Origin: a virus
Lineage: Duplodnaviria > Caudoviricetes
Reading direction: 5' to 3' (one strand)
Virus record (IMG/VR): IMGVR_UViG_3300029288_000131
Span: 25,175-89,174 of that record
Length of the DNA stretch: 64,000 nucleotides
In this document: positions 1 to 64,000 of the stretch, piece after piece
Layout of the letters: the number at the start of each line of letters is the position of its first letter
How positions within the stretch are numbered: the first letter of the stretch is position 1
Made by a program: the position numbers and the translations under genes
The notes under the pieces: generated by a model
Seen by the model: the letters and a program-made list of their open reading frames with translations, nothing else
Told to the model about the DNA's origin: nothing
Database searches by the model: none

Positions 1-106
1 ATTTGGTGGATTTTCGAGGGGCGATTTTGAGGCTCATGGACGATAATAGGGTGTCGGGAGGGGCACGGCAAATCCTTTTGGAAGCTTTGGGTGAAGGAGA
101 CATGAA

Positions 107-448
107 ATGATTTTGGAGACTTGGACGCTGACGGCTGACAGTTTCGAGGGCTTTCATGTCTGTAACAACACCAGGAGATATGCTTCGTGGTGCCGTTTGG
201 ATGTGATGTCCACAGTTAGGCGTTTCTTCAACGTGCCAAAGAATGTTGAGAAGCTGTGGGTGCTGTTCCATGATAGACCAAGCAAGGATCGACTGCCGGT
301 CGTTGTGGAAGAGTTCGATGATGCTGCTTGGTGTTTGAAGTCGGGGAAGAGAGAAGTGATCAATCAAAGTGAAGGCGATTCGATGCTTATGGACATTCAG
401 GATCGGGTTGGAGACAGAACTCTTCACGTCGAGGTCTGGTACGAATGA
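107..448 (+). CDS. hypothetical protein
   Basis: 113-aa ORF; upstream AAGGAG RBS; ATGA overlap with next gene. Confidence 0.6.
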   Translation: MILETWTLTADSFEGFHVCNNTRRYASWCRLDVMSTVRRFFNVPKNVEKLWVLFHDRPSKDRLPVVVEEFDDAAWCLKSGKREVINQSEGDSMLMDIQDRVGDRTLHVEVWYE

Positions 449-699
449 TTGACTTAGAACGCTACAAGCAACTGAAAGAAGAGTCCGACCGGCACCAGCG
501 GGAGTTCGATCGCACGCAAGGGGCTTTGGCTCAGTTGATGGGGCAATTGGACAAGGAGTTCGGGTGTGAGTCGTGTGACGAGGCAGAAGAACAGCTCACT
601 CAAATGAAGAAGGAGGTAGAAAAGGATCAGCAGAGGTTCGGGAAGTTGTTGGACTCGTTTGAACGGGAGTTGACCAAGCAAACAAGTGGAGGTGAGTGA
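445..699 (+). CDS. small coiled-coil protein, possibly part of a split SbcC/Rad50 system
   Basis: 84 aa, helical E/K/Q-rich; lies just upstream of the SbcC-like C-terminal half. Confidence 0.6.
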   Translation: MIDLERYKQLKEESDRHQREFDRTQGALAQLMGQLDKEFGCESCDEAEEQLTQMKKEVEKDQQRFGKLLDSFERELTKQTSGGE

Positions 700-875
700 T
701 GCGACGGCGAGATTACATGGGATCGGTGGCTTGCGAGCCTCGGTTGCAAGACGACGACGAAGAAGAAGATGACGTCTTCGACGACGAGGACGACGATTTC
801 GATGATGATGACGACGAGGATTGGGAAGACGATGAAGACGAGGACCTCGATGATGACGACGAAGACGACGAGTAG
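699..875 (+). CDS. 58-aa extremely acidic protein (MRRRDYMGSVACEPRLQDDDEEEDDVFDD...)
   Basis: Not in ORF track (<60 aa). GGAGGTGA RBS, TGATG coupling, TAG at 873-875; C-terminal two thirds almost all D/E. Confidence 0.7.
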   Translation: MRRRDYMGSVACEPRLQDDDEEEDDVFDDEDDDFDDDDDEDWEDDEDEDLDDDDEDDE

Positions 876-909
876 TCTCTCTCATCACCGTCGAAACATC
901 TCCCGCTTG

Positions 910-1455
910 ATGGTGGAGCACGCTTCGGCCGAGACTGCCATCAAGCGGGAGGTTCTAGCGTTGGAGAAGGCACGTGGGAGGGCCACCGCTGCTGAGGAAG
1001 CACAGCAGGTCATTCAGCAAGTGGCACAAGCCGTTCAACAGCAGGTCCACAGAGGTGTCGCCGAGGTAGTTACCCGCTGCTTGAATGCTGTATTTGATGA
1101 CCCTTACGAGTTTCAGATACGGTTCGAGAAGAAGCGTGGCAAGACAGAAGCGGTGCTGGTGTTCGTGAGGGACGGTCAAGAGTTGGACGACCCGTTGAAC
1201 GAGGTTGGTGGGGGAGTGATAGACGTGGCTGCTTTGGCACTTCGATTGGCATCCATTTTGCTTTGCCGTCCTGCCAAGCGACGGCTGATCGTGCTAGATG
1301 AGCCGTTCAAGAACATACGGGGCGAGCACTACCGTCGAAGAACCAGGCAGATGTTGCAGAAGCTGGCGGAGGAGTTGGGGTTTCAGTTCATCATCAATAC
1401 AGACATCGAAGCCTATCAGATGGGCACGGTGATCAGGTTGCCGAAGGAGGACTGA
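910..1455 (+). CDS. SbcC/Rad50-like ABC ATPase, C-terminal half
   Basis: Coiled coil, then signature-like GGGVIDV and Walker B LIVLDEPF; no Walker A. Start chosen at ATG 910 because the track's N-terminus is the acidic ORF read in another frame. Confidence 0.75.
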   Translation: MVEHASAETAIKREVLALEKARGRATAAEEAQQVIQQVAQAVQQQVHRGVAEVVTRCLNAVFDDPYEFQIRFEKKRGKTEAVLVFVRDGQELDDPLNEVGGGVIDVAALALRLASILLCRPAKRRLIVLDEPFKNIRGEHYRRRTRQMLQKLAEELGFQFIINTDIEAYQMGTVIRLPKED

Positions 1456-1456
1456 G

Positions 1457-1735
1457 ATGGGGTACTCTGTTGATGATTCGATGGTTCGGGTGGATTTCTT
1501 TCGGCCGTCGGGCAAGTGGCATGATACGCAGGCAGTGAAGTGGACGGGCAGCTTCACGTCTGGTTTAGTTTCCGAGGAGTTTGCTAAAACTCTGCGAGAC
1601 TATTTCAAGGATGCTCCAAATCGGTATGGAGAAATGGATGCTGTTTGCTTGGAGCCGTGCCATCGAAACGCTTATCCCCTCATGATCAGAGCAGGTAGAT
1701 GGCGTTTGGCATCTGATGAGAAGAAGGAGGACTGA
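1457..1735 (+). CDS. hypothetical protein
   Basis: 92-aa ORF, GGAGG RBS. Confidence 0.6.
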   Translation: MGYSVDDSMVRVDFFRPSGKWHDTQAVKWTGSFTSGLVSEEFAKTLRDYFKDAPNRYGEMDAVCLEPCHRNAYPLMIRAGRWRLASDEKKED

Positions 1736-1736
1736 G

Positions 1737-1952
1737 GTGGAGAAACTCGTTGCCTTTTCTGAAGACACAAGGAAGCATTTAGGAATCGACCCTCGGTGGA
1801 TGAAACTGTACTACGAGTTCGATCCGGTAAGGTGGGCATGGTATGGAACGTATCTAGGCGTGTTAGAAGGGGAAATCAAGAAGTCCAAGAGTCGGTGGTA
1901 CAAGCTACGGTGTTTGTGCCGTTGGTTGAGTGGCATGTATAAGGAGAATTGA
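1737..1952 (+). CDS. hypothetical protein
   Basis: GTG start after GGAGG RBS. Confidence 0.5.
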   Translation: MEKLVAFSEDTRKHLGIDPRWMKLYYEFDPVRWAWYGTYLGVLEGEIKKSKSRWYKLRCLCRWLSGMYKEN

Positions 1953-1953
1953 G

Positions 1954-2583
1954 ATGTTCCTGATCAAGCCGAGTTACGAGATTCTTTGTGGACGTCCCGA
2001 TGTGAATTTCATAGCAGCACTGGCGAGGACGTGCTACAAGTCAGAGCCAAATGGAGTCGACACCGATGCTGACAAGCATCTTGTCTCGCTTCTCATCAAG
2101 CGGGGACACGAATCCCAGTTGGAACATCAGAGCATGACGGTTCGGTTTGTGATCGACCGTGGAGTGTCCCATGAATTAGTCAGGCACCGTCTTGCTGCTT
2201 ATTCACAGGAGAGCACACGGTACTGCAACTATCGAGGTGGCGTGACGTTCGTGATTCCGCCGTGGGTGGATGTCAAGCCAGGGGAGTATAACTATGGACT
2301 TACGTATGCCAATGGACCGTGGTTCTTTCACATGCTTGCATGTGAGCGTGCTTATCTTGGTTTGCTTGATCTTAAGCAGACACCACAACAAGCACGGTCC
2401 GTCCTGCCGAACAGCCTCGCCACGACCATCGTAATGACGGCGAACATACGTGAGTGGAGGCACGTGTTTCGGCTCCGGTGTGCCAAGGAAGCTCACCCTC
2501 AGATGCGAGAGGTGATGATTCCGTTGCGTGATAGTTTGATTGATGCCTGTCCCGTGATGTTCGAGGATTTGGTGAGGCCATGA
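1954..2583 (+). CDS. thyX: flavin-dependent thymidylate synthase
   Basis: ThyX motif HELVRHRLAAYSQESTRY, GHESQLEH, ARSVLPNS, LRCAKEAHPQMR; AAGGAG RBS. Confidence 0.95.
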   Translation: MFLIKPSYEILCGRPDVNFIAALARTCYKSEPNGVDTDADKHLVSLLIKRGHESQLEHQSMTVRFVIDRGVSHELVRHRLAAYSQESTRYCNYRGGVTFVIPPWVDVKPGEYNYGLTYANGPWFFHMLACERAYLGLLDLKQTPQQARSVLPNSLATTIVMTANIREWRHVFRLRCAKEAHPQMREVMIPLRDSLIDACPVMFEDLVRP

Positions 2584-2681
2584 AAAGAGACTGGACGATG
2601 ATTGCGTTGACGGTGCTTTGGTTTGTATGCCTTGTCGGGAGCGTCGTACTTTGGATTTGGGCAATGAAGAATCTGATTTAA
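2580..2681 (+). CDS. 33-aa single-TM peptide
   Basis: MKRDWTMIALTVLWFVCLVGSVVLWIWAMKNLI; ATGA coupling to thyX. Confidence 0.45.
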   Translation: MKRDWTMIALTVLWFVCLVGSVVLWIWAMKNLI

Positions 2682-2692
2682 GGAGCGTGGCA

Positions 2693-2902
2693 ATGAAGAA
2701 GAGAAACGGCGAGAGACCAGCAGGACTAGGACCGTGCCCGGTGTTCGATGTTGATTTGGTTGTTCACATGAACGATTTGATGGTTGAGCAACTTGTCGAT
2801 TTCTTTGACGAGGCGAAGGTCAAGGGAGTGTCGATGCCGTCACAACTATACGCACTTCACCGTCAACTGGAGCGGTGGGCTGGAGAAAAGGAAGATGTCT
2901 GA
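2693..2902 (+). CDS. hypothetical protein
   Basis: AAGGAG RBS before ATG 2693. Confidence 0.55.
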   Translation: MKKRNGERPAGLGPCPVFDVDLVVHMNDLMVEQLVDFFDEAKVKGVSMPSQLYALHRQLERWAGEKEDV

Positions 2903-3122
2903 CACCATAGAACAAAAAATCACCATAGTGGAAAGCACAAACCCGTCGATCATCGGGATCGGTTTCAATCGGAGATTCCTTGCCAGGCCCGATCAGGATT
3001 TGGGTAGGGAAAGGGAGGATGGGGATATGATTCTCATGATGTCAAAGCAGATGGGAATCGATATTGCTAAGGTGATTCTCAAGCGGTTTGCTCCTCACCT
3101 GATCGTGAGCGGGAGGGGTTGA
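2895..3122 (+). CDS. hypothetical protein
   Basis: ATG 2895 overlapping the previous stop. Confidence 0.55.
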   Translation: MSDTIEQKITIVESTNPSIIGIGFNRRFLARPDQDLGREREDGDMILMMSKQMGIDIAKVILKRFAPHLIVSGRG

Positions 3123-3123
3123 A

Positions 3124-3333
3124 ATGATCACATGGACCAAGAACGAGGATGGAGAGCGATTTCTTTGGTTCAAGAATCGGAAGGTTAAGGAGACGGAGAT
3201 CACGAAACAACTAATCGACAGGATCGAAGAGCTGCAAGAAGGAATCATGCAGCACCGCATGGACATTTGGGGAGAGCTTGACGTGGAGAACGAGTTTGAT
3301 TTGGATTTGTACCGTCTTTTGGAATCGAAGTGA
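3124..3333 (+). CDS. hypothetical protein
   Basis: 69-aa ORF, GGAGG RBS. Confidence 0.55.
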   Translation: MITWTKNEDGERFLWFKNRKVKETEITKQLIDRIEELQEGIMQHRMDIWGELDVENEFDLDLYRLLESK

Positions 3334-3347
3334 GAAGGAGATAAGAG

Positions 3348-3665
3348 ATGACGGTCAAGGAATACTTGGACTACTTGAAGCAGCCTGCCGAGAAGCAAAC
3401 AGACCGTGAGAAACTCACGGCGTTGCTGAAGGCTTTGACGCCTGCAACGAAAAGGTCCTTGTTGGACCAGCAGTCGGAGTTGTTCTACAAGAGCAAATAC
3501 ATCCATCCGCAAGCAACGGCGAATGAAGATTTCTTGATGTTCGTGAGAGAACAGTCGGACTTGCTGGTGAAGTGCATTGAATTAGAGATGTCTGATTTTG
3601 GCAGGCACGTGAGGGTCGTACTCGGCCTCGAACCGCTGACACTTGAAATGGAGCTGGGAACATGA
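3348..3665 (+). CDS. hypothetical protein
   Basis: 105-aa ORF, AAGGAG RBS. Confidence 0.6.
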   Translation: MTVKEYLDYLKQPAEKQTDREKLTALLKALTPATKRSLLDQQSELFYKSKYIHPQATANEDFLMFVREQSDLLVKCIELEMSDFGRHVRVVLGLEPLTLEMELGT

Positions 3666-3841
3666 CAGGGGCAATCATGGCGTGGTCGGTGATTTGTACA
3701 GTGTCACTTGGATTGCTGTGCAAATGGTTCCCACCAGGAATGGAAAGGACGAGGGAGGTCAAAACGAATTTGTACGTCTACTTGGTGGGAATCGGTTTCT
3801 TGATCTTGCTCAGGGTGCTACTGCCGGTCTTTGGAGTGTAA
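3662..3841 (+). CDS. 59-aa two-TM membrane protein
   Basis: ATGA coupling; two hydrophobic segments; different frame from track ORF 3643-4014. Confidence 0.45.
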   Translation: MTGAIMAWSVICTVSLGLLCKWFPPGMERTREVKTNLYVYLVGIGFLILLRVLLPVFGV

Positions 3842-3844
3842 GAA

Positions 3845-4000
3845 ATGAAGTGGATGCTAGAACTGCTGAGAGCATGGTTCAACCCAGGAAAAGGACCAAA
3901 AGCATCGGTAGAAAAACCTTACGACTCCAAGGTGTTGAAACAGCTTCCAGAACACGAAGAATTGGGAGAGGACTACGAAGATGGAAGACCACCAAACTGA
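3845..4000 (+). CDS. 51-aa hypothetical protein
   Basis: MKWMLELLRAWFNPGKGPK...; fills the gap between neighbours. Confidence 0.4.
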   Translation: MKWMLELLRAWFNPGKGPKASVEKPYDSKVLKQLPEHEELGEDYEDGRPPN

Positions 4001-4010
4001 ACAGAACAAC

Positions 4011-4256
4011 ATGAATAGACGCAAAGCAATGGGCACCATGATAGGGTGCCTATGTGCGTCTGTATTGCCAGGAACAACCCCTGTAGACCCTGTCCTGGCA
4101 AGGAGGAACGAGATCTTGAGGAAGGTCATGATGGACTACAAGAGGGGATGGAGGTATGTGGCATGTTTCGATGGAAGTGGAAAGGGGAAGTGGGTGATAC
4201 TTGATATGGAAAGGTTAGCCGGGGGGTCAAAACCCGTAAGCACAAATAGAGGGTGA
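4011..4256 (+). CDS. hypothetical protein with twin-arginine-like N-terminus
   Basis: MNRRKAMGTMIGCLCASVLP. Confidence 0.45.
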   Translation: MNRRKAMGTMIGCLCASVLPGTTPVDPVLARRNEILRKVMMDYKRGWRYVACFDGSGKGKWVILDMERLAGGSKPVSTNRG

Positions 4257-4262
4257 CTTCTA

Positions 4263-4955
4263 ATGGGTGACAAGCAGAAACAGAATCGAGGCATCTCACT
4301 GAGGACCAGGAAGCGTAAGTGGAGGGTCTTAGAGTATGCTTTGCAAGGGCAGGTGGACCCTGTAAGGATAGGGTCAGCGATGGGTGTGCCAGTGCCCTTG
4401 ATAGCATGTGACCTACGGTGGGTTAGCAAGATGTTGGCCCAGAGGGACAAGCAGGAGATAGCCGAGTTACAGGCATTGCACGGAGCTAGATTGCAGGAGT
4501 TGGGGTACAAGGCATTGGTGGCGTTTGAGCGGTCGAGACAGGATGAAGAAACGGTAACGACGAGCTTTCACAACGTGACGTGCAAGCGGTGCAAAGGAAA
4601 GGGAAGTTTGAACGGGGATGAGGGGGAATGGTGCCCGGACTGTGACGGGAATGGATACAAGACGGTTGAAAGGGTGAGGCGCAAGGTGAGGGGACAAGCG
4701 GGAGATCCACAGTTCCTGAAAACGGCCATTGATGCTTTTGACAAGTGGGCCAAGTTATACCAGCTCTACCCGCAATCACTCAAGGTTGTGCAAAAGGACC
4801 AAAGGCAAGTTCACATCCACAATGAATTGAACTTGGATGGGGTTCCTGAGGACGCGATAATAGAAGCGAGGAGGGCCGTTCTACGGTTGAAAGAACTGAC
4901 GGTTTCCCCGAAGGTGATAGACGTAGAGCCCGATAATAGGACAGGAGGTGAGTGA
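4263..4955 (+). CDS. putative terminase small subunit with DnaJ-type zinc finger
   Basis: Helical N-terminus, CKRCKGKG...CPDCDGNG, C-terminal VHIHNELNL...VIDVEP tail typical of TerS; nearest plausible TerS upstream of TerL (inference). Confidence 0.55.
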   Translation: MGDKQKQNRGISLRTRKRKWRVLEYALQGQVDPVRIGSAMGVPVPLIACDLRWVSKMLAQRDKQEIAELQALHGARLQELGYKALVAFERSRQDEETVTTSFHNVTCKRCKGKGSLNGDEGEWCPDCDGNGYKTVERVRRKVRGQAGDPQFLKTAIDAFDKWAKLYQLYPQSLKVVQKDQRQVHIHNELNLDGVPEDAIIEARRAVLRLKELTVSPKVIDVEPDNRTGGE

Positions 4956-5179
4956 TGTTCAGCGTGAGACAGAAGCGTGAAATCGCGGATGCTGTTCAGA
5001 AGATTCTTAGGGATACGAATCATCCTGAGTTGCCCGACGGAGAGATTCAGTTTCGTCTCCACGTCAGGGGAGATGCGTCGTGGTCGTGGGCCGACATCCG
5101 AAACAATGGAGCAGTGATTGACCCGGCGGTCAATCCCTGGAATGAATCGCAAGATGTAGCGAGCACAACGGGAGGGTGA
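4955..5179 (+). CDS. hypothetical protein
   Basis: GGAGGTGA RBS, TGATG coupling. Confidence 0.6.
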   Translation: MFSVRQKREIADAVQKILRDTNHPELPDGEIQFRLHVRGDASWSWADIRNNGAVIDPAVNPWNESQDVASTTGG

Positions 5180-5183
5180 AGCC

Positions 5184-5465
5184 ATGTATCGAGTCATTGG
5201 GTTTGAGCGGACGCCGGAGTCGCTTGGCTGGTCCGAGTTGCCTGTGGCTCTGGTGCGTGACATCGACCATGCGATGCTACGAGGCGACCAGTGGTTGATA
5301 TCGCGAGCCGACGCCGCGGTGCTCGTCGTGGACCTCGACGCGACGCGACACATCCACGCCATGCGATCGGTCGGGTGGACGCCGCTGGGATTGGCCGACC
5401 GGATGGAGCTCGTGGCCAGGCGGGAGCAAATACACGCAGCCGCGAACGCGGCGGGAGGTGAGTGA
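5184..5465 (+). CDS. hypothetical protein
   Basis: 93 aa, GGAGGGTGA RBS. Confidence 0.55.
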   Translation: MYRVIGFERTPESLGWSELPVALVRDIDHAMLRGDQWLISRADAAVLVVDLDATRHIHAMRSVGWTPLGLADRMELVARREQIHAAANAAGGE

Positions 5466-5734
5466 TGGTGACATACGTGTCCGGGATGATTCATGCCATG
5501 TGTATTGCCGCGGTCCACGCATGGCTCGGAGGGCAGGTCATTGAGAACGCTAAGGCGTTCTGCGACTCTGCGACGTTCTATGTTCGCCCGAACGACACTC
5601 GCTGCTGGCCCATTGCCCTAGATGGCAAGATGGTCCGTGTGCGGCTGGAGCTTGTGGACAACGACGCAATCCCGATGGTGAATGAAGCACCCCGGGGCCG
5701 CAGGAGCGGCAGGAGCGGCAGAAAGCGATGGTGA
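5465..5734 (+). CDS. hypothetical protein
   Basis: GGAGGTGAGTGATG junction. Confidence 0.5.
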   Translation: MVTYVSGMIHAMCIAAVHAWLGGQVIENAKAFCDSATFYVRPNDTRCWPIALDGKMVRVRLELVDNDAIPMVNEAPRGRRSGRSGRKRW

Positions 5735-5737
5735 GTG

Positions 5738-6757
5738 ATGAAGTCCCTGGAGCGGTTACTTAAGCGTCTCGCCGCTGGCGGCTGTAGGCCGTGCATTAGC
5801 TATCGCGGAGAAACGCCAGACGGTTGCCCGATGTGGCGGGCGCACGTCAACGCCTGCGGGAACTTCTGGGAAGACGAAACTACGCCGTACCGAGCACTCT
5901 GCCGAGCCGAGGCAGCGTGGCTAGCCGCTGGCAAGCCACTGGAGGGAATGGCCGCGACGGCGGAACCCGCGCCGGAGCCGAAACCCGAGCCGAAACCCGA
6001 CGCCCCGACGGCCGTGGAAATCGACATGCGGACAAAACTACTTCACTACGAACGGTACTGCCGAGATCGTGCCCGGCAGTTGTTGGCCGTCGCCAAACCG
6101 GACGCGACACCGGACCCACAGACCCTCAATAGCTTCGGCCTGTTGATGGACGCGATTCAGCGTGCGATTGAGGATCGGCAAGCGCCCACTGATGCCGAGC
6201 CGAAACCCGAGCCAACCATCGCCCAACTGTTCGCCATCGTCCGGCGGTGGTGCGACGCGGCGCCGGATGAGATACGAAAAATAGCGATACTCCGGAATGG
6301 AGCGCGACTTATCGGCCCGCATCCCGACTGGCATGAGGTGACGGACTCGCCCGAACTTCTGATGGAGTGGCTTGCAGCGGAGGCGACACCCGCGCCGAAG
6401 CCCGAACTGACGCCAGCGGACATCATCGCGGCGGCACGGGAGAGAGTCTCCTACCTGAGACGTATCGCCGCGATTAGCGAGCAAGATGCCAACTCCATGC
6501 TCGCCGGCCTCGCGCTGGCAGACCCGGCGATGCTGGCCGAACGCGAACAGCCCGAGGGAAAGGGGGGAGTGATGAATCAGAAGCCGCTGGAAGATTGCTG
6601 CGTCTGCGACGAGGCGACCGGCCGCGCCGGGAGGGGCGACGATTCCATCTACTGCAACTGCGGAGCGGGACCATTCTGTGTGGACTGCTGGCGTGGCCAT
6701 GCGTGCGAGTGGAAAGACGACGACAGCGAACAGCCCGAGGAGCCGAGCAATGGGTGA
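5738..6757 (+). CDS. mosaic hypothetical protein of fused short modules; Cys-rich C-terminus
   Basis: Modules separated by PEPKPEP linkers; internal in-frame REQPEGKGGVM junction; CCVC...CNC...CVDC C-terminus. Confidence 0.55.
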   Translation: MKSLERLLKRLAAGGCRPCISYRGETPDGCPMWRAHVNACGNFWEDETTPYRALCRAEAAWLAAGKPLEGMAATAEPAPEPKPEPKPDAPTAVEIDMRTKLLHYERYCRDRARQLLAVAKPDATPDPQTLNSFGLLMDAIQRAIEDRQAPTDAEPKPEPTIAQLFAIVRRWCDAAPDEIRKIAILRNGARLIGPHPDWHEVTDSPELLMEWLAAEATPAPKPELTPADIIAAARERVSYLRRIAAISEQDANSMLAGLALADPAMLAEREQPEGKGGVMNQKPLEDCCVCDEATGRAGRGDDSIYCNCGAGPFCVDCWRGHACEWKDDDSEQPEEPSNG

Positions 6758-6950
6758 AGCAGTTGTTGTGGCTGAGTCTGTTTCTGCCGGATCGTTCTTT
6801 CGGCTAGAAGCATGTCCAGCCCGTCGCTTACAGATGACTAGTGTGCCGCTGGTGGCAGTCGATGACGAATGGAAGATGCTTCGACTGAAACCGGACGCAC
6901 GGTGTGTTTCCGACCGCGAACAGCCCGAGGGCACGAAAGGGGGTGAGTGA
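6750..6950 (+). CDS. hypothetical protein
   Basis: ATG 6750; ends with the shared REQPEG junction. Confidence 0.45.
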   Translation: MGEAVVVAESVSAGSFFRLEACPARRLQMTSVPLVAVDDEWKMLRLKPDARCVSDREQPEGTKGGE

Positions 6951-7141
6951 TGCTCAGGTCGCATTTCTGCGATGGCTGCCAAGCGCCAACGGCTCACAAG
7001 CAAACCGAGGGCCTGGAGGATGGTGTGATATTCGCGGTCCTGCGCTGTGGGGAGTGCGGGCTGCTTGCCGAGGCCGTCCCTGGCGAGGAGGACGACGAAC
7101 TCGATTTGTTCGACCGCTTTGATGGGTCGGACAACGACTAA
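6950..7141 (+). CDS. small zinc-ribbon-like protein
   Basis: CDGC...CGEC. Confidence 0.5.
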   Translation: MLRSHFCDGCQAPTAHKQTEGLEDGVIFAVLRCGECGLLAEAVPGEEDDELDLFDRFDGSDND

Positions 7142-7260
7142 AGGAAGGGGGTGATGCCTAATGCTGCCACTGCCAGAGCCGCCGCCAATGGAGCCGCTGT
7201 ACGCCGGTGGCACGTAAGGTTGCCCGGCCAGGAGCCGGGCCGACACGAAAGGAGCGAGTG

Positions 7261-7437
7261 ATGAATACGAAGCATGTGAAACTGGTTGCAGACGCAGAGA
7301 CGGCAATCAATGCCGTATTCAGCGACACCAGCGTCAGCCACGCTACCACAAAAGACAGCCTGGAGACGCTGCGCGACCTGTGTAATGCGATGATTGATGG
7401 TCTCGGGTGTGTTGATGGTGTCACTGGCGACGAGTAA
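7261..7437 (+). CDS. hypothetical protein
   Basis: ACACGAAAGGAGCGAGTGATG leader. Confidence 0.5.
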   Translation: MNTKHVKLVADAETAINAVFSDTSVSHATTKDSLETLRDLCNAMIDGLGCVDGVTGDE

Positions 7438-7454
7438 CACGAAAGGAGCGAGTG

Positions 7455-7850
7455 ATGAGCACGGTAATTTTCGGCAGAAGCGACGACCTGATCGAACTGG
7501 GGGGCGACATCGAAGAGGAGTTCAGCCACTACAGCGACACCAAGTGGGCCTACCTCCATTTCGATGAGGGGACGGTGGTTCGGGCCGGCCACTGCCTTGT
7601 TGACGGCAAGGAGTGGGCCATCGAAGTTGTCAAGAGCGGCGCGGCCACGGCGACGTTTCTCGAACCCGAGATGGACGACGGCGAGCACTACACGGATCGG
7701 CTGGTGCTCGATGGCGTCAAGAGCGTCGAGCTGTGGCGATCACAGGACGGCCCGACGCGAGACGACCTGGAGAAGTGGTTTGACGACTTCGCCCCATATG
7801 GCTTTACTGCCGAGCAACTGCTTGCCGCCTACCGGGCGCTGAAGTCGTAA
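7455..7850 (+). CDS. hypothetical phage protein
   Basis: Identical 21-bp leader; VIFGRSDDLIELGGDIEEEF resembles a recurrent small phage family. Confidence 0.65.
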   Translation: MSTVIFGRSDDLIELGGDIEEEFSHYSDTKWAYLHFDEGTVVRAGHCLVDGKEWAIEVVKSGAATATFLEPEMDDGEHYTDRLVLDGVKSVELWRSQDGPTRDDLEKWFDDFAPYGFTAEQLLAAYRALKS

Positions 7851-7939
7851 CCGCAACTGCACCGGGAGTTGCCGCGGATGACAGGGGCCGTCCCGGCGGC
7901 CCCGGGGAGTGAGTGCAACAACGAAAGTGAGGGTGAGTG

Positions 7940-8056
7940 ATGGCCGTATACGTTGATGAACTGCGAGCGCTGCTTCACCCGCAACGCCGTTGGCCCTCTG
8001 ACCTGTTCTGCCACATGATGGCCGACGACGACGAACCGACCAACGAGCGTTGGTAG
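7940..8056 (+). pseudogene. truncated DUF4031-like gene (38 aa)
   Basis: MAVYVDE...FCHMMADD matches my recollection of the DUF4031 N-terminus, then stops early. Confidence 0.45.
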
Positions 8057-8275
8057 ATGCTGACCCTAGCAATCCTAATCCTGACGCTGCTCGCCAACCC
8101 GGAATTGGTCGAGCGGCACCAACCTATGCCTACGCCACGTCGGGTTAAAGATAATCCGACCGGCCGCAGTGATACGTGGCTCGCTAGCTGGCCGTACCCG
8201 AGTGGCTTTGTCTAGCCGTTGGGGCCGTCCGGGCGGCCCCCGGGGAGTGAAACACGAAAGCGAGGTGAGTAAGAC

Positions 8276-8563
8276 ATGAAGCCAAGTGAATACCACGCCT
8301 GTGCTACCGGCGACTGCCCCCACGATACGCAGGACGAATGCGTGCTGGCAGTGCTCCGGCACGCCGATGAGTTGCACGCGGAGGTGGAGCGACTGCGGGC
8401 GGAAGTGGGTCGCCTGGAGCCTTACCGCAAGATTGCGGAGGCCCATGAACGGCAGAAGGAACGGCAAGCGAAGGAGGATGCTGAGATTGCTGCCGGATTG
8501 CGTTGCGGCGGGGGCTATCGTGATTGCAACGGTGGCCCGGATTGCGATTACGACCATAAGTAG
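8276..8563 (+). CDS. hypothetical protein, coiled coil flanked by Cys/His motifs
   Basis: HACATGDCPH...; CGGGYRDCNGGPDC. Confidence 0.6.
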   Translation: MKPSEYHACATGDCPHDTQDECVLAVLRHADELHAEVERLRAEVGRLEPYRKIAEAHERQKERQAKEDAEIAAGLRCGGGYRDCNGGPDCDYDHK

Positions 8564-8680
8564 CCACGCTGACCAAACAAGCCGACAAGGCTGTGAAGGA
8601 CAGAAAGGAAAGATGAACTGGCAGAATTAGACATACGTCTAGCAGAAAAGGCTTATCAGCAAAGGAGTGCGAAGTCTTTC

Positions 8681-10234
8681 TTGACATTCATTCGAGGGCT
8701 GGTGATACCGTCAGCTTCCGGTCCTCGTCTGTTCGATGATTGCATGGTCTCGTTTCAGCGGGAGTGTTTTGAGGCTCTAGCTGGATCTTTGGAAGCCGTG
8801 CGAGATGGTAGGATGCCGCCTTGCAGACGGTTCTGGATAGAACGCACCAAGAAGGCGAGTAAGGACCTTGATCTTGGGGCTTCTCTGCTATGGCTGATGT
8901 CCTTTCCGACTCGGCCTATGGTCATTCAAGTGTCGGCTGCTAATCAAGAACAAGCGGCCATTCTCAAGACCAGAATCGATGCTATCCTCTACTACAACGA
9001 ATGGCTGAAGGATTTCGTATACTCGGTGCAAAACAGAGTGACCAGCAAGCGATCAGGATTGGAAGCGGAGCTGGTCAAATTGGTGGTTGAGCCGACGGGA
9101 AGTGCAGGGGCGAAGCAGGGAGCAACACCGGATGTGCTTGTGTTGAATGAGTTAGTTCACGTGGACAAGTGGGATGTGATGGATGCCCACATGAACAACG
9201 CGGACGGCGTACCGCAGGGTGTCGTCATCATTTCAACTAATGCCGGTGTCAAGGGAACGAAGGCAGAGGTGTGGCGAAACGTCGCTCTGCAAAACAAGAG
9301 CAGATGGAAGACTTTCATCTTCAAGGGAACGGCACCGTGGATCAGCGAGGAGGATAAGCAAGATGCAAAGAAGCGAGATCCATTGGGCAAGGAGTACGGG
9401 AGGCTTTGGTTGGGAGATTGGGCCAGCGGGAAGGGAGGTGCCGTAGACGAGGCCTCTTTGAACGAGTGCTTCCGGTTGGATGGACCTCTCATGGAACCTG
9501 AACCTGGATGGTTCTACGTCGCCGGTCTCGACTTGGGAATCAGTCACGACCATTCGGGAGTTGCCATAGTCGGTGCGAACAGAAGTGAACAACGAGTACG
9601 AGTGGCATATGTCAAAGGATGGGCTCCCAGCATACCGAACGACAGGGGAGTGTTCGAAGTAGATTGTGAAGCGGTGGAAGAAGCATGTTTCAGGCTGGGA
9701 AAGCAATTCAAGATTTGTTGGTTTGGATACGACCCAGCAGCGGGCGGAAGTTTCATGGCACAGAATCTCCGTCGCAGAGGACTGCCAATGAAGGAGATGA
9801 CGTTTGCATCTCCTGCAAACTTGTCAAAGATGGCACGGTCTTTCGTTACGATGGTGAAGGCAGGCAAATTGGAATGCTACGAGGATGCAGAGGGACGACT
9901 CAGGAGAGACTTCGGCAAGTTTGACATTCAGTATACGGTGGCGAGAGGTTACAGATTAGTTGCCGTTAGTGACGAATATGGACACGCTGACGTTGGGACT
10001 GCTTTGGTCATTTGTTTGCCGATGTGCGTTGAGTTGCTCAAAGGAGGCATAGGCATGATGTCTCCAGGAGATCAATTGGTCTATGATAACGAACCTTTGT
10101 CAAAAGAGGAAGTGGAGGAGATGCCGGATTACCTCCGTGAGCTCTACGAAATGGAGGAGGGGGAAGTCGAAGAGCAGGAGAGGCTTCGCAAGTGGGTTGA
10201 AAGGACGAAGAGAAGAGAAGAGTCCTCTTTCTAA
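8681..10234 (+). CDS. terL: terminase large subunit
   Basis: ATPase half (WIERTKKASKD, VLVLNE, IIISTNAG) plus RNase H-like nuclease (AGLDLGISHD, GYDP, GHADVGTA); true start probably upstream of TTG 8681. Confidence 0.85.
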   Translation: MTFIRGLVIPSASGPRLFDDCMVSFQRECFEALAGSLEAVRDGRMPPCRRFWIERTKKASKDLDLGASLLWLMSFPTRPMVIQVSAANQEQAAILKTRIDAILYYNEWLKDFVYSVQNRVTSKRSGLEAELVKLVVEPTGSAGAKQGATPDVLVLNELVHVDKWDVMDAHMNNADGVPQGVVIISTNAGVKGTKAEVWRNVALQNKSRWKTFIFKGTAPWISEEDKQDAKKRDPLGKEYGRLWLGDWASGKGGAVDEASLNECFRLDGPLMEPEPGWFYVAGLDLGISHDHSGVAIVGANRSEQRVRVAYVKGWAPSIPNDRGVFEVDCEAVEEACFRLGKQFKICWFGYDPAAGGSFMAQNLRRRGLPMKEMTFASPANLSKMARSFVTMVKAGKLECYEDAEGRLRRDFGKFDIQYTVARGYRLVAVSDEYGHADVGTALVICLPMCVELLKGGIGMMSPGDQLVYDNEPLSKEEVEEMPDYLRELYEMEEGEVEEQERLRKWVERTKRREESSF

Positions 10235-10244
10235 GGAAGGTCCA

Positions 10245-10529
10245 ATGATCAATTGGAAGTTGACAAGGGAGATGGTAGGGGCCATAGAGGGTCCCTGCAG
10301 ACAATGCCACGAAATGCCAATGCAGATGTTAGATGGTCTTCGGAGGTGTTTGGACGTGGGGTTGTCCGGAGAGCAGATAGTAGCGTTTTTGCAGCTCTTT
10401 GCTGGATTGCACGAAGCGATGGACGAGTTTACACCGGAAGAATTGATGGAGAGAACAACGTATATGTGCCGAGTGATTCAAGGCACTATAGAAATCAAGA
10501 AGGGCAGACAGCCCGATAATCCCGAGTAA
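10245..10529 (+). CDS. hypothetical protein
   Basis: AAGGAAGG RBS; CRQCH. Confidence 0.55.
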   Translation: MINWKLTREMVGAIEGPCRQCHEMPMQMLDGLRRCLDVGLSGEQIVAFLQLFAGLHEAMDEFTPEELMERTTYMCRVIQGTIEIKKGRQPDNPE

Positions 10530-10567
10530 TCCATTTGGAGCTACGGGGTTTTTTCGTTATAATGGGG
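10529..10567 (+). promoter_or_regulatory. conserved sigma70-type promoter, copy 1
   Basis: TTGGAG-N17-TATAAT; 39-bp near-identity with 29212-29250. Confidence 0.7.
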
Positions 10568-10624
10568 CCGTCTAATTGGGTCCCATTTTCTGTTTAGGTG
10601 TTCCCTTTTCTAGGAGGACATGCG

Positions 10625-10969
10625 ATGAATTGGTTCGAGCTGATCGGTCTTGCTTTTGCTCTCTTGAAGGAGGGCTACCCCCTGCCCGACTGGCGGGACG
10701 AAGCGGCGGTGAAGGCGTGGCTTGCCAAGACGCAAGACCCGCAAGCGAAGTTGATCGTCTGGGTCGCTCTGACCCTCGACCGTAGGGTGGTCGAGTCGTT
10801 GCCAGATGATGAGAAGGAACTCGAAGCATTGGTTGCTGCGAAGGTGGACGAATACATGAAGCAGCACCTGACCGATGATGACACCGAGATCGATCCGGCA
10901 ACGATCATCACCATCATCATCGTGGTCGTCAAACTGATCAAGTGGTGGCGAGATCGTAGGACTGCTTGA
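10625..10969 (+). CDS. membrane protein, holin-like candidate
   Basis: AGGAGG RBS; C-terminal IITIIIVVVKLIKWWRDRR TM with basic tail. Confidence 0.55.
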   Translation: MNWFELIGLAFALLKEGYPLPDWRDEAAVKAWLAKTQDPQAKLIVWVALTLDRRVVESLPDDEKELEALVAAKVDEYMKQHLTDDDTEIDPATIITIIIVVVKLIKWWRDRRTA

Positions 10970-11640
10970 AAGGAGCAACCATCGTGAGATGCTTACGCAA
11001 CCTCATGCTGGTGTCTTTGCTGATGACCCTGACGGTGCCTGCTGTCGCTCAGGCACCGTCAACGGGCTTTTCGCAAGTCAAGCCAGCACTCAATCTTACG
11101 GTCATTGATGGCCATCCATCTCTGACCCTGGAGAACGCACTGCCTTGGCAACAGGCCGCCGTGATGCCGGACGGCCAAGGCAAGTGGGTCGTCATTTGGG
11201 CCGGTTCGGATGGAGAGAACGGTGGACTGTGGAAGTATACAGTCACCATCGATTCGCCACATCCCGGTCCTGGTCCTGGTCCCGACCCGGAGCCAATTCC
11301 TACGCCGAACCCTTGGACGCCTGACGAGCAGTGGAAGCCGATAGTGGCTCCTGTCAAGACGTTTCCGATGGTAAGGCAAGATGCCACCGCCGTTGCCAAT
11401 CTTTACGGCACAGCAGCAAAAAACGTGACAGCGGGGTCGATCAAGACCACTCTGGAACTGCGTGCGTACCTTGTCGAACACGGCGTCAAGCTCGGTTTGC
11501 AAGGCAAGTACGCAGGTTTAGGAGACGCTGTCACCAAGTCGTTGGAAACCTCCCTCGGAATGGAAGTGCGACCTTTGCCAGCCCACGCGGCAGCATTTCT
11601 GGACACTCTAGCGTGGGCTGTATGGGAGAATGGACGATGA
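10966..11640 (+). CDS. secreted protein with Pro/Gly linker
   Basis: Signal peptide ending AVA-QA; PGPGPGPDPEPIPTP linker. Confidence 0.7.
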   Translation: MKGATIVRCLRNLMLVSLLMTLTVPAVAQAPSTGFSQVKPALNLTVIDGHPSLTLENALPWQQAAVMPDGQGKWVVIWAGSDGENGGLWKYTVTIDSPHPGPGPGPDPEPIPTPNPWTPDEQWKPIVAPVKTFPMVRQDATAVANLYGTAAKNVTAGSIKTTLELRAYLVEHGVKLGLQGKYAGLGDAVTKSLETSLGMEVRPLPAHAAAFLDTLAWAVWENGR

Positions 11641-12719
11641 TTTCACTCGAACATCTTGTTCCACCGTACAACCGTCTCGACCTGCTTCGGGGAGGAAAGC
11701 CTACCCCCACGGAGCTTGCCGATGCTTATTCGGCTGGCTTTCAAGGGGTGTTTCTCGACCGGGATGGGATGCCTGAGTGGGCGAGGACGTGTGCCAAGTT
11801 GGATTGGCAACACCTTGGGGAAGCTCTTGGCTCCATCCCAGTGATTGAAGCAGGCTTCCCGAGGGAATTGGTCGGGCAAGGCAAGGGAAAGCGGGTGCTG
11901 AATCATTCTTACGTGATGAAGCATATTCCCAATGCCTTCAGTGGAAATCAAGCCTATGGGAACTGTCGAGCATGGTCGGCCAAGTTCAGCACGTTGACAC
12001 TGCTGGGCATGGCCATCCAGTTGGGACAGGTTCACAGGGTTGATTACCGGCATGGAACGGCACTCGTCTACGGCTCACGTGGCTCGTCCAGCCAAGGCAT
12101 GACGATGAGCCGTGGAATCGAGGTGCTGACGAAGGTCGGACAGTCCGAGGAAAAGGACTACGAGTTCGTCGATCTTTCGACCCAGCAAAAGGACGAGGAT
12201 GCCGGGAACAAGTGGGGACGAAGTGGACCTCCCCAAGAGTTGAAGGATGCTGTTGCTGGGGACGTCGTACTCAAGGCATGGAACCTCGGGGAGTCCCCCA
12301 CCGTTGACACGGTGCGAGACGTGCTGTGGGCTGAGGGGGTGATCGACCACGGCTCCACCTACACCGCTGCCGAGTCCAGCAATGGATTGATCAGCAGCCT
12401 CCGCTCCATCGGTGGTCACGCCCAGCAGGCACCCAGCTACGACGACACGGACGAGATGCGTGAATGGGTGTTGAAGGAATGCAAGGTCGATCTCAAGGGT
12501 GACATGCTCGTTCTCAACAATCAGTCATGGGGCAACTGGCTGTCGCTGCCCAAGTGGCCTGAGCATCTGTGGGGTCCACGTCCTGAGGGAATGTGGGTCG
12601 TTACAGGAAAGGACTTCTTGAAGATACTCGGAAGGTGGGGCGACGGATGGGCTCTCACCGGCATCGACGGATTTGTTCCTCGTCGTCTCCCTGACTGGGG
12701 ATCGGAGTTGTATCTGTGA
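11637..12719 (+). CDS. papain-like (C1-type) cysteine protease
   Basis: NQAYGNCRAWS (Gln, Cys), GGHAQ (His), NNQSWG (Asn). Confidence 0.75.
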   Translation: MISLEHLVPPYNRLDLLRGGKPTPTELADAYSAGFQGVFLDRDGMPEWARTCAKLDWQHLGEALGSIPVIEAGFPRELVGQGKGKRVLNHSYVMKHIPNAFSGNQAYGNCRAWSAKFSTLTLLGMAIQLGQVHRVDYRHGTALVYGSRGSSSQGMTMSRGIEVLTKVGQSEEKDYEFVDLSTQQKDEDAGNKWGRSGPPQELKDAVAGDVVLKAWNLGESPTVDTVRDVLWAEGVIDHGSTYTAAESSNGLISSLRSIGGHAQQAPSYDDTDEMREWVLKECKVDLKGDMLVLNNQSWGNWLSLPKWPEHLWGPRPEGMWVVTGKDFLKILGRWGDGWALTGIDGFVPRRLPDWGSELYL

Positions 12720-12907
12720 GTAAAGAACAAGAAGAAAACGTCGTCGAGTTCGGTCGGCTCCGATTCTTGATCGACGAGCTTCTACGTGGCCTCTCTGCGG
12801 CGAAGCGGCAGGGGTTTATCGAGATAGAAAACTCGATGGACCTTCCGCCGCCCTTGGGGCCGTTGAAAATCGTATCGAAGATCATGCTTCCAAAGGGATG
12901 GACATGA
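12716..12907 (+). CDS. hypothetical protein
   Basis: GTGA coupling, 63 aa. Confidence 0.45.
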   Translation: MSKEQEENVVEFGRLRFLIDELLRGLSAAKRQGFIEIENSMDLPPPLGPLKIVSKIMLPKGWT

Positions 12908-13215
12908 TTCATCTTCTACTCGCCGCCGTCCTGCTGCAACCGCCGCCGGTGTCCATTGACGTTTGGGGCGCGCCGTGGTGTCCCGCCTGTCGCCAGCAGG
13001 CTCCTGTCGTTCAGCGACTTCAGCAGGCGGGGCACCCGCTGCGGGCCATCAATTTCGACGACAACCGCGAAGAGGCAGCCAAGCGCAACGTCACGCGGAT
13101 TCCGACCAGCATCCTCTACGTGTATGGCGTCGAACAGCGCCGAGCCATCGGCGTGCAATCCGAGGCCACGTTTCGGGCGTGGCTGCAATCAGTCAGAGAA
13201 AGGCAACCGGAATGA
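12904..13215 (+). CDS. thioredoxin-fold protein with signal peptide
   Basis: WCPAC active site, cis-Pro motif RIPT, hydrophobic N-terminus. Confidence 0.85.
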   Translation: MIHLLLAAVLLQPPPVSIDVWGAPWCPACRQQAPVVQRLQQAGHPLRAINFDDNREEAAKRNVTRIPTSILYVYGVEQRRAIGVQSEATFRAWLQSVRERQPE

Positions 13216-13634
13216 TTCGCATCTTTGGAATGACAGTTCTTGCAGCGGCCAGCTCCGCCATGTTTATATGCGCTCCATTGTTTTCTCAAGTCGATGTTCC
13301 AAATGGATCTGGCGTTGTGATGGCTCAACGCCAATCAAGCGAACTGGAAAACCTTGCAAGGGATTTGGCATCCATACTTGGTCCGATAGGAATACTTGGG
13401 TGGTATTGCTTCTATGTTACGAGTCGAGTGCTGCCTGGGAAGGATGCTCAGTTGGTGGAAGAGCGGAAGCAGTTTGCCGCTGAATTGAAATCGGATAGAG
13501 AAGCGAAAGACAAGGAGATGCAGGATCTTTACGTTCAATTGAAGCAAGAGAGGGAATCACACGCTGCTATTGTCGAGAGACAAATGCAGTCGATACTTGA
13601 GATGGTCAGGAAGTGTGATAGGACAGGAGGTTGA
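13212..13634 (+). CDS. membrane protein with C-terminal coiled coil (holin/spanin-like candidate)
   Basis: Signal-like N-terminus, TM ILGPIGILGWYCFYV, coiled-coil tail. Confidence 0.55.
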   Translation: MIRIFGMTVLAAASSAMFICAPLFSQVDVPNGSGVVMAQRQSSELENLARDLASILGPIGILGWYCFYVTSRVLPGKDAQLVEERKQFAAELKSDREAKDKEMQDLYVQLKQERESHAAIVERQMQSILEMVRKCDRTGG

Positions 13635-13637
13635 TGG

Positions 13638-15611
13638 ATGGCTGAGTATCACGTGTCTCCAAGCGGCAACGACAGTAATCCTGGAACGCTGGACGCTCCT
13701 TGGGCTACGTTTGCCAAGGCCGATGGGGCCGTCGCTGCTGGGGATACGGTTTTCTTTCATACGGGAGAGTATTACGTCCACGAGGACGGTTATGCTCCGT
13801 TGACAGCATCGTCAGCCGATCCTGCGAATCCGATCACGTTGCGGAACTATCCTGGTGAGACACCTGTTCTGCACGGCGGCCTGCACGCTCAGTGGACGGC
13901 AGGCGAAGAATCGGGAGTAGTATACTACTCGGCACCGATTCCAGTACCAATGCAGACCACGCCTTGGTGGCACGCAGTTATTCGGAAGGATGGTTGGTGT
14001 GCTACCCCTATCTACCGGACGCTCAAAGTAGAACTGAGTCTTGATGCCGACCCGACGTTCGGTAAGTCAAGTGGACTCAATCTTGCCATTGCTGGTACAT
14101 ATGAAGCAACAGTATGGGATGGTAGTGGTAGTCAGTTCATACGTCGATACAATACGACATGCACGACGGGATCATGGCTGCAGCGGGATGTGGGATCTGG
14201 TACATGGAGACTTTACGTTCGGGGGGCAGATGGTTTGCAACGTGTCGATGGCTGGTGGGAAAAGGCAGGTACAGGAGACGATCCACCGGAAGGTGTTTAT
14301 ACGGCAGTTGGCGTTTTCGCGGGCACGGTGACGATCAGCAACGTCGAGTCGGTGGACGACCTGCCGGGCGACTTCCTGTCGCCGCCGACGAATGCTGCCC
14401 AAGGCACCGCTGGATACTTCTGGGATGATTCTGGTACGCGACTGCTGTTCGACTTGAGTTACGCGAACCTGAAAACGAACACGATCTATTTGCGTCCTGC
14501 TGACATTGCTCCAGCACTTTCTCCACCTGTCGGAGCAAATTACGACCAGCTTTTCATTTCATCATTGCACGTCTTCTATACGGCTGGTAGTAGCAACTTG
14601 ATTTTGAACGGCCTGACGCTCAAGCATGGGCTGGCGGGCGTTCGATTAGCAGGCAGCAACCTTTCACTACAAAATCTGCGGATCATCAGCAGTGGATGGC
14701 AGAACGGAATTGGTGGGGGCAATCTCGTAGACGTGACGATTAGCGGCTGCTACATCGACCGTGGTAATGGCTGGCTTCGGCGAGAGATGGGTGGAGGCTA
14801 CGGAGATCGTTACTGGCAGGCAGGGCACTACCACGGTATCTACGTCTACGGTGAAAACATCACGGAGATTGGGAACTTCGTCTCTCGTTTCATCGGAAGT
14901 CTTGGCATCACAGCACCATATAGTAGAGGTGTGACCACGATTGATGACAACATAATCGTAGCTTGCCAGCGGCCTATCCAACATCGTGACATAGTGGGTG
15001 CTGTTTCGGCAACAATTGAAGACAACATTGCCATTGCTTGTCTCGCCTATCGTTATAGTGCGGCCTATGAGCAGAGTCGAAACAAGCCGATAACTTACGC
15101 ATGTGATCTTGGTGGACATGCTTCCAGCGCTCTTGTAGTTCGTAACAACTATCTGGAGACTCACGCTTCTCCGTCGTTGCCTGCTTTGCGAGTGGACGCG
15201 AGAACCGCTTATCTTTCAGCATCATTCAGCGGCAACACTTTGCGGGACGTGTTGGGATATGGTCGGTTGCTCTGGATACAATCGCCTGGGAATATCACAT
15301 CGTTTGTTGCAACCCAGTGGTTTGCAGATGCTATTCACGGTTCTTGGCATTGGTTGATAGATACTGATTACTATACAGCTTATGGAGACTTCCAGACAGC
15401 ATGGACGGCTCTCGGCTTTGGTGCTGGTGACGTATTGAAAAGCTCGTCCTTTATTTTCCCAGCGGTCGAGTTTTCATCGTTCTTGGACGCTGATCCGACA
15501 ATCGAAGAGGCCAGAGCATACGTTATATCCTACACCCGCAGGGTGAAAGGCGAGTTGTCCTTGATTCCAAGCAATTGTAGACGCTCCCTAATTATTGGGG
15601 CAGGAGTGTAG
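13638..15611 (+). CDS. right-handed beta-helix (pectate-lyase-like) protein
   Basis: N-terminus YHVSPSGNDSNPGTLDAPWATFAKA...GDTVFFHTGEY; repeated beta-helix turns. Confidence 0.75.
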   Translation: MAEYHVSPSGNDSNPGTLDAPWATFAKADGAVAAGDTVFFHTGEYYVHEDGYAPLTASSADPANPITLRNYPGETPVLHGGLHAQWTAGEESGVVYYSAPIPVPMQTTPWWHAVIRKDGWCATPIYRTLKVELSLDADPTFGKSSGLNLAIAGTYEATVWDGSGSQFIRRYNTTCTTGSWLQRDVGSGTWRLYVRGADGLQRVDGWWEKAGTGDDPPEGVYTAVGVFAGTVTISNVESVDDLPGDFLSPPTNAAQGTAGYFWDDSGTRLLFDLSYANLKTNTIYLRPADIAPALSPPVGANYDQLFISSLHVFYTAGSSNLILNGLTLKHGLAGVRLAGSNLSLQNLRIISSGWQNGIGGGNLVDVTISGCYIDRGNGWLRREMGGGYGDRYWQAGHYHGIYVYGENITEIGNFVSRFIGSLGITAPYSRGVTTIDDNIIVACQRPIQHRDIVGAVSATIEDNIAIACLAYRYSAAYEQSRNKPITYACDLGGHASSALVVRNNYLETHASPSLPALRVDARTAYLSASFSGNTLRDVLGYGRLLWIQSPGNITSFVATQWFADAIHGSWHWLIDTDYYTAYGDFQTAWTALGFGAGDVLKSSSFIFPAVEFSSFLDADPTIEEARAYVISYTRRVKGELSLIPSNCRRSLIIGAGV

Positions 15612-15615
15612 CACA

Positions 15616-16020
15616 ATGTATCTACGCAATTCAACGAGCCCCGAACGGTTAGCTATTGGTCCCGTCGTGCTGATAGCAGATGGTACGGTGCAAACAGCAG
15701 GTGTGTCTGTTACGGTTCTGCCGCAAGGAGGTGTAGCAGCTCCAGGCGCTGGTGTAATAGAATACCAGAACGGAATTGTTCACTACACACCGACGCAGGC
15801 CGAGACCAATTACACCTCGTTCACGTTGACGGCCTACAAAGCGAATTGCTGGCCGGTGTCGGTGTCTGTCGTGACGAGTGTGACTGTTCTTGGTGATGTG
15901 CAATCTGCTGTAGCTGCTTTGCAAACGGCTATAACTGCTTTGCAGTCTGCTGTAAATGCATTGGAAGCAAACAAGAACATCGTGTCGAAGGATTTCATTG
16001 TCCGAAGCAATCAGGGGTAG
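15616..16020 (+). CDS. small structural protein with YTPTQAETN module
   Basis: Similar to the N-terminus of 18831-20201; C-terminal coiled coil. Confidence 0.6.
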   Translation: MYLRNSTSPERLAIGPVVLIADGTVQTAGVSVTVLPQGGVAAPGAGVIEYQNGIVHYTPTQAETNYTSFTLTAYKANCWPVSVSVVTSVTVLGDVQSAVAALQTAITALQSAVNALEANKNIVSKDFIVRSNQG

Positions 16021-16067
16021 TTTTTCATTACAGCCGACCCGGCGGCGAGTAACACGAAAGGAACGAC

Positions 16068-16376
16068 ATGGCGACGAACGAACAAATCCAGCGATGGGCG
16101 AACGAACGGACGCGGGTTCGCGCCGAGCAAATCCGCGGGCTGCTGCTTGCACTGGAGGATGACGTGGCGGCGATTGATAGCGTTTACGCCGCGTTGAACG
16201 ACGAGGGCAACGACTGGTCGGACGGCCGCACTGACGGCCCGCCGAACCTGCTGACCAAGGGCGACCTGCTCGGCATCCATGCGTTCATCGCGGCCACCAT
16301 CGCGGCGATGCGTGGGCACGACCAGTTGCCGGTGGTGCTCAAAGCCTGTGTCCGACCCGTGGGTCGGGAGGTGTAG
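16068..16376 (+). CDS. hypothetical protein
   Basis: GAGTAACACGAAAGGA leader shared with 7432. Confidence 0.65.
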   Translation: MATNEQIQRWANERTRVRAEQIRGLLLALEDDVAAIDSVYAALNDEGNDWSDGRTDGPPNLLTKGDLLGIHAFIAATIAAMRGHDQLPVVLKACVRPVGREV

Positions 16377-16379
16377 CCG

Positions 16380-17927
16380 ATGGCGCTTGCGGCCTGCGAC
16401 TGGGAAATCCGAACCGACGGCGACGACGCCAATGGCGGCGGCTTCGAGCGCGGCGCGCCTGCGGAGAACGATCGCTCCCAGCAGGCGGCGGCGTACTGGG
16501 CGGACAGTCTCAGTCACGGCGACGCGACCGACAAGGTGGAGCCCGCGAACCACACGGTGGATTCGGCCGACGTTGGCAATCTCGTCTGCATCCAGGCCGA
16601 AACCGACTGGACGGCGGGCTGGTACGCCATTCGGAGCATCGACACCGCAGGCGGCAACAACTATTGGGTGCTCGACCGTGCAGCGCACGCGGGTACACCT
16701 GTCAGCAGCACGATGGCGAAGATGGGCGGGGCGCTGGCGAGTATCGGCGGGTTCGGCTACATCATGGCGATGGATGCGAACCACCGCGCATCCGGCTTGA
16801 CGGATAGAACCAATGTGCATTGGCGTAGCGGCCTGTACGTGCTCGGCTCGGCCTCGTACAACGTGCCGGGCGGCGCGTACACCGAGGATGCGGACTGGTC
16901 GATCCACACGCACATTGCCGGCTATGATTCCGCGAGCGGCCGGTATCCTGCGGCCGGCTGGGATTCGGCTCAACCTATCTTTCGCGCTGGCGCATACAAT
17001 CCCGGCACAAATGGTATGCTATTTCGCAGCGGTTATGGCACCACACTATCATCGCATTGGCGCAACATCGAAGTGGATTGCAGTGATGGTGCGGGGAACA
17101 GAGTCGCCAGTACCGGAATCCGAGGGCAGGATGCGAGATACTTGCACACCGAACGATGCGTCGTCCACCACGCAAGTGCTACTGGTAATAACGGTGGATT
17201 TATGTATTTGCGTGCGACACGATGTCTCGCGCATGAGTGCGCGGGATACGGGTTTTACGCCTGCAATGCTGTCCACAGCGTTGCCCACCATAACGCCAAC
17301 GGGTTTTGCGAGGGATATACCTCTTCGGGGCAGGTTGCGTGCCTTGCCTACGCGAATACAGGTGTAGGGTTCTGGCGGGCGTATGACTACCGAGGGTGCA
17401 TCAGTTACGGGAACGGGGGAGCCGGCTTCTCCCAAGTGCCAGACAGGCAGGGCGTGTACGCGCATTGCGTATCGGCGGCGAACAACTACGGTTTCGTGCA
17501 GGCAGACGCGAGAAGCGCATATCACTCATGCTGGGCGTATGGCAACACGTCTGGCGTGCGTAGCGTGACGGCCGTTCCGCTAATCGACGAAATCGAATCC
17601 CTCACGGCCAACCCATTCCTCTGCCCCGTCAGTGCAACCTCGGTGTCTTACACCGCCGCGACGAAAACACTCACCAAGGCCGGCGCGTTCTCCGGCATCG
17701 ACAACACGCACCCGACCGGCTACCGCATCCGAATCACCGGCGGCACGAACATGACGCCGGGCACGTACTGGGTGGCGAGCAAGGTGAGCGATGATGCGGT
17801 TGTGCTTGCCACGGACGCGGGAACCGATGATTCGGTCGATGCTGAGAGTGACTACGATTTCAACCTCAACAACGTCGAGGGCGGCGGCAAGACACTCCGC
17901 GAGGCGGGATTCGAGCTTGAGATATGA
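16380..17927 (+). CDS. virion-associated beta-helix-like protein
   Basis: Periodic C..h.N...GF repeats in the central part; G/T-rich beta-sandwich-like ends. Confidence 0.6.
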   Translation: MALAACDWEIRTDGDDANGGGFERGAPAENDRSQQAAAYWADSLSHGDATDKVEPANHTVDSADVGNLVCIQAETDWTAGWYAIRSIDTAGGNNYWVLDRAAHAGTPVSSTMAKMGGALASIGGFGYIMAMDANHRASGLTDRTNVHWRSGLYVLGSASYNVPGGAYTEDADWSIHTHIAGYDSASGRYPAAGWDSAQPIFRAGAYNPGTNGMLFRSGYGTTLSSHWRNIEVDCSDGAGNRVASTGIRGQDARYLHTERCVVHHASATGNNGGFMYLRATRCLAHECAGYGFYACNAVHSVAHHNANGFCEGYTSSGQVACLAYANTGVGFWRAYDYRGCISYGNGGAGFSQVPDRQGVYAHCVSAANNYGFVQADARSAYHSCWAYGNTSGVRSVTAVPLIDEIESLTANPFLCPVSATSVSYTAATKTLTKAGAFSGIDNTHPTGYRIRITGGTNMTPGTYWVASKVSDDAVVLATDAGTDDSVDAESDYDFNLNNVEGGGKTLREAGFELEI

Positions 17928-18829
17928 GCGAACCCAACACTCTCTACCCGTTCGGCCCCTGGACGCCGCTTGACGACGCCGCTGAGCCGAACATGCTGCG
18001 CCCGTTCGGTGCTTGGCATGAGGTGGAAGAGGGGGATGACGAATCTAGTTCTTCGAGTTTTAGTTGTACTAGCTTGTCTTGCTCTACACAGAGTGGATAT
18101 TCAAGTGCCAGCAGTCCCTCATCTACGACTAGTTTGTCCTCTTCTAGCTGTACCAGTCTTTCCTCAGCTTCCTCAGCAAGCAGTGAATCTAGTCCTTCCT
18201 CGTTGAGCAGTCCATCTTCTTCTAGCTGTACCAGTCCTTCCTCTGCGAGCAGTGAATCTAGTCCTTCCTCATTGAGCAGTTTGTCTTGCTCAAGTTCGTC
18301 TAGCCAGTCCAGTCCATCTTATTCTAGTAGCACGAGCCCGTCCTCAGCAAGCAGTGAGTCTTGTTCAAGTCCATCCTCTACAAGTAGCCAGTCCAGTGAA
18401 TCTTGTTCTAGCCCGTCATCAGCTAGCAGTGAGTCTAGCGAATCGTGTTCTAGTCCATCGTCAGAAAGCAACCCGTCCTCAGCAAGCAGTTCGTCCAGTT
18501 CATCTTCGGTCAGCAGTGAGTCTTGTTCAAGTCCTTCGTCTGAGAGTAGCCCGTCCTCGGCAAGCAGTGAGTCTTGTTCAAGTCCTTCGTCTGAGAGTAG
18601 CCCGTCCTCGGCAAGCAGTGAGTCTTGTTCAAGTCCTTCATCGGCTAGCAGTCCATCAAGTTCAAGTAGCATATCATCAATAAGCACGTCGTCGTTGAGC
18701 AGTTCTTGTAGTGCCGTCAGCTCGTCGAGTTCTTGCAGTTCTACAACCGTAGGTCCAGTGTTTTCTCCCAGGTGGGCAGAGGGCGTCAACAGATACATCG
18801 GCTTCGGGCACGGGATAGGAGTAGGATGA
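17924..18829 (+). CDS. poly-Ser protein 1
   Basis: About 230-aa S/C/P/E tract between short conserved-looking ends; ATGA coupling. Confidence 0.7.
   Translation: MSEPNTLYPFGPWTPLDDAAEPNMLRPFGAWHEVEEGDDESSSSSFSCTSLSCSTQSGYSSASSPSSTTSLSSSSCTSLSSASSASSESSPSSLSSPSSSSCTSPSSASSESSPSSLSSLSCSSSSSQSSPSYSSSTSPSSASSESCSSPSSTSSQSSESCSSPSSASSESSESCSSPSSESNPSSASSSSSSSSVSSESCSSPSSESSPSSASSESCSSPSSESSPSSASSESCSSPSSASSPSSSSSISSISTSSLSSSCSAVSSSSSCSSTTVGPVFSPRWAEGVNRYIGFGHGIGVG
18512..18639 (+). repeat. 51-bp tandem repeat (about 2.5 copies)
   Basis: AGCAGTGAGTCTTGTTCAAGTCCTTC starts at 18512, 18563, 18614; unit SESCSSPSSESSPSSAS. Confidence 0.9.
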
Positions 18830-18830
18830 A

Positions 18831-20201
18831 ATGTACCTGAAAAACGACCCTGTTCCTGAGCCGATTAAAGCGAAGGTGATTCATGCTGGTACTGGCGAGC
18901 CGATCACGTCAGGTGTGGTTGTTTTTTACTTGCAAGGTTCAACGAGAACACCGGGTGCTGGTACACTGGAGATAGTTGGGGAGACGTGGAACTACACTCC
19001 AACGCAAGCCGAGACGAATTGTGATGAGTTTGCCATCGAGTTCTACCACGTCAATGCTGTAGGCAACGGTCCAATCGTCCAGGTCGTTCCGACGACCATG
19101 ACACAATCAGCCGCTGCTGCCGTGTCGTCATTGGGGACGATTACGATCAGCAGAACGTGGGAGGTTGATGGCGTCCTGACAGACGTGACGTCTGCCAAAC
19201 TGAGTGACCCGACTGGCACCTACGGAGTTAAGAGGGACGACACAAACGCTGTGGTGGTCGCTGACGCCGTGGATATGACGAGGGTGGGGACGGGGGTCTA
19301 CCAATATACCTTTACAGAGCCCGCCTCAGGTTTAGCGTATACGGCGTATATCGAGTTCGTTTACGACGGAGCTTCTTACTACTTCGAGATCGACATCCAG
19401 GCTGAATCGGTAAGGATCGTTTCTGCAAGGGATGTGATGCTTGAGATGGGGATTTTGGACACGGCCTCGGCCACTGAAATTGCTTTGATCGAACGAGGAA
19501 TTGCCAATGCCGAGGGAGCCGTCAAGAGGTTCTTGCGATACGACCCAAAGCACCGGCAAAGGACGGAGTTCTATCCACGAGCGAACTTCTCGTACAATCC
19601 CAGGGCGGCAGTTTGGGAGGTGTCGGAGAGCCATGCATATCTAAGAAGGATTGCAGAGTCGGCCAGCGATGAGCTGCAACTTCAACATCTACCGATTCGT
19701 AGCATCGATGCTCTTTACATCGATTACGATGGACGGGGTGGGGCAAGAACAGGAGCGTTCGCTGCCGAGACGCTCAAGGTGGAGGGAAGCGATTACTGGC
19801 CCAACTATGACTTGCTTGACAGCGGGGGAAACAGGGTCTGTAGCGACGGGATACTGCGAAGCATGGGCTCTTGGCCATCTACCCCCGGCTGCGTGAAGGT
19901 GCAGTATACGGCGGGCTACAAATCGGCTGAATTGCAAGGGAACGATTCGATCATAGACGCTACACCTATTTGGCAAACCGTCTTGGAAGAATCGGCTCGA
20001 CGGGCACGTAAGGCATTGGTGTGGGCCAAGCATATCAGGGCAGGACATCTTGCCGGGGTGATCACGAACGAAAGCCTCGGTGACTACAGCTACAGCATCG
20101 ACGCTTCGATGGCTGCCAAGTTGTTTGGGGACACGAGAGAATTGTCAAGTGGATCAGTTTCACGACTGGAACCTTTTGTCAACTGGGGATTTGAACAATG
20201 A
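18831..20201 (+). CDS. head-tail connector/adaptor-like protein with two N-terminal Ig-like modules
   Basis: C-half: IERGIANAEGAVKRFLRYD, VKVQYTAGY, ITNESLGDYSYS, typical of gp6/gp15-like adaptors. Confidence 0.7.
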   Translation: MYLKNDPVPEPIKAKVIHAGTGEPITSGVVVFYLQGSTRTPGAGTLEIVGETWNYTPTQAETNCDEFAIEFYHVNAVGNGPIVQVVPTTMTQSAAAAVSSLGTITISRTWEVDGVLTDVTSAKLSDPTGTYGVKRDDTNAVVVADAVDMTRVGTGVYQYTFTEPASGLAYTAYIEFVYDGASYYFEIDIQAESVRIVSARDVMLEMGILDTASATEIALIERGIANAEGAVKRFLRYDPKHRQRTEFYPRANFSYNPRAAVWEVSESHAYLRRIAESASDELQLQHLPIRSIDALYIDYDGRGGARTGAFAAETLKVEGSDYWPNYDLLDSGGNRVCSDGILRSMGSWPSTPGCVKVQYTAGYKSAELQGNDSIIDATPIWQTVLEESARRARKALVWAKHIRAGHLAGVITNESLGDYSYSIDASMAAKLFGDTRELSSGSVSRLEPFVNWGFEQ

Positions 20202-20515
20202 CCATTTACGTTGATGTTGATGGAACGCTTACGACCAGTGCTCGATCTGGCGGGGTGTTCAAGAGTGCTTCACTCAGGGAAGATGTAATAGAGAAGGTCA
20301 AGGAGTGGATCGCTGCTGGACATGATGTGGTGCTTTGGTCCGACGACCGAAGGTATGCTGATAAAGTTGCTCGACGTTTGGGACTGGCTGTCGGAGCCGC
20401 TGTGAAGAAGCCCGACTTGATCGTGGACGACAAGACGTTTCGCATCAAGCAACTGACCCGCAGATGCTTGGTGACGCCGGACCAGTTCCTTGAGATGGAA
20501 GTTGAGCAGAAATGA
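20198..20515 (+). CDS. HAD-superfamily phosphatase
   Basis: IYVDVDGTL (DxDGT), VVLWS, KPDLIVDD. Confidence 0.8.
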   Translation: MTIYVDVDGTLTTSARSGGVFKSASLREDVIEKVKEWIAAGHDVVLWSDDRRYADKVARRLGLAVGAAVKKPDLIVDDKTFRIKQLTRRCLVTPDQFLEMEVEQK

Positions 20516-21369
20516 TTGATCCTCTGCAGGTCGAACGCCGAGGTAAACCCATCGATCTAGAAGGGCTGTGGAATCCAAACCCAGCCTTTCTGGTCGGTGG
20601 GGGACCGTCTCTGAACGACTTGCCATTGGAGCGTCTAAAGGATCGGGGAGTGGTTTCGTTGGCAATTAATCAGTCGGCAGCATGGGTTCCGGTCAAGGCA
20701 TGGGTGTTTAGTGACACGCAGTGGAAGTTTCATTCGTCGTTGTTCATGGACCCTGCCGTTATGACGTTTGCTCCGATCCCGAAACTGAGAAGGCAGTTCC
20801 ATCTCAAGACGGAGGAGGGTTTTCACGATACGGGGATTCGACTGAACCAATGCCCGAACACCTACGGCTATTCGAGACTGACTTGCTTTGTGCCGGACGA
20901 GTTCTTTACGACGACACACGCTCACTGGGGACCAAGAAAACACCAGCCCGCTGACAAGCCGGAGCAGGGATGTCTATGCACAATGCTGTTGGGCATACGG
21001 TTGCTACACTACCTTGGAGTCCGTCGGATCTATTTGTTGGGAGTTGATAATAAGGGAAGGGATGGGAAGTGCTACGCATTCCCGGAGGGCAAGGGTGCTA
21101 GGACGAGACGCTACAAGTGGGAACGGCACATGCTCGAACGGCTTCAACCTCAGTTTGACAAGAGGGGGATGGAGCTGTATAACTGCAGCCCTGACAGCGA
21201 TTGTCGTTTGTATCCGTTTCGTTCTTTTGATGAAGCGTTGAAGGATTGTAAAGGTTCGGTGGAGGACGACCCGCTAGACACGACTGGCTGGTACGACATG
21301 AGTTCCCAGCAGGAGCAGTGTCGGAAGAACCCCAAGATCGTTCCCGTCCATTATGGAGGTGCGAGATGA
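20512..21369 (+). CDS. DUF115/Maf-like putative glycosyltransferase, paralog 1
   Basis: AFLVGGGPSL, LAINQ, YLGVRRIYLLGVD, LYNCS; paralogous to 44341-45285. Confidence 0.6.
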   Translation: MIDPLQVERRGKPIDLEGLWNPNPAFLVGGGPSLNDLPLERLKDRGVVSLAINQSAAWVPVKAWVFSDTQWKFHSSLFMDPAVMTFAPIPKLRRQFHLKTEEGFHDTGIRLNQCPNTYGYSRLTCFVPDEFFTTTHAHWGPRKHQPADKPEQGCLCTMLLGIRLLHYLGVRRIYLLGVDNKGRDGKCYAFPEGKGARTRRYKWERHMLERLQPQFDKRGMELYNCSPDSDCRLYPFRSFDEALKDCKGSVEDDPLDTTGWYDMSSQQEQCRKNPKIVPVHYGGAR

Positions 21370-21539
21370 TCGACAGAGACGAAGCAAAGGACATCGAACA
21401 GTGGGCCGAGGAGGAAGCAGAGGGACTGGCGACACTGTGGCACTGCATTTGGTATCATTGCTTGGAGAGGGGTTTCGCAAAGGAAGAGGCGATGGAACTG
21501 CTAAAGACCTACATCATGGCGACAGAGGAGTTGGGGTGA
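21366..21539 (+). CDS. hypothetical protein (57 aa)
   Basis: GGAGGTG RBS, ATG 21366. Confidence 0.55.
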   Translation: MIDRDEAKDIEQWAEEEAEGLATLWHCIWYHCLERGFAKEEAMELLKTYIMATEELG

Positions 21540-22312
21540 GATTCAGGACCAGCTACCAGATAGCTGTTACGTATCAATGCAAGCTGAAGTGCGAGCATTG
21601 CTTCGAGCTGTTTGATGTGCTGCCGTCGTTGGACAGGGACTCGGAAGTGTCACTAACTGATGTTGTGTTTGCTGGACGGTTGCTGAAGAAGTTCCAGATT
21701 GATGTTGCCAAACTCAGGCTGACCGGGGGTGAGCCTATGTTGCATCCCAAGTTGTCTCAGATACAGGAGGTGGTGAAGGGAGAGTGGAAACCCGAGACGA
21801 TGGTGGTGTGCACGAGCGGTGTCGGTTTCTCTCAAGAGGAGTTGAGTCAAGCGGGATCGGTAAGGGAGTATGGGATGGAGCTGAAAAGAGAAACCCATCA
21901 TAATTATCGCATATCGCCGTTCGACCTGGGCATTGCTCCGAAGTTGGGGTTTGTTGATCGATGTAGGACGCAGCACTACTGCGGATGCTACTTCGATGCT
22001 TATGGGTTTACAGCATGTCCACAAGCAGCACCGTTCGGCCGGCTTTTTGGGATGGATTACCATGAATGGGCTCCGGTGCTGAGAGGCAGGGAAGAGTTTT
22101 GTCGTCATTGTACGGCTTCGTTGGGAAGGAATGGTGCTGCTCGATTGATGCAGTTGGCGAGGGATGGAAAGATCGAGTATCCCACCAAGACATTTAAGGA
22201 AGCCATAGCACGACGGAAAGATGAGGGATACTTGGAGATTCCCAAGTTTAGGGACAGGCTGCCCAAGCAAATGCAACAGCAGTATGACAAGACGAAGAGG
22301 AGGATTGGATAG
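21536..22312 (+). CDS. radical SAM protein with C-terminal auxiliary Cys cluster
   Basis: YQCKLKCEHC (CxxxCxxC), LTGGEPMLHP, C-terminal C..YCGC...CP...CRHC. Confidence 0.85.
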   Translation: MRFRTSYQIAVTYQCKLKCEHCFELFDVLPSLDRDSEVSLTDVVFAGRLLKKFQIDVAKLRLTGGEPMLHPKLSQIQEVVKGEWKPETMVVCTSGVGFSQEELSQAGSVREYGMELKRETHHNYRISPFDLGIAPKLGFVDRCRTQHYCGCYFDAYGFTACPQAAPFGRLFGMDYHEWAPVLRGREEFCRHCTASLGRNGAARLMQLARDGKIEYPTKTFKEAIARRKDEGYLEIPKFRDRLPKQMQQQYDKTKRRIG

Positions 22313-22683
22313 TGTCGTTGCTTGAAAATCTTCCACACCGTTGTACTATTCGCCGTCGGGTGAGATCCAAAGGCACGCTCGGTGGTAGTAAGGACAGCTT
22401 TACGGTTGAGCAGACGGGTGTTCACTGCTGGGAGCAGAAGGCTGGTGATTCCGAAATAACAGAGTTCAGCAAGCGGGGCATTCGTATCAGCAGGAAGGTC
22501 TACTTCGTAAACGATCCGGAGGTGACGGAGCGTCACCAGATTTTGATAACGGAGAAGAGCGGAGTAGTGGACAGCGACCCGACGCCTTTGGACGTCAAGT
22601 CGACACCAAGACCCGATGCAGACGTGGGGTTTGGTTTGCTGTTTCGGGTGTTCGTAGATGAGTCTACTGGGGAGGAGAACTGA
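22312..22683 (+). CDS. head closure/head-tail joining protein
   Basis: LPHRCTIRR...DSFT...VHCWEQ...KVYF pattern of gp16-like stoppers. Confidence 0.6.
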   Translation: MSLLENLPHRCTIRRRVRSKGTLGGSKDSFTVEQTGVHCWEQKAGDSEITEFSKRGIRISRKVYFVNDPEVTERHQILITEKSGVVDSDPTPLDVKSTPRPDADVGFGLLFRVFVDESTGEEN

Positions 22684-23021
22684 TGCAAGTAGTTTGTGAA
22701 ACCGTAGGCGACTTTATTGAACACATAGAAGATGGCAAGATATGGCAATCGACCATCTTCATCAATCGAACGAGGAAACCAGTTGGAGGAGACAAGTTCA
22801 ATGCAGTGAAGTGGGAGGTGTGTCTCCAAGCATCCGCCGTGGTGCAGATAGACGAGGAGTCTCAGCTACTATTGCAATATGGCGAATTCTGCGGGTATGA
22901 CTACACCGATGCATCAGCAGAAAGCAAGGCAACAGAACGGGCAGACGGTCTGCTCGGACAACTTCGTTGTGTCTGCGAGGACAAGGGGTTGAAGATCAAA
23001 CCCGGCATCCTCGGAATGTAG
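22683..23021 (+). CDS. hypothetical protein
   Basis: 112 aa, TGATG coupling. Confidence 0.6.
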   Translation: MQVVCETVGDFIEHIEDGKIWQSTIFINRTRKPVGGDKFNAVKWEVCLQASAVVQIDEESQLLLQYGEFCGYDYTDASAESKATERADGLLGQLRCVCEDKGLKIKPGILGM

Positions 23022-23034
23022 AAGGAGAAGGACG

Positions 23035-23337
23035 ATGGAAGTTCACACGGGTTCCGAAGAAGCGTTGGCAAAGTTCAAGGAGAATCTGGCCAAGGCAGCA
23101 GAGTCGGGTCATTGGATGGCGGTGTGCTGGTCGGTGGTGGACGAGCAGTTGGTGCTCGTCGGCAGGACCACGTTCTCGTTCCCGAGGGGTGATTTTGCCG
23201 AGTGCGTCCGTCAACTGCAACGGGTCTGTCAGGAGGAGGAGTATGCTGCAAGCATTCCTCCTCCCTTGCCCCGCTACGTTGACAAGGGCAACAATCACAA
23301 GCCCCCGACCGAGGACGAAGTGAAAGAATGGCAATGA
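23035..23337 (+). CDS. hypothetical protein
   Basis: AAGGAG RBS. Confidence 0.6.
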   Translation: MEVHTGSEEALAKFKENLAKAAESGHWMAVCWSVVDEQLVLVGRTTFSFPRGDFAECVRQLQRVCQEEEYAASIPPPLPRYVDKGNNHKPPTEDEVKEWQ

Positions 23338-23762
23338 TCTTCAAACGAATCGTGTCGTGGTGGAAGCTGCGACGGTTGAAGGGTGCCGTCAGGATGGCGG
23401 CCGATTGGGAGTGCTGGGCAACCGAGCTGTCCCGTCGGTTGGGCAGAGACATGCAAGAATTGTTGAATGTTCGTCAGCAGTTGGAAGAAGAGCAGCAGCA
23501 GTGTGAAAGGAAGCTGCAACTTCTTCGCCGTCGGCTAGACTCGATAGTAGCCACCACTGTTGAGGATTTGAATGAGGCAACAAGTCTACAGGAACAGCAA
23601 AAGACGGTGGTGGAGGCTCTTCAGCAGGAAAATCAAGTCATGTCGGAAGCCACCATTCCGATGCTTGTTGCCTCGAACCGCTTGGCGGTTGAGAGGTGGA
23701 ATGCACAAGTGGCTGCCCAAGTAAGGCAGCAGGTGCTAACATCCGGTAGATCGGAGGAGTGA
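23328..23762 (+). CDS. coiled-coil protein
   Basis: Heptad-rich 144 aa. Confidence 0.6.
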   Translation: MAMIFKRIVSWWKLRRLKGAVRMAADWECWATELSRRLGRDMQELLNVRQQLEEEQQQCERKLQLLRRRLDSIVATTVEDLNEATSLQEQQKTVVEALQQENQVMSEATIPMLVASNRLAVERWNAQVAAQVRQQVLTSGRSEE

Positions 23763-23763
23763 A

Positions 23764-25389
23764 ATGAACGCTCTCACAAAGGCGTTCGACAGTCAGCGGT
23801 CCCTGATAGCTACCGTTCGAGATGATGCCGTGCGTCTGAAAGCGTCCGGCGTCTTGAGCGGACAAGTAGGATCGTCCATGCTTGGTGAGATGGGCAGCAT
23901 GATGCAGAACCAAGCCAAGTATCAATCCAAGTACGCTTTGTTTCGAGGGTGGATTTACTCGGCCGTTCATGCCATAGCAGATGCTGCGGCTGGGCAGCCG
24001 GTCAGCTTGGCTCGATTGAAGAAGGTCCCGAAGAACGGGGATGTTCCGAAGCGGTCGAAGGCTTATCAGTTGAACAAGATGCCCAACTCGATAAGGGCCA
24101 AGGCCATCCAGCATGAGATGGACATGCTGGAAGATCATCCTTTGGTTGCAACATTGGAATCGCCCAACCCGTTTCAGGATCGTTGTCACTTCACCTACAC
24201 GTTTGTTGCCAATCTGGCATTGACGGGGTGGGCTTACGTGGTGAGGGACAAGACTAAGGATGGTAAGCATCAGTTCATCTGCCTGCCCACCACTTGGATC
24301 ACCCCGAAACACGAGAAGGGACCGTTTTCAAAGTTCGTGGTTAGGAACCCCCAGAACCCGAACGTCAAGGGAGAAGAGTTAGATAGGTCTCAGGTGGCGT
24401 TTGCTCACCTGCCCAACCCGTCCGATCCGTTGAGTGCCATGTCCCCTGCTGGTGCTCAAATCACCAGCATTAGAATTGACGACCACATCCAGACTTGCCA
24501 GGAGCAGTTCTTTTATAACGGAGTGTTCCCGTCTGTGATTATCACGATGGGAAAGAATCCTGATCCTGACATGCCCGGTGGGGGCAACCGTCCCATGCTG
24601 ACCCCCGCCCAGAGAAGGCAGGTCAACGCTGTCATTCGCAAGACGTGGGCGGGTGTTCATAACTACGGCAACCCTGCAATCATTGATGCCTCGATCGAGA
24701 GAATCGAACGGTTGGGAGCTACCCAGAACGAGATCGGATGGGAGAAGTCCGAGATGACCGTGCGGACTCGCATCCTGTCCAGTTATGGAGTACATCCCTT
24801 CATCCTCGGCGAGACGATGCCTGGAAGCTATGCCCAGGCTAGCATTGTTGAGGGTCGGTTCTATCGCAGAGTGAACGGCTACTTGGAGATGTTGTCGAAC
24901 CTGATGACGAACTTCATCAGGCAGATTGAGGATGAGGATAGTGAAGATTTGCTTGCTTGGTGGGAGAAGTTGGAGTCACGGGATCAGGGACTCTACTATC
25001 AAAACATGCGAGAGGCTCGGAAGACGGGTGACATCACGAAGAACGAGTACCGTGCTATCCTTGGGTTCCCTCCGGCAGAGGATGAGGAAGAAGAGGAGGC
25101 AGCTCCCATCGGGCAGAGCTTGTTCGGTGGGATCATTCAATTGATTGCTCAGATAGGGCAAGGCAACATTGACCCCACTCAAGGCGAAGCACTGCTGGTA
25201 GGACTCGGTGTGCCGAAGAAGGTGGCCGAAAAGGTGTCGGGCATCGGCATCAAGCGGGAGCAGCAAGTCCAGCAAGAGCAGGAAGTGGTCGAGGATGCTG
25301 TTGAGGAGCTGAAGAGAGCTTTGGTTGAGTTGAAGGTGTCACCGTCCGAATTGGCTAATCGGATCGAACGGGAGTGCTTGGTAGGATGA
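23764..25389 (+). CDS. portal protein (HK97-like)
   Basis: WIYSAVHAIADAAA, HPLVATLESPNP, LALTGWAY, FYNGVFPS, ILSSYGVHPFILG. Confidence 0.9.
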   Translation: MNALTKAFDSQRSLIATVRDDAVRLKASGVLSGQVGSSMLGEMGSMMQNQAKYQSKYALFRGWIYSAVHAIADAAAGQPVSLARLKKVPKNGDVPKRSKAYQLNKMPNSIRAKAIQHEMDMLEDHPLVATLESPNPFQDRCHFTYTFVANLALTGWAYVVRDKTKDGKHQFICLPTTWITPKHEKGPFSKFVVRNPQNPNVKGEELDRSQVAFAHLPNPSDPLSAMSPAGAQITSIRIDDHIQTCQEQFFYNGVFPSVIITMGKNPDPDMPGGGNRPMLTPAQRRQVNAVIRKTWAGVHNYGNPAIIDASIERIERLGATQNEIGWEKSEMTVRTRILSSYGVHPFILGETMPGSYAQASIVEGRFYRRVNGYLEMLSNLMTNFIRQIEDEDSEDLLAWWEKLESRDQGLYYQNMREARKTGDITKNEYRAILGFPPAEDEEEEEAAPIGQSLFGGIIQLIAQIGQGNIDPTQGEALLVGLGVPKKVAEKVSGIGIKREQQVQQEQEVVEDAVEELKRALVELKVSPSELANRIERECLVG

Positions 25390-26753
25390 ACCGCCTAGAA
25401 CTAGCTAAGCAGGTGGTCAACTCAGCGACGCTAGCTGTTCGTCTCAAGCAGCGTCAGATGGCTCCCACTCTGCGACGTGCCACTCAACGCCTCTTGCACT
25501 TGAAGGAGTTCAAGCGAACCGAGGAGGAGTTGGCGGAAGTCATTGCTCCTGTGATTCGGGAGGAGGTGAAGTCGATAGTCAGCGGGTTGTTTGAGATGGA
25601 CGGGAAGTCCATCACCTCCACCAAGTCCTACGAAGACAACGCTCACACCCTCGTCTCCCAGGTGTTCAACGCCCGTGAATGGCACGACCGTCTGATAGAT
25701 AAGATGCTGCCCGTGATGGCCGTGAAGATGTTGGAAGCTGCCACGGCCGAGATGCTGAGCATGGGTGTCGATCCTCGCAGAAGCAAAGGACGACTGAAGC
25801 TGGACGAGAAGTGGAACCCTGCCCAACCTCGTGACGAGTTCGGCAGGTGGGCAGGTGGTAGTGGGGGTTTGATGGGACCAGACATAGGAGGTGGTAGTGG
25901 TGGACGTAGTGGCAGTGGCATGGTGAGAGCCAGATACAGGGGAAAGAAGAGGGGATGGACTTTGAAGAACGGCGATCCCCTGCCAGACCACGCTCCGAAG
26001 TATATCTCACCAGGATGGCGTGATGTTCAGGTGGCTTTAGACCCAAATGCAGATACATTAGTGGTGGCTAAGGACTCAAAGGGAAGAGGACAGAGAATAT
26101 ACTCTCAGAATCACAAGATGCGAGCAGCCGCCGAGAAGTTTGCAAGAACCAATGAGCTTCGTCAAAAGATAATGAAGATAGAGCAGGAAATTGAGAAGGA
26201 TACAAAGAGCAAAGACCCTGCCATTCGAGAAGCTTCTGCTTGCCTACGACTCATCAACGAGACGGGCATCCGTCCTGGCAGTAGTAGAGACACACGAGCT
26301 GAGAAGCAGGCGTATGGTGCTACTACGTTAGAAGGACGGCATGTAAAGGTGTTGAAGGATGGGGTGCATTTAAGGTTCGTTGGAAAGAAGGGTGTCGATT
26401 TGGACATCCCTGTAACGAACGGGAAGATCGCATCCGACCTGATACGCCGTGCTAAGAGTGCTGGTAGGAGAGGCAAGTTGTTTGATACCACTCAGAACAG
26501 GGTTCTTGCTTACTCGAAGTCGAAGGACGGGGGTGGTTTCAAGACAAAGGACTTTCGCACGGCCAGGGGAACGACCGTAGCAATCAAGACAATGAGGGGA
26601 ATGCGTAAACCGAAGACAGAACAAGAATACAAGGAAGCTGTCAAGCAGGTGGCGACGGCAGTGTCGAAGAAATTGGGAAACACGCCGACAGTGGCATTAC
26701 AAAGCTACATTGATCCGACCGTGTTTGGCAAGTGGAGAGTGGAGGGAGAATGA
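25386..26753 (+). CDS. MuF/gpF N-terminal segment fused to DNA topoisomerase IB
   Basis: Helical N-terminus; WNPAQPRDEFGRW motif (25803-25850); TopIB catalytic set GIRPG(R), GKKG(K), KDFRT(R), LGNT(N for H), SYIDP(Y); DSKGRGQRIY. Confidence 0.88.
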   Translation: MNRLELAKQVVNSATLAVRLKQRQMAPTLRRATQRLLHLKEFKRTEEELAEVIAPVIREEVKSIVSGLFEMDGKSITSTKSYEDNAHTLVSQVFNAREWHDRLIDKMLPVMAVKMLEAATAEMLSMGVDPRRSKGRLKLDEKWNPAQPRDEFGRWAGGSGGLMGPDIGGGSGGRSGSGMVRARYRGKKRGWTLKNGDPLPDHAPKYISPGWRDVQVALDPNADTLVVAKDSKGRGQRIYSQNHKMRAAAEKFARTNELRQKIMKIEQEIEKDTKSKDPAIREASACLRLINETGIRPGSSRDTRAEKQAYGATTLEGRHVKVLKDGVHLRFVGKKGVDLDIPVTNGKIASDLIRRAKSAGRRGKLFDTTQNRVLAYSKSKDGGGFKTKDFRTARGTTVAIKTMRGMRKPKTEQEYKEAVKQVATAVSKKLGNTPTVALQSYIDPTVFGKWRVEGE

Positions 26754-26938
26754 TGCCTGAAATCTACGACGACGACCAAGACGTCTATTTCGGAGAGGTA
26801 GACAATCCTTTGCCGGATTGGAGAAAGAGCAAGTCCCTGATCGACGAGGAAGATCCCGACGACGAGTTGCTGGACGAGACACCCGAAGACGTAGTGGCGC
26901 TGCTAGGGTTCGATCCACTTGAGGAATGGAACGACTGA
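26750..26938 (+). CDS. small acidic protein
   Basis: EEDPDDELLDETPEDVVALLGFDP; coupled on both sides. Confidence 0.65.
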   Translation: MMPEIYDDDQDVYFGEVDNPLPDWRKSKSLIDEEDPDDELLDETPEDVVALLGFDPLEEWND

Positions 26939-27636
26939 TGCCTTCGACAGCAACGCAGTGGTTGACCGAAAATCCTGGAGATCTAGCAGCACTGGACGAG
27001 TTGCTTCAGACTGCTGGAGTGCCTATTCAACTGCTGATGGAGTACCCGCAGTGGATGAAAGAAGCTATTGCTGAGCAACTGGTCGATACGTTTTCTCAAG
27101 ACTACTGGTACAACATAAGCGAGACGACGGGAGGGGATGCCGAGCGCATACTCCGTGAGGGATTGGAAGAAGGGTGGTCGATACGAAGAATGGCCACGGA
27201 GCTGCAGCAATCGTTGGGTGGAGATGCTTATGCCAGAACGAGGGCTAGAAACATAGCTAGAACTGAATCGGGACATGCATTGAACGGTGCCCGTCGTGCC
27301 GGGATGGATTCGTTGGTCGATGAGATAGGACAGCAAGTCCCCATGAAACCGACTTGGATGAGTGTCTTGGGAACGACGACAAGGGATAGCCACGCGAACT
27401 TGGATGGGGTTCCTGCCGACTCAGACGGGATGTGGGAGTTGGCAGGTGTTCGGGTGCCGTGGCCCGGTCACATGGATTTACCTCCGTCTGAGCGTTGCAA
27501 TTGTCAGTGCTCAATCACGATGGAATTCGGGATGAAGGAGAACGAAGCTCAATCTCTGATTGATGAGTATTGGCAACGGGTTCAGTCGATGGAAGCAAGT
27601 TTCAAGGGAGACGAGAAAGAAGGACAATTACAATGA
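26938..27636 (+). CDS. MuF (Mu gpF-like) minor head protein, C-terminal domain
   Basis: RARNIARTES, KPTWMS...TTRDSHANLDG, PWPG...ERCNCQC. Confidence 0.88.
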   Translation: MPSTATQWLTENPGDLAALDELLQTAGVPIQLLMEYPQWMKEAIAEQLVDTFSQDYWYNISETTGGDAERILREGLEEGWSIRRMATELQQSLGGDAYARTRARNIARTESGHALNGARRAGMDSLVDEIGQQVPMKPTWMSVLGTTTRDSHANLDGVPADSDGMWELAGVRVPWPGHMDLPPSERCNCQCSITMEFGMKENEAQSLIDEYWQRVQSMEASFKGDEKEGQLQ

Positions 27637-27956
27637 GTAACAACGGCAAACTTCAGAACCCCGACGCTTTGCATCCAAGCACACCGGATACGGTTGCTTT
27701 GGTAGACGCAGTTGGTGCCCGATATGAACAGCTTCGACGGGAGTGGAAGCGCATACGGGGCGTTGATTTGAAGATACCCAAGACGCTCCACATCGAGTTG
27801 GGTATTGTAAAGAAGGTCTGGTCGAGACACCGTTCCGGTGACATGAGGAACAGCTTGAGCGAGCTTCGGGCGACCAAGGTGCTTGCTCAGTGGACGGTTG
27901 ATGTCAATAAGGTCTTGCGAAACCAAGAGCCTGAGATCATCGAGTGGAAGGACTAA
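27633..27956 (+). CDS. hypothetical protein
   Basis: ATGA coupling. Confidence 0.55.
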   Translation: MSNNGKLQNPDALHPSTPDTVALVDAVGARYEQLRREWKRIRGVDLKIPKTLHIELGIVKKVWSRHRSGDMRNSLSELRATKVLAQWTVDVNKVLRNQEPEIIEWKD

Positions 27957-27959
27957 GCT

Positions 27960-28193
27960 ATGCCCGTGCTTCCAAGAATAGCAGAGGTGCAATGTTCCCG
28001 CATCCAGTTCCAACCGGGGGACAGGGTATTGGTCAAGATCTTTCACAACATCAGCGTTGAGCAGACAAAACACTTGCGTCAGTCGATTGTCAAGTGGGCC
28101 GGCACTGATGTTGAGGTTCTGATCTACAACGCAACCGAAATGGAAATCAAGGTGGAGCATGGAGAAACCAAGAGCAAGCTCGTCCAACCATAG
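27960..28193 (+). CDS. hypothetical protein
   Basis: 77 aa. Confidence 0.55.
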   Translation: MPVLPRIAEVQCSRIQFQPGDRVLVKIFHNISVEQTKHLRQSIVKWAGTDVEVLIYNATEMEIKVEHGETKSKLVQP

Positions 28194-28434
28194 CAATGAC
28201 TACCAGCAGGCATTTGCTGGAGACGACGAGAGCTTGGCCCTGTTCCTCCAAAGCATAGCCAGGTTTGACCGTCAGTTCTGCGATGCTATGGCGTCTGGTG
28301 CCGACTTCACCATTCGTATAGAGGTACATGGGAACAAAGGCAGGATGATTCACAGTCGGGTGCAATCGGACTGCTTTGAGCGGCCGAAGGAGGCTCCACG
28401 GGACATGACCAAGAGACGAAAGAATTACGAATGA
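28159..28434 (+). CDS. hypothetical protein
   Basis: 91 aa, GGTGGAG RBS. Confidence 0.55.
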   Translation: MEKPRASSSNHSNDYQQAFAGDDESLALFLQSIARFDRQFCDAMASGADFTIRIEVHGNKGRMIHSRVQSDCFERPKEAPRDMTKRRKNYE

Positions 28435-29261
28435 GTTTCTACTTGCCCCACCAGAATGCCGTTCATGTCCACATCGCTCATACGGGAGGGACGTGGGTAG
28501 GAACAGCTCTAAAAGTGATGGGCATCTTGAAACAGACCCGACATACGAAAACGTTCGGAGTATATGCACCACCGTGGATGGGACGGCCAAAGCACATCCC
28601 GATGAGATACATCTATTCCGAAGCTCTCGACGGGTACAACTTCTTCTTCTCGTTCGTTCGACATCCTTTGAGTTACTACGAGTCGATTTGGAACTATTAC
28701 AGGCAGCATAGTAAAGAGGTGACTGCTGCTTGGATAAGCAACGGCCTGTGGGAGTCGGATCGATTTGTGACGAGGCACTTTCGTTCGACGTTCAACGAGT
28801 GGATAGAGGTGGTGCTTGAGAAGGAGCCTGGATTTGTCACCCGAGTATACGAGCAATTCCTTGGGATGGAGGGAGCCGAGACGTGTCAGTACATCGGCAG
28901 GATGGAAACGCTTCGGGAGGACTTTGCTCAGGTGATGTCTTTGTTGGGATTGGGCTGGAAGGTGGAGCAGTGCAAAGATGAGATAGAAAGATTGGGCATC
29001 GTAAGGCACAAGAAATCAGGGACAGGACCACCGATTAAATGGGCTACCGATCTTCGGTTGGGGATGGAGAAAAGTGAGAGGCTTGCCATCGAGAGGTTCT
29101 ACGGCCCCAAGACCTTGCACAAGCGTGCTTATGGGGTGTTAGGACGGGACGACATGGAGCCGTGGCAGCTTGAAAGGATGTTCCCGAATGGGGTTCCCGA
29201 GTGGGCGAGAAATCCGTTTGGAGCTAATAGGGATTTTCGTTATAATGGGGTCGACGAGTAG
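28431..29261 (+). CDS. sulfotransferase-family protein 1
   Basis: HIAHTGGTW (5'-PSB-like), FVRHPLSYYES (3'-PB-like), IGRMETLREDF. Confidence 0.75.
   Translation: MSFYLPHQNAVHVHIAHTGGTWVGTALKVMGILKQTRHTKTFGVYAPPWMGRPKHIPMRYIYSEALDGYNFFFSFVRHPLSYYESIWNYYRQHSKEVTAAWISNGLWESDRFVTRHFRSTFNEWIEVVLEKEPGFVTRVYEQFLGMEGAETCQYIGRMETLREDFAQVMSLLGLGWKVEQCKDEIERLGIVRHKKSGTGPPIKWATDLRLGMEKSERLAIERFYGPKTLHKRAYGVLGRDDMEPWQLERMFPNGVPEWARNPFGANRDFRYNGVDE
29212..29250 (+). promoter_or_regulatory. conserved sigma70-type promoter, copy 2
   Basis: ATCCGTTTGGAGCTA-N7-TTTTCGTTATAATGGGG, embedded in the 3' end of the sulfotransferase gene. Confidence 0.7.
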
Positions 29262-29290
29262 AAACGTCTAGGCGCTAGAAAGAGAAGGAT

Positions 29291-29355
29291 AGCCGCGACG
29301 TGAGAAGCCCTCCCGGTTTCGGGTTGGTCGTTTTTCACACCGCGGCTTTTCTTTT
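29291..29355 (+). terminator. long hairpin plus U-tract (terminator or attenuator)
   Basis: AGCCGCG...CGCGGCT and GTGAGAA...TTTTCAC stems followed by TTTCTTTT. Confidence 0.45.
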
Positions 29356-29367
29356 GGAGAAAGCAAG

Positions 29368-30063
29368 ATGGCAAAGAATGTTACCTTCTATTTGGGACCG
29401 GCAAGTGGACTCCTTGCCACCCGTGTCTTGACGATCACTCGGATGAGGAGAGCAGGAGATGATTCAGCAATCACTCCTGCTTACAATGCCGATGCCGGTG
29501 CTGCTACAACCGTTGTGACGGTTCAGCTTGCCGACAATCAGATTTGGCAAGCACAGTTGGTTGATACGAATGCCACCGGAGAGGCAAGTGCCCCGGACGT
29601 TCTCAATTTCCATACGGGCAGCTTGCAGTTTCCGGGACCGAGGAGCCATGATAGGTTGCAGATCTTGTCGATGGAGGATCTGTCGTCCAGCTCATCCAGC
29701 TCGTCCAGCAGCATGTCGAGTTCGTCCTGGTCGAGCCAAAGCAGCGGATCGTCCGCCTCTTCCAGTTCTTCGAGTTCCAGCTTGGAGTACAGCTCGTCCA
29801 GTTCGTCCAGTTGCACAAGTGAGTCCAGTTCGTCCTGGTCGAGTCAGTCCAGTTCGTCCTGGTCGAGCCCGTCGAGTGCCAGTAGCCAGAGCACAAGCAG
29901 CAGCAGTTCCATTAGCACGTCCAGTTCAAGTCAGTCGAGTCATAGCTCGTCTAGCTGGTCAAGCAAAAGCAGCTCGTCTAGCTCCAGCAGCTCCAACAGC
30001 TCGTCTAGCTCCAGCAGCCAAAGCACGAGCCTTTCCAGTTCGTCCTGGTCTAGCCAGCCTTGA
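29368..30063 (+). CDS. poly-Ser protein 2
   Basis: Beta-rich N-domain, then about 125-aa Ser tract with periodic Trp. Confidence 0.75.
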   Translation: MAKNVTFYLGPASGLLATRVLTITRMRRAGDDSAITPAYNADAGAATTVVTVQLADNQIWQAQLVDTNATGEASAPDVLNFHTGSLQFPGPRSHDRLQILSMEDLSSSSSSSSSSMSSSSWSSQSSGSSASSSSSSSSLEYSSSSSSSCTSESSSSWSSQSSSSWSSPSSASSQSTSSSSSISTSSSSQSSHSSSSWSSKSSSSSSSSSNSSSSSSSQSTSLSSSSWSSQP

Positions 30064-30065
30064 AA

Positions 30066-30497
30066 ATGAACAGCATCGTCCGAGCTTGGAACCGATACCA
30101 AGAAAGGCCGAAGTACGATGGCCCGGACAGTGTTTTGATCGAAGAAGAAATCCTGACCATTCCGGAGGAGGATACGTCGATGGCAGTGTCAATGAACCGT
30201 TTCGCAGTTGTGTCTTTGGCACTCTATGGCTCGCAGGATAGGGTTGAAGCGTTGTGCATACAATGCTATCAAGCCTTGAAGAAGCTGAAGCTTTTGCGAG
30301 CAGCCCGCAAGACGGAACCGTTCGACGTTCCTCCTGCCGGTCAGGGTTCTTATCCTCACTTGCTGGATGTGATTCGTTGGCTAGAGAGTTTGGACAGTGC
30401 TAGCAAGGAAGAGATCGAGTTTGCCAAGCGTCTTTACGTGACGGCCCGACGACGGTCACGTCCTGATCTGGTGCTTGAGCATCAAGGGGAGGAATGA
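30066..30497 (+). CDS. hypothetical protein
   Basis: ATG 30066. Confidence 0.55.
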   Translation: MNSIVRAWNRYQERPKYDGPDSVLIEEEILTIPEEDTSMAVSMNRFAVVSLALYGSQDRVEALCIQCYQALKKLKLLRAARKTEPFDVPPAGQGSYPHLLDVIRWLESLDSASKEEIEFAKRLYVTARRRSRPDLVLEHQGEE

Positions 30498-30787
30498 TGT
30501 TCGTTGGATACGAGCAAATAGCTGCTGGTCCTGCCGTTCAGACAGCGGACGATTTGACGATTCCAGGCAACGCCACCGGCGTTCTCATCCAAGTGGATAC
30601 GAACAACATTCGTTACACGATGGACGGTGCCACCGATCCGACAGCGGCTGGAATTGGTATGTTGTTTGTTGTGAACGAAGCTCCTCAGTTCTTTACGATT
30701 GACGACCTGTTGCGGATTCGATTCATCCAAGTTGCCGCTGGCGTAGGCAACATGAATCTGCATTATACAGCAGGAAGAAACATATGA
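30494..30787 (+). CDS. small beta-rich protein, possible head decoration
   Basis: 97 aa; GGAGG RBS; position in the head cluster. Confidence 0.55.
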   Translation: MMFVGYEQIAAGPAVQTADDLTIPGNATGVLIQVDTNNIRYTMDGATDPTAAGIGMLFVVNEAPQFFTIDDLLRIRFIQVAAGVGNMNLHYTAGRNI

Positions 30788-32742
30788 ACCAGCGTCAACT
30801 GCTCGAAGCAATACGAGCCCGGACCCAGAAGAAGTCACAGTTTGGTCACGGCATCCTGACTGCCGACCTCTATCTCAAAGGCATGTTGGAGGGGCTGGGA
30901 TCGGACCTCTGTTATCAATTCGCCAGCCGGGGGCTGACCAGTTTCGACGACCTGATGAGAAAGGCTGCTCGGACGCTGGTCTACAGCAACCCCGAAATGA
31001 AGGTCGAAGAGAAGCTGACGGATGCTTACAGCAGCTTGCCTCGCGGGACGAAGCTGCCCAAGAACACGCTAATGGTGTTCAAGCATACGTTGACCAGCAG
31101 TGCCAAGGATCGAGACGGTGACACGCTTCACAGCGATGGGGCATCGGTCGATCCCAACATGCTGATGATTTGGCAGCACGTCCACACGATGCCCATCGGC
31201 AAGTTCATCGCCATTGCCGAGCAGAACACCAAGCACCTGAAGACGTACAGTGCCATCGTCGACATCAACGACTTGAGCCACGACTCGGCTGTGATGGTCG
31301 ACAACGGAATGGGACGCTTCAGCCACGGGTTCCGAGCATTGGAGTTCGTTGAGACGAAGGGTGGACGGGAAGGTGGAGTGGGATTCGACATTCACAAGTT
31401 CGAGATCATGGAAGAGTCACTAGTTTCCGTTCCTGCCAACCCCGACGCTCAGACGGATGAAGTGATTGTTTCGTTGGTCGAACGTGGCAAGTTGACCAGT
31501 CCTCTGATGAAAGAATTCAGCAAGTCCATAAGGGAGCGGATGCCGTTGTCTGTTCCTGTCAAGCTGGATCTCAAAGTGACCGTCAATGGTCAGGAGGTGA
31601 AGGATGAGAACAAGTCAAGAAACGGAGAAGGAGCGGGAGAAAAGGGAAAAGGAACGACCAGCACACCAGCGAAAGCAAATGGAGATAACGAGGACGAAGA
31701 GGAAGGTGCCGACAAGAAAGTAGAATGCCCCGAGTGCGGTGAGATGGTCAAGCCGGATGAAGATGGAGAATGTCCAGAGTGTGGAGCTAGCATGAAGGAA
31801 GAGAAGAAGGGAAAGAAGAACATTAGCCCGTCTTCGATCCATGCAGGCATGCTTAGTGATTCTTGGGAGTCCATCGAATCCCAACTTCGAGATTCGGTCA
31901 AGCATTATCTGATTTCAATGGGGCACGTGATTGGAGATACTGATTGGGTTTGGTTGATGGGAACGTACAATGACTTTGCAATTGTTTGTTGTGAAAAAGG
32001 AGGCAATCGCGAATTTTATAAGATAGCGTGGCAATTGAAGGACGGCAAGCCTCAATTTGTAGGAGAGCCAAATCTCGTCGAGGTAAAGATCTCGACGGAG
32101 TTGATAGAAAGAGCCAAGCGGTTTCGTCCTGAGCATGGCAAGCCCTATCCGAACGAGCACGCTGCTCGGATGAACGACCCCGACAAGTATGGAAAGATTC
32201 GACGACAGAACGATAAGTTTGGGGAAGGTATCCACGCCATCTTTGGGGTGCTAGAGGATGGCAAGACAGAGGTGCAGGCCATTCGGTTCGATTCGTCCAA
32301 GTTCTCAGAAGAAGAGGCACGTGAATGGCTCGAAGAGCATAAGTACAAGCCAGCCAAGTTTGAGCCAGCTAAGGAGGAGAAGAAGAGCGTCAAGCAGGGA
32401 CGGGTTATCAGTCACTCGAACGAAGCCAAGATCAAAGACGCCAAGGAAGATGTGGACGAAGCTAGCAAGATGGACATTGCTCGTCCTGCCAAGGCGTTGC
32501 TCAAGTCAGCATCTCGTAGCCTCACCGAGGTGATCGACACGATTGGCAACGAGGGACCAGTCGGAGAAAAGGCAATGACTGTGGAGGATGCGATGGCCAA
32601 GGTGCTTGCGGAGGCCAATACCAAGCAACGCAAGAACATGGCCGACGCCCTGCGGGCAATTGATATGGTGGAGAAGGAAACAATTCGATGCCAAGCCAAG
32701 CGTCGATTGATTTTGCGAATGAACACATCACGGCGGTCGTGA
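30784..32742 (+). CDS. prohead protease (HK97/S78-like) with long C-terminal extension
   Basis: KDRDGD, IWQHVHTMPIG (His), FSHGF (Ser), EESLVSVPANP; extension with CPECG x2 and PYPNEHAAR domain. Confidence 0.85.
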   Translation: MNQRQLLEAIRARTQKKSQFGHGILTADLYLKGMLEGLGSDLCYQFASRGLTSFDDLMRKAARTLVYSNPEMKVEEKLTDAYSSLPRGTKLPKNTLMVFKHTLTSSAKDRDGDTLHSDGASVDPNMLMIWQHVHTMPIGKFIAIAEQNTKHLKTYSAIVDINDLSHDSAVMVDNGMGRFSHGFRALEFVETKGGREGGVGFDIHKFEIMEESLVSVPANPDAQTDEVIVSLVERGKLTSPLMKEFSKSIRERMPLSVPVKLDLKVTVNGQEVKDENKSRNGEGAGEKGKGTTSTPAKANGDNEDEEEGADKKVECPECGEMVKPDEDGECPECGASMKEEKKGKKNISPSSIHAGMLSDSWESIESQLRDSVKHYLISMGHVIGDTDWVWLMGTYNDFAIVCCEKGGNREFYKIAWQLKDGKPQFVGEPNLVEVKISTELIERAKRFRPEHGKPYPNEHAARMNDPDKYGKIRRQNDKFGEGIHAIFGVLEDGKTEVQAIRFDSSKFSEEEAREWLEEHKYKPAKFEPAKEEKKSVKQGRVISHSNEAKIKDAKEDVDEASKMDIARPAKALLKSASRSLTEVIDTIGNEGPVGEKAMTVEDAMAKVLAEANTKQRKNMADALRAIDMVEKETIRCQAKRRLILRMNTSRRS

Positions 32743-32782
32743 TGGTTTACCTCGTTTCCGTCTAACAGAAAGGGTAAAACCA

Positions 32783-34402
32783 ATGAAGATGACGGAAGCC
32801 TTTAAGAAGTGGCTTGTCGAGAACTGCGGCGTCAAGTCCGACGCGGCAGAAGACGAGCTGCGAGCGGCCGCCGGTAAGGCGTTTGCTGACGGCAAACTGA
32901 CGGCCGAGAAGTACATGGAGCTGACCAAGGATGAAGACGACGATCTGACCAAGGAGTTCAAGCGGATGAACGACAACTTGGAGAAGGCCGTTGCAGCTCT
33001 GTCCACTCCTCCCGAAAAGAAGGAGGAGAAGAAAGAGGAGAAGAAGGAAGAGCCCACCGGCGAGAAGAAGATTGGGGACCTTCCCGACAGGAAGCAGCCG
33101 GCCCCGCCGACCGTGCTGGAAAAGATGGTCGCTCGGCTCGGTGGCACTCCTATCGAACCAGAGGGTAAGACCATCGACGTCCGGGTCAAGGAAGCGGCCG
33201 AGATGTATACCGACACCAAGTCCGTTGCGGTCTTTCCGGCCAAGACGGCGAAGGGTCGGGCACATCCACGTGCTGGTCAGCCCATCATGGATTACGATGA
33301 GGGTGGCCGTGTGATCAACACGCCGAGTCAACGGGACAAGGCTGTGATCGGTGCCTTCTCCAAGTTCCTTTGTGCCAAGGCTCAGCGTGGTGGAAGTCGA
33401 ACATTCGGTTTCCAGGCGATGAACCAGCACGACAAGGAACTGCTACTCTATGCAATGGAGAACATGGAGTGGGTCGGAGCGTCCGACGGCGGCAATTACG
33501 CCGACATCAACGGCCGTAAGTTGACCACGATGGAAAAGCAAGCTCTGATCGACGACGCCGTGTCGGGCGGTTTGGAAGCGGCTCCCATCGTGTTTGACGA
33601 CGACGTGATTCAGGCACCGCTGCTCAACGGAGAGCTGTACCCGCACGTCAAGGTCGTTCCCCTGGATCGTGGACGTCGGGTTGAGGGTGTTGCCACTGGC
33701 ACCGTCACCGCCGCGTGGGGCGGTGTTGACGACACGGCAGTTGCCCTGTTCAACACAGCAGCCTACGTCACGGCATTCGATACGACCATCTTTCGTTGGG
33801 AAGGCTCCATTCGTATCGGGTTGGACTTCCTGTCCGACACGCCCATCGACTTCGGTGCTCACGTCACCGCCCAGTATGGCGAACGCCTGCTGGAAGACCT
33901 GGACGACGTGATTGCCACGGGCAACGGCACGACGCAGCCGACGGGCATCATGAATGCTGCGGGCACGACAGCCGTTGCTTTTGGTGGTGCCACCAGCCTT
34001 GGAGCTTACGAGCAGCTTCGCTTCGGCGTTGCAAAGCAGGAGCACAAGGGTGGGGTCGGTGCCAGTGCCGTGTTCTGTGGAACCGAGACCTCGTACATGA
34101 GGGCTCGGGCGTTGAACGTCGGTGCCACCGATGCTCGTCGCATCATGGGGTACGACTACTCCAGCTACAACTGGATGGAACGTCCCTACAAGATCAACAA
34201 CAGCCTGACCAACCGCCAGATCTTCTACGCGATCATGGCTCGCTATCGCATGTATCGTCGGCGTGGGTTGACCATGCGAACGAGCACCGAGGGCGACACC
34301 CTGATCCGCCGGAACGAGATGCTGATGGTTGCGATGGCCCGTTATGGTGGCCAGCTCGAGCGCGGAGCTTGTGCTGCCGTCACCACGACCGCCCCTGCGT
34401 AA
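32783..34402 (+). CDS. major capsid protein (HK97 fold) with N-terminal scaffold segment
   Basis: Coiled-coil N-terminus, SGGLEAAPIVFD, ATGNGTTQPTGI; follows the protease. Confidence 0.85.
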   Translation: MKMTEAFKKWLVENCGVKSDAAEDELRAAAGKAFADGKLTAEKYMELTKDEDDDLTKEFKRMNDNLEKAVAALSTPPEKKEEKKEEKKEEPTGEKKIGDLPDRKQPAPPTVLEKMVARLGGTPIEPEGKTIDVRVKEAAEMYTDTKSVAVFPAKTAKGRAHPRAGQPIMDYDEGGRVINTPSQRDKAVIGAFSKFLCAKAQRGGSRTFGFQAMNQHDKELLLYAMENMEWVGASDGGNYADINGRKLTTMEKQALIDDAVSGGLEAAPIVFDDDVIQAPLLNGELYPHVKVVPLDRGRRVEGVATGTVTAAWGGVDDTAVALFNTAAYVTAFDTTIFRWEGSIRIGLDFLSDTPIDFGAHVTAQYGERLLEDLDDVIATGNGTTQPTGIMNAAGTTAVAFGGATSLGAYEQLRFGVAKQEHKGGVGASAVFCGTETSYMRARALNVGATDARRIMGYDYSSYNWMERPYKINNSLTNRQIFYAIMARYRMYRRRGLTMRTSTEGDTLIRRNEMLMVAMARYGGQLERGACAAVTTTAPA

Positions 34403-34432
34403 CAGCCCTGCGACCGTGTCGGTCGCTACACC

Positions 34433-34480
34433 CGTGGCTGGGGGCTTACGTCCTTCGGCCCTCAGCCACGGCATTTCTTT
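34433..34480 (+). terminator. hairpin after the major capsid gene
   Basis: CCGTGGCTG...CAGCCACGG followed by CATTTCTTT. Confidence 0.5.
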
Positions 34481-34512
34481 AGAAGGACATCTAGAAAGAA
34501 GGACAAACAGAC

Positions 34513-35106
34513 ATGCCTACAGCAGAAGAAAAAACAAGAGTTGCTTCATTCGGCGTCGAGATCGACACGCCCCGCAACGGGGATGTCGTGTTGAACAGCA
34601 TTCCTGGATGTCGTTTGCGTGGAGCCATTGCGGCGTCGAAGCCGGGCTTCGCAAAACGTGATGGGGATACGCCTACCATCCCTCGGGATCAGGCAACCCA
34701 TCTTGGAGCACTTCCTCCCATTCCCGGTATGCAATTGCACGTCAATCCTGCGAAGTGTGCGTACACGATCATCGATCCTCTTTACGAGGACGATGAATTG
34801 TGTCGTAGGATTCAATCGGCCATGCGTGCCAATGAGCGTCCCATCAGTGGAGAGATTCGTGGTGTTCCTCCGCAAAAGGGAGAGCTCGACGTTCACCGGA
34901 TGAAGACCCTCTGCCGTGAGTTGCATCAATTGGTCGAGACCAGCTATGCCAAGGTGGTCAAGGGAGTGCTTCCTTCAATGGAAGAGATTGAGGATCTGCC
35001 TGGCAAGTTTTTGTTGAATCCCGGCAGCGTGATCCCCAATTCGCAGCCGTTGTTCGAAGAGGACATGGAAGCTTGGGTGGCCAATCTTCATAAGGGAGGC
35101 GGGTGA
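34513..35106 (+). CDS. hypothetical protein
   Basis: 197 aa, AAGGA RBS. Confidence 0.7.
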   Translation: MPTAEEKTRVASFGVEIDTPRNGDVVLNSIPGCRLRGAIAASKPGFAKRDGDTPTIPRDQATHLGALPPIPGMQLHVNPAKCAYTIIDPLYEDDELCRRIQSAMRANERPISGEIRGVPPQKGELDVHRMKTLCRELHQLVETSYAKVVKGVLPSMEEIEDLPGKFLLNPGSVIPNSQPLFEEDMEAWVANLHKGGG

Positions 35107-35107
35107 A

Positions 35108-35566
35108 ATGCCCACGTTCTCCCCGGCAGTAGAGGCTGCTCGGCAGCGTAGGGTTGGTGCTGCCGAGCAGAGGCTGGTGAGGATTGAGTGGTTCATTGAG
35201 AATGTAACCGACAAGGTAAAGTTGTCCCTGAAGCAACGGGTAAGCCTTGCCACTTCGATGTTGCTGGACAGGATGATCAGGAACGTCAGCGTTCCGGTAA
35301 CGAAGGTTCCAGGAACAAAGACGGGAAGGATAATCGTAACAGAGAGAAGTAAGCCTGGAGAGTTTCCCCGTGCAGACACGACCCAGCTCATGAAGACGTT
35401 GTTCAAAGAGGTTGTGGTGGATCAAGACGGAGCGGCGGGATACGTTGGCACTCCCCTGGATTACGGTTTGTTCTTGGAGATCAAAATGAACCGTAGCTTT
35501 ATGGTAAGGACGCTGAACGAAGAACGTGGAATGATTACAAGAATCTTGACGGGACCAATTCGATGA
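35108..35566 (+). CDS. HK97 gp10-like neck/tail completion protein
   Basis: SKPGEFP..DTTQL, GYVGTPLDYGLFLE, RSFM. Confidence 0.75.
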   Translation: MPTFSPAVEAARQRRVGAAEQRLVRIEWFIENVTDKVKLSLKQRVSLATSMLLDRMIRNVSVPVTKVPGTKTGRIIVTERSKPGEFPRADTTQLMKTLFKEVVVDQDGAAGYVGTPLDYGLFLEIKMNRSFMVRTLNEERGMITRILTGPIR

Positions 35567-36063
35567 GCGTTGCTGGTGCTTCAGTTTCCAAGGCTTTGGT
35601 TGCTGCATGGGACGATGCAGGTCTCGATGCCAAGTTCAAGGCTTTGTGGGCTGGCGAAGTGTCAGCAGACGAATTCATTGTGCTACACGATCAAGAGGCA
35701 TCCCCCCAGCAACCGTGGCCCTATTGCGTGCTGGAGCAGATCAGTGCTTCTACGACCAGTCGTATGTCGGGCGGGGTGAGCCACCTCCGAGAAATACGGG
35801 ATGTTGACATCCGGTTTCATGTTCATGCCAGCGAGGTTTCTGGGGACTCAAGGACTGCCAAGGAAATTGCAGCCTACCTTTGCGAAGAGATCATGAAGGT
35901 CTTTGGTGGACACCCGACGGAAGCCCCGTCAGCGTTGACGTTGGACCACGGCAAGTTCCTGATAGCACAGTACCAGAGTGATTACGGTGTGAGGACTGGC
36001 GATGAGACGTATGAGTGGCTGGTCCATTACATCTTCCGAATAGACGTTCCCGTAGCCGTGTGA
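35563..36063 (+). CDS. tail terminator-like protein
   Basis: PWPYCVL motif; position between gp10-like and tail tube genes. Confidence 0.6.
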   Translation: MSVAGASVSKALVAAWDDAGLDAKFKALWAGEVSADEFIVLHDQEASPQQPWPYCVLEQISASTTSRMSGGVSHLREIRDVDIRFHVHASEVSGDSRTAKEIAAYLCEEIMKVFGGHPTEAPSALTLDHGKFLIAQYQSDYGVRTGDETYEWLVHYIFRIDVPVAV

Positions 36064-36071
36064 GGTGAGAA

Positions 36072-37211
36072 ATGCCCCGCAGCTTGTCGGCAATCAAACT
36101 GAACGTGAAGCTCTCAGCAACGCTCCGTAATCTGCTTGACGATGCTGTGTATGCTTCTGTCAACCATCCGGGCTTAAACTACAGCCCCACGTTGGACGAC
36201 GGCATAGGCGACAATCAGGCGAACCGTAGCTGGCAGTCCTTGAGCCGTGCCCTGAACTGGAATGCTAGTGAGACTTTGGATCTCTACGACTTGGGAGCTG
36301 TTGACATCGGTGCCGGTGCTGGTCGGGACGGGTTGGGACAGCCCATTGCGTTTGAGGATGTGGTAGCCATAGCCATTGTCAATGATAACGCCGTGGATGA
36401 GACTGGTCAGTTGGAAATCATACCCGCCGTTGCCAATGGATGGACCCCCATCGGAGAGCATACGGTAGCAAATGGTGGAGCGCTACGTGGTCAAGGCATT
36501 CTGCTCAAGGCTCAAATTGCCGAGGATGGATTTGATGTTGAAGACGGGGTTAGTCATCAGATCACGTTGACGGCTCGGGAGGGCAATGTCGAATACAGCA
36601 TCTACTTGCTGACCAGACATGACGATGAGGAATCGACAAGCTCTTCTAGCTGGTCGAGTCACAATTCCAGCAGTTCTTCCAGCATCAGTACGAGTTCGAT
36701 CTCGACCAGCAGCCCGTCTAGTTCGTCTTGGTCGAGTCACAGTTCTAGCAGCTTGTCAAGTGTGTCCAGTCCGAGTTCCTCGTCTAGCTCTTCGAGCAGC
36801 AGTCCCAGCAGTTCTTCGAGTAGCAGTTCTTCATCTAGCATCAGCACCAGTTCTTCTAGCCCGAGCAGCATTAGCACGAGTTCGGCTAGTTCTAGTTCAT
36901 CGAGCATCAGCACAAGCAGCATCAGTACGAGTGCCCATGAGAGTTGGTTCATCTGGTGGCACAGCGGGTCTAGCACGTGGATCATCAACCATTCGGTTGG
37001 AGAGTTTCTTGAAGGAGGCTGGTCCTTAAACACTCCAAGCATTGAAGGAATCTATGGCCCAGGCGGTTCTTATAGCGGCTACCCGAAGGTGGATGCAAGT
37101 GGCGCTGACTATGAAGTAACGTACGATACCGAAGTGCCCGTTCCAGATTGTCGAGGTACTTACGTTCTGGCTGGCACTTACGGTGGAGAGAATTACTACG
37201 TGAGGAGCTGA
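36072..37211 (+). CDS. poly-Ser protein 3 (two domains joined by about 100-aa Ser tract)
   Basis: HDDEESTSSSS... tract at about 36632-36932. Confidence 0.75.
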   Translation: MPRSLSAIKLNVKLSATLRNLLDDAVYASVNHPGLNYSPTLDDGIGDNQANRSWQSLSRALNWNASETLDLYDLGAVDIGAGAGRDGLGQPIAFEDVVAIAIVNDNAVDETGQLEIIPAVANGWTPIGEHTVANGGALRGQGILLKAQIAEDGFDVEDGVSHQITLTAREGNVEYSIYLLTRHDDEESTSSSSWSSHNSSSSSSISTSSISTSSPSSSSWSSHSSSSLSSVSSPSSSSSSSSSSPSSSSSSSSSSSISTSSSSPSSISTSSASSSSSSISTSSISTSAHESWFIWWHSGSSTWIINHSVGEFLEGGWSLNTPSIEGIYGPGGSYSGYPKVDASGADYEVTYDTEVPVPDCRGTYVLAGTYGGENYYVRS

Positions 37212-37236
37212 TCCCAACCCTTAGCGGAGAAAGAAT

Positions 37237-37665
37237 ATGAGCAGCGAAAACACACTTACTGGCAGGAACGGCAAGTTCGTTGTTGCTGCCTCCCTGGTGG
37301 CACGAACAACCCAATGGAACGTGTCGCCGAAGCAAGCGGGTGGAAGCGAGTGGGGAGACAGCGACTCGGCTGGCTACACTAACCGCTCGCCCGGTCGTCG
37401 AGATTGCACTTTCACCGCCGAGGGAAAGTACGATACGACGGACGAAGTGTTCGACTTGTTCCAGCCTACGGACATCGCTACAGCGGTGCTGTGGTTGAAC
37501 AACGTCTCCCTCTATTGGGACTTCCCTCGTGCCTTGTGTTCCGACTTCAATCTGGTCGTTAACATCGATACAGAAGAAGTCATCGGTTGGACGAGTAGTT
37601 GGGGTGCCGACGGGCACTTCTACTATCCTGGAGAAGCGGGAGCAACCGTTCGGGCACTGCCGTGA
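37237..37665 (+). CDS. major tail (tube) protein
   Basis: 142 aa, beta-rich, G..GKFVV...W...; directly upstream of the chaperone pair and TMP. Confidence 0.7.
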   Translation: MSSENTLTGRNGKFVVAASLVARTTQWNVSPKQAGGSEWGDSDSAGYTNRSPGRRDCTFTAEGKYDTTDEVFDLFQPTDIATAVLWLNNVSLYWDFPRALCSDFNLVVNIDTEEVIGWTSSWGADGHFYYPGEAGATVRALP

Positions 37666-37895
37666 TTCAAGTTCAGAACATCCATCGTGTTGTTCGTGTT
37701 GAGGAGCACTGGCTGCCAACATGCCGGTGTGCTGAGTGCGTAGCTGAAAGAGAACGACGCAAGAGAACTGCAGACACCCCCATCCGACTCATCCCTTTGG
37801 CCGCAGCCCGTCTACTCGGGATTATCAAGCGACCGACCTCGGAAGGTTCTCTTGCACGTAAGATGATGAAGAAGGACAACGTGCGAGTTGGCTAG
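37662..37895 (+). CDS. hypothetical protein
   Basis: GTGA coupling; CRCAEC. Confidence 0.45.
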   Translation: MIQVQNIHRVVRVEEHWLPTCRCAECVAERERRKRTADTPIRLIPLAAARLLGIIKRPTSEGSLARKMMKKDNVRVG

Positions 37896-37948
37896 GCTCG
37901 GTGGCTTAGCCAGCTCGCACTTCAATTTCTTTCGAGGAGGACATTCCC

Positions 37949-38572
37949 ATGTCTGAGCGGGAAGCCAGAGCCGTGGCTGCTGGTGAATCTATTGAGGTCA
38001 ATGGCACGACCTATCGTTTGCGTCCCATCTCGTTCCAGCACCTTTGCGATTTGGAACGGGATGCTCTTCGGTACTACAAGCGGCAGTACCTTGAGACGTT
38101 CAGGGACAACGCTGATCTCTTGGGCGATGATGCACATACCGTGCTCACTCAGGAGATGGCAAAGGCGGCGAAGTGGGACCTGGAAGATTTGCCCCAGCGT
38201 GCCGTGCACGATGTGCGGGGCATGAAAGTCACGGAGAAGCTGAAGAAGTGGATAGAAGACAAGTACGGAGAGGTCCCCAAAGAGGAGCAGGCCATCAAAG
38301 CACTCGTTTCGATGGCCCTCGATTCAGAGGCTTTGAAGGTCCAAGACGTAAAGGAGATGACGGGAGTCACTCCGACAAAGGGCATGGTTCGTTATGACAA
38401 CTGGTGGGTGACGGGATCGATGGACGGCATGCTGTCGTTCATTCTGACGTCGTTGAGGGAAGATCATCCACAAATGACCCGTGCAGATGTCGTGAAGTGG
38501 CCTTTGTCAGCAATTGCAGAAGCAGTGAAGATCGTCGGTGACATTACGACGGTTTCACTGGGAAATGGATAG
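37949..38572 (+). CDS. tail assembly chaperone (G-like)
   Basis: GAGGAGG RBS; ends at a slippery site upstream of TMP. Confidence 0.75.
   Translation: MSEREARAVAAGESIEVNGTTYRLRPISFQHLCDLERDALRYYKRQYLETFRDNADLLGDDAHTVLTQEMAKAAKWDLEDLPQRAVHDVRGMKVTEKLKKWIEDKYGEVPKEEQAIKALVSMALDSEALKVQDVKEMTGVTPTKGMVRYDNWWVTGSMDGMLSFILTSLREDHPQMTRADVVKWPLSAIAEAVKIVGDITTVSLGNG
38560..38566 (+). other. -1 programmed frameshift site G GGA AAT
   Basis: XXXYYYZ heptamer; the -1 frame is open from 38560 through GTG 38611 to stop 38973. Confidence 0.8.
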
Positions 38573-38610
38573 AGCCCGCTGCTTCGGATGAGCCTTCCCC
38601 AGAAGGGGAG

Positions 38611-38973
38611 GTGATTGAGAGCAGCGGGTTGACATGCGGGATTACAGCATACCATTTGAGATTGCTGTGTGAGAATCCTTGGGAGGGAGGAGCTGGCTAT
38701 GCTCCCTCCCAAGTCCAATGCTTGACGTTGGACCAGATCATGTTTCGACTTTGTGATCGCAAGTTACTGAAGGACCCGATAAAGAAGAGGAAGCAAAGCA
38801 TGGAACCTCTACGGCTGACAGAGCGGTTGAAGCCTGATTCAGAAGGGCTGTTCTCAGGACGTGCTGTTGATGGTACTGTTATTCGAGCACGAATTGGAGG
38901 CAAGAGCAAGGCGAGGATGTTGATGGAAGCTGAGGAAAAGAAGCAGAAGAAACGTAATAAGAGGAGACGTTGA
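38611..38973 (+). CDS. tail assembly chaperone extension (T-like)
   Basis: In the -1 frame of the upstream ORF. Confidence 0.7.
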   Translation: MIESSGLTCGITAYHLRLLCENPWEGGAGYAPSQVQCLTLDQIMFRLCDRKLLKDPIKKRKQSMEPLRLTERLKPDSEGLFSGRAVDGTVIRARIGGKSKARMLMEAEEKKQKKRNKRRR

Positions 38974-38974
38974 T

Positions 38975-41203
38975 ATGCCTGCAGGATTGGAATTGGCAAA
39001 AGCATACGTTCGCGTCAGGGCTGACTCTGGTCAATTGGGGGGCGATCTAAATAACGTTCGTCAAGAAGTGACTGGACAGCTCCAAGCTATGACGGCTGAC
39101 ATCATGCGGTCTGTCATGGGAATGCTTGCTGCCTATTCTGGTGCTGCTTTTCAGCAGATGGGATTGAGACAGGCGGCAGCCTTTGAGCAAACACAAATTG
39201 CTTTCACTACGATGCTTGGGTCTGCCAAAGAGACAGAAGATGTGCTTGCTAGGTTGACGGAGTTTGCTGCTTTGACTCCATTTGAGATGCCCGGGATTTT
39301 GCAAGCAGCACGTGGATTGATTCAGTTTGGTGAACGTGGTGATGACATGATGGTGACTTTGAAGGCATTGGGAAATGCAGCGTCGGGCACCTCTTCAGAC
39401 TTTGGCATGATTGCTCTCATCTACAACCAGATTCGTGGTGTTGGAAAGCTACTCACTCAAGACTTCCGGCAGTTGTCTACTCGTGGTATTTTGAGCTTGC
39501 AGGACCTTGCCGACTACTTCAAGGTGACGACGGAGGAAGCTCAGACCATGCTTAGTAAGGGTATGGTCAGTTTCGAGGATGTAAGAAAGATCTTCATCTC
39601 CCTTGGAGAAGAGGGAGGACGTTTTGCAAACATGATGGAGAAGCAGGCCAAGTCTTACACAGGTTTGCTAAGCACCCTTTCGGATGCTATTGGCATCACG
39701 GCAAGAACGGCTGTGACTCCATTCATGGAGAAGTTGAAGGTATTGTTAGGTGTGAAAATACAGTTGCTCGAACGTATTCGGGCACTGGTACAAGCGATGC
39801 CGAATCTTGCTTCCAACGTACTGATGGTAAATGCTTCTTTGGTGACGATTACGGCCACCCTCTATTCGTTGATGGTAGCTGCTAGACTGTTGGGTATCAC
39901 CATTAAGAAGACTTTGATCGCTACTGGAATTGGTGCAGTTATTGTACTGCTTGGAACAATGGCAGCAGTGGTCATTACGATACTTGAGAAGGTTTACAGT
40001 TGGGCGTTGAAGCAGAAGGAAGTACAAGAGGCATTGACACGAGCAGCGAAAAGGTTTCAGGAGGCATGGGGCAATATCAGAGAGTCAGCAGCGAAGCTAT
40101 ACGAGACATTCAGGATGCTTCTCTATTGGGCGTTGAAGCCATTCGGCGTGGAGCTCGCTATGATACCGAAGGCATTTGCCGGTCTGGTGGCCCTGGCAAT
40201 TGATAAGGTGTCGGAATTGGTACAGTGGCTCAGTCGAGCTGTTCGTGTCATTGCTCAGACTCCTATTCTCTTTGCCACTAGGATATTGATGATCATTGAG
40301 TCTGCTTGGGCTACGATAAAAGAAGTGATTACCAATGCTATTCTTCTACCGTGGAAGCTGTTGAAGGCTACTTTCTTCGGTATTATGGGAGCGATAGGAG
40401 TTGCCATCAAGAAGTTGGGGACGTTGCTTGTTGCTACTTTTGCTTCGGCTTGGGAGGGCGTGAAGACGTTCTTCACGAACATCTTGAAAGCCTTGGAAAT
40501 AATGGCATCGACCTTGCCTAAGATATTTGGCAACATGGGCAGAGCAATGGCAAGTGAGCTTATCCAAAACATGCCGGAGAAGCTGAGGGGATGGCTTGGA
40601 TTGGAAACACCTGGAGCAGTAGGTCCAAGCATCAGTCAAATTATGGGAGATGCAAAGAGACAACTGGGTGCTTTGGACTGGGACATCGGCTCAATTATGA
40701 GTAAGAAGTTTGAGGAGAAGGGTGGCAAAGCTGCCATGCAGAATTGGGGCAAGGAGTTGTGGGAGGCATTTAAGAAACCGTTTGCTGATACGGATTGGAG
40801 CTTGCTGGGTCCAGCAGCATCAAGACTGAAGTATTGGCTTACAGAGACTGTGCAAGATTTTCGTCGACGGATGGCTGGGATCGCTTTGGGACAGGAGATC
40901 GGGGAGAGGCTTGGACAGGGATCGAACTGGCTGATGAAGCAATTCATGCGAGCAAGGGACATGCTGAAGAAGAAGGTGGGAGAAGAAGAAGAGACTCCCA
41001 TAGCATTCTCGATAGGAGCTGGACGAACAGGCTTTGCCGATCTCGGCCGTAAGATTCAAGACGAGCTGTTGAAGACGGAGGACCCTGCCAAAGAAACGGC
41101 CAAGAACACGGCCAAGGTGCCTCCACTCTTGGAGAGTCTGTTGAAGGCTGTCAAGGAACCATTGAAGTCAGTTGTTGGTCTCGGTGCCCCAGGTGGAATA
41201 TGA
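38975..41203 (+). CDS. tape measure protein
   Basis: LAKAYVRVRAD; AAAFEQTQIAFTTMLGSA...AALTPFE tape-measure domain; amphipathic helical repeats. Confidence 0.92.
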   Translation: MPAGLELAKAYVRVRADSGQLGGDLNNVRQEVTGQLQAMTADIMRSVMGMLAAYSGAAFQQMGLRQAAAFEQTQIAFTTMLGSAKETEDVLARLTEFAALTPFEMPGILQAARGLIQFGERGDDMMVTLKALGNAASGTSSDFGMIALIYNQIRGVGKLLTQDFRQLSTRGILSLQDLADYFKVTTEEAQTMLSKGMVSFEDVRKIFISLGEEGGRFANMMEKQAKSYTGLLSTLSDAIGITARTAVTPFMEKLKVLLGVKIQLLERIRALVQAMPNLASNVLMVNASLVTITATLYSLMVAARLLGITIKKTLIATGIGAVIVLLGTMAAVVITILEKVYSWALKQKEVQEALTRAAKRFQEAWGNIRESAAKLYETFRMLLYWALKPFGVELAMIPKAFAGLVALAIDKVSELVQWLSRAVRVIAQTPILFATRILMIIESAWATIKEVITNAILLPWKLLKATFFGIMGAIGVAIKKLGTLLVATFASAWEGVKTFFTNILKALEIMASTLPKIFGNMGRAMASELIQNMPEKLRGWLGLETPGAVGPSISQIMGDAKRQLGALDWDIGSIMSKKFEEKGGKAAMQNWGKELWEAFKKPFADTDWSLLGPAASRLKYWLTETVQDFRRRMAGIALGQEIGERLGQGSNWLMKQFMRARDMLKKKVGEEEETPIAFSIGAGRTGFADLGRKIQDELLKTEDPAKETAKNTAKVPPLLESLLKAVKEPLKSVVGLGAPGGI

Positions 41204-42102
41204 GTGTCAACGTACCAGCTTCGTTGTGGCGACTGAAGACTCTCGGTGGAATACCAATCAAGATTCTCAGTCGCAATGGTAGCTTCGGGATGGAGAATGC
41301 TTCGGCTACAGAGGAGATACTGATTCAAGCCTCTGATTTGGGAGCATTCGTTTCTGAGATTCTGCCTGCTCCCATTATCTTCATGGGCATGTTAATTTAC
41401 CCCACTCGCAGGAGATTTCCAGGGGCACCGTGGCTTGTGGCCGATACTGTAACTTGGACGGCGTTTGACGATGTAAAGCCCATTGATCCATTCGGCTCCG
41501 ACAGCGGAGCACCTGAGGACACCTACGACAAGTTCTTGAAGGTCACGATCAACTACGTCACGTCTCCTCAGAACGATCAGGACCAAGATCCGAACGACCC
41601 GACCACGTTCTTGCAGGTAAGCACGTCGGCTGCCGGGCACTATTTGCATGGGGAGTTGAGAGGTGCTGTAGATGAAGATGGAGAAGAGATACGTGAGCCC
41701 GATGTTCCCAACATGGTGACGGAGACAATCATTGAGTGGAATCTCGTATGGCCTCAGATACCGGGAGACTTCTTTCGTGACACTTTGATGGATCGTCTTC
41801 GCAAGGCGGCTGGCAAGGTGAACAGTACCGTGATGAGATTGTTCAACGACGCCCCGAAGCATACGCTGCTGTTTACCAGCTTCGACCATCAAGAAAGCTA
41901 CACTTGGAGGGAAGGACGAATTGGCAAATCTCCCATCCAGTTGACTATGAAGTTCACGGAGAAAAACTTTGAGGATGTAGATGGCAAGAACATTACACAC
42001 GATCACTACTGGATTCCCAGCAAAGGCTGGAAGAAGATAACAATCAACGGCAAAGATCCATATCCCGAAACCGACTTCAACAATCTGTTCAAGCCAACGT
42101 GA
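41200..42102 (+). CDS. distal tail/baseplate-like protein
   Basis: Immediately after TMP; beta-rich 300 aa. Confidence 0.55.
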   Translation: MSVNVPASLWRLKTLGGIPIKILSRNGSFGMENASATEEILIQASDLGAFVSEILPAPIIFMGMLIYPTRRRFPGAPWLVADTVTWTAFDDVKPIDPFGSDSGAPEDTYDKFLKVTINYVTSPQNDQDQDPNDPTTFLQVSTSAAGHYLHGELRGAVDEDGEEIREPDVPNMVTETIIEWNLVWPQIPGDFFRDTLMDRLRKAAGKVNSTVMRLFNDAPKHTLLFTSFDHQESYTWREGRIGKSPIQLTMKFTEKNFEDVDGKNITHDHYWIPSKGWKKITINGKDPYPETDFNNLFKPT

Positions 42103-43472
42103 GAGAAACAGTCCCCGTAGACAAGAAGCCCGGCGATGCTTTGTCAGCAAAGCACATCAATCGTCTAGGCATCGTATCGAATCGAATGTCGAGACTGATG
42201 TGCTCGAACGTTTCGGCCTCTCACCATACGGGTTCTCATATCGGCGTGGTTGCTCACGCTCCTTGGAAGCAGCAGATCGTCATCGTCACCGATTTGCAAA
42301 TCTCAGAAGACGATCCCGTTTACAATCGTCTCTATCTGGTACGACCCCGATACTACAAGAGCGAAGTTGGTTATTGGGATTTGGATGTTAGTGCCGAATG
42401 GATACTCGACGCCAGGGACATGGAGCTCGACCTAGCCGTAGGTGATAAGGTGGTTGCCTATTGGGACAGGCAGCGCGGCGCGTTCGTGCCTTGCTGGCAT
42501 TGGGAACCGACCTCGTTGGTGGATTGCAACAGCGAGGGGTACGAGCTAATTCCAGTGACGAACTACTTCAATTCTGACATCCATTTTGCACTGGAGCTGT
42601 CTCAAGACGGAGTGACGAATTGGGGGGCAGTGAATGATCGTGTATGCAAAATCAATGCTAATGTAGTGCTAGAAAAGACTCACGGGATTGCTTATGCGTC
42701 TGGCAGCATATTCTACACGTTCCGGGTGGCAGGCGAGGGTGAGTGTTATCTACGGGTGGCAATGGAAACAGGACTGCACGAAATTGATGGTACACCTGTT
42801 TCTGTTCATCTTGAGAATTCGTGCGTAAGGCTTGAAGCCAAGGCGGAGAATGGGATAGCAAGTACCCATGGATTCACCGTTCGAGACAGATTCATAGGCG
42901 TGGGACCAGCGGGCAACGTAGCGACGGGATGGTCACTTGAGGCTAGCATACAAAACGAAGCCGTTCTCAAGGTCCCTGTGTTTGCAAGTGATGGAACCAG
43001 AATCAAGATCACATGCCCACCCGATCCGGGAGGCACGCTCGAACGGTGGACTGTCAAAGTCGATTTGGCTATGGTGTTTTCCATCATGGAAGAAGAAGAA
43101 ACCTCTTCCAGTTGCACATCTTCGATTTCTACTTCCTCCTTATCTGGCTCGTCTTATACATCATCCAGCTCCATTTCTACATCATCCATTTCTACATCGT
43201 CTAGCTCTTCGTCTTTGTCATCGTCCTCAGGTACATTGTGTGACATGCTTATACATCCCGACGATTGTTGGTTGGGGTGTGACGGTGGATATATCAAGCA
43301 CAAGCATCCACATGATAAAGACACCTTTGCCGACTGCAACAACACTCATTGGACAGGACTGGTGGGGTTCTGTGGATTTCAGTTCGACGACGCTGGTCAC
43401 GTTATGGGATACCACACATCTGGAGTAGGAGGGCAATGGGAGTCTCCGTGGGGGTTCCCTGATCCGAATTGA
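42099..43472 (+). CDS. tail-tip-region protein with poly-Ser tract (poly-Ser protein 4)
   Basis: MEEEETSSSC... tract at about 43103-43230; GTGA coupling. Confidence 0.6.
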   Translation: MRETVPVDKKPGDALSAKHINRLGIVSNRMSRLMCSNVSASHHTGSHIGVVAHAPWKQQIVIVTDLQISEDDPVYNRLYLVRPRYYKSEVGYWDLDVSAEWILDARDMELDLAVGDKVVAYWDRQRGAFVPCWHWEPTSLVDCNSEGYELIPVTNYFNSDIHFALELSQDGVTNWGAVNDRVCKINANVVLEKTHGIAYASGSIFYTFRVAGEGECYLRVAMETGLHEIDGTPVSVHLENSCVRLEAKAENGIASTHGFTVRDRFIGVGPAGNVATGWSLEASIQNEAVLKVPVFASDGTRIKITCPPDPGGTLERWTVKVDLAMVFSIMEEEETSSSCTSSISTSSLSGSSYTSSSSISTSSISTSSSSSSLSSSSGTLCDMLIHPDDCWLGCDGGYIKHKHPHDKDTFADCNNTHWTGLVGFCGFQFDDAGHVMGYHTSGVGGQWESPWGFPDPN

Positions 43473-43473
43473 T

Positions 43474-44058
43474 ATGATGAACTTGAACGAGATCAAAGCA
43501 TACGTAATGACACGACACGAGCCACCGTGCCGTGAACTGAGTCGGTGGCTGTTCGGGCACCGACTGGACTGGTCCTACTCGTCCTCCGAGTTCGGGATCG
43601 ACGTAGCGAGGAACCAAACGGTCAATCGTTTTCTGCAAGAGCAGGTTCCAAAGGGCAAGCAGTATTTGATGATGATCGATGCTGATATGGTGCCAGTGGT
43701 TGACACCCATCGAATCATATCGGCCGACGGTGATTTGGTATGGTGTGGTTATACCGAGGAACCACCTGCCAAGGGTCACTACGGGGAGGGGGATTTTGGA
43801 GCAGCATGTTTCAGGGCTTCTGCTAGTCTGCTGAGCAGGATGCAGCAGCCGTGGTTCAAGATGAAGTATGATGGATGCTTGGGCAGGAGGCTGGCTTGCG
43901 AGTGTAGTTACTTTGCTGCTTGTGCTCGTGGACAGGGGGTCGAACCTCGTATGGTCGGGATAATAGGACATGCCCGACGGTGCATCATGTTTCCAACTCC
44001 AGAGACAACTCTAGGATGGAAGATTTGCTTCCCACACGAACTGCCTTACCACGACTGA
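43474..44058 (+). CDS. glycosyltransferase-like protein (GT-A)
   Basis: DVARN, YLMMIDADMVP (DxD), PWF...EC.YF. Confidence 0.65.
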   Translation: MMNLNEIKAYVMTRHEPPCRELSRWLFGHRLDWSYSSSEFGIDVARNQTVNRFLQEQVPKGKQYLMMIDADMVPVVDTHRIISADGDLVWCGYTEEPPAKGHYGEGDFGAACFRASASLLSRMQQPWFKMKYDGCLGRRLACECSYFAACARGQGVEPRMVGIIGHARRCIMFPTPETTLGWKICFPHELPYHD

Positions 44059-44068
44059 GGTGGTTTCA

Positions 44069-44347
44069 ATGGCTTGCGGTTGTCGGACTGGCAGTGCAAA
44101 ATCACTGGCCGTTCGTTACGGGAAGGCGGTTGCTCGTTGGTTGCGAGCAGGACGTCCTGTTCGCAGCAAGAGGAAAGTACGAAGGATCTTTAGACGATGC
44201 TGTAAGACCTGTCCCTCAATACGTCTCTTGCCTAGTGGCAAATCGGGCACGTGCTCCGCCTGTGGATGCAGAGTGGCGGGGGAGGGAAGAGCTTGGCGAA
44301 ACAAGATACGAATGAAAACTGAGAACTGCCCGGAGAACAAGTGGTGA
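44069..44347 (+). CDS. small Cys-rich protein
   Basis: CCKTC...CSACGC...KIRMKTENCPENKW. Confidence 0.65.
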   Translation: MACGCRTGSAKSLAVRYGKAVARWLRAGRPVRSKRKVRRIFRRCCKTCPSIRLLPSGKSGTCSACGCRVAGEGRAWRNKIRMKTENCPENKW

Positions 44348-45285
44348 GTTGTGCTTACGAGAAGGACGGCTCGGGATGCTACTTGCACAAGCAGAGTTGT
44401 GAGAAGTGCAAGGATCGTCTATCTATTGACGATCCCGAGTTCTCGAAAAAGTGGGTCGATCCTCTCTTAGTGACGGACAGGAACCAAAAGCCCGTGGAGT
44501 GCTTACGGGACATGCTGGCAGGGACCAGCGTATTCCTTGCTTGTGGCGGACCTAGTGCTAACGACGTCGCCTTGGAGCAGTTAAATGGTAGGGGCACGTG
44601 GACCCTGGCCATCAACAATATGGCCGCCCATCATCGGTTTCGTCCGCAAGCGTTTCTGTTCTCAGACCCACCGTCGAAGTTCTCATCCAGCATTTGGCTC
44701 GATCCTGGCATCATGAAGTTTGCCCCCATCCCGAAGCTCAGAGGACGGCGAGGGGGGATTCGCAGGAAGGTGGACGGGAAGTTTGAGCAGCTCGACGTTC
44801 GTACATACCAATGCCCGAACGTCTGGGGTTTTCAACGGGACAGTTGGCTGTGGCCTGACGACCGCTTCTTCCTCACCGAGTCTGCATGTTGGGGCAATCA
44901 CAATGCAGGGGTGAAGAAGACGGGACAGCCCAAGACCGTTTGCACGATGCTGCTCGGGCTGCGACTGCTTCGATATTTGGGAGCGAGACGGGTGTTCCTG
45001 ATCGGTGTCGACTTTCGCATGTCCCCTGACTATGGATACGCATTTGGACAAGAGCGGGACAGTGAAGCGGCTCACAGCAACAATGCTCAATTCAAGGTGG
45101 TCAACGATTGGCTGGTCGAGATGCAACGCAACGGAACATTCTCCCGGTTCGGGATGGAGATTCTCAATTGCAATCAGTTCAGCTCTCTCCGGGCATTTCC
45201 CTACATCCCGTTCGACGAGGCGATGATAATAGGGAGGGGTATGGTCGAGGAGTTTCCCGATACAGCAGGGTGGTACGAAAAATAA
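44341..45285 (+). CDS. DUF115/Maf-like putative glycosyltransferase, paralog 2
   Basis: VFLACGGPS, LAINN, CTMLLGLRLLRYLGARRVFLIGVD, ILNCN. Confidence 0.6.
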   Translation: MVSCAYEKDGSGCYLHKQSCEKCKDRLSIDDPEFSKKWVDPLLVTDRNQKPVECLRDMLAGTSVFLACGGPSANDVALEQLNGRGTWTLAINNMAAHHRFRPQAFLFSDPPSKFSSSIWLDPGIMKFAPIPKLRGRRGGIRRKVDGKFEQLDVRTYQCPNVWGFQRDSWLWPDDRFFLTESACWGNHNAGVKKTGQPKTVCTMLLGLRLLRYLGARRVFLIGVDFRMSPDYGYAFGQERDSEAAHSNNAQFKVVNDWLVEMQRNGTFSRFGMEILNCNQFSSLRAFPYIPFDEAMIIGRGMVEEFPDTAGWYEK

Positions 45286-45290
45286 GGACG

Positions 45291-45662
45291 ATGAAAATGA
45301 TACCGTCGATTGGGTCGAAGCAGGGCAAAGTGTGGGGAACGACTCAATTGGTCTTTTCCCACAATGACATCGAAGCACACGAAATCGTTGTTGAAGCTGG
45401 CGGTTATTGCAGCCGTCACTACCATAAGAACAAGTGGAATCGGTTCTACGTTTGCAGTGGTAGTTTGATAGTGAGAATGTTTCAAGAGAATCAAGTGGAC
45501 GAGACCGTGGTAGAAGAGGGGGAAACCACGGATGTTCCTCCTGGCGTCTTGCACGAGTTTGAGGCACGGGAAGCTGCAATAGCATTTGAATTCTACTGGA
45601 CGGAACTCGACCCAAATGACATCGAACGGGAGAACGTCGGAGGGATGAAAAGTGATTCCTGA
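45291..45662 (+). CDS. cupin-domain protein (sugar isomerase-like)
   Basis: CSRHYHKNKWNRF, VPPGVLHEF. Confidence 0.8.
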   Translation: MKMIPSIGSKQGKVWGTTQLVFSHNDIEAHEIVVEAGGYCSRHYHKNKWNRFYVCSGSLIVRMFQENQVDETVVEEGETTDVPPGVLHEFEAREAAIAFEFYWTELDPNDIERENVGGMKSDS

Positions 45663-46461
45663 TTACACCCTCGTCATCGGCGTCGACCAATCCCACCTCC
45701 AGCAGTTGACGTGGACGTGGCCCACCTGGAGGAAGCACAAGCCCTCCATCTTGAAGCACCCCATGATTGTCTTTCGGGATTGGCAGCAGGTGACGGAGGA
45801 GCAAGTCAAGGCAGTCGTAGACCATCCAAATCTACGGGTGTACTCGTGGCCTCCGGTGAAGATGGAGTATGAACGGGTGGGGGAGGATCGCTTCGGTGAT
45901 CCGCAGCGACACAAAATGTTGTCAGGCTTCATCTACGTTGCTGCTGCTTTTGTTCGCACTCCATACTGGCTGAAGCTCGACACGGATGTCGTAGCTACGG
46001 GCAGGGACGATTGGATAGATCCGAACTGGTTCACAGACGAGCCCGCCATTGTATCTCACCCGTGGGCATTTACACGACCTCCGGATCAGATGTTGAAATT
46101 GGATGCATGGGTCGAGGCGAACAAGAACAAGATGCCAGTGCTGTCGAGTTTGCCTCCATTGGATATGCGTCCCATTCCTGGCAAGGATCGCTTGGATCAC
46201 AAGCGAATCATCAGTTGGTGTGCTTTCTTCAACACACGATTCACCACGATTTGTCGAGATGTGGCTAGGTCAGCTTGTGGCAACTTGAAGCTACCTATCC
46301 CGTCGCAAGACGGGTTTTGCTGGTACGTTGCCGCTAGGATGGGACTGGGTGTCCAGCGACATCAAATGAAGAAGAGGGGATGGCAGCACTGGCACACGAG
46401 TTGGAATATACGAACCCATGCTGAGGAGGCGATGAAGGATGGCAAGCTATTTGTTTCGTAG
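45652..46461 (+). CDS. glycosyltransferase-like protein (GT-A)
   Basis: YWLKLDTDVV (DxD). Confidence 0.6.
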   Translation: MIPDYTLVIGVDQSHLQQLTWTWPTWRKHKPSILKHPMIVFRDWQQVTEEQVKAVVDHPNLRVYSWPPVKMEYERVGEDRFGDPQRHKMLSGFIYVAAAFVRTPYWLKLDTDVVATGRDDWIDPNWFTDEPAIVSHPWAFTRPPDQMLKLDAWVEANKNKMPVLSSLPPLDMRPIPGKDRLDHKRIISWCAFFNTRFTTICRDVARSACGNLKLPIPSQDGFCWYVAARMGLGVQRHQMKKRGWQHWHTSWNIRTHAEEAMKDGKLFVS

Positions 46462-47122
46462 GTCGGGCATTAGCGTTGGGATAGTAGCCGATTGGATCGG
46501 TTGGACCCCCGACGCCGTTTACTCGGTTGGTGTCGGACAACACCACGAAGAGATCGATGTAATGAAGGAGTCATGGCCAGGGTGCCGCTTTGCCGGTTGC
46601 GAGCCCCATCCCTTGATCTATCGTAGCGAGAAGGATAAGTTTCCCGGCGTCCTGTCTCACGTAGCTTTGTCCGACTACGTTGGTACGGGAATGCTTTACA
46701 CCAAGGCGACTCACAAAGACGGTTCGTCCCTACGTCCTCACGAACAAATGGAGCGGGAGCATTACGATACTATTGAGGTTCCTGTCAGCACGCTCGACAG
46801 CTTGTGGGGAAAACCCATTGGTAATCATGTCTTGCTGTGGATTGATTGTGAGGGCAGTGAAGCTGCCGTGCTTCGAGGAGGTCCAAGGTTCCTTCGAGGA
46901 GTAGAAGCAGTCAATGTAGAAATGACACCCAATCCGCACGGGTTTGGATGGGATACGCCAAAGGACATTCACAACTTGTTGAAAGGATACGGCTTCCTTC
47001 AGCAATGGATTCACACGCAACGGGCTGGTCAGTACGACGCCATTTACGTGAGGCGTCATCTGTTCCAGCCGAAGTATTGTTGCAGCGTTTGGCAAGTGGA
47101 GGAATACAATGCGTCTGCATAG
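46439..47122 (+). CDS. FkbM-family methyltransferase
   Basis: SVGVG, GCEPHP, VSTLDS, LLWIDCEGSE..VLRG. Confidence 0.85.
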   Translation: MASYLFRRSGISVGIVADWIGWTPDAVYSVGVGQHHEEIDVMKESWPGCRFAGCEPHPLIYRSEKDKFPGVLSHVALSDYVGTGMLYTKATHKDGSSLRPHEQMEREHYDTIEVPVSTLDSLWGKPIGNHVLLWIDCEGSEAAVLRGGPRFLRGVEAVNVEMTPNPHGFGWDTPKDIHNLLKGYGFLQQWIHTQRAGQYDAIYVRRHLFQPKYCCSVWQVEEYNASA

Positions 47123-47687
47123 CTTCCAGACTTACGAAGACTATTTGCGAATGCAAATCAAGGGATCGTCTATCCAAAGGCATCCCAATAGGTCGTGTTC
47201 TCCGCCAGTCGAGATTGATCGTATCTGCGACTATCTTAGTCAGACCTTTCCAAAGAGAGGCATCTGTCACGGTGCTCGTGCAGGTCATGAGGTGCAGATG
47301 TTTCTTGATCGCTTGCCGGGATGTGAGATATTCGGAACTGATCTCCGTCCCGTGGGTGATTTGGTAATAGAGTGGGACTTCAATAAACAGAAACAAGAGT
47401 GGATTGAAAAGTTCGACTTCATCTACACGAACAGCTTGGATCACAGCATCGAGCCCGTGTCTACTTTGAGGACGTGGGTTCATCAACTGGCGAAAGACGG
47501 TCTGCTGTTCGTCCAATGGTCCTCGGGTCATAACAGTGGCAGGTGCCCGAGCCGTGGGGGCAATTGTATGCTGGCCCCGTTGAACGAGTACCTGTGGATG
47601 ATCAACAGGAAGTCGGGCGCTCGCGTGATCGACTTGCTTTACTGCGGGAAGACCATCGTCATCGTTGCTGTAAGGAGAACCACATGA
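47109..47687 (+). CDS. SAM-dependent methyltransferase
   Basis: ICHGARAGHE, GTDL, WDFN, FDFIYTNSLDH. Confidence 0.75.
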   Translation: MRLHSFQTYEDYLRMQIKGSSIQRHPNRSCSPPVEIDRICDYLSQTFPKRGICHGARAGHEVQMFLDRLPGCEIFGTDLRPVGDLVIEWDFNKQKQEWIEKFDFIYTNSLDHSIEPVSTLRTWVHQLAKDGLLFVQWSSGHNSGRCPSRGGNCMLAPLNEYLWMINRKSGARVIDLLYCGKTIVIVAVRRTT

Positions 47688-48559
47688 GACGGGTGTTCTA
47701 CTTGATGTCTGGACAAGCTCATTTGCCATACCTGACGGTTTCATTGCATACGCTTCGTCGGCATTGGAATGGTGTTGTAGACGTTTACGCTTGGCCGGAA
47801 TCATTCGATATCGCTGCTAGAGTGTGCAAGGCCTTCGGAGCCACTTGCATTCTTGTTGAGCCACCGTACAAAGGGAAGAACGCTCAATTCGTTGGCAAGA
47901 TTCAGATAGCTCGATCTTTCCCGGCAGATGACAGTAACCTCTACTTGGATGCTGATACGACGGTTCATGGTGATTTGTCTCCACTGTTTGAGATGGTGGA
48001 GATTGTTGGGTTCGTTGCTACTCAGTTCAGTGGGTGGTTGACCAACACCCGAGGCATCATCAGCCGGATGGAAGATTTGAAGAGGTTCAGGTTTCAATTG
48101 GCTAGTATTGAGGCTTTGCAGCGACATCCATTCCCAAGCGTTAACGGTGGTGTCTGGGCAAGCATCTCATCTTCTCTTGTTCTGAAGAAGTGGGTGGAGT
48201 ATACAGTCGAAGCCCTTTCCACATTCATACCGGATGAGAAGGTACTGCATCTTTTGCAAGTTGAGTTCCCTCCTGCCGAGTATCTTGTCGCTTGCTTCAA
48301 TGGCAAATACAACTGCTCTCCCAAGTTCCAACATCCAAGTCTCCGAGACGAAGACGTCGTGATCTATCACTATCATGGAGATTGCAACGTCAGGCCGGAG
48401 GGGGAGGGACGGAAGTGGGCGAAGTCGCAGAAGGGATACGATTTGTGGTGGCCGTTGTACCAGCATTGTTTGGAGAACAACTTGGGAGGCATACGGGACT
48501 GGCAGCCGACTGTTCGTAATCGTTACATCGACTACTTGAAGCAGGAGCCTGTGAAATGA
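47684..48559 (+). CDS. glycosyltransferase (GT8-like)
   Basis: NLYLDADTTV, VNGGV, DE..L, IYHYHG. Confidence 0.75.
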   Translation: MRRVFYLMSGQAHLPYLTVSLHTLRRHWNGVVDVYAWPESFDIAARVCKAFGATCILVEPPYKGKNAQFVGKIQIARSFPADDSNLYLDADTTVHGDLSPLFEMVEIVGFVATQFSGWLTNTRGIISRMEDLKRFRFQLASIEALQRHPFPSVNGGVWASISSSLVLKKWVEYTVEALSTFIPDEKVLHLLQVEFPPAEYLVACFNGKYNCSPKFQHPSLRDEDVVIYHYHGDCNVRPEGEGRKWAKSQKGYDLWWPLYQHCLENNLGGIRDWQPTVRNRYIDYLKQEPVK

Positions 48560-49212
48560 GGAAGATGGATTTGATCCGCGAAGGACACGACTTTTTGTTC
48601 ACTCGAAATTGGTTCAGGTTGCGAAACCTGCCGACGTTCCGAGAATACATTCATCCGGCTTGGGCAGGACGGAAGATAACCTATCTAGAGCTGGGTGTAT
48701 TCGAGGGCATGAGCTTGGTGTGGATGCTTCAACGGGTTTTGACACATCCCGAAAGTCGAGCAGTCGGAATCGACCCGTGGCTAATGACTACCAAACTCGG
48801 CTCTGCCGATATGGAAGGTGTTTATGAACGTGCTGTTCACAATCTGACACCGTGGCGTGTCTTTATGAATGGCGACTCAAAGTTCTTGCTCAGATGTGAA
48901 TTGGTCAGGGCAAGCAGCGCAGAGGCTCTTCGCAGAATGGTTGGCAGGGGATTCGTTGGCATCAAGGGCCACGAATCGGTCGATCTGAGCATGGTCGACG
49001 GCAATCACAATGCACTGGCTGTGCTGGACGACGCCCGCTTGGTTTGGAAGCTTCTCAAGCCGGGCGGATGGATGTTGTTCGACGATGTTGAGAATGACAG
49101 ACCGAAGCAAGATCATGTCAAAGAAGGGGTCGAGATGTTCTTACAAGAGGACGGCCATCCCGTTAAGCTCTTGTGGAAGCATCGTTACATGGAGTGCTAC
49201 GAGAAGATATGA
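48556..49212 (+). CDS. class I SAM methyltransferase (Methyltransf_24-like)
   Basis: YLELGVFEG, GIDPW, MVDGNH, LKPGGWMLFDD. Confidence 0.85.
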   Translation: MRKMDLIREGHDFLFTRNWFRLRNLPTFREYIHPAWAGRKITYLELGVFEGMSLVWMLQRVLTHPESRAVGIDPWLMTTKLGSADMEGVYERAVHNLTPWRVFMNGDSKFLLRCELVRASSAEALRRMVGRGFVGIKGHESVDLSMVDGNHNALAVLDDARLVWKLLKPGGWMLFDDVENDRPKQDHVKEGVEMFLQEDGHPVKLLWKHRYMECYEKI

Positions 49213-49787
49213 GAGCAAAAGAAAAGAACCGGCAGCGTTTCAACAAACTTGTGACAGACATGATTGAAAGCCATCAAGGCAGCCCAGTGTTCGGGGCTGA
49301 GCTTGGTGTCTGGCAAGGGCAGTTGAGTGCTGCTCTATTAGAGTCCTTTCCTCAGTTGCACTTGCTAATGGTAGACCGTTGGATGCCTTACGAAACGTCC
49401 AGGCTGGGCAAGCGAACGGATCGTGAAGGTTTCCTGTTCTGCATGTCACAAGCAATGAGGTCGACAGACCAGTGGAGCGATCGGCGGCTTTTGTTGGCCG
49501 CTGATACGACGTCGGCCCTCAGGTTGGTTCCCGACGGTTCTCTGGACTTCGTCTTCGTCGATGCCGACCACGTTTACGAGGCTGTTCTTACAGACTTGAA
49601 TAATTGGTGGCCGAAGTTGAGGAAGCACGAAGGACGCACAAAAGGCTTGATGTGTGGACATGATTACTGCTCGGGACGGTGGGCTCAAACGAAGCGTGCC
49701 ATAGATACATTTGCAGCATCGGTGGGTGGTCGCATCATTGTAGTAGATGAACAGGAAGGTCTATGGCAATTGGCATTTGGATACTAA
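49209..49787 (+). CDS. class I SAM methyltransferase (Methyltransf_24-like)
   Basis: GAELGVWQG, VDRW, DFVFVDADH.YEAV, MCGHDY. Confidence 0.85.
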   Translation: MRAKEKNRQRFNKLVTDMIESHQGSPVFGAELGVWQGQLSAALLESFPQLHLLMVDRWMPYETSRLGKRTDREGFLFCMSQAMRSTDQWSDRRLLLAADTTSALRLVPDGSLDFVFVDADHVYEAVLTDLNNWWPKLRKHEGRTKGLMCGHDYCSGRWAQTKRAIDTFAASVGGRIIVVDEQEGLWQLAFGY

Positions 49788-49800
49788 TAGGAATAGAAGC

Positions 49801-50346
49801 ATGACGAAGTTGCAAAGAACAGCACAAGTCCTGATCAATCGAATCAAGGCTGCCGTGGGCACCCCAAAGCTCGGATGCGAGATTGGGGTTCATCGAGGCG
49901 GGACGAGCAAGGCTTTGATGGAAGCTTTCCCCGAGCTGTTGCTGATGATGGTAGACCCTTGGCTTCCTTATCCCGATGCTAGGCTGGGCAATGTGTCGTT
50001 GGATACCATTCGAGCAAGGATGCAAGAGTCTATTGACGTCACAGAGAACGTAGAGCAGCAGCGGGTGCTGGTTCTTGGTACGTCAGACAGGGTGTCGAAG
50101 TTCGTTGGAAGGAGACTCTTGGACTTCGTTTACATCGACGGCAATCATCTGTACGATAGTGTGTTCAACGACATCGCCATTTGGCATCCGAGAGTGAGGC
50201 GGGGTGGATTGGTATGTGGACACGACTTCAATGAAGCAATCAACTGGAAACGCAACGGCGTTTGCAAGGCCGTTCGTAGATACTGCGAAGAGTGCAAGAT
50301 CGAGTTTCAACTAGACCCCTGTTCAATATGGTGGTTTGTTCGATGA
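49801..50346 (+). CDS. class I SAM methyltransferase (Methyltransf_24-like)
   Basis: GCEIGVHRG, VDPW, DFVYIDGNH.YDSV, GGLVCGHDF. Confidence 0.85.
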   Translation: MTKLQRTAQVLINRIKAAVGTPKLGCEIGVHRGGTSKALMEAFPELLLMMVDPWLPYPDARLGNVSLDTIRARMQESIDVTENVEQQRVLVLGTSDRVSKFVGRRLLDFVYIDGNHLYDSVFNDIAIWHPRVRRGGLVCGHDFNEAINWKRNGVCKAVRRYCEECKIEFQLDPCSIWWFVR

Positions 50347-50867
50347 AGGACTACGGTGATTTCCAGTTTGCTTGCCCTCCTGGAGTTGGTGGGGCATGGT
50401 TTTGTGAGGCAGCAAGGGTGGCAGGATTTTCTGCCAGTGAGAAAGACTTTCACACTCCCTTCAGTAGCAACGGCAAGATGGCTCCGTTGAAGGTGTCGTT
50501 GGTAAGACATCCCTGGGCTTGGCTCGGTGAGTGCTTCGTCCATCATTCAAGAGGAAACGATGTCGGGGCATTCGGCGTACTGAGCAAGACGGACATTGAG
50601 TCATTCATCGAGGACTACTTGAACAAGATGCCAGGGTCGGTAGGCAAGTTGTTCAGAATGTATGATGCTGATACGATTATGCTTATTGAAGACATGCCGT
50701 GGTCGGCAATCGAATTCTTCCACAGCTTGGGATGTCCCATAATCAAGCTAGAAGAAATCAGGCAGATACCGTTACGAAGTAGTGTCGAGCCTCCCTTGGA
50801 TCGCTCATTTCGAGGCCGCGTCATGGCGGCTGAGAAGGAGTTGTGCAATCACTATGACTACATCTGA
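50343..50867 (+). CDS. divergent sulfotransferase-like protein
   Basis: CPPGVGGAW, SLVRHPWAW, IEDM; shorter paralog of 28431 and 52858. Confidence 0.55.
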   Translation: MKDYGDFQFACPPGVGGAWFCEAARVAGFSASEKDFHTPFSSNGKMAPLKVSLVRHPWAWLGECFVHHSRGNDVGAFGVLSKTDIESFIEDYLNKMPGSVGKLFRMYDADTIMLIEDMPWSAIEFFHSLGCPIIKLEEIRQIPLRSSVEPPLDRSFRGRVMAAEKELCNHYDYI

Positions 50868-51618
50868 AATGCCCGACGTGGTTGTGGCCGTCCCAGCTCG
50901 AATGGATAGTCAACGTCTGCCCGGCAAGCCGTTGTTAAAAGCACTGGGCAAGACGCTCTTGGAATGGACGGTCGACGAAGCTGATCAGGTGAAGAAGTCG
51001 ATTGGCACGGTCGTGCTTGGATGCGACGACGAACTGGAGTCGTTTTGCAAAAGCAAGAGCATCTGGTATCAACCAACACCTTCGGACTGTCGAAACGGTA
51101 CGCATCGAATAGCGCACTTCGCAGTGAACCAGAAGTGGCTGCCCGTCGGCACCGTGGTCAATTGGCAGGTGGATGAGCCTTGCATCGACCCGTTGTATGT
51201 ACGACGGATGGTCATTTACAGTCAGGAGACTGGCAAGATCGTTACACTTGTTTCGCCTCATGGAAATATGGAAGATCCCAATCAAGTCAAGGTCATTGTC
51301 AACGGTGCCCGTTGTATTTGGTTCAGTCGGGCACCGATGGCTGGTTCGTTGTTTCATACGGGTGTGTACGCCTTTCCCATCGAGGTTCTCAGAGAGCTTG
51401 CTTCCATCAATGCCGGACGATACGAGAAGGCGGAGTCGTTGGAGCAGTTGGGATGGATCGAATCCCACCGTGAGATCTTGGCAATTCGTATGAGTGACAG
51501 CCCTTTGTCGATAAACACTCCCGATGACTGGACGCGATTCAAGGAGATGAAATGCAATCAATTGAAATCGTTTCTCACTGCTACGCATCCCAACTACCCC
51601 AATATGCTGGAGCTCTAG
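50854..51618 (+). CDS. kdsB: CMP-Kdo synthetase-like cytidylyltransferase
   Basis: VPARMDSQRLPGKPL, VNWQVDEP, VKV, FSRAP, H.GVYAF, ESLEQL, SINTPDD. Confidence 0.88.
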   Translation: MTTSEMPDVVVAVPARMDSQRLPGKPLLKALGKTLLEWTVDEADQVKKSIGTVVLGCDDELESFCKSKSIWYQPTPSDCRNGTHRIAHFAVNQKWLPVGTVVNWQVDEPCIDPLYVRRMVIYSQETGKIVTLVSPHGNMEDPNQVKVIVNGARCIWFSRAPMAGSLFHTGVYAFPIEVLRELASINAGRYEKAESLEQLGWIESHREILAIRMSDSPLSINTPDDWTRFKEMKCNQLKSFLTATHPNYPNMLEL

Positions 51619-52274
51619 TCTACCAGCTTTCGTCGTTGGTGAGATGTCGTCCGAAGTGTCCTGTCACCATTACGATTTGCTACTACCCTGATGACGAGAA
51701 GACCCGGTGGATTTTGGACTGGTTTTCGTTCCACACGAACTTGAGGCTGAAACGTCTGGCATTGAGCCTACCCGAACTCGGGCGACGGAGCATAGGAAGG
51801 AACCGTGCAGCATTGGCCACCGACGCCAACATCGTATGGTTTGCAGACGTGGACCACGCATGGGGATATGGTTGCTTAGACAGGCTGTCAGAAATGGAGT
51901 GGCCTGAGTCGGCTACTCTTTGCTACCCTAAGCAGGTCATGATTCACAAGGATCATGCAACAGGAGATAGAGCAACAAGCGTTGTGCTTGAAAAGGATTT
52001 GCAATTTGCAGAGATCAAGACAGAGGACTTTGTTCCGAAGTCTTACCGAAAAGCAATTGGTGGAGTTCAGATTGTGCAAGGCGACCTTGCTCGTGATTAC
52101 GGATACTTGGACGGCATAGCAAGGTGGCAAACACCAAGAGACGACGGTTTGCCATTCGGGGACTTCCGAGACGACCTGGCATTTCGCGGTGTTTGTCGAA
52201 TGTACGGGAAGCAGGTGGGCATCGACCTGCCTGGAGTTTATCGCATTAGACACGTAAGGACAACATACCAATGA
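51552..52274 (+). CDS. glycosyltransferase (GT2-like)
   Basis: RSIGRNRAAL, VWFADVD. Confidence 0.7.
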   Translation: MQSIEIVSHCYASQLPQYAGALVYQLSSLVRCRPKCPVTITICYYPDDEKTRWILDWFSFHTNLRLKRLALSLPELGRRSIGRNRAALATDANIVWFADVDHAWGYGCLDRLSEMEWPESATLCYPKQVMIHKDHATGDRATSVVLEKDLQFAEIKTEDFVPKSYRKAIGGVQIVQGDLARDYGYLDGIARWQTPRDDGLPFGDFRDDLAFRGVCRMYGKQVGIDLPGVYRIRHVRTTYQ

Positions 52275-52855
52275 TGCCACGCACTTTAATCTACGAGCCG
52301 TTGGATGATGTAATCAGTGACATCTCTCACGCTGATCTTCTGCTGTTCAGCGGCTCTTACCTTTCCTCCGAGGTGATCAAAGCGGCGGGACGTTCTGACT
52401 ACAGTCATGCAGGTGCCGTGCTTTGGATAGACGACATTCCGTTGTCGGCAGAAGCAACACCTGGAGGGGTGAAGATCTACTATCTACCAACCAGAGTGAG
52501 GGATTACAGGGGACGAATCGATTGGTTTCGTGCCAACGCCAATGAAAGATGGCCCGAGTTCAGTCGGATGGGCACTGGAAGGCACTTGCTCAAGCTGATG
52601 GGCAACTCCTATGGGTTCAGGGGATTCGCCAAGATGGTGCTCCTTCACATGCCGTTGTTCAGATGGTTTGTCCGGCCGAACTTCAACGACGATGACCAGT
52701 TCGATCCAAACCCGATATGCTCAGAGGCGGTTGCTGCTGCTTATTATTTTGGTGGTGGGGTTGATCCCGTACCGAAGCTGAGCAGCAGATACACGGAGCC
52801 GGGAGACTTGGCCCGTTCACCGTTCTTCAAGTACGCTTGTTCATTGGAGCCTTGA
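52271..52855 (+). CDS. permuted papain-like (YaeF/YiiX-type) amidase
   Basis: DLLLF..., SDYSHAG (His first), ICSEAVAAAY (Cys later). Confidence 0.75.
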   Translation: MMPRTLIYEPLDDVISDISHADLLLFSGSYLSSEVIKAAGRSDYSHAGAVLWIDDIPLSAEATPGGVKIYYLPTRVRDYRGRIDWFRANANERWPEFSRMGTGRHLLKLMGNSYGFRGFAKMVLLHMPLFRWFVRPNFNDDDQFDPNPICSEAVAAAYYFGGGVDPVPKLSSRYTEPGDLARSPFFKYACSLEP

Positions 52856-52857
52856 CC

Positions 52858-53562
52858 GTGGTGAGATTCTTATCCGAACAGCAGTTGCTCTTCCTTCACA
52901 TCCCGAGGACGGGAGGCACGTGGATCGAGTCCGCCATCGAGATGACCGTCGGTAAGGGCAACTATGAACGATGGTTGTTTGCCCAACCGGAGTCGATTCC
53001 CAAGAAGCACGGGATGCTTCCTCACCTCAAATCAGATAGGATGAACAGGGCTCGCAACGTCTTCACTTTCGTTCGACACCCCAAGGCTTATTACGAGTCG
53101 ACGTGGAAATATCTCAGCGACATCCGTCGCGTGGCGATGCGAACGTTGCTGTTCAAGGGCAAATACAAGACGGAGTGGAAGTGGCATCCTCATCACACTG
53201 CCGCTGTTCATTACCTCCCGACGTTCGACGATTGGGTGTTCTTGATGACGAAACACGAGCCGATGTGGTACACCCGGATGGTCGAAGCATACATCGGTCC
53301 AGCAGGTGGAGAGTTCGTTCAGTTCATTGGACGTACCGAGTCGTTGGCAGATGACTTCATCGAAGCGATGCACGGCTTCGGCTACGGCAAACAGGTCAAG
53401 CGGGTCGAGAAGAAGCTACGAGCCAAGCCACCCGCCAACACGGCGCAGGGCGTCTGCGAATGGAGTAACGACATGCTGGCCAAAGTGATGGAGACCGAGA
53501 GACCTGTAATCGAGAGGTTCTACGGCGAGGAGAAGCAGCTATGGTTCTCGGAGATTACATGA
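52858..53562 (+). CDS. sulfotransferase-family protein
   Basis: FLHIPRTGGTW, FVRHPKAYYES, IGRTESLADDF. Confidence 0.8.
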   Translation: MVRFLSEQQLLFLHIPRTGGTWIESAIEMTVGKGNYERWLFAQPESIPKKHGMLPHLKSDRMNRARNVFTFVRHPKAYYESTWKYLSDIRRVAMRTLLFKGKYKTEWKWHPHHTAAVHYLPTFDDWVFLMTKHEPMWYTRMVEAYIGPAGGEFVQFIGRTESLADDFIEAMHGFGYGKQVKRVEKKLRAKPPANTAQGVCEWSNDMLAKVMETERPVIERFYGEEKQLWFSEIT

Positions 53563-53861
53563 CGACGGGGGAGGTGGCCGAGCTGCTAGGCGTCTCGACC
53601 ACGCGGGTCCGCCAGCTCGTAACAGGGGGGCAGCTACCGGGCTGCCAGAAGTGGGGTAGATGGTGGATCATCCCAAGTCAATCGGTCAGGATTTGGGCTC
53701 GGGACCGTCGCCGGGCTGGCCGTCCCAGGGGGTCGGGAGAAGGGGCCCTCCGTCGCCGCCTTGGGGTCGCCCAGGGGTTCCCGGGGGGCGACCCCTATTC
53801 CCATACCCCCAACCCCACCCCCGCCTTAAACGCGCAGCCAGGGGGCCGGAGCGGGCGGTAA
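53559..53861 (+). CDS. excisionase/MerR-like helix-turn-helix DNA-binding protein
   Basis: MTTGEVAELLGVSTTRVRQLV..GQLP..KWGRWWII. Confidence 0.8.
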   Translation: MTTGEVAELLGVSTTRVRQLVTGGQLPGCQKWGRWWIIPSQSVRIWARDRRRAGRPRGSGEGALRRRLGVAQGFPGGDPYSHTPNPTPALNAQPGGRSGR

Positions 53862-54064
53862 GATGGGTAAGATAGGGGTTTGGTAGTTGACGGGGTAAGA
53901 TCCCCCCTCTAACCCCTTACCCCATCGGCACTTAGACCAGTCCTACAAACCAAAGTGTCCATCTCGGCTACCCTTCTGGGGGGTGAGAACCTAAGTGCTT
54001 ACCCCATAAGCATTTACGGCGCTCCAAATTGGTCCCCATTAGGGGGGTTGATTATTCTTACCCG
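53857..54064. promoter_or_regulatory. array of six GGTAAG/CTTACC boxes (operator- or iteron-like)
   Basis: GGTAAGAT at 53857, 53866, 53894; CTTACCC at 53916, 53998, 54057. Confidence 0.55.
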
Positions 54065-54075
54065 AACGTAATAAT
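54048..54075 (+). promoter_or_regulatory. possible early promoter
   Basis: TTGATT-N16-AATAAT upstream of the early-type region. Confidence 0.4.
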
Positions 54076-54316
54076 TAGGGTGAACAGGAAAACTAACCCC
54101 CAACCCCAACCCAAGCGCCCCAACGACTGCGGAACCCGGGCATCGGAGGACGGAAAAAACGACAGCGGCCATTGCGGACTGGCCTCAAAGCGGGACACAC
54201 GGGGATGCAGACCGGAGAGACGCGGCAGCACCCCCTGGCTACCACCAAAGGACCCCCCGATAGGCTCGTCAGGGGTGACGGTGGGGCGTAAGACATGAGC
54301 TCTCCTCAGAATTGAC

Positions 54317-54400
54317 TCCCCCGACGCGGGCTGGTAACAACCGGCCACCCCGGATTCGCAACCGGGCGGGGGACTTCGGCGGGACTACTTCGGTCCTGCC
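54317..54400 (+). ncRNA. unassigned structured RNA motif B, copy 1
   Basis: TCCCCCG/CGGGGGA closing stem, two inner hairpins (loop ATTCGCAA), then ACTTCG-loop hairpin. Confidence 0.55.
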
Positions 54401-54420
54401 ACTGCCGAGGAGACCGAAAG

Positions 54421-54585
54421 ATGAAGAAAACCAGTAGCGAGAAGATGGCAGAGCGTAACAAGAAAGCTAATCAGAAGCGACGACGGGACCAATTGATCAT
54501 CGGGGATCTCCGATTGCAAGTGCGGGATGGAAAGATGACGGCTGCTGAGGCTCTTCTCTCTCTCACAAAGAAAAGGGACAAATAG
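54421..54585 (+). CDS. 54-aa basic protein
   Basis: GAGGAGACC RBS; MKKTSSEKMAERNKKANQKRRR...; not in track. Confidence 0.6.
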   Translation: MKKTSSEKMAERNKKANQKRRRDQLIIGDLRLQVRDGKMTAAEALLSLTKKRDK

Positions 54586-54590
54586 TTCAC

Positions 54591-54660
54591 TGCCCCGTAG
54601 CGTAACGCCCAGGAGTCGCGCCCTGGGCGGGGCACTTGCCCAACCCACTTCGGGTTGGGT
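54591..54660 (+). ncRNA. unassigned structured RNA motif B, copy 2
   Basis: TGCCCCG/CGGGGCA stem, inner hairpin with loop AGTCGCGC, then ACTTCG-loop hairpin. Confidence 0.55.
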
Positions 54661-54683
54661 GTCTAGACCGAGGAGACCGAGAG

Positions 54684-55058
54684 ATGACTACTGCTACCTT
54701 CAGCGTTGGCGACCGCGTGGGCGTTTACCGCATGCACAGCGGTGACATCATCAATGCTTCGTTCGGCGTCGTGGCGAAGATCGACGGCCGTGGCTGGACC
54801 GTCCTGGAGGATGGCCGGAAGTTCGATCGAGACGGCAAGCGTCGGATGCCTGGCCAGGTCCGGGGGTGGAACGCCGACCGCCTGTGCGACGCCGAGTGGC
54901 TCCAGGCCAAGCTCGACGAGAAGGCCGCCGCCAACAGGAAGCACCGCACCGTGCAGGACCTGATCCTGTACCTCGAAGGTCGCCGCACCGGGTGCGGTAA
55001 CTACGTCATCGAGGCCAGGCACAAGGAGGAGCTGATCCGCCTCGTCAACGAACTGTAG
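54684..55058 (+). CDS. hypothetical protein
   Basis: GAGGAGACC RBS, ATG 54684. Confidence 0.7.
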   Translation: MTTATFSVGDRVGVYRMHSGDIINASFGVVAKIDGRGWTVLEDGRKFDRDGKRRMPGQVRGWNADRLCDAEWLQAKLDEKAAANRKHRTVQDLILYLEGRRTGCGNYVIEARHKEELIRLVNEL

Positions 55059-55121
55059 CCGAAACGCCCTTCGGGGCGTCGCGGGGAAACTGAACCAACC
55101 CCGCCTGACGATGGCAGGTTC
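55058..55121 (+). ncRNA. type II hammerhead ribozyme 1
   Basis: GCC-GAAAC-[GCCC ttcg GGGC]-GUC cleavage after 55080-[GCGGGG/CCCCGC]-CUGACGA-U-GGC; pseudoknot GAACC (55092-96) with GGTTC (55117-21). Confidence 0.92.
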
Positions 55122-55167
55122 CATCCGTTCGTTCCAGAGCCGGTTCAAACCGGCAAGGAGACCAGTC

Positions 55168-55527
55168 ATGTCGAAGAAGCAGAAGCAGGGCAACGTCGCC
55201 GAGACCACGGAAGCCACGGCCGTCAAGAATGCCAAGAAGGTCCACGTCGCCTATCCCGGCGACCGCCCGCTGACCAGCGTGCCCGTGGACTTCAGCGCCT
55301 CGAAGCACAAGCGGCTGATCCCGAAGGACTTCGCTACCAAGGCGCTGTACTTCCGGCACGCGGCCAACATCCACGACGCCCGCCGCGTCCGCTGCCTGGA
55401 CCGCGCCGAGAAGCTGGAGGCTCGGAAGGACGGGGCGAAGGCGCGCCTGGAGAAGCGGCTGGCCAAGGCCAGGGCAGCCGCTGAGAAGGCGGCCGCCGAG
55501 CTGAAGCGGATGGAGGCGGCCGAATAG
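55168..55527 (+). CDS. basic K/A-rich protein
   Basis: AAGGAGACC RBS. Confidence 0.7.
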   Translation: MSKKQKQGNVAETTEATAVKNAKKVHVAYPGDRPLTSVPVDFSASKHKRLIPKDFATKALYFRHAANIHDARRVRCLDRAEKLEARKDGAKARLEKRLAKARAAAEKAAAELKRMEAAE

Positions 55528-55547
55528 GCTGACCCCCAAGCAACGAC

Positions 55548-55619
55548 GGCGAAACGTCCGGCCCCATTGGCCGGACGTCGTACAGGGGTGGCTCCCCTGT
55601 ACCTGACGACGCCAAGCCA
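55548..55619 (+). ncRNA. type II hammerhead ribozyme 2
   Basis: GGC-GAAAC-[GTCCGGCC/GGCCGGAC]-GUC cleavage after 55579-[GTACAGGGG/CCCCTGTAC]-CUGACGA-C-GCC; pseudoknot TGGCT with AGCCA. Confidence 0.93.
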
Positions 55620-55642
55620 TTCTAGCAAGAGGAGACCAAGAG

Positions 55643-55837
55643 ATGACCAGAAAAGACGAAGCCCACAAGGAAGCGGTAGAGTTGAAGAAGCTGGAAGACT
55701 ACTGCCGTGAGGGCTGGGGAGACCCCTGCAAGGATGGACACGACTGGAAGGATGCGTCCTCCGCCGGTCCAGACAGCGGCAACGCCGACGTGGAGTGCCG
55801 CCGGTGCGGTGAGTACCGTAGCATTCCGCTCTACTAA
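55643..55837 (+). CDS. small zinc-binding protein
   Basis: C..GHDW...CRRCG; GAGGAGACC RBS. Confidence 0.65.
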   Translation: MTRKDEAHKEAVELKKLEDYCREGWGDPCKDGHDWKDASSAGPDSGNADVECRRCGEYRSIPLY

Positions 55838-55889
55838 CGGCCATCTGCGTAGGGCACCGGGAGGCCGGTGCCCCTCGTTGATTTCCGTT
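55836..55889 (+). ncRNA. long irregular hairpin, divergent motif A member
   Basis: AACGG/CCGTT closing, GGGCACCGG/CCGGTGCCC apical stem. Confidence 0.5.
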
Positions 55890-55913
55890 CCTACTGGTAG
55901 AGGAGACCAAGAG

Positions 55914-56105
55914 ATGAAAGCGATCAAGACGTGGGTGATGTCCATCATCATCCGGGCAGACTGCCCGGTCGGATCGGTCGAGCAGCTCTACTCGCTGGTC
56001 GTTCGGGCACAGAACCACCTGGCCGCCCGCCGTGCCGCCCTGGAGTTCTGCTGGCGTCAGGGGTGGCTGGTTACTGGGTTCGAGCACGAGGAAGTCCAAG
56101 TGTAA
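55914..56105 (+). CDS. hypothetical protein
   Basis: GAGGAGACC RBS. Confidence 0.6.
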   Translation: MKAIKTWVMSIIIRADCPVGSVEQLYSLVVRAQNHLAARRAALEFCWRQGWLVTGFEHEEVQV

Positions 56106-56155
56106 CGATCTTCCTTCCAGCCCTTCTCGCTGAAGGGCTGGGGATGAGGACCGTT
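56104..56155 (+). ncRNA. unassigned hairpin motif A
   Basis: AACGATCTTCCTTCCAGCCC...GGGCTGGGGATGAGGACCGTT. Confidence 0.55.
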
Positions 56156-56181
56156 TGCTTACTCAATTCTGGGAGATCAAG

Positions 56182-57666
56182 ATGAACCTGATCGAGAGTC
56201 TGAAGCATGCCCGACGAGCGGGCGTGCCGCTGGTGGCCATCGCCACCGCGGACCCTGCCGCCACCATCCAATCGGTGGCAACGGGTGTCAACAACGCCCC
56301 GATGATCGTATGGGACGTCCAGCGTGGCGTCCGCCCGGTCAACGAGCGGGGAGAGGAAGCGATGGCAGTGATCAACATCGAGAACACCGTGGGCAACCCC
56401 CTCGGCCTTCTCGACGAGGCCGTTCGGCTGCCCCAAGACACGGTGCTGTTCGTGATGAACGCGCCGAAGGTCACGGAGGCCGCCGGGTTGCCCTGGCTGC
56501 AGGGCGTTTGGAATTTACGAGACCAGTTCAAGCGGGACCGGCGAATGCTGATCCTGCTCGGACAGGACTCGACCCTACCTGCCGAGCTGGAGAACGACGT
56601 AGTGGTGTTGGATGAGGCGTTACCGACCGCCGCGGAGCTGGAGCAGATCGTTCGAGAGATCGATGCTGCGGCCTCAGATGCATGTGTCACTCGGCCGACG
56701 GCGGACGACGACACGATTCGACGTGCCGTCGAGGCCGTCATGGGATTGGCAGCCTTCCCCGCCGAGCAGGCCGTGTCAATGGCCGTTCGCAAGGATGGGA
56801 TCGACCTGAACCATCTCTGGGAGGTCAAGAGGTCGATGATCGAAGAGACACCTGGATTGGGTGTCTGGCGGGGTGGCGAGACGTTCGCCGACATCGGTGG
56901 ACTGGACAACGCCAAGGACTACTGCCAGTCGAAGATCACGGGCAAGCGTAACTACGGCGCAGTGGTCTTCATCGACGAGATCGAGAAGCTGCTAGCAGGT
57001 GCCACCGAGGGCACCGGAGACAGCTCCGGCGTGAGCCAGGGATTCTTGCAAGTCCTGCTGACGTACATGCAGGACAACAACGTCGCTGGCATGATCTTCG
57101 TCGGCCACCCTGGAGCGGGGAAGTCGATGCTTGCCAAGAGCATCGGAGCCGAAGCTGGCGTCCCCACCATTGCACTCGACACGAACGCGATGAAGGGCAG
57201 CTTGGTGGGTGAGTCCGAGGGACGCATCCGCCGGGCACTCAAGGTGGTGACGGCGGTGAGCAACGGCCGTCCGTTGTTCGTGGCTACGTGCAATCGAATC
57301 GCCACCCTGCCCCCCGAACTCCGCCGCCGGTTCACTGGTGGCACGTTCTTCTTCGACTTGCCTGACGAAGAGGAGCGGGAGGTGATCTGGTCGTACTACA
57401 TGAAGAAGTACGACCTGCCGAAGCAGAAGCGCCCGAACGACACGGATTGGACGGGCGCTGAAATCAAGGCTTGCTGCGAGGGTGCTTGGGAGCGAGACGT
57501 GCCGCTGATCGATGCTGCACGGTTCGTCGTCCCGGTAGCGAAGGCCGATCCTGAACGGATCTCCCGCCTTCGCAGCGAAGCGGCTGGTCGATACATCTCG
57601 GCCAGTCACAGCGGGACCTATCGTCAGCCGCAAGCCCTGGAGGGCAAGCGGAGGGCTGTTGGATAA
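56182..57666 (+). CDS. AAA+ ATPase (Ycf46-like, degenerate N-terminal plus active C-terminal domain)
   Basis: TFADIGGL, GHPGAGKSM, FIDEIEK, VATCN, PPELRRRF, FFDLP, TGAEI. Confidence 0.88.
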   Translation: MNLIESLKHARRAGVPLVAIATADPAATIQSVATGVNNAPMIVWDVQRGVRPVNERGEEAMAVINIENTVGNPLGLLDEAVRLPQDTVLFVMNAPKVTEAAGLPWLQGVWNLRDQFKRDRRMLILLGQDSTLPAELENDVVVLDEALPTAAELEQIVREIDAAASDACVTRPTADDDTIRRAVEAVMGLAAFPAEQAVSMAVRKDGIDLNHLWEVKRSMIEETPGLGVWRGGETFADIGGLDNAKDYCQSKITGKRNYGAVVFIDEIEKLLAGATEGTGDSSGVSQGFLQVLLTYMQDNNVAGMIFVGHPGAGKSMLAKSIGAEAGVPTIALDTNAMKGSLVGESEGRIRRALKVVTAVSNGRPLFVATCNRIATLPPELRRRFTGGTFFFDLPDEEEREVIWSYYMKKYDLPKQKRPNDTDWTGAEIKACCEGAWERDVPLIDAARFVVPVAKADPERISRLRSEAAGRYISASHSGTYRQPQALEGKRRAVG

Positions 57667-57727
57667 CGGTCTCCCCTCCGCCCTCCCAGTGCTCGTAGCA
57701 TTCGGGAGGGCGGGGCTGGTGATCGTT
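57665..57727 (+). ncRNA. unassigned hairpin motif A
   Basis: AACGGTCTCCCCTCCGCCC...GGGCGGGGCTGGTGATCGTT. Confidence 0.65.
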
Positions 57728-57756
57728 TCTATTACTCTGGTTTGAGGAGACCAAGC

Positions 57757-58608
57757 ATGTCAACAGTTTTCGACAAGACGGTCTGTCTGACCGTCACGTT
57801 CCACCTGCCCGGTGCCCACCGGCGAGCCGACCTGACCGGCATCGAGACGGATGCCGACAAGGACGTGCTCAAGCTGACGAAGCGGATCTTCGACAGCGCG
57901 TCGTACAAAGACGCACAGCGTCTGGCGGGCGACACTCGCAAGTGGCTGCGAAGCCGTTCGCTGCCGTCACCGCTGGCAGAGGGGTCCTACTTGATCCCGA
58001 AGTCCCTGGTGGACGAGGTGGTGCAGAAGCTGGACGACGTCGTGGTGGTCTACAACGAGCTCGGAGACGAGTTCGCGGCGGAGTACCCCACCATCGTCGA
58101 GGAGTGGAAGGAGCGGCTTCGCAGCCAGTACGACGCCCGGAACTACCCGAACGTCCAGGAGGTTCGCAGCCGGTTTCGCGTGAGCCGGATGTTCGTGGAC
58201 TTCCAACTGGCGAGGCCGGACCAGATCGACCAGTCCTCCGAATTGCAGGAGGCGATGGTCGAGATCAAGGCCGCCCTTCGGTTCGGCCTGCTGGGGCTGG
58301 TTCAGAAGCTCGCCTCCATGTTGGGCGAGCGGAAGGACGGTAAGAAGAAGGGGCTGCGGGGCGACGCGGTGGAACGGTTCAAGGAGTGGATGGAGCTGCT
58401 CCCCGCCCGTAACATCCTGGACGACGCAGAGCTGGTCAAGGTGGCTGCTCAGGCCCGGGCACTGATGTCCGGCAAGTCGATGGACGACCTCCGGGACATC
58501 GGTCAGGTGCGGGACGAGGTGCGGCAGGGGATGGAAGAGGTGGCCGAGTCGCTCAAGGGCTTGGTCAAGGACCTGCCTTGCCGGGCGTTCAGCCTGGACG
58601 ACGAGTGA
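57757..58608 (+). CDS. DUF3150-like protein
   Basis: Helical 283 aa; GSYLIP, FAAEYP, NYP.VQEVRSRF; family recalled, not searched. Confidence 0.55.
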   Translation: MSTVFDKTVCLTVTFHLPGAHRRADLTGIETDADKDVLKLTKRIFDSASYKDAQRLAGDTRKWLRSRSLPSPLAEGSYLIPKSLVDEVVQKLDDVVVVYNELGDEFAAEYPTIVEEWKERLRSQYDARNYPNVQEVRSRFRVSRMFVDFQLARPDQIDQSSELQEAMVEIKAALRFGLLGLVQKLASMLGERKDGKKKGLRGDAVERFKEWMELLPARNILDDAELVKVAAQARALMSGKSMDDLRDIGQVRDEVRQGMEEVAESLKGLVKDLPCRAFSLDDE

Positions 58609-58609
58609 A

Positions 58610-58679
58610 GTCGAATCCGATCCAGGGACGGGTCGGACGCAGCGGGTTGGGTTCCCGCTGCCTGATGATGACAGCCCAA
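58610..58679 (+). ncRNA. type II hammerhead ribozyme 3, core variant U15.1-A16.1
   Basis: GTC-GAAT-[CCGATCC/GGGTCGG]-AC cleavage after 58638-[GCAGCGGG/CCCGCTGC]-CUGAUGA-U-GAC; pseudoknot TTGGGT with GCCCAA. Confidence 0.85.
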
Positions 58680-58696
58680 GTAGAAGGAGACCGACC

Positions 58697-59008
58697 ATGC
58701 CGTGCTGGGAAGTGAGAACGGTCAGCGTGGAGTTCAAGGCCGACAACCGTGCCTTGCTCAACGCTGCTATCGAGGAGTTGGGATGGCGACACCAAGTTGC
58801 CAGCAACGGAGAGGTGATCATCAACGGTGGTGACATCACCCTCGACCTCGTTCGAGAACGAGCCACGGTCAGGGACAGCCAGCAAGCCGCCCTGAACCAG
58901 CTCAAGCAAGCCTACAGCCGCCAGGCGGTGAAGTCTGCCGCCAAGCGGTTCAACTGGGCCTGCAAGATGCAGGGAAACAACGCCACCGTTACCAAGATGA
59001 ACTGGTGA
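58697..59008 (+). CDS. DUF1257 (Ycf35)-like protein
   Basis: LLNAAIEELG...LKQAYSRQAV..AAKRFNW. Confidence 0.55.
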   Translation: MPCWEVRTVSVEFKADNRALLNAAIEELGWRHQVASNGEVIINGGDITLDLVRERATVRDSQQAALNQLKQAYSRQAVKSAAKRFNWACKMQGNNATVTKMNW

Positions 59009-59022
59009 AAGGAGACCATGCG

Positions 59023-59235
59023 ATGAAGAACCAATTCAAGATCGAGATCTTGGAGGACGGGACCATTAGCGTAGAGACCGAGTCGTTCGACCCGCAAGTC
59101 CATGCCCAGGCAGACGAGCTGGTCCGACACCTCGGCAAGCTGATGGGTGGCAAAGTGGAGATTCGCGAGAAGCGATCCCACGCCAAGCAGCACAGCCACG
59201 GGCACGACCATGCCCATCACCACCACCATCACTGA
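59023..59235 (+). CDS. DUF2997-like protein with His-rich tail
   Basis: IEILEDGTISVET...LGKLMGG; HSHGHDHAHHHHH. Confidence 0.55.
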   Translation: MKNQFKIEILEDGTISVETESFDPQVHAQADELVRHLGKLMGGKVEIREKRSHAKQHSHGHDHAHHHHHH

Positions 59236-59238
59236 GCC

Positions 59239-59299
59239 AACGGCCTCCCCTCCGCCCCCGATGGACTTACACCCGTCGGGGGTGGGGATGGTGATCGTT
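59239..59299 (+). ncRNA. unassigned hairpin motif A
   Basis: AACGGCCTCCCCTCCGCCC...GGGTGGGGATGGTGATCGTT. Confidence 0.65.
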
Positions 59300-59321
59300 C
59301 CTCCAACAGAAGGAGATCGTG

Positions 59322-59471
59322 ATGAAGAGTAGTGACAGGTTGCTTGAGATGCAGAAGTGGGGAGTGCGGCGGGAGGTGAAGCATCGGCAGTCGAAGCGGG
59401 TGCACCACGCCACCAAGGGCACGCCACCCCGTGGCCGGTCGTCGAACGTGCCGTCGAGCAAGAGCAAGTGA
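59322..59471 (+). CDS. 49-aa basic peptide
   Basis: AAGGAGATC RBS; not in track. Confidence 0.45.
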   Translation: MKSSDRLLEMQKWGVRREVKHRQSKRVHHATKGTPPRGRSSNVPSSKSK

Positions 59472-59559
59472 CGGTCTCCCCTCCGCCCCTGTGACCGATG
59501 CTTGTAGTCGGCCATGTTCTACGGGCGCTTTCGTTACAGGGGCGGGGATGGTGATCGTT
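59471..59559 (+). ncRNA. unassigned hairpin motif A with long apical insert
   Basis: ACGGTCTCCCCTCCGCCC...GGGCGGGGATGGTGATCGTT. Confidence 0.65.
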
Positions 59560-59588
59560 TTCTAGCAACCCAACCGAAGGATTTCCTT

Positions 59589-59927
59589 ATGGGCAAAGCA
59601 AAGCACAGCCCGTTGCCGTGGCGCCTCGGCGACCTGGCTGACTCGATCGTGTGCGACAGCCTCGACGGGCTGCCGTGCAAGTCCACCCGGTACTACGGCG
59701 GCACTTTGGTATGCGAGTCATGTCAGATAGCGGACCGGGAATTCATCATCCGAGCTGCCAACTGCCATGATATGTTGGTGGAGGTCTTGGAGCAGTACGC
59801 GTTGCCATACTCGGATGACGAACTTGACCAGCTTGCCATGACGGCCAGCGGACGGGGCGAAATCTCGCGGGAAGATGCACAGCGTGAGGTCCGCCGCCGT
59901 GCCGTCATTGCCAAGGCCACCAGCTAA
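59589..59927 (+). CDS. hypothetical phage protein
   Basis: KHSPLPW...VCE...REFIIRAANCHD.L pattern common in phage early genes. Confidence 0.65.
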   Translation: MGKAKHSPLPWRLGDLADSIVCDSLDGLPCKSTRYYGGTLVCESCQIADREFIIRAANCHDMLVEVLEQYALPYSDDELDQLAMTASGRGEISREDAQREVRRRAVIAKATS

Positions 59928-59957
59928 CCGCCGGCAACGCCGGCAGGAGACCAAACA

Positions 59958-60143
59958 ATGAAGATCATGGGAGCTGAAACCGTCGTGACGTTTGCGAAGG
60001 GATACGCCCTTCGCGATCCCGATACGGGACGCTGGCATCTGGTGGGCTACGACGCCCGTAAGTCCTTCCGTCACCTGTGGGACGTGAGGTCCTACGTTCG
60101 ACGCCTGACCCGCTACCGCCGCCAGCACGGGCAGGAGGTGTAG
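59958..60143 (+). CDS. hypothetical protein
   Basis: AGGAGACC RBS. Confidence 0.55.
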   Translation: MKIMGAETVVTFAKGYALRDPDTGRWHLVGYDARKSFRHLWDVRSYVRRLTRYRRQHGQEV

Positions 60144-60144
60144 T

Positions 60145-60525
60145 GTGACAGCAACACAAGTCGAATCGAGATGGGGACCAATCGTCTCCCAATACAACTC
60201 GACCCGAACGCCGGAGATCGTGTACGATGTTCGGTATAAGGGCGGCAAGTACTCTTGCAATTGCCCGGGCTGGCGATTCCGCAAGTCCTGTCGTCACGTC
60301 CGACACGCTCAGGAGAACAACATCACCGACGCAGCTCCCACGTATGAAATGCCGTGGGAGGAGAAGGTGTTGGAGGAGGTACTTGCGGCTGCCGCCGTCC
60401 TGGTCAACAAGACCGCCCAGCAACGCATGCTGACCGTGCTGAAGAAGTACCTCGGGCATCCCAAGCCCGAGGCGACCATGCCAGCACCCACCACCGGAGC
60501 GATTCGGATGTTCACGTTCGACTAG
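60145..60525 (+). CDS. SWIM zinc-finger protein
   Basis: Y.V......SCNCPGW.FRKSCRHV. Confidence 0.8.
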   Translation: MTATQVESRWGPIVSQYNSTRTPEIVYDVRYKGGKYSCNCPGWRFRKSCRHVRHAQENNITDAAPTYEMPWEEKVLEEVLAAAAVLVNKTAQQRMLTVLKKYLGHPKPEATMPAPTTGAIRMFTFD

Positions 60526-60529
60526 GAGG

Positions 60530-60871
60530 ATGACTATGACGAGGATGTGGATGGTGCCTCCGAAGTTGCTTTGCCGTCAGCACCTGCTTGGCGAGCACAA
60601 GGAGTTACATCAATTGGTAGGGACAATTCGAGCCGGGCGGCTCTCGGTGATCAAAGGACACGCCCGGCTCGGGCAGGTACAGTGCCGCAGCATCATAAAG
60701 CGGCACGAAGAACTGGTTGCTGAAATGATCAAGCGTGGATACAACCACGCATCGCCCCTCGGGGACTTCGAGCAGTTGGATCTCGGTGAGGTGGACATTG
60801 AAAAGAACTTGGCAGACCTTCGACACCGTTGTGAGCGGTGCCGACATCTTCAGCAAGGAGACCAGAAATGA
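60530..60871 (+). CDS. denV: pyrimidine dimer DNA glycosylase/endonuclease V-like
   Basis: MTRMW.VPP..LCRQHLLGEHKELH, RHEELVAEMIKRGYNH. Confidence 0.85.
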   Translation: MTMTRMWMVPPKLLCRQHLLGEHKELHQLVGTIRAGRLSVIKGHARLGQVQCRSIIKRHEELVAEMIKRGYNHASPLGDFEQLDLGEVDIEKNLADLRHRCERCRHLQQGDQK

Positions 60872-61023
60872 ACTTCATGGACAAGGTCAATGAACTGTTG
60901 AAGCAGGTGAAGTCGATTGATGTTTTAGAGTGGGAGAGTGCTCCAAAGCAACACATTGAGGTGCTTCGGGACTGCTTGGTGGAGACTCTCGAATTGATCA
61001 AGGACCTCAACCCGGAGCCGTAG
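60868..61023 (+). CDS. hypothetical protein
   Basis: AAGGAGACC RBS, ATGA coupling. Confidence 0.5.
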   Translation: MNFMDKVNELLKQVKSIDVLEWESAPKQHIEVLRDCLVETLELIKDLNPEP

Positions 61024-61032
61024 GAGGATGCA

Positions 61033-61251
61033 ATGATCGTGAAGAAGAAAGATCGAGTCTCTGCTCTTGAGATAGACCTGACTGGCCCAGACGGTAACGC
61101 CTTGGTACTGCTGGGCACCGCCGGACGCTTGGCGAAGCGTCTCGGACTCGATGTCAAGTCCATCCAAGACGACATGATGTCGGGAGACTACGAACACCTG
61201 ATCGAGGTGTTCGACAAGCACTTCGGAGACTTTGTTACGCTACTTCGCTAA
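61033..61251 (+). CDS. conserved small phage protein
   Basis: IDLTGPDGNA..LLG...MMSGDYEHLI. Confidence 0.7.
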   Translation: MIVKKKDRVSALEIDLTGPDGNALVLLGTAGRLAKRLGLDVKSIQDDMMSGDYEHLIEVFDKHFGDFVTLLR

Positions 61252-61268
61252 CCAGAAGGAGGTTCGAG

Positions 61269-61451
61269 ATGAAGCACGGATACCACATGACGTGCAAGGG
61301 CGAGAGCTACTGGGGCATCCCGTTGATGATGGACGGGAAGCCGACGAAGCAGATCTCTCGTGACCTGCACAAGATGCGGCCCAAGCTCAAGAAGCGATGG
61401 GCCACTCGGAACGTAGGACGCTACCGTCCCTGCAAGGTGGTAGTGGTGTAG
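61269..61451 (+). CDS. hypothetical protein
   Basis: AAGGAGG RBS. Confidence 0.55.
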   Translation: MKHGYHMTCKGESYWGIPLMMDGKPTKQISRDLHKMRPKLKKRWATRNVGRYRPCKVVVV

Positions 61452-61458
61452 GGGAACA

Positions 61459-61531
61459 GGTCCCGTAGCTCATTGGTTAGAGCGGCGGCCTTATAAGCCG
61501 CGTGTAGCAGGTTCGATTCCTGCCGGGACTA
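61459..61531 (+). tRNA. tRNA-Ile (anticodon UAU), no encoded CCA
   Basis: GGTCCCG/CGGGACT acceptor, GCTC/GAGC D-stem, GCGGC-CTTATAA-GCCGC anticodon arm, GCAGG-TTCGATT-CCTGC T-arm. Confidence 0.93.
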
Positions 61532-61566
61532 ATGGACGGTAAGATCCTCTAGCAAGGAGACCAAGG

Positions 61567-62067
61567 ATGATAGCACCTCAAGCGTGCATCGACACCTACC
61601 AAGATGTCGAACGGATGCTCTGCCAGTTGTGCTGGCGGTTCGTTGAGAAGAACGGAGGGGACTTTGAGGAAGCAAAGTCCGTTGCCAACGTGGCATTCGT
61701 TCGGGCGTTCTTACGGTTCGACAGCAGCAAGGCACAGTTCACGACGTGGGCATGGTGGGCGATCACCCACGACCTGCTGAGCTGGAAGCAACGGGAGTCG
61801 AAGTGGGGAGTACGTCATGTCCTGAGAGAGGAACTGGACGGCAACCCCGCCCCGTGCAAACGCCAGCACATCGCCGAACAAGTGTCGGAAGATGGGAAGG
61901 CTATCGTTTCTATGGTGATCGAATCCTACGACGACTTCCGGCACGTCCTGAGACGACACGGTGCGTCCCAGGTGCGTAGGAACATTACCCGCCGTTGCAA
62001 GGCATGGGGCTGGACGGTGGGCAGGATCAGCGATGCCTTTGCCGAGCTGAGGGAGGTCTGCCGATGA
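61567..62067 (+). CDS. sigma-70-family-like factor
   Basis: Region-2-like DFEEAKS.A.VAF.RA..RFDSSKAQFTTWAWW.I. Confidence 0.7.
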   Translation: MIAPQACIDTYQDVERMLCQLCWRFVEKNGGDFEEAKSVANVAFVRAFLRFDSSKAQFTTWAWWAITHDLLSWKQRESKWGVRHVLREELDGNPAPCKRQHIAEQVSEDGKAIVSMVIESYDDFRHVLRRHGASQVRRNITRRCKAWGWTVGRISDAFAELREVCR

Positions 62068-62282
62068 AGATGCGATTGTTCCTGAAGAAGTTCGGGGGCA
62101 AGTGGTGGATAATGGGTCGAGACGGTGAAGGGCCGTGGGGGCCCTATGATAATAGAAAAGAGGCAAACGAGGACCGTCAGGGCATCGTTCGAACAATGTT
62201 GAACGAAGATGTCCCCGGCTACGCTACGGTTGACAGGCCCGAGGAAATCGAAGAGAGAAAAGCCAGGCATAGAAAATGCTAA
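62064..62282 (+). CDS. hypothetical protein
   Basis: GGAGG RBS; WWI.......GPYDNRKEA. Confidence 0.6.
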   Translation: MKMRLFLKKFGGKWWIMGRDGEGPWGPYDNRKEANEDRQGIVRTMLNEDVPGYATVDRPEEIEERKARHRKC

Positions 62283-63625
62283 CGCCGATCCACTATCAAA
62301 CGGAATGCCTGAACGAAATGGACTGGTTCGGTGGTCGGGTTCTGTTGGCCGCCGACATGGGCCTAGGCAAGACTGCGATGGCTCTCTGGTTCCTAGAACG
62401 TGATAAGTCCAAGCGACTGCCAGCCGTTATCGTTTGCCCGGCGTCCGTCAAGTACGTCTGGGAATACGAAGCTCAACAAACGATCGGCATACGCCCGGAC
62501 GTTGCCGAGGGACGTAAGCCCCCGCGTGGTGGATGGTCCGACAACAACGACATCATTGTCATCAACTACGACATCCTGCCGTGGTGGCTAATACACCTGA
62601 AGCAGCGTCGAGCCAGGACCGTCATCATTGATGAATGCCAATTCACAATGAATCCCAGGGCCAAGAGGACGAAGGCCGTGCGGGAGTTGTGCAAGGGGGT
62701 CAAGCATGTACTAGCCCTCAGCGGCACACCGTTGCTCAACCGTCCCATCGAACTGTTCCCGGTCCTGAAACTGATCTGCCCCAGCAAGTTCTCTGCCAGA
62801 GGTGCTTTCGCCCATCGGTATTGCAAACCCAAATGGACGCCGTGGGGATGGCAGTTCAATGGAGCAGACAACGTAGAGGAGCTGCACGAGAAGCTTCGAG
62901 ACAGCTGCATGGTGAGACGTCGAAAGGTTGACGTGCTGCCAGACCTGCCTGAGAAGTTGAGACGGGTGATACCGTTGCCCTTGAGCAGCGACAGTGAGTA
63001 TCAACTAGCCAGCAAGGACTTCCTGAACTGGCTGCGACGACGTGATCCCTCTGCAGCACAACGTGCCAGCAAGGCAGAAGAGCTGTCCCGCATAGGGTAT
63101 TTGCTGAGATTGTGTGCTCGGTTGAAGCTGCTGTCAGCCGTCGAATGGATCAACGATTGGCTGTACCAGACGGATGAGAAGCTGGTGGTGTTTGCCAGAC
63201 ATGCCAAGATGGTGGAGGCGTTGAAACGACGGTGCAAGGTGGAGTCGGTTGTGGTGGACGGTTCTGTCACTGGCAGGCTGCGCAAGGCGGTGGTAGACAA
63301 GTTTCAAGAGGACAAGCGAACTCGGTTGTTCATCGGGAACATTCATGCTGCTGGTGTGGGCATCACTCTGACAGCGTCCAGCACCGTGGTATTCACTGAG
63401 ATGGCTTGGCGACCGGCAGACCATACCCAAGCGGAGGACAGGTGTCACCGGATCGGAACGAAGCAAACGGTTTGGTGTTACTACCTCGTGGCACGGGATA
63501 CGATAGAGCAACGATTGTGTGAGGTGATACAGAAGAAGCAATCCGTCATAAGCAACATACTGGACGGAAAGGATGTGGGTGATTTGGACGTGTTCGACCA
63601 ATTGCTAAAGGAGATGAAGAAGTGA
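62276..63625 (+). CDS. SNF2/SMARCAL1-like helicase
   Basis: LLAADMGLGKT, IIDECQ, LSGTPLLNR, VRRRK, AAGVGITLT, QAEDRCHRIG. Confidence 0.93.
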   Translation: MLTPIHYQTECLNEMDWFGGRVLLAADMGLGKTAMALWFLERDKSKRLPAVIVCPASVKYVWEYEAQQTIGIRPDVAEGRKPPRGGWSDNNDIIVINYDILPWWLIHLKQRRARTVIIDECQFTMNPRAKRTKAVRELCKGVKHVLALSGTPLLNRPIELFPVLKLICPSKFSARGAFAHRYCKPKWTPWGWQFNGADNVEELHEKLRDSCMVRRRKVDVLPDLPEKLRRVIPLPLSSDSEYQLASKDFLNWLRRRDPSAAQRASKAEELSRIGYLLRLCARLKLLSAVEWINDWLYQTDEKLVVFARHAKMVEALKRRCKVESVVVDGSVTGRLRKAVVDKFQEDKRTRLFIGNIHAAGVGITLTASSTVVFTEMAWRPADHTQAEDRCHRIGTKQTVWCYYLVARDTIEQRLCEVIQKKQSVISNILDGKDVGDLDVFDQLLKEMKK

Positions 63626-64000
63626 ACCACAAAGATCTGTTAGAACGACTGGGTGCTTGCGTCGAAGCACAGCGATGGTACGACGGCCGCGACAGCCGCG
63701 AGGCGTGGGAAGTCTGCGAACGCGGCGACTGGCTGTTGTGGGTCGCCGCGAGGCTGGGCGTGGACCGCAAGCTGCTGGTATTGGCCGCGTGCGACTGCGC
63801 CGATTCGGCGCTGAGGCATGTCCCAGACGGCGAGGATCGCCCGCGCAAGGCCATTGAGGCTGCCCGGGCATGGTGCCTGGGAGAGGCGAGCATCAATGAG
63901 GTACGCGCCGCCGCCCACGCCGCCTGCGCCGCCTACGCCGCCGACGCCGCCGCCTGCGCCGCCGCCCGCGCCGCCCACGCCGCCGCCCGCGCCGCCGCCC
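63622..64000 (+). CDS. Imm5-like-domain protein with Ala-rich repeats (runs off window)
   Basis: GTG 63622; RGDWLLW, LAACDCA, DRPRKAIEAARAW, then AAX repeats; no stop in window. Confidence 0.7.
   Translation, partial: MNHKDLLERLGACVEAQRWYDGRDSREAWEVCERGDWLLWVAARLGVDRKLLVLAACDCADSALRHVPDGEDRPRKAIEAARAWCLGEASINEVRAAAHAACAAYAADAAACAAARAAHAAARAAA

Follow-up and report, generated by a model that had tools for sequence, protein, structure and literature searches.

A type IB topoisomerase domain and an acidic partner ORF in a split, portal-adjacent MuF locus of uncultured tailed phages

Gene order downstream of the portal gene

The window analyzed in this study is a 64,000-nucleotide stretch (positions 25,175 to 89,174) of IMG/VR record IMGVR_UViG_3300029288_000131, the 89,174-bp genome of an uncultured tailed phage that is represented by a single metagenomic contig and estimated to be 94% complete. 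A search of the contig ends revealed no terminal repeats. Downstream of the portal gene, the window contains a gene that joins an N-terminal helical module (N module) to a type IB topoisomerase (TopIB), followed by a 62-aa acidic ORF and a gene for the MuF core, with overlapping stop and start codons. The features of the locus, in window coordinates, are:

23764..25389, + strand: portal protein gene, 541 aa (PF04860, E 1.8e-25; portal families phrog_2662 and phrog_12)
25386..26753, + strand: N-module/TopIB fusion gene, 455 aa from ATG 25386 (ORF open from GTG 25374)
25386..25805, + strand: N module of four long helices, presumed to act as carrier or anchor (own HMM match, residues 5-144)
25812..25850, + strand: junction motif WNPAQPRDEFGRW
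25851..25919, + strand: Gly-rich flexible linker (pLDDT about 30 over residues 136-180)
25920..26750, + strand: type IB topoisomerase, N-terminal beta domain plus catalytic domain (PF01028, PDB 2f4q, Foldseek)
26750..26938, + strand: 62-aa acidic partner ORF (alignments, adjacency counts, charge)
26938..27636, + strand: MuF core as its own gene, 232 aa from ATG 26938 (ORF open from 26926; PF04233, phrog_2468)

The portal TGA (25387-89) overlaps the ATG of the TopIB gene at 25386 (ATGA), the TopIB TGA (26751-53) overlaps the ATG of the 62-aa ORF at 26750, with GGAGGGAG immediately upstream, and the TGA of the acidic ORF (26936-38) overlaps the ATG of the MuF core at 26938 (TGATG). A Shine-Dalgarno sequence is present at one of these stop/start junctions, and no terminator-like site was found on the + strand between the three genes, each of which lies in a different frame. 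As judged from the sequence, the N-TopIB fusion, the acidic partner and the MuF core are three translationally coupled genes straight after the portal gene. The MuF core has the portal-adjacent position of MuF/SPP1 gp7, and prohead protease/scaffold-like and major capsid genes are located further downstream.

The assignment of the fused domain to TopIB in our initial annotation was confirmed by HMM search, in which PF01028 (Topoisom_I) scored 82.9 bits (cut-off 23.7) over residues 246-441; a genome-wide scan gave 84.8 bits for the same family, with no internal stops in the match. Residues 198-454 matched the TopIB of D. radiodurans (PDB 2f4q, E 5e-16), and this alignment placed the codons of the catalytic R-K-R-N-Y pentad at 26271, 26385, 26556, 26679 and 26706, in agreement with the annotation. 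The residues R300, K338, R395, N436 and Y445 (numbered from GTG 25374; subtract 4 for numbering from ATG 25386) align to R137, K174, R239, N280 and Y289 of 2f4q, and the pentad R/K/R/N(H)/Y was invariant across 73 non-redundant phage homologues. An AF2 model of the fusion protein revealed helices at residues 2-129, disorder at 136-180 and a two-domain TopIB fold at 183-455, in which strands span residues 183-243 and the catalytic domain residues 245-455 (pLDDT about 80). The top structures in a Foldseek search were 3m4a, 2f4q, 3igc and 2h7g, including variola TopIB (E 4e-11 to 1e-9). The TopIB has a pI of 10.25 and a net charge of about +28. It is a complete enzyme of the bacterial/poxvirus type, apparently active, and its active site is, on these alignments, under purifying selection. 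The phage enzyme shares with D. radiodurans TopIB (2f4q/3m4a) the two-domain fold, the R-K-R-N-Y pentad and the bacterial-type Asn at the fourth position. In contrast to that protein, to which it is about 25-30% identical, it hangs on a phage head-protein module through a disordered linker of 45 aa, and a conserved acidic ORF with no PDB match lies behind it.

The split MuF gene and its N-terminal module

According to the initial annotation, the MuF gene is in two pieces, with TopIB fused to the first and the core encoded by a separate gene at 26938. The product of this gene scored 44.1 bits against PF04233 (cut-off 29.6), matched PHROG head-morphogenesis families (e.g. phrog_2468, E 4e-25) and shared 52-56% identity with the N-terminal halves of two MuF-TopIB proteins, P0016 and P0030. 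The two-piece structure was borne out by a relative, P0006 (661 aa, locus L003), in which N helices (residues 1-146), MuF core (145-374) and TopIB (405-665) form one protein; the window N module aligns to its residues 1-154 with 33% identity and the window MuF core to residues 141-366 with 46% identity. The N-terminal helices and the core do not share one polypeptide in the window, where TopIB and the acidic ORF intervene.

Three pieces in three frames on a single metagenomic contig could also arise if a MuF gene had been broken into non-functional fragments by a chimeric assembly or by frameshift errors. The synteny search proposed in the annotation makes such an artefact extremely improbable: the order portal, N-TopIB, small acidic ORF and MuF core, with the same breakpoint, was identified in at least seven independent, divergent contigs from different samples (L002, L007, L008, L009, L010, L015 and L017; 43-50% identity). 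The split therefore reflects neither a sequencing frameshift nor the assembly chimera that the annotation had named as a potential objection, which this recurrence rules out. The genes meet at clean overlaps of stop and start codons, with a Shine-Dalgarno sequence at one of them, and all three products are conserved as proteins. By these comparisons, the split is a stable, inherited arrangement.

A profile search with the N module against a library of 1.8 billion proteins yielded 277 representative clusters, which matched nearly always from residue 1. PF04233 directly followed the N module in 58 of the 83 members of at least 230 aa, and we therefore regard the N module, by its family context, as the normal N-terminus of its MuF subfamily. 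N-module proteins lacking PF04233 carried ART, zeta toxin, C39 peptidase, GNAT or TopIB, a typical MuF cargo repertoire. A word-based search using the N module alone (residues 1-165) returned nothing at E <= 1e-3, and only the exhaustive profile search succeeded. No match was obtained when the N-module profile was compared by hhalign with the distant MuF-TopIB proteins P0037 and P0034, and PHROGs contained no family for the N module or for the acidic ORF; the N module is thus tied to MuF through its own subfamily only. Since no similarity to characterised MuF N-termini was detectable beyond this subfamily, its role as an anchor is an assumption. Both features that the annotation had described between the N module and TopIB were present, namely the motif WNPAQPRDEFGRW, which occurs once in the 89-kb genome (25812-25850), and the Gly linker (25851..25919), modelled by AF2 at a pLDDT of about 30. 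Variants of the motif (NPxH/QxxxGRF, HPRDxxGxF) were identified upstream of TopIB in most carriers and downstream of the acidic module in its fused forms.

The topoisomerase and acidic ORF as a cassette

The acidic ORF contains 23 D/E and 3 K/R among its 62 residues (pI 4.05, net charge about -20) and alignments revealed the conserved motifs DWR, DPDDELL and TPxDVxAxLGFDP. Modelled alone (ESM Atlas) it had a pLDDT of 0.30; in an AF2 model of the natural TopIB-acid fusion L121, the conserved C-terminal half of the acidic part (residues 321-340) reached a pLDDT of 76-85 and the linker stayed below 50, a rise that describes local confidence only and compares two different predictors. Searches of PDB sequences with the acidic module gave marginal matches only (TerB C-terminus, E 0.055; G1-ATPase subunit beta, E 0.26). 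An origin of the ORF as a split-off TopIB tail was rejected, as it did not match the C-terminal tail of D. radiodurans TopIB.

For the scan of loci with the acidic module, a broad alignment proved too divergent and a narrower one was used. Of 70 non-redundant IMG/VR loci, 60 had the start of the acidic module no more than 150 nt from the end of TopIB, and the module was present in 65 of the 67 that had room for it. The reverse search, starting from the acidic module, located TopIB directly upstream in all 33 loci (33/33). Two natural in-frame TopIB-acid fusions were identified (L060 and L121), and the acidic module formed the N-terminus of a larger protein in about 21 of 70 loci, where it was joined to further domains (ART, NUDIX, pentapeptide, ferritin, GNAT or MuF). 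The order differs in L014, with the N module behind TopIB and ahead of the acidic ORF. In three bacterial MAG contigs (L123, L125 and L126) the acidic module was present without TopIB within 5 kb on either strand, which weakens the idea of a strict linkage of the module to TopIB. The TopIBs of cultured phages (Bacteroides BS162P1 and Xanthomonas PhiXhv-12) were without the acidic module.

The carriers of the cassette were portal proteins, MuF proteins and other multi-domain proteins. Among 54 TopIBs preceded by at least 120 aa, the carrier was a portal protein in 24, with TopIB on the portal C-terminus (PF06381 in 15, PF06074, PF04860 and PF05136 in three each), and MuF in seven. Some relatives have more domains: P0012 is an N-ART-TopIB protein, and others reach 800-1800 aa and include NUDIX, ART or pyrophosphatase domains. 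Across these loci, TopIB and the acidic ORF behave, in gene order and fusion pattern, as one travelling cassette on portal, MuF and other head-locus carriers. The pairing of the two into one cassette is new here, and the cassette is common in uncultured phages.

The TopIB might alternatively work inside the cell like an ordinary phage topoisomerase, without being packaged; its gene would simply have landed in the head operon, leaving the N module as a MuF remnant with no carrier role. Free-standing phage TopIBs of 300-340 aa do exist (e.g. L028, L029 and L037), and that of Bacteroides phage BS162P1 lies among small hypothetical genes, outside any recognisable head module. We nevertheless consider this quite unlikely for the window: the N-TopIB fusion is kept at 43-52% identity over many contigs, with clear sequence conservation of the N module; its translation is coupled to that of the portal and MuF core genes; and portal C-termini acquired TopIB in four portal families, which would be difficult to account for if location in the head did not matter.

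Possible roles of a head-associated topoisomerase

MuF/SPP1 gp7 proteins are low-copy virion proteins that bind the portal, and fusion to MuF or portal proteins is a known route by which phages bring enzymes into the head. Topoisomerases are not among the phage-head cargoes described in the literature searched, and a search for TopIB in connection with phage, MuF, portal, capsid or virion found no paper on the cassette or the arrangement. Phage polyvalent proteins join enzyme domains to MuF or portal proteins of the head locus, and their packaging and delivery along with the DNA have been predicted (Iyer et al. 2017, PMC5512222); the N-module relatives resemble them in bearing ART, zeta toxin and GNAT. 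In contrast, TopIB is absent as a domain from the text of PMC5512222 ('topoisomerase' appears in a reference title only), as are an acidic partner and a gene-splitting insertion. Polyvalent proteins, encoded among portal-terminase head genes, have several effector-type domains in one polypeptide; the window fusion protein joins one carrier module to one enzyme, and some of its relatives bear more. In phage T4, Alt, like other capsid-packaged enzymes, is loaded in the head, injected with the DNA and acts at the start of infection, as described in the introduction of PMC5512222. The phage TopIB would act by a different enzyme chemistry, and its loading would use the MuF N module or the portal instead of a T4-type targeting sequence.

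The locus also resembles those of MuF polymorphic toxins, in which the PF04233 core gene adjoins the portal, a variable enzyme is attached and a small ORF lies behind the enzyme; 89% of the toxin genes in this class precede an ORF of <150 aa, a candidate immunity gene (Jamet et al. 2017, PMC5576092). TopIB could accordingly be read as a delivered toxic effector, acting by uncontrolled relaxation or nicking of the chromosome, with the acidic ORF as immunity for the producer. The small ORF lies where Jamet et al. place candidate immunity genes (PMC5576092), its gene is tightly coupled to that of TopIB and the two products have opposite charges, they move jointly as a cassette, and N-module proteins elsewhere bear toxin domains such as ART and zeta toxin. 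Several findings speak against this reading, which we consider unlikely. In about 30% of the loci (about 21 of 70) the acidic module forms one protein with further enzymes, and twice it does so with TopIB itself, which is unexpected for an immunity protein, and the invariant pentad, which includes religation residues, resembles a normal topoisomerase and not a poison. MuF toxins have been described in temperate phages (Jamet et al. 2017, PMC5576092), whereas no tyrosine integrase of the PF00589 type was found in the 94%-complete genome. The locus also differs in layout and cargo from the toxins of Jamet et al., which have MuF N-terminal and the toxin domain C-terminal in one protein: TopIB has 0 occurrences in PMC5576092, and the window cargo sits on the N module only, with PF04233 in the next-but-one gene and not in the same protein.

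The location of the TopIB cassette in a portal-adjacent MuF gene suggests instead that the enzyme travels in the capsid, and a packaged or injected TopIB fits the fusion of close homologues to portal C-termini (four Pfam families) and to MuF. From gene position and fusion partners, we infer capsid packaging and delivery of TopIB. In the reading that we consider rather probable as a whole, a two-gene cassette splits MuF, the N module loads TopIB into the head and the acidic partner binds TopIB. The cassette, comprising junction motif, Gly linker and complete TopIB followed by the acidic ORF, would have been inserted at the N-module/core boundary of a MuF gene. The N module would then bring the tethered TopIB into the procapsid beside the portal, either alone or by re-associating with the separate MuF core, and TopIB would relax phage genome or host DNA in the head or on ejection with the DNA. 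Enzymes of the TopIB family relax supercoiled DNA through a 3'-phosphotyrosyl intermediate and need neither ATP nor Mg2+ or another divalent cation, so that action in the head or at ejection is possible; TopIB would be the one kind of topoisomerase able to work in a capsid or at entry, since neither ATP nor metal is needed. The acidic partner, apparently disordered by itself and opposite in charge to TopIB, probably binds the TopIB domain and may mask its DNA-binding cleft until delivery; alternatively, where it is fused to further enzymes, it may dock extra cargo onto TopIB.

Poxvirus TopIB (vaccinia/variola; 2h7f, 3igc), from the same enzyme family, is a virion-core component that supports early transcription, and may serve as a working analogy for a packaged phage TopIB. 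In contrast to the poxvirus enzyme, a free protein in the core of a eukaryotic virus, the phage enzyme is covalently attached to a head-assembly module of a tailed phage, as a putative virion component. Counts of the poxvirus-type target CCCTT/YCCTT in the genome equalled the order-3 Markov expectation, despite strong strand asymmetry, and gave no signal.

A more specific and fairly doubtful proposal is that TopIB, anchored to the portal vertex through the MuF N module or, in relatives, through the portal itself, acts as an ATP-independent capsid swivel that relieves packaging and ejection twist on an end-anchored genome, with the acidic peptide as a DNA-mimicking gate or a TopIB-docking cargo loader. 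If true, it would represent a new virion function and a new loading principle, and would open the rotation and torsion of DNA in packaging and ejection to genetic tests.

The split gene also indicates that a 140-aa N module alone may suffice as a carrier, which could be useful in practice where foreign proteins are to be loaded into phage heads, and the acidic partner, which has no known structure, is a candidate natural TopIB regulator or docking peptide. If TopIB is packaged, virions of tailed phages would, like those of poxviruses, contain a DNA-relaxing enzyme, and this would bear on two old questions, namely torsional stress in packaging and ejection, and how the first transcription of the injected genome is enabled.

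The TopIB domain and its head-operon setting

The window forms the right-hand 64 kb of an 89,174-bp IMG/VR virus record with an estimated completeness of 94%, and the region of interest lies within its head-assembly operon, which contains the following features:

8681-10234, large terminase, upstream
upstream of the portal, adaptor-like gene of the same operon
23764-25389, portal (PF04860, E = 1.8e-25)
25386-26753, N-TopIB gene (455 aa), beginning with a four-helix N module (25386-25805)
26750-26938, acidic ORF (62 aa)
26938-27636, MuF core gene (PF04233)
30784-32742, protease/scaffold-like gene (652 aa)
32783-34402, major capsid, downstream
38975-41203, tape measure, downstream

Three ORFs in three different frames separate the portal from the following head genes. 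Reading the junctions from the sequence revealed that ATG 25386 overlaps the portal TGA, that ATG 26750, closely preceded by GGAGGGAG, overlaps TGA 26751-53, and that ATG 26938 overlaps the TGA at 26936-38; the start codons at 25386 and 26938 are those of the initial annotation. No terminator-like sites were detected between the three ORFs on the + strand, and promoter-like matches among them occurred only at chance level.

Analysis of the N-TopIB gene against Pfam Topoisom_I gave a score of 82.9 bits (cut-off 23.7), providing HMM confirmation of the TopIB identity proposed earlier for this gene. Residues 198-454 (numbered from GTG 25374) matched Deinococcus radiodurans TopIB (2f4q; E = 5e-16), with R300, K338, R395, N436 and Y445 aligned to R137, K174, R239, N280 and Y289; the codons of this catalytic pentad are the ones listed in the initial annotation. 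An AF2 model comprised four long helices (residues 2-129, pLDDT 50-70), a disordered segment (residues 136-180, pLDDT about 30) and a two-domain TopIB modelled with confidence (residues 183-455, pLDDT about 80), and its top Foldseek matches were bacterial and variola TopIB. Judged from sequence, the TopIB of the window is real and complete. The pentad (R, K, R, N with one H, and Y) was invariant across 73 non-redundant phage homologues, which argues for retained catalysis.

At 30784-32742, the 652-aa protein shows a weak prohead-protease match (Peptidase_S78, phrog_80), a CPECG...CPECG zinc ribbon and, around YPNEHAARM, a BRX-domain match above the Pfam cut-off (27.6 bits). More than half of the 231-aa ORF at 29368-30063 is serine, in long tracts with mixed codons. 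The stretch at 20512-22312, which follows the adaptor-like gene and precedes the portal region, contains an ORF weakly matching MptE-like/DUF115 and a radical-SAM-like ORF, both unusual for a head module.

A MuF gene in two pieces

The third ORF encodes a PF04233 MuF core (44.1 bits). In the relative P0006 (661 aa, locus L003), our own HMMs located the N module (7-146), MuF core (145-374) and TopIB (405-665) on a single chain. The N module of the window aligned to P0006 residues 1-154 and its MuF core to residues 141-366, placing the break just ahead of the conserved residues TAT-x-WL. With the N module as profile, an exhaustive search of representative clusters recovered 277, nearly always with the module at residue 1. 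Among the 83 members that reached 230 aa, PF04233 followed directly in 58, and the remainder carried ART, zeta toxin, C39 peptidase, GNAT, intein or TopIB domains. Thus, by homology, the N module is the usual N-terminus of its MuF subfamily, parted in the window from its core, and the proposal of a MuF gene in two pieces is borne out.

The initial annotation had also raised an assembly chimera at 25800 or 26940 and suggested a synteny search. The order portal, N-TopIB, small ORF, MuF core was found at 43-50% identity in at least seven contigs from other samples (L002, L007, L008, L009, L010, L015 and L017; L008 carries an ART domain in addition), which for practical purposes excludes a chimera or frameshift artefact. 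Other arrangements were identified: in L005 and L016 the N module is a separate upstream gene and the MuF core is fused to TopIB, and in L014 TopIB is fused to the portal and the N module is free.

Of all tblastn segments, that of L014 (IMGVR_UViG_3300013232_000002, 3180-6352) was the most identical to the window protein, at 62%; by E-value the whole match ranked fourth. Its 870-aa portal-TopIB ORF is followed by the free 138-aa N module, the acidic ORF and a 797-aa MuF protein, and it is the only locus with anything between TopIB and the acidic ORF. Several relatives, including P0001, P0126, P0135 and P0143, have 200-700 aa of insert between the first two and the last two helices of the N module; the module seems able to accommodate insertions in its interior and also at its end. 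Intein_splicing domains (PF14890) were present in 6 of the 83 N-module MuF proteins (alignment A8) and 2 of 54 TopIB carriers (alignment A3), and may represent genuine inteins or self-cleaving release modules of the Hint type.

The acidic partner and the carriers of TopIB

The 62-aa ORF contains 23 Asp/Glu and 3 Lys/Arg (pI 4.05, compared with 10.25 for TopIB). It is conserved at 49-64% identity with the motifs DWR, DPDDELL and TPxDVxAxLGFDP, and comes after the TopIB-bearing gene regardless of whether MuF lies before or after. A TopIB-based retrieval gave 70 non-redundant IMG/VR loci, in which we quantified this linkage. The acidic module lay within 150 nt of the TopIB end as a small ORF in 38 loci, as the N-terminus of a larger protein in 21 and as an in-frame TopIB fusion in one; it was 194-856 nt away in five and missing from five, three of them at contig ends. 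In the reverse search, TopIB was directly upstream of the acidic module in 33/33 loci, and one of these (L121) is a second in-frame fusion. On this genomic evidence TopIB and its small partner make up a cassette, although the association is not absolute: the module was missing beside the TopIBs of two cultured phages, and no TopIB was found within 5 kb of it in three bacterial MAG contigs.

One such phage is the Xanthomonas jumbo phage PhiXhv-12 (PV764601.1; L127, 3104-5110), where a 668-aa protein annotated 'topoisomerase', with a central TopIB domain and no acidic module, is encoded amid hypothetical genes a few kb from a head-tail connector gene. The jumbo phages PhiXhv-15, PhiXhv-16 and Ep026 also have this 668-aa protein, and together with PhiXhv-12 they are the closest candidates in culture for a head-locus TopIB. 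In the deltaproteobacterial MAG contig L123 (4700-5219), with no TopIB within 5 kb, the acidic-module ORF begins right behind the final repeat in a CRISPR-like array, whose repeat ends in ...GACCTGATTTAAGAAGGGATTGCGAC; this could reflect a chimeric assembly bridged by a spacer, or could link this group of phages to a host. The other two contigs, L125 (4965-5252) and L126 (4959-5141), carry good acidic modules with the LGFDP motif, and neither strand encodes a TopIB within 5 kb. An XRE-type HTH gene precedes the L126 module and a DUF29-like gene follows it.

A census of 54 carriers in which 120 aa or more precede TopIB identified 24 portal proteins from four Pfam families (PF06381, 15; PF06074, PF04860 and PF05136, three each) and seven MuF proteins; others included NUDIX, ART and pyrophosphatase domains. 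In most carriers TopIB is preceded by NPxH/QxxxGRF or HPRDxxGxF and then Gly, a junction motif that also stands behind the acidic module where this is fused to more cargo. The window instance, WNPAQPRDEFGRW (25812-25850), occurs once in the genome. Larger proteins starting with the acidic module contain ART, DUF2213, pentapeptide repeats, ferritin, NUDIX, Tpt1, GNAT or MuF domains.

The ESM Atlas model of the acidic ORF alone had a pLDDT of 0.30. When the natural fusion L121 was modelled with AF2, the conserved C-terminal half of the acidic module reached a pLDDT of 76-85 (linker <50), which weakly suggests that it folds on the TopIB domain. A pure immunity protein would be another reading of an acidic partner; the many cases in which it is fused to further enzymes speak against this, and a docking or masking peptide fits better.

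A possible virion-delivered topoisomerase

Portal C-termini and MuF proteins lie inside the head, and therefore a carrier module would take the TopIB tethered to it into the procapsid. Enzymes of the TopIB family need neither ATP nor metal, and the poxvirus core carries one; by analogy, the phage enzyme could relax DNA in the head or just after ejection. A packaged and injected TopIB is a plausible function, and we favour delivery with the DNA for an early role, with an in-capsid swivel as the alternative.

Enzymes fused to MuF or portal proteins and delivered with DNA are an established principle (Iyer et al. 2017, PMC5512222; Jamet et al. 2017, PMC5576092). The window likewise has an enzyme fused to part of a MuF protein and differs in its TopIB cargo, which is not mentioned in the text of either paper; full-text literature searches found no paper on a phage head-associated TopIB. 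Taken together, these data confirm the initial observation of a TopIB fused to the first piece of a split MuF gene, with P0006 and the conserved gene order supporting its structural reading. To the known virion cargo systems the window adds a two-way, quantified linkage of TopIB to an acidic module, and a gene-splitting insertion, which suggests that the N module may serve as a carrier on its own.

Follow-up and report, generated by a model that had tools for sequence, protein, structure and literature searches.

Hammerhead ribozymes and two further families of structured RNA in the gene array of an uncultured phage

Between 54.3 and 59.6 kb of the window (the whole 64,000-nucleotide stretch of phage DNA that was analysed), a structured RNA is found on the coding strand in ten of the eleven gaps of a gene array. 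Three type II hammerhead ribozymes and five long imperfect hairpins (motif A) stand between the cistrons, and two leader structures (motif B) precede the first two genes. All hammerheads and all motif A and motif B copies of the 89-kb genome are confined to this stretch. Taken as a whole, our best explanation, which we hold at a little better than even chances, is that the stretch lies at the promoter end of a long rightward operon, in which this uncultured phage combines small accessory genes with replication-type genes, and that the operon transcript would be processed by the hammerheads.

Layout of the gene array

Our gene calls delimit the eleven gaps within 53862-59588, and independent calls on a near-identical ENA assembly agree. 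The genes, together with a promoter candidate, are the following:

54048..54075, plus strand: sigma-70-like promoter candidate, TTGATT-16-AATAAT, inside the leader of g1
54421..54585, plus strand: g1, 54 aa, no family
54684..55058, plus strand: g2, 124 aa, no family
55168..55527, plus strand: g3, 119 aa, with a hammerhead on either side (HH1 and HH2)
55643..55837, plus strand: g4, 64 aa, part of an insertion or deletion (g4 with hairpin A1) relative to the close relative L061
55914..56105, plus strand: g5, 63 aa
56182..57666, plus strand: g6, 494 aa, AAA ATPase (PF00004)
57757..58608, plus strand: g7, 283 aa, DUF3150 protein (PF11348)
58697..59008, plus strand: g8, 103 aa
59023..59235, plus strand: g9, 70 aa
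59322..59471, plus strand: g10, 49 aa
59589..59927, plus strand: g11, 112 aa

The leader upstream of g1 measures 559 nt (53862-54420), with no called plus-strand gene upstream of it. The promoter candidate is the only promoter-like site in 53000-62000 and constitutes weak evidence, because shuffled sequences give 1.5 such sites on average. Besides the AAA ATPase and the DUF3150 protein, the operon includes a DenV-like glycosylase, a sigma factor and an SNF2 helicase; the phage encodes neither RtcB nor RNase III. A literature search found no report linking DUF3150 with ribozymes. As to the host, prophage-like relatives were found in Nitrospirales and Armatimonadetes MAGs, at 39-45% identity only, and one 75% match comes from a 2.7-kb contig assigned to a Syntrophomonadaceae MAG.

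The gaps share a common plan, in which the stop codon is followed by a stable RNA structure, then by a linker of 17-47 nt carrying a strong Shine-Dalgarno sequence, GGAGAC, and finally by the next start codon. Fold z-scores of the whole gaps range from -1.4 to -4.8, and for six of the ten none of 200 shuffles folded as well. The 14-nt gap at 59009-59022 holds no structured element. The gene calls and the folding thus bear out the earlier note, which had placed structure in ten of the eleven spacers. All the elements that it had counted were recovered (two of motif B, three hammerheads, five of motif A), with the qualifications that HH3 is a core variant left unscored by Rfam and that A1 is diverged. 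Its description of the elements as lying between genes holds for every element except B1, the leader element ahead of g1. It was also right that most of them start near the upstream stop and that all end before the next ribosome-binding site: four motif A hairpins (A1, A2, A3, A5) take in part of the stop codon, and A4 begins 4 nt past it. As for the label "early" that it gave to the array, this can be drawn from context only.

Hammerheads between cistrons

Three hammerheads and one small hairpin were located as follows:

55058..55121, plus strand: HH1, type II hammerhead, predicted cut 55080/55081; loop I GAACC pairs with tail GGUUC
55139..55154, plus strand: additional small hairpin downstream of HH1 and ahead of the g3 ribosome-binding site, with a counterpart in L061
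55548..55619, plus strand: HH2, type II hammerhead, predicted cut 55579/55580; loop I UGGCU pairs with tail AGCCA
58610..58679, plus strand: HH3, type II hammerhead with a variant core, predicted cut 58638/58639; loop I UUGGG pairs with tail CCCAA

The evidence supports all three as real hammerheads sited between cistrons. Rfam model RF02276 (Hammerhead_II; gathering score 37) gives 37.1 bits for HH2 and 30.4 bits for HH1 (E 0.007), and HH3 is without an Rfam match at E up to 10. They were compared by explicit structural parse, a MAFFT alignment of seven hammerheads being too poor for a model. The parse gives each a type II topology, in which loops cap stems I and III while stem II is the open one. 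The core C3-U4-G5-A6-N7-G8-A9 is present throughout, as CUGACGA in HH1 and HH2 and as CUGAUGA in HH3. HH1 and HH2 complete a canonical core with GAAA, the A15.1-U16.1 pair and C17; HH3 has GAAU, the rare U15.1-A16.1 pair, C17 and a GAC cleavage triplet. In HH1, HH2 and HH3 respectively, stem III comprises 6, 10 and 8 bp and stem I 6, 9 and 8 bp. Stem II has 3 bp in all three, after one bulged base that follows A9, and in HH1 it takes in the last base of the upstream stop codon. Moreover, loop I and the 3' tail form a pseudoknot of five Watson-Crick pairs in each hammerhead, with a different sequence in each copy; shuffled tails reached such a 5-bp pairing in 30-198 of 2000 trials per hammerhead. 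A structural scan of both strands of the 89-kb genome returned nothing beyond HH1-HH3.

From these structures we infer cleavage and end protection in vivo. The transcript would be cut after C17, at positions 55080, 55579 and 58638. The upstream message would be left with the stem III hairpin at its end and a 2',3'-cyclic phosphate, and the downstream message would open directly with the stem I hairpin, whose first base would carry the 5'-OH. Since a hairpin would then stand at each new end, both ends may be protected and the cistrons could decay at separate rates. HH3 is expected to be the slower cutter owing to its U15.1-A16.1 pair; a natural hammerhead with this pair was found to be active and to cleave more slowly (PMC3088659). 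In D. vulgaris, type II hammerheads located close to phage genes are cleaved in vivo (PMC8782182). The earlier note had read the whole array as a self-processing polycistron. For the hammerheads this is plausible, given their position between cistrons, the hairpins at the new ends and the recurrence of ribozymes in relatives; for motifs A and B, no support was found for a part as ribozymes.

Motif A and motif B

The five motif A elements are:

55836..55889, plus strand: A1, 20-bp imperfect hairpin, diverged family member
56104..56155, plus strand: A2, 21-bp hairpin, with an ortholog at L061:686-750
57665..57727, plus strand: A3, 27-bp hairpin
59239..59299, plus strand: A4, 23-bp hairpin
59470..59559, plus strand: A5, 37-bp hairpin with a long variable apex

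Motif A is a genuine family of five imperfect hairpins of 20-37 bp, six copies being known once the L061 ortholog is included. Its form is an unbranched hairpin with internal loops of 1x1 and 1x2 and a conserved base. The 1x2 loop is itself conserved, with C opposite AU in A2, A4, A5 and the L061 copy, and C opposite CU in A3. Among the 20 pairs of the consensus, 6-7 show compensated changes, and the L061 ortholog, which lay outside the training set, scores 50.6 bits with the motif A covariance model (R2). Covariation among homologs, a point raised by the earlier note, is therefore found for motif A and also for motif B, across three copies. Covariance models could be built as that note had envisaged, but the searches with them (R2 for motif A, R3 for motif B) over about 470 kb of relatives and the whole genome yielded no further members. 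Pattern scans of viral contigs for motif A gave one chance match in G+C-rich sequence and otherwise none.

Neither a junction, nor a pseudoknot, nor a match to a ribozyme family was found in motif A. A long hairpin as simple as this is better explained as a site for host RNase III, as a stabiliser of 3' ends or as a leaky terminator than as a ribozyme. Its 20, 21, 27, 23 and 37 pairs (A1 to A5) reach the roughly two turns of largely continuous double-stranded RNA (20 bp or more) taken to mark an RNase III site, in which an internal loop is frequent. Most likely, the effect of motif A depends on enzymes of the host, the hairpin being either processed in the manner of an RNase III site or blocking 3' exonucleases; it may also serve as a leaky terminator. 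A putative role of host RNase III is only an analogy with T7; the phage itself encodes no such enzyme.

It can also be proposed that motif A lowers expression stepwise by leaky intrinsic termination or by attenuation, that motif B could then be an antitermination RNA acting in cis, like HK022 put, and that the hammerheads alone process the transcript. We consider this possible but unlikely. It would account for hairpins that begin at stop codons, for a hairpin base in which AA pairs with UU as in bidirectional terminators, for the pyrimidine-rich tails that follow (UUUC, UUCC, UUUUC, UUUGC) and for the occurrence of motif B twice in the genome, at the start of the array only; the runs of 2-4 U after the stem are compatible with partial termination. 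However, two of these 2-4 U are paired to AA, whereas other hairpins of the genome have 4-6 U directly after the stem. A plus-strand terminator scan (U tract of 5 or more U in 8, directly after a G+C-rich hairpin) listed no motif A hairpin. Moreover, if five terminators stood in series without a promoter-like site among them, little transcript would be expected to reach the conserved downstream genes g6-g9.

A role at the DNA level was considered as well, in which motif A is an attC-like or other recombination site that marks the boundaries of gene cassettes. Imperfect palindromes, edged by AAC on the 5' side and by GTT on the 3' side, do directly follow short variable genes, and the g4 and A1 unit behaves as an insertion or deletion. 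However, the core sites of attC are RYYYAAC and GTTRRRY, and the flanks of motif A, read from the sequence, do not fit them. Folding is also strongly asymmetric, as for RNA: A3-A5 fold 9-16 kcal/mol better on the plus than on the minus strand because of G-U pairs. Finally, the ends of the insertion or deletion lie in the ribosome-binding-site repeats, outside the hairpin. Among the proteins of the region that were scanned against Pfam, none matched an integrase. On these grounds the attC-like identity was rejected, and we give recombination sites in general almost no credence.

Motif B comprises two paralogous leader structures:

54317..54400, plus strand: B1, 7-bp outer helix (54317-54323 with 54367-54373), second hairpin 54378-54400
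54591..54660, plus strand: B2, outer helix pairing 54591-54597 to 54628-54634, inner-hairpin loop AGUCGCG, second hairpin at 54638-54660

B1 lies at the 3' end of the 559-nt leader, upstream of the g1 ribosome-binding site, and has a fold z-score of -4.25. Its outer helix encloses an extra hairpin and a hairpin with the loop AUUCGCAA. The loop of the inner hairpin is conserved in motif B, with 7-8 nt and A(U/G)UCGC. A third copy is found in L057, and both helices covary across the three copies. When the spacers were compared with relatives by blastn, only chance 12-mers were obtained, apart from a 16-27 nt motif B core in L001, and pattern scans of viral contigs for motif B found the L001 contig only. 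Three other candidates were rejected, one (L058) being the antisense of a tRNA T-arm and two (L059, L060) being unsupported by the model. Motif B is a leader element ahead of the first two genes.

The earlier note had suggested that motifs A and B may be equivalent to the hammerheads in function. As a general proposal, that one or both are undescribed self-cleaving RNAs doing the hammerhead's job, this now looks very improbable. We give a slim chance to its more specific form, in which motif B is an undescribed self-cleaving or ribozyme-derived leader RNA that shares ancestry with, or has converged on, the HDV-like ribozymes found at comparable positions in a related phage, and motif A is a second new device. 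Both motifs occupy positions held by ribozymes in this phage and its relatives, and new ribozyme classes have been discovered by their proximity to known ones (PMC6765202, PMC5737381). The helices of motif B follow the order P1, P3/L3, P4 of HDV-like ribozymes; a 7-bp P1, continuous with the inner hairpin, and a P3-like hairpin are present and covary. However, a sequence reading gives motif B a P2 of 3 bp at best and no partner for P1.1, whereas an HDV-like double pseudoknot would need both, along with P1, P3/L3, P4 and a catalytic C in J4/2. Neither Rfam nor the HDV-like model built from L003 (R1) scores motif B, and R1 finds nothing in the window. Between 52000 and 64000, motifs A and B are without a match at E up to 10 to ribozyme families including twister, twister-sister, pistol, hatchet and hairpin. 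Motif A, an unbranched helix whose loops measure 1-2 nt, is simpler than any self-cleaving class known to us. The copies are also few (three of motif B, six of motif A).

Relatives and known systems

The close relative L061, whose g3 homolog is 86% identical, carries one hammerhead (HH2) and one motif A hairpin (A2) at the same junctions. In the HH2 ortholog, the core, loop I and tail are kept and stems III and I are rewritten with their pairing preserved, next to coding DNA that is about 90-97% identical. At the level of the sequence, the far greater divergence of the HH2 and A2 stems than of the flanking genes, with pairing kept, has the signature of selection on structure.

This bears on the proposal that the elements are spacer modules of little or no function for the phage, spread with fast-turnover accessory genes by duplication and recombination at a repeated ribosome-binding-site module. 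Several observations suit it. The arms of A3, A4 and A5 are 86-95% identical over 19-21 nt, and the g4 and A1 unit, missing from L061, is bounded by repeated AGGAGACCAAGAGATGA. In L002 and L015, at 71-74% ATPase identity, the junctions g7-g8 and g8-g9 are bare (4-16 nt), no hairpin lies at g6-g7, and g1-g5 have no homologs; the elements are thus dispensable for the gene module. We nevertheless judge neutral spacers improbable, because HH2 and A2 keep pairing, core bases and internal loop in L061 and because the pseudoknot partners, different in each hammerhead, are still complementary. In L015, a type III-like hammerhead candidate was seen at about 2995-3050, with a stem II of 1-2 bp only and no Rfam match.

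In the wider phage group, ribozymes recur between cistrons: among relatives more distant than L061, the homologous array holds hammerheads in some and HDV-like ribozymes in others. L004, L005 and L032 have type II hammerheads, and L023 has one HDV-like candidate. L003 has six HDV-like ribozymes before ribosome-binding sites, with a 7-bp P1, a 3-bp P3, L3 UCCACGY, P1.1 and P2; the first P1 pair is G-U in three of the five aligned copies, and in five of the six a hairpin ends 0-2 nt before the cut site. Rfam scans at gathering score found no ribozyme in a further 150 kb of relatives, and a DNA search of the phage collection with the region gave no match. Among close homologs of g7 and g8, sought for orthologs of A3, HH3 and A4, none exceeded 60% identity except identical copies of the same phage. 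The phage itself is present in ENA ERZ27247363 and ERZ27247346, Logan SRR8542065 and JGI 3300037067.

The best functional analogue of motif A is found in T7, where long imperfect RNase III hairpins with an internal loop lie between early cistrons and the cut hairpin stays 3' on the upstream message as a stabiliser. The likeness lies in this architecture; the sequences are unrelated, and cleavage of motif A is putative in a phage that lacks its own RNase III. HDV-like ribozymes (Rfam RF02682 and relatives) are present in L003 and L023, whereas the window has none, and motif B shares with them the P1/P3/P4 order only.

The idea of a ribozyme-punctuated phage operon is already published, and this phage is a good further example. 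Clustered hammerheads flanking single genes in prophages were described by Perreault et al. (2011; PMC3088659), who proposed processing into gene-length mRNAs. Those hammerheads share with the present ones the type II topology, the loop I/3' tail pseudoknot, a short stem II and the position between small phage genes. In contrast, the hammerheads here are interspersed with structures of two non-ribozyme families that follow a common spacer plan with them, and all three have one bulged base between A9 and stem II. Different classes of self-cleaving ribozymes are also known to share the neighbourhood of particular phage-type genes (review, PMC6765202; put to use in PMC5737381). The likeness is that of different RNA devices at equivalent genomic positions; here, however, the swap occurs within one homologous gene module across related phages and takes in plain hairpins. 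What self-cleaving ribozymes do for bacteria and phages has yet to be settled (PMC6765202). That the spacers with a ribozyme would leave a hairpin at both cut ends points to separate stability control for each cistron, rather than to cutting as a purpose of its own. The phage group offers a compact natural comparison, since the same module comes with type II hammerheads, HDV-like ribozymes, plain long hairpins or nothing, and it supplies a small construct set with which stability control could be tested in a laboratory host.

Genomic setting of the structured spacers

The window covers the final 64 kb of an 89,174-bp IMG/VR virus record (completeness 94%, CheckV), and its + strand carries all the long ORFs. 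Gene starts agree with those called independently on an ENA assembly of 99.96% identity. The same phage was also assembled in ENA ERZ27247363, ENA ERZ27247346 and Logan SRR8542065 (identity 99.7-100% over the aligned parts), and within these aligned parts no difference from the window falls inside any RNA element. Features of the region are as follows.

Features in and around the studied stretch (window coordinates)
53559-53861, HTH_17 gene, preceding a 559-nt leader and then the studied stretch
54048-54075, candidate sigma-70-like site within the non-coding leader
54317-54400 and 54591-54660, + strand, motif B copies B1 and B2
55058-55121, 55548-55619 and 58610-58679, + strand, type II hammerheads HH1, HH2 and HH3
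55836-55889, 56104-56155, 57665-57727, 59239-59299 and 59470-59559, + strand, motif A hairpins A1 to A5
61459-61531, tRNA-Ile, anticodon UAU, immediately 5' of the next gene
61567-62067, gene of a sigma-70 region 2 protein, directly after the tRNA

Genes located 3' of the start of the stretch encode an AAA ATPase (g6), a DUF3150 protein (g7), a pyrimidine-dimer glycosylase, the tRNA-Ile(UAU), the sigma-70-like protein and an SNF2 helicase. The preceding late genes have a G+C content of about 51%; it is higher in the studied stretch (60-64%) and across the 53000-60000 module (59-64%), a step that suggests a mosaic origin. From its context, 'early' seems a reasonable label for the stretch. The non-coding leader (53862-54300) contains three CTAACCCC/TTACCCCA-type repeats at 53909, 53991 and 54093 (spacing 82 and 102 nt) and could hold promoters or iterons. 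The linker CUAGCAAGGAGACC, found 5' of the sigma-70 region 2 gene, repeats the linker that follows HH2 and A5.

Gene calls and folding of the gaps bear out the earlier note's observation: structured elements, all on the sense strand, occupy ten of the eleven gaps, and the 14-nt g8-g9 gap is the only one without structure. Folding z-scores of whole gaps range from -1.4 to -4.8. Genome-wide scans place every hammerhead, motif A and motif B copy of the genome within 54.3-59.6 kb.

Hammerheads between the genes

With the Rfam model Hammerhead_II, HH2 reaches 37.1 bits (the gathering score is 37) and HH1 30.4 bits; HH3, the core of which is U15.1-A16.1, goes unscored. An explicit structural parse shows one common build for the three copies: an open stem II of 3 bp, separated from A9 by one bulged base, then GAA, stem III (a 6-10 bp hairpin), C17, stem I (a 6-9 bp hairpin) and CUGANGA, with loop I pairing over 5 bp with the tail 3' of stem II to form a pseudoknot. 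Its sequences are copy-specific (GAACC/GGUUC, UGGCU/AGCCA, UUGGG/CCCAA). A natural hammerhead carrying exactly the U15.1-A16.1 change was found to self-cleave with reduced efficiency (Perreault et al., PMC3088659). A scan of both strands of the genome allowing U at 15.1 yielded no hammerhead site beyond these three.

A close relative, the 1.6-kb JGI contig L061, was retrieved through a g3 homolog of 86% identity, and its coding DNA matches the window at about 90-97% identity. In its HH2 ortholog (30.1 bits, Rfam), stems III and I are rewritten yet paired, and the window's core, loop I and tail are kept. Its A2 ortholog scores 50.6 bits with a motif A model built without this copy. Gene g4 and A1 are absent from L061. 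This indel between two very close phages (window 55620-55900 versus L061:470-490) ends within the repeated ribosome-binding module AGGAGACCAAGAGATGA; since it is flanked by direct repeats of that module, recombination at the repeats is suggested as the route of gene gain or loss.

Cuts are predicted after 55080, 55579 and 58638. Given the type II topology, the upstream product would end in the stem III hairpin, 22-52 nt past the stop codon, and the downstream product would have the opening base of the stem I hairpin as its 5' end, 58-87 nt ahead of the following start codon. The earlier note had proposed a self-processing polycistron; as regards the hammerheads this is supported, and we infer that they cut the transcript between genes.

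Motifs A and B

A1-A5 are hairpins without branches, 20-37 pairs long. A2-A5 and their L061 counterpart are all closed at the base by (A/G)ACG...CGUU, which takes in the stop codon's last two bases; each also has a 1x1 mismatch and a 1x2 internal loop with C opposite AU (CU in A3). The upper stem and apex vary with pairing retained, 6-7 of the 20 consensus pairs being changed on both sides. The structure is a feature of the RNA, because G-U pairs in A3-A5 favour the + strand fold by 9-16 kcal/mol. A terminator scan flagged no motif A hairpin; other hairpins of the genome have 4-6 U right after the stem. In length and internal loop, motif A resembles the RNase III substrates of the T7 early region and, by analogy, may be a processing site of this kind.

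The consensus Shine-Dalgarno of the phage, GGAGACC, is the exact complement of the motif A 5' arm (GGUCUCC, CCUCC). In minimum-energy folds, the g6 Shine-Dalgarno is paired with an upstream pyrimidine run (56107-56114 with 56172-56179) and that of g1 with CUCUCCUC (54301-54307 with 54408-54414). Such pairing and complementarity could reflect translational masking, or merely shared ancestry of the arms.

B1 and B2 are paralogous. Their 7-bp outer helix is directly continuous with an inner hairpin (loop AUUCGCAA or AGUCGCG); ACUU, a second hairpin and the ribosome-binding site follow. The L001/L057 contig, which encodes an ATPase with 52% identity to g6, holds a third copy in a long non-coding region. 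Over all three copies, 97% of cells are paired versus 31-62% in slid controls, and three pairs are changed on both sides. The helix order resembles P1, P3/L3 and P4 of HDV-like ribozymes, but their P2 and P1.1 are absent, and neither Rfam nor R1, an HDV-like model built from the related contig L003, scores the motif. Motif A has no Rfam family match either. These results do not sustain the suggestion that motifs A and B are equivalents of the hammerheads. To our knowledge, no self-cleaving class consists of a simple helix whose loops are just 1-2 nt.

Ribozymes in relatives and known systems

About 50 related loci were found with the g6 protein as query. In the relatives compared, g6-g7-g8-g9 and g18-g20 form the conserved core, and no homologs of g1-g5 and g10-g17 were detected at E < 1e-4. 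In L002 and L015 (ATPase identity 71-74%), the g7-g8 and g8-g9 junctions measure 4-16 nt and the g6-g7 junction has no notable hairpin. L015, at 74% identity, also contains a type III-like hammerhead candidate at 2995-3050 (GUC cut site, CUGAUGA, GAAAC, stem II of just 1-2 bp) that has no Rfam match. Long hairpins occur right after stop codons in the relatives' module (L004:164-237 and 2263-2344; L032:3076-3149; L015:2045-2131); within a single contig some occur more than once, and none shares sequence similarity with motif A.

Type II hammerheads are found 5' of g6, in the variable part, in L004, L005 and L032 (two copies in the latter, 62 and 68 bits). A different class occurs in two other relatives, in one of them as a weak candidate.

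HDV-like elements in relatives
L003:1791-1866, 2450-2530, 4226-4298, 4890-4966, 5909-5981 and 9505-9574, six HDV-like ribozymes, each 5' of a ribosome-binding site (GGAGCGGAAA)
L023:9102-9173, weak HDV-like candidate, 17.5 bits (E 0.039) with R1, read by eye, also followed by a ribosome-binding site

In the L003 copies, P1 is 7 bp long (first pair G-U in three of five aligned copies) and P3 is 3 bp; P2, P1.1 and L3 UCCACGY are present too, and 88% of cells are paired versus 40-51% in slid controls. All are under the Rfam threshold, the best being one copy at 28 bits for HDV-F-prausnitzii. In five of these six copies, and in the L023 candidate, the predicted cut site lies 0-2 nt past the end of a stable hairpin. 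With a hairpin thus predicted before the cut in HDV-like and hammerhead spacers alike, two unrelated ribozyme classes appear to reach the same outcome: the upstream message would finish in a 3' hairpin, and the downstream one would start with a structured 5'-OH end.

To this the locus adds hammerheads that share one spacer plan with two structure families restricted to the lineage, a natural U15.1-A16.1 hammerhead (HH3) and the swapping of devices across a homologous gene module. Multiple hammerheads flanking single genes had been described in prophages, together with the proposal that they cut long phage transcripts into gene-length mRNAs (Perreault et al., 2011, PMC3088659); a 2019 review repeats the idea, with the purpose still undefined (PMC6765202). 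The core of the earlier note's idea was therefore already published, and in vivo cleavage by type II hammerheads near phage genes has been reported (PMC8782182).
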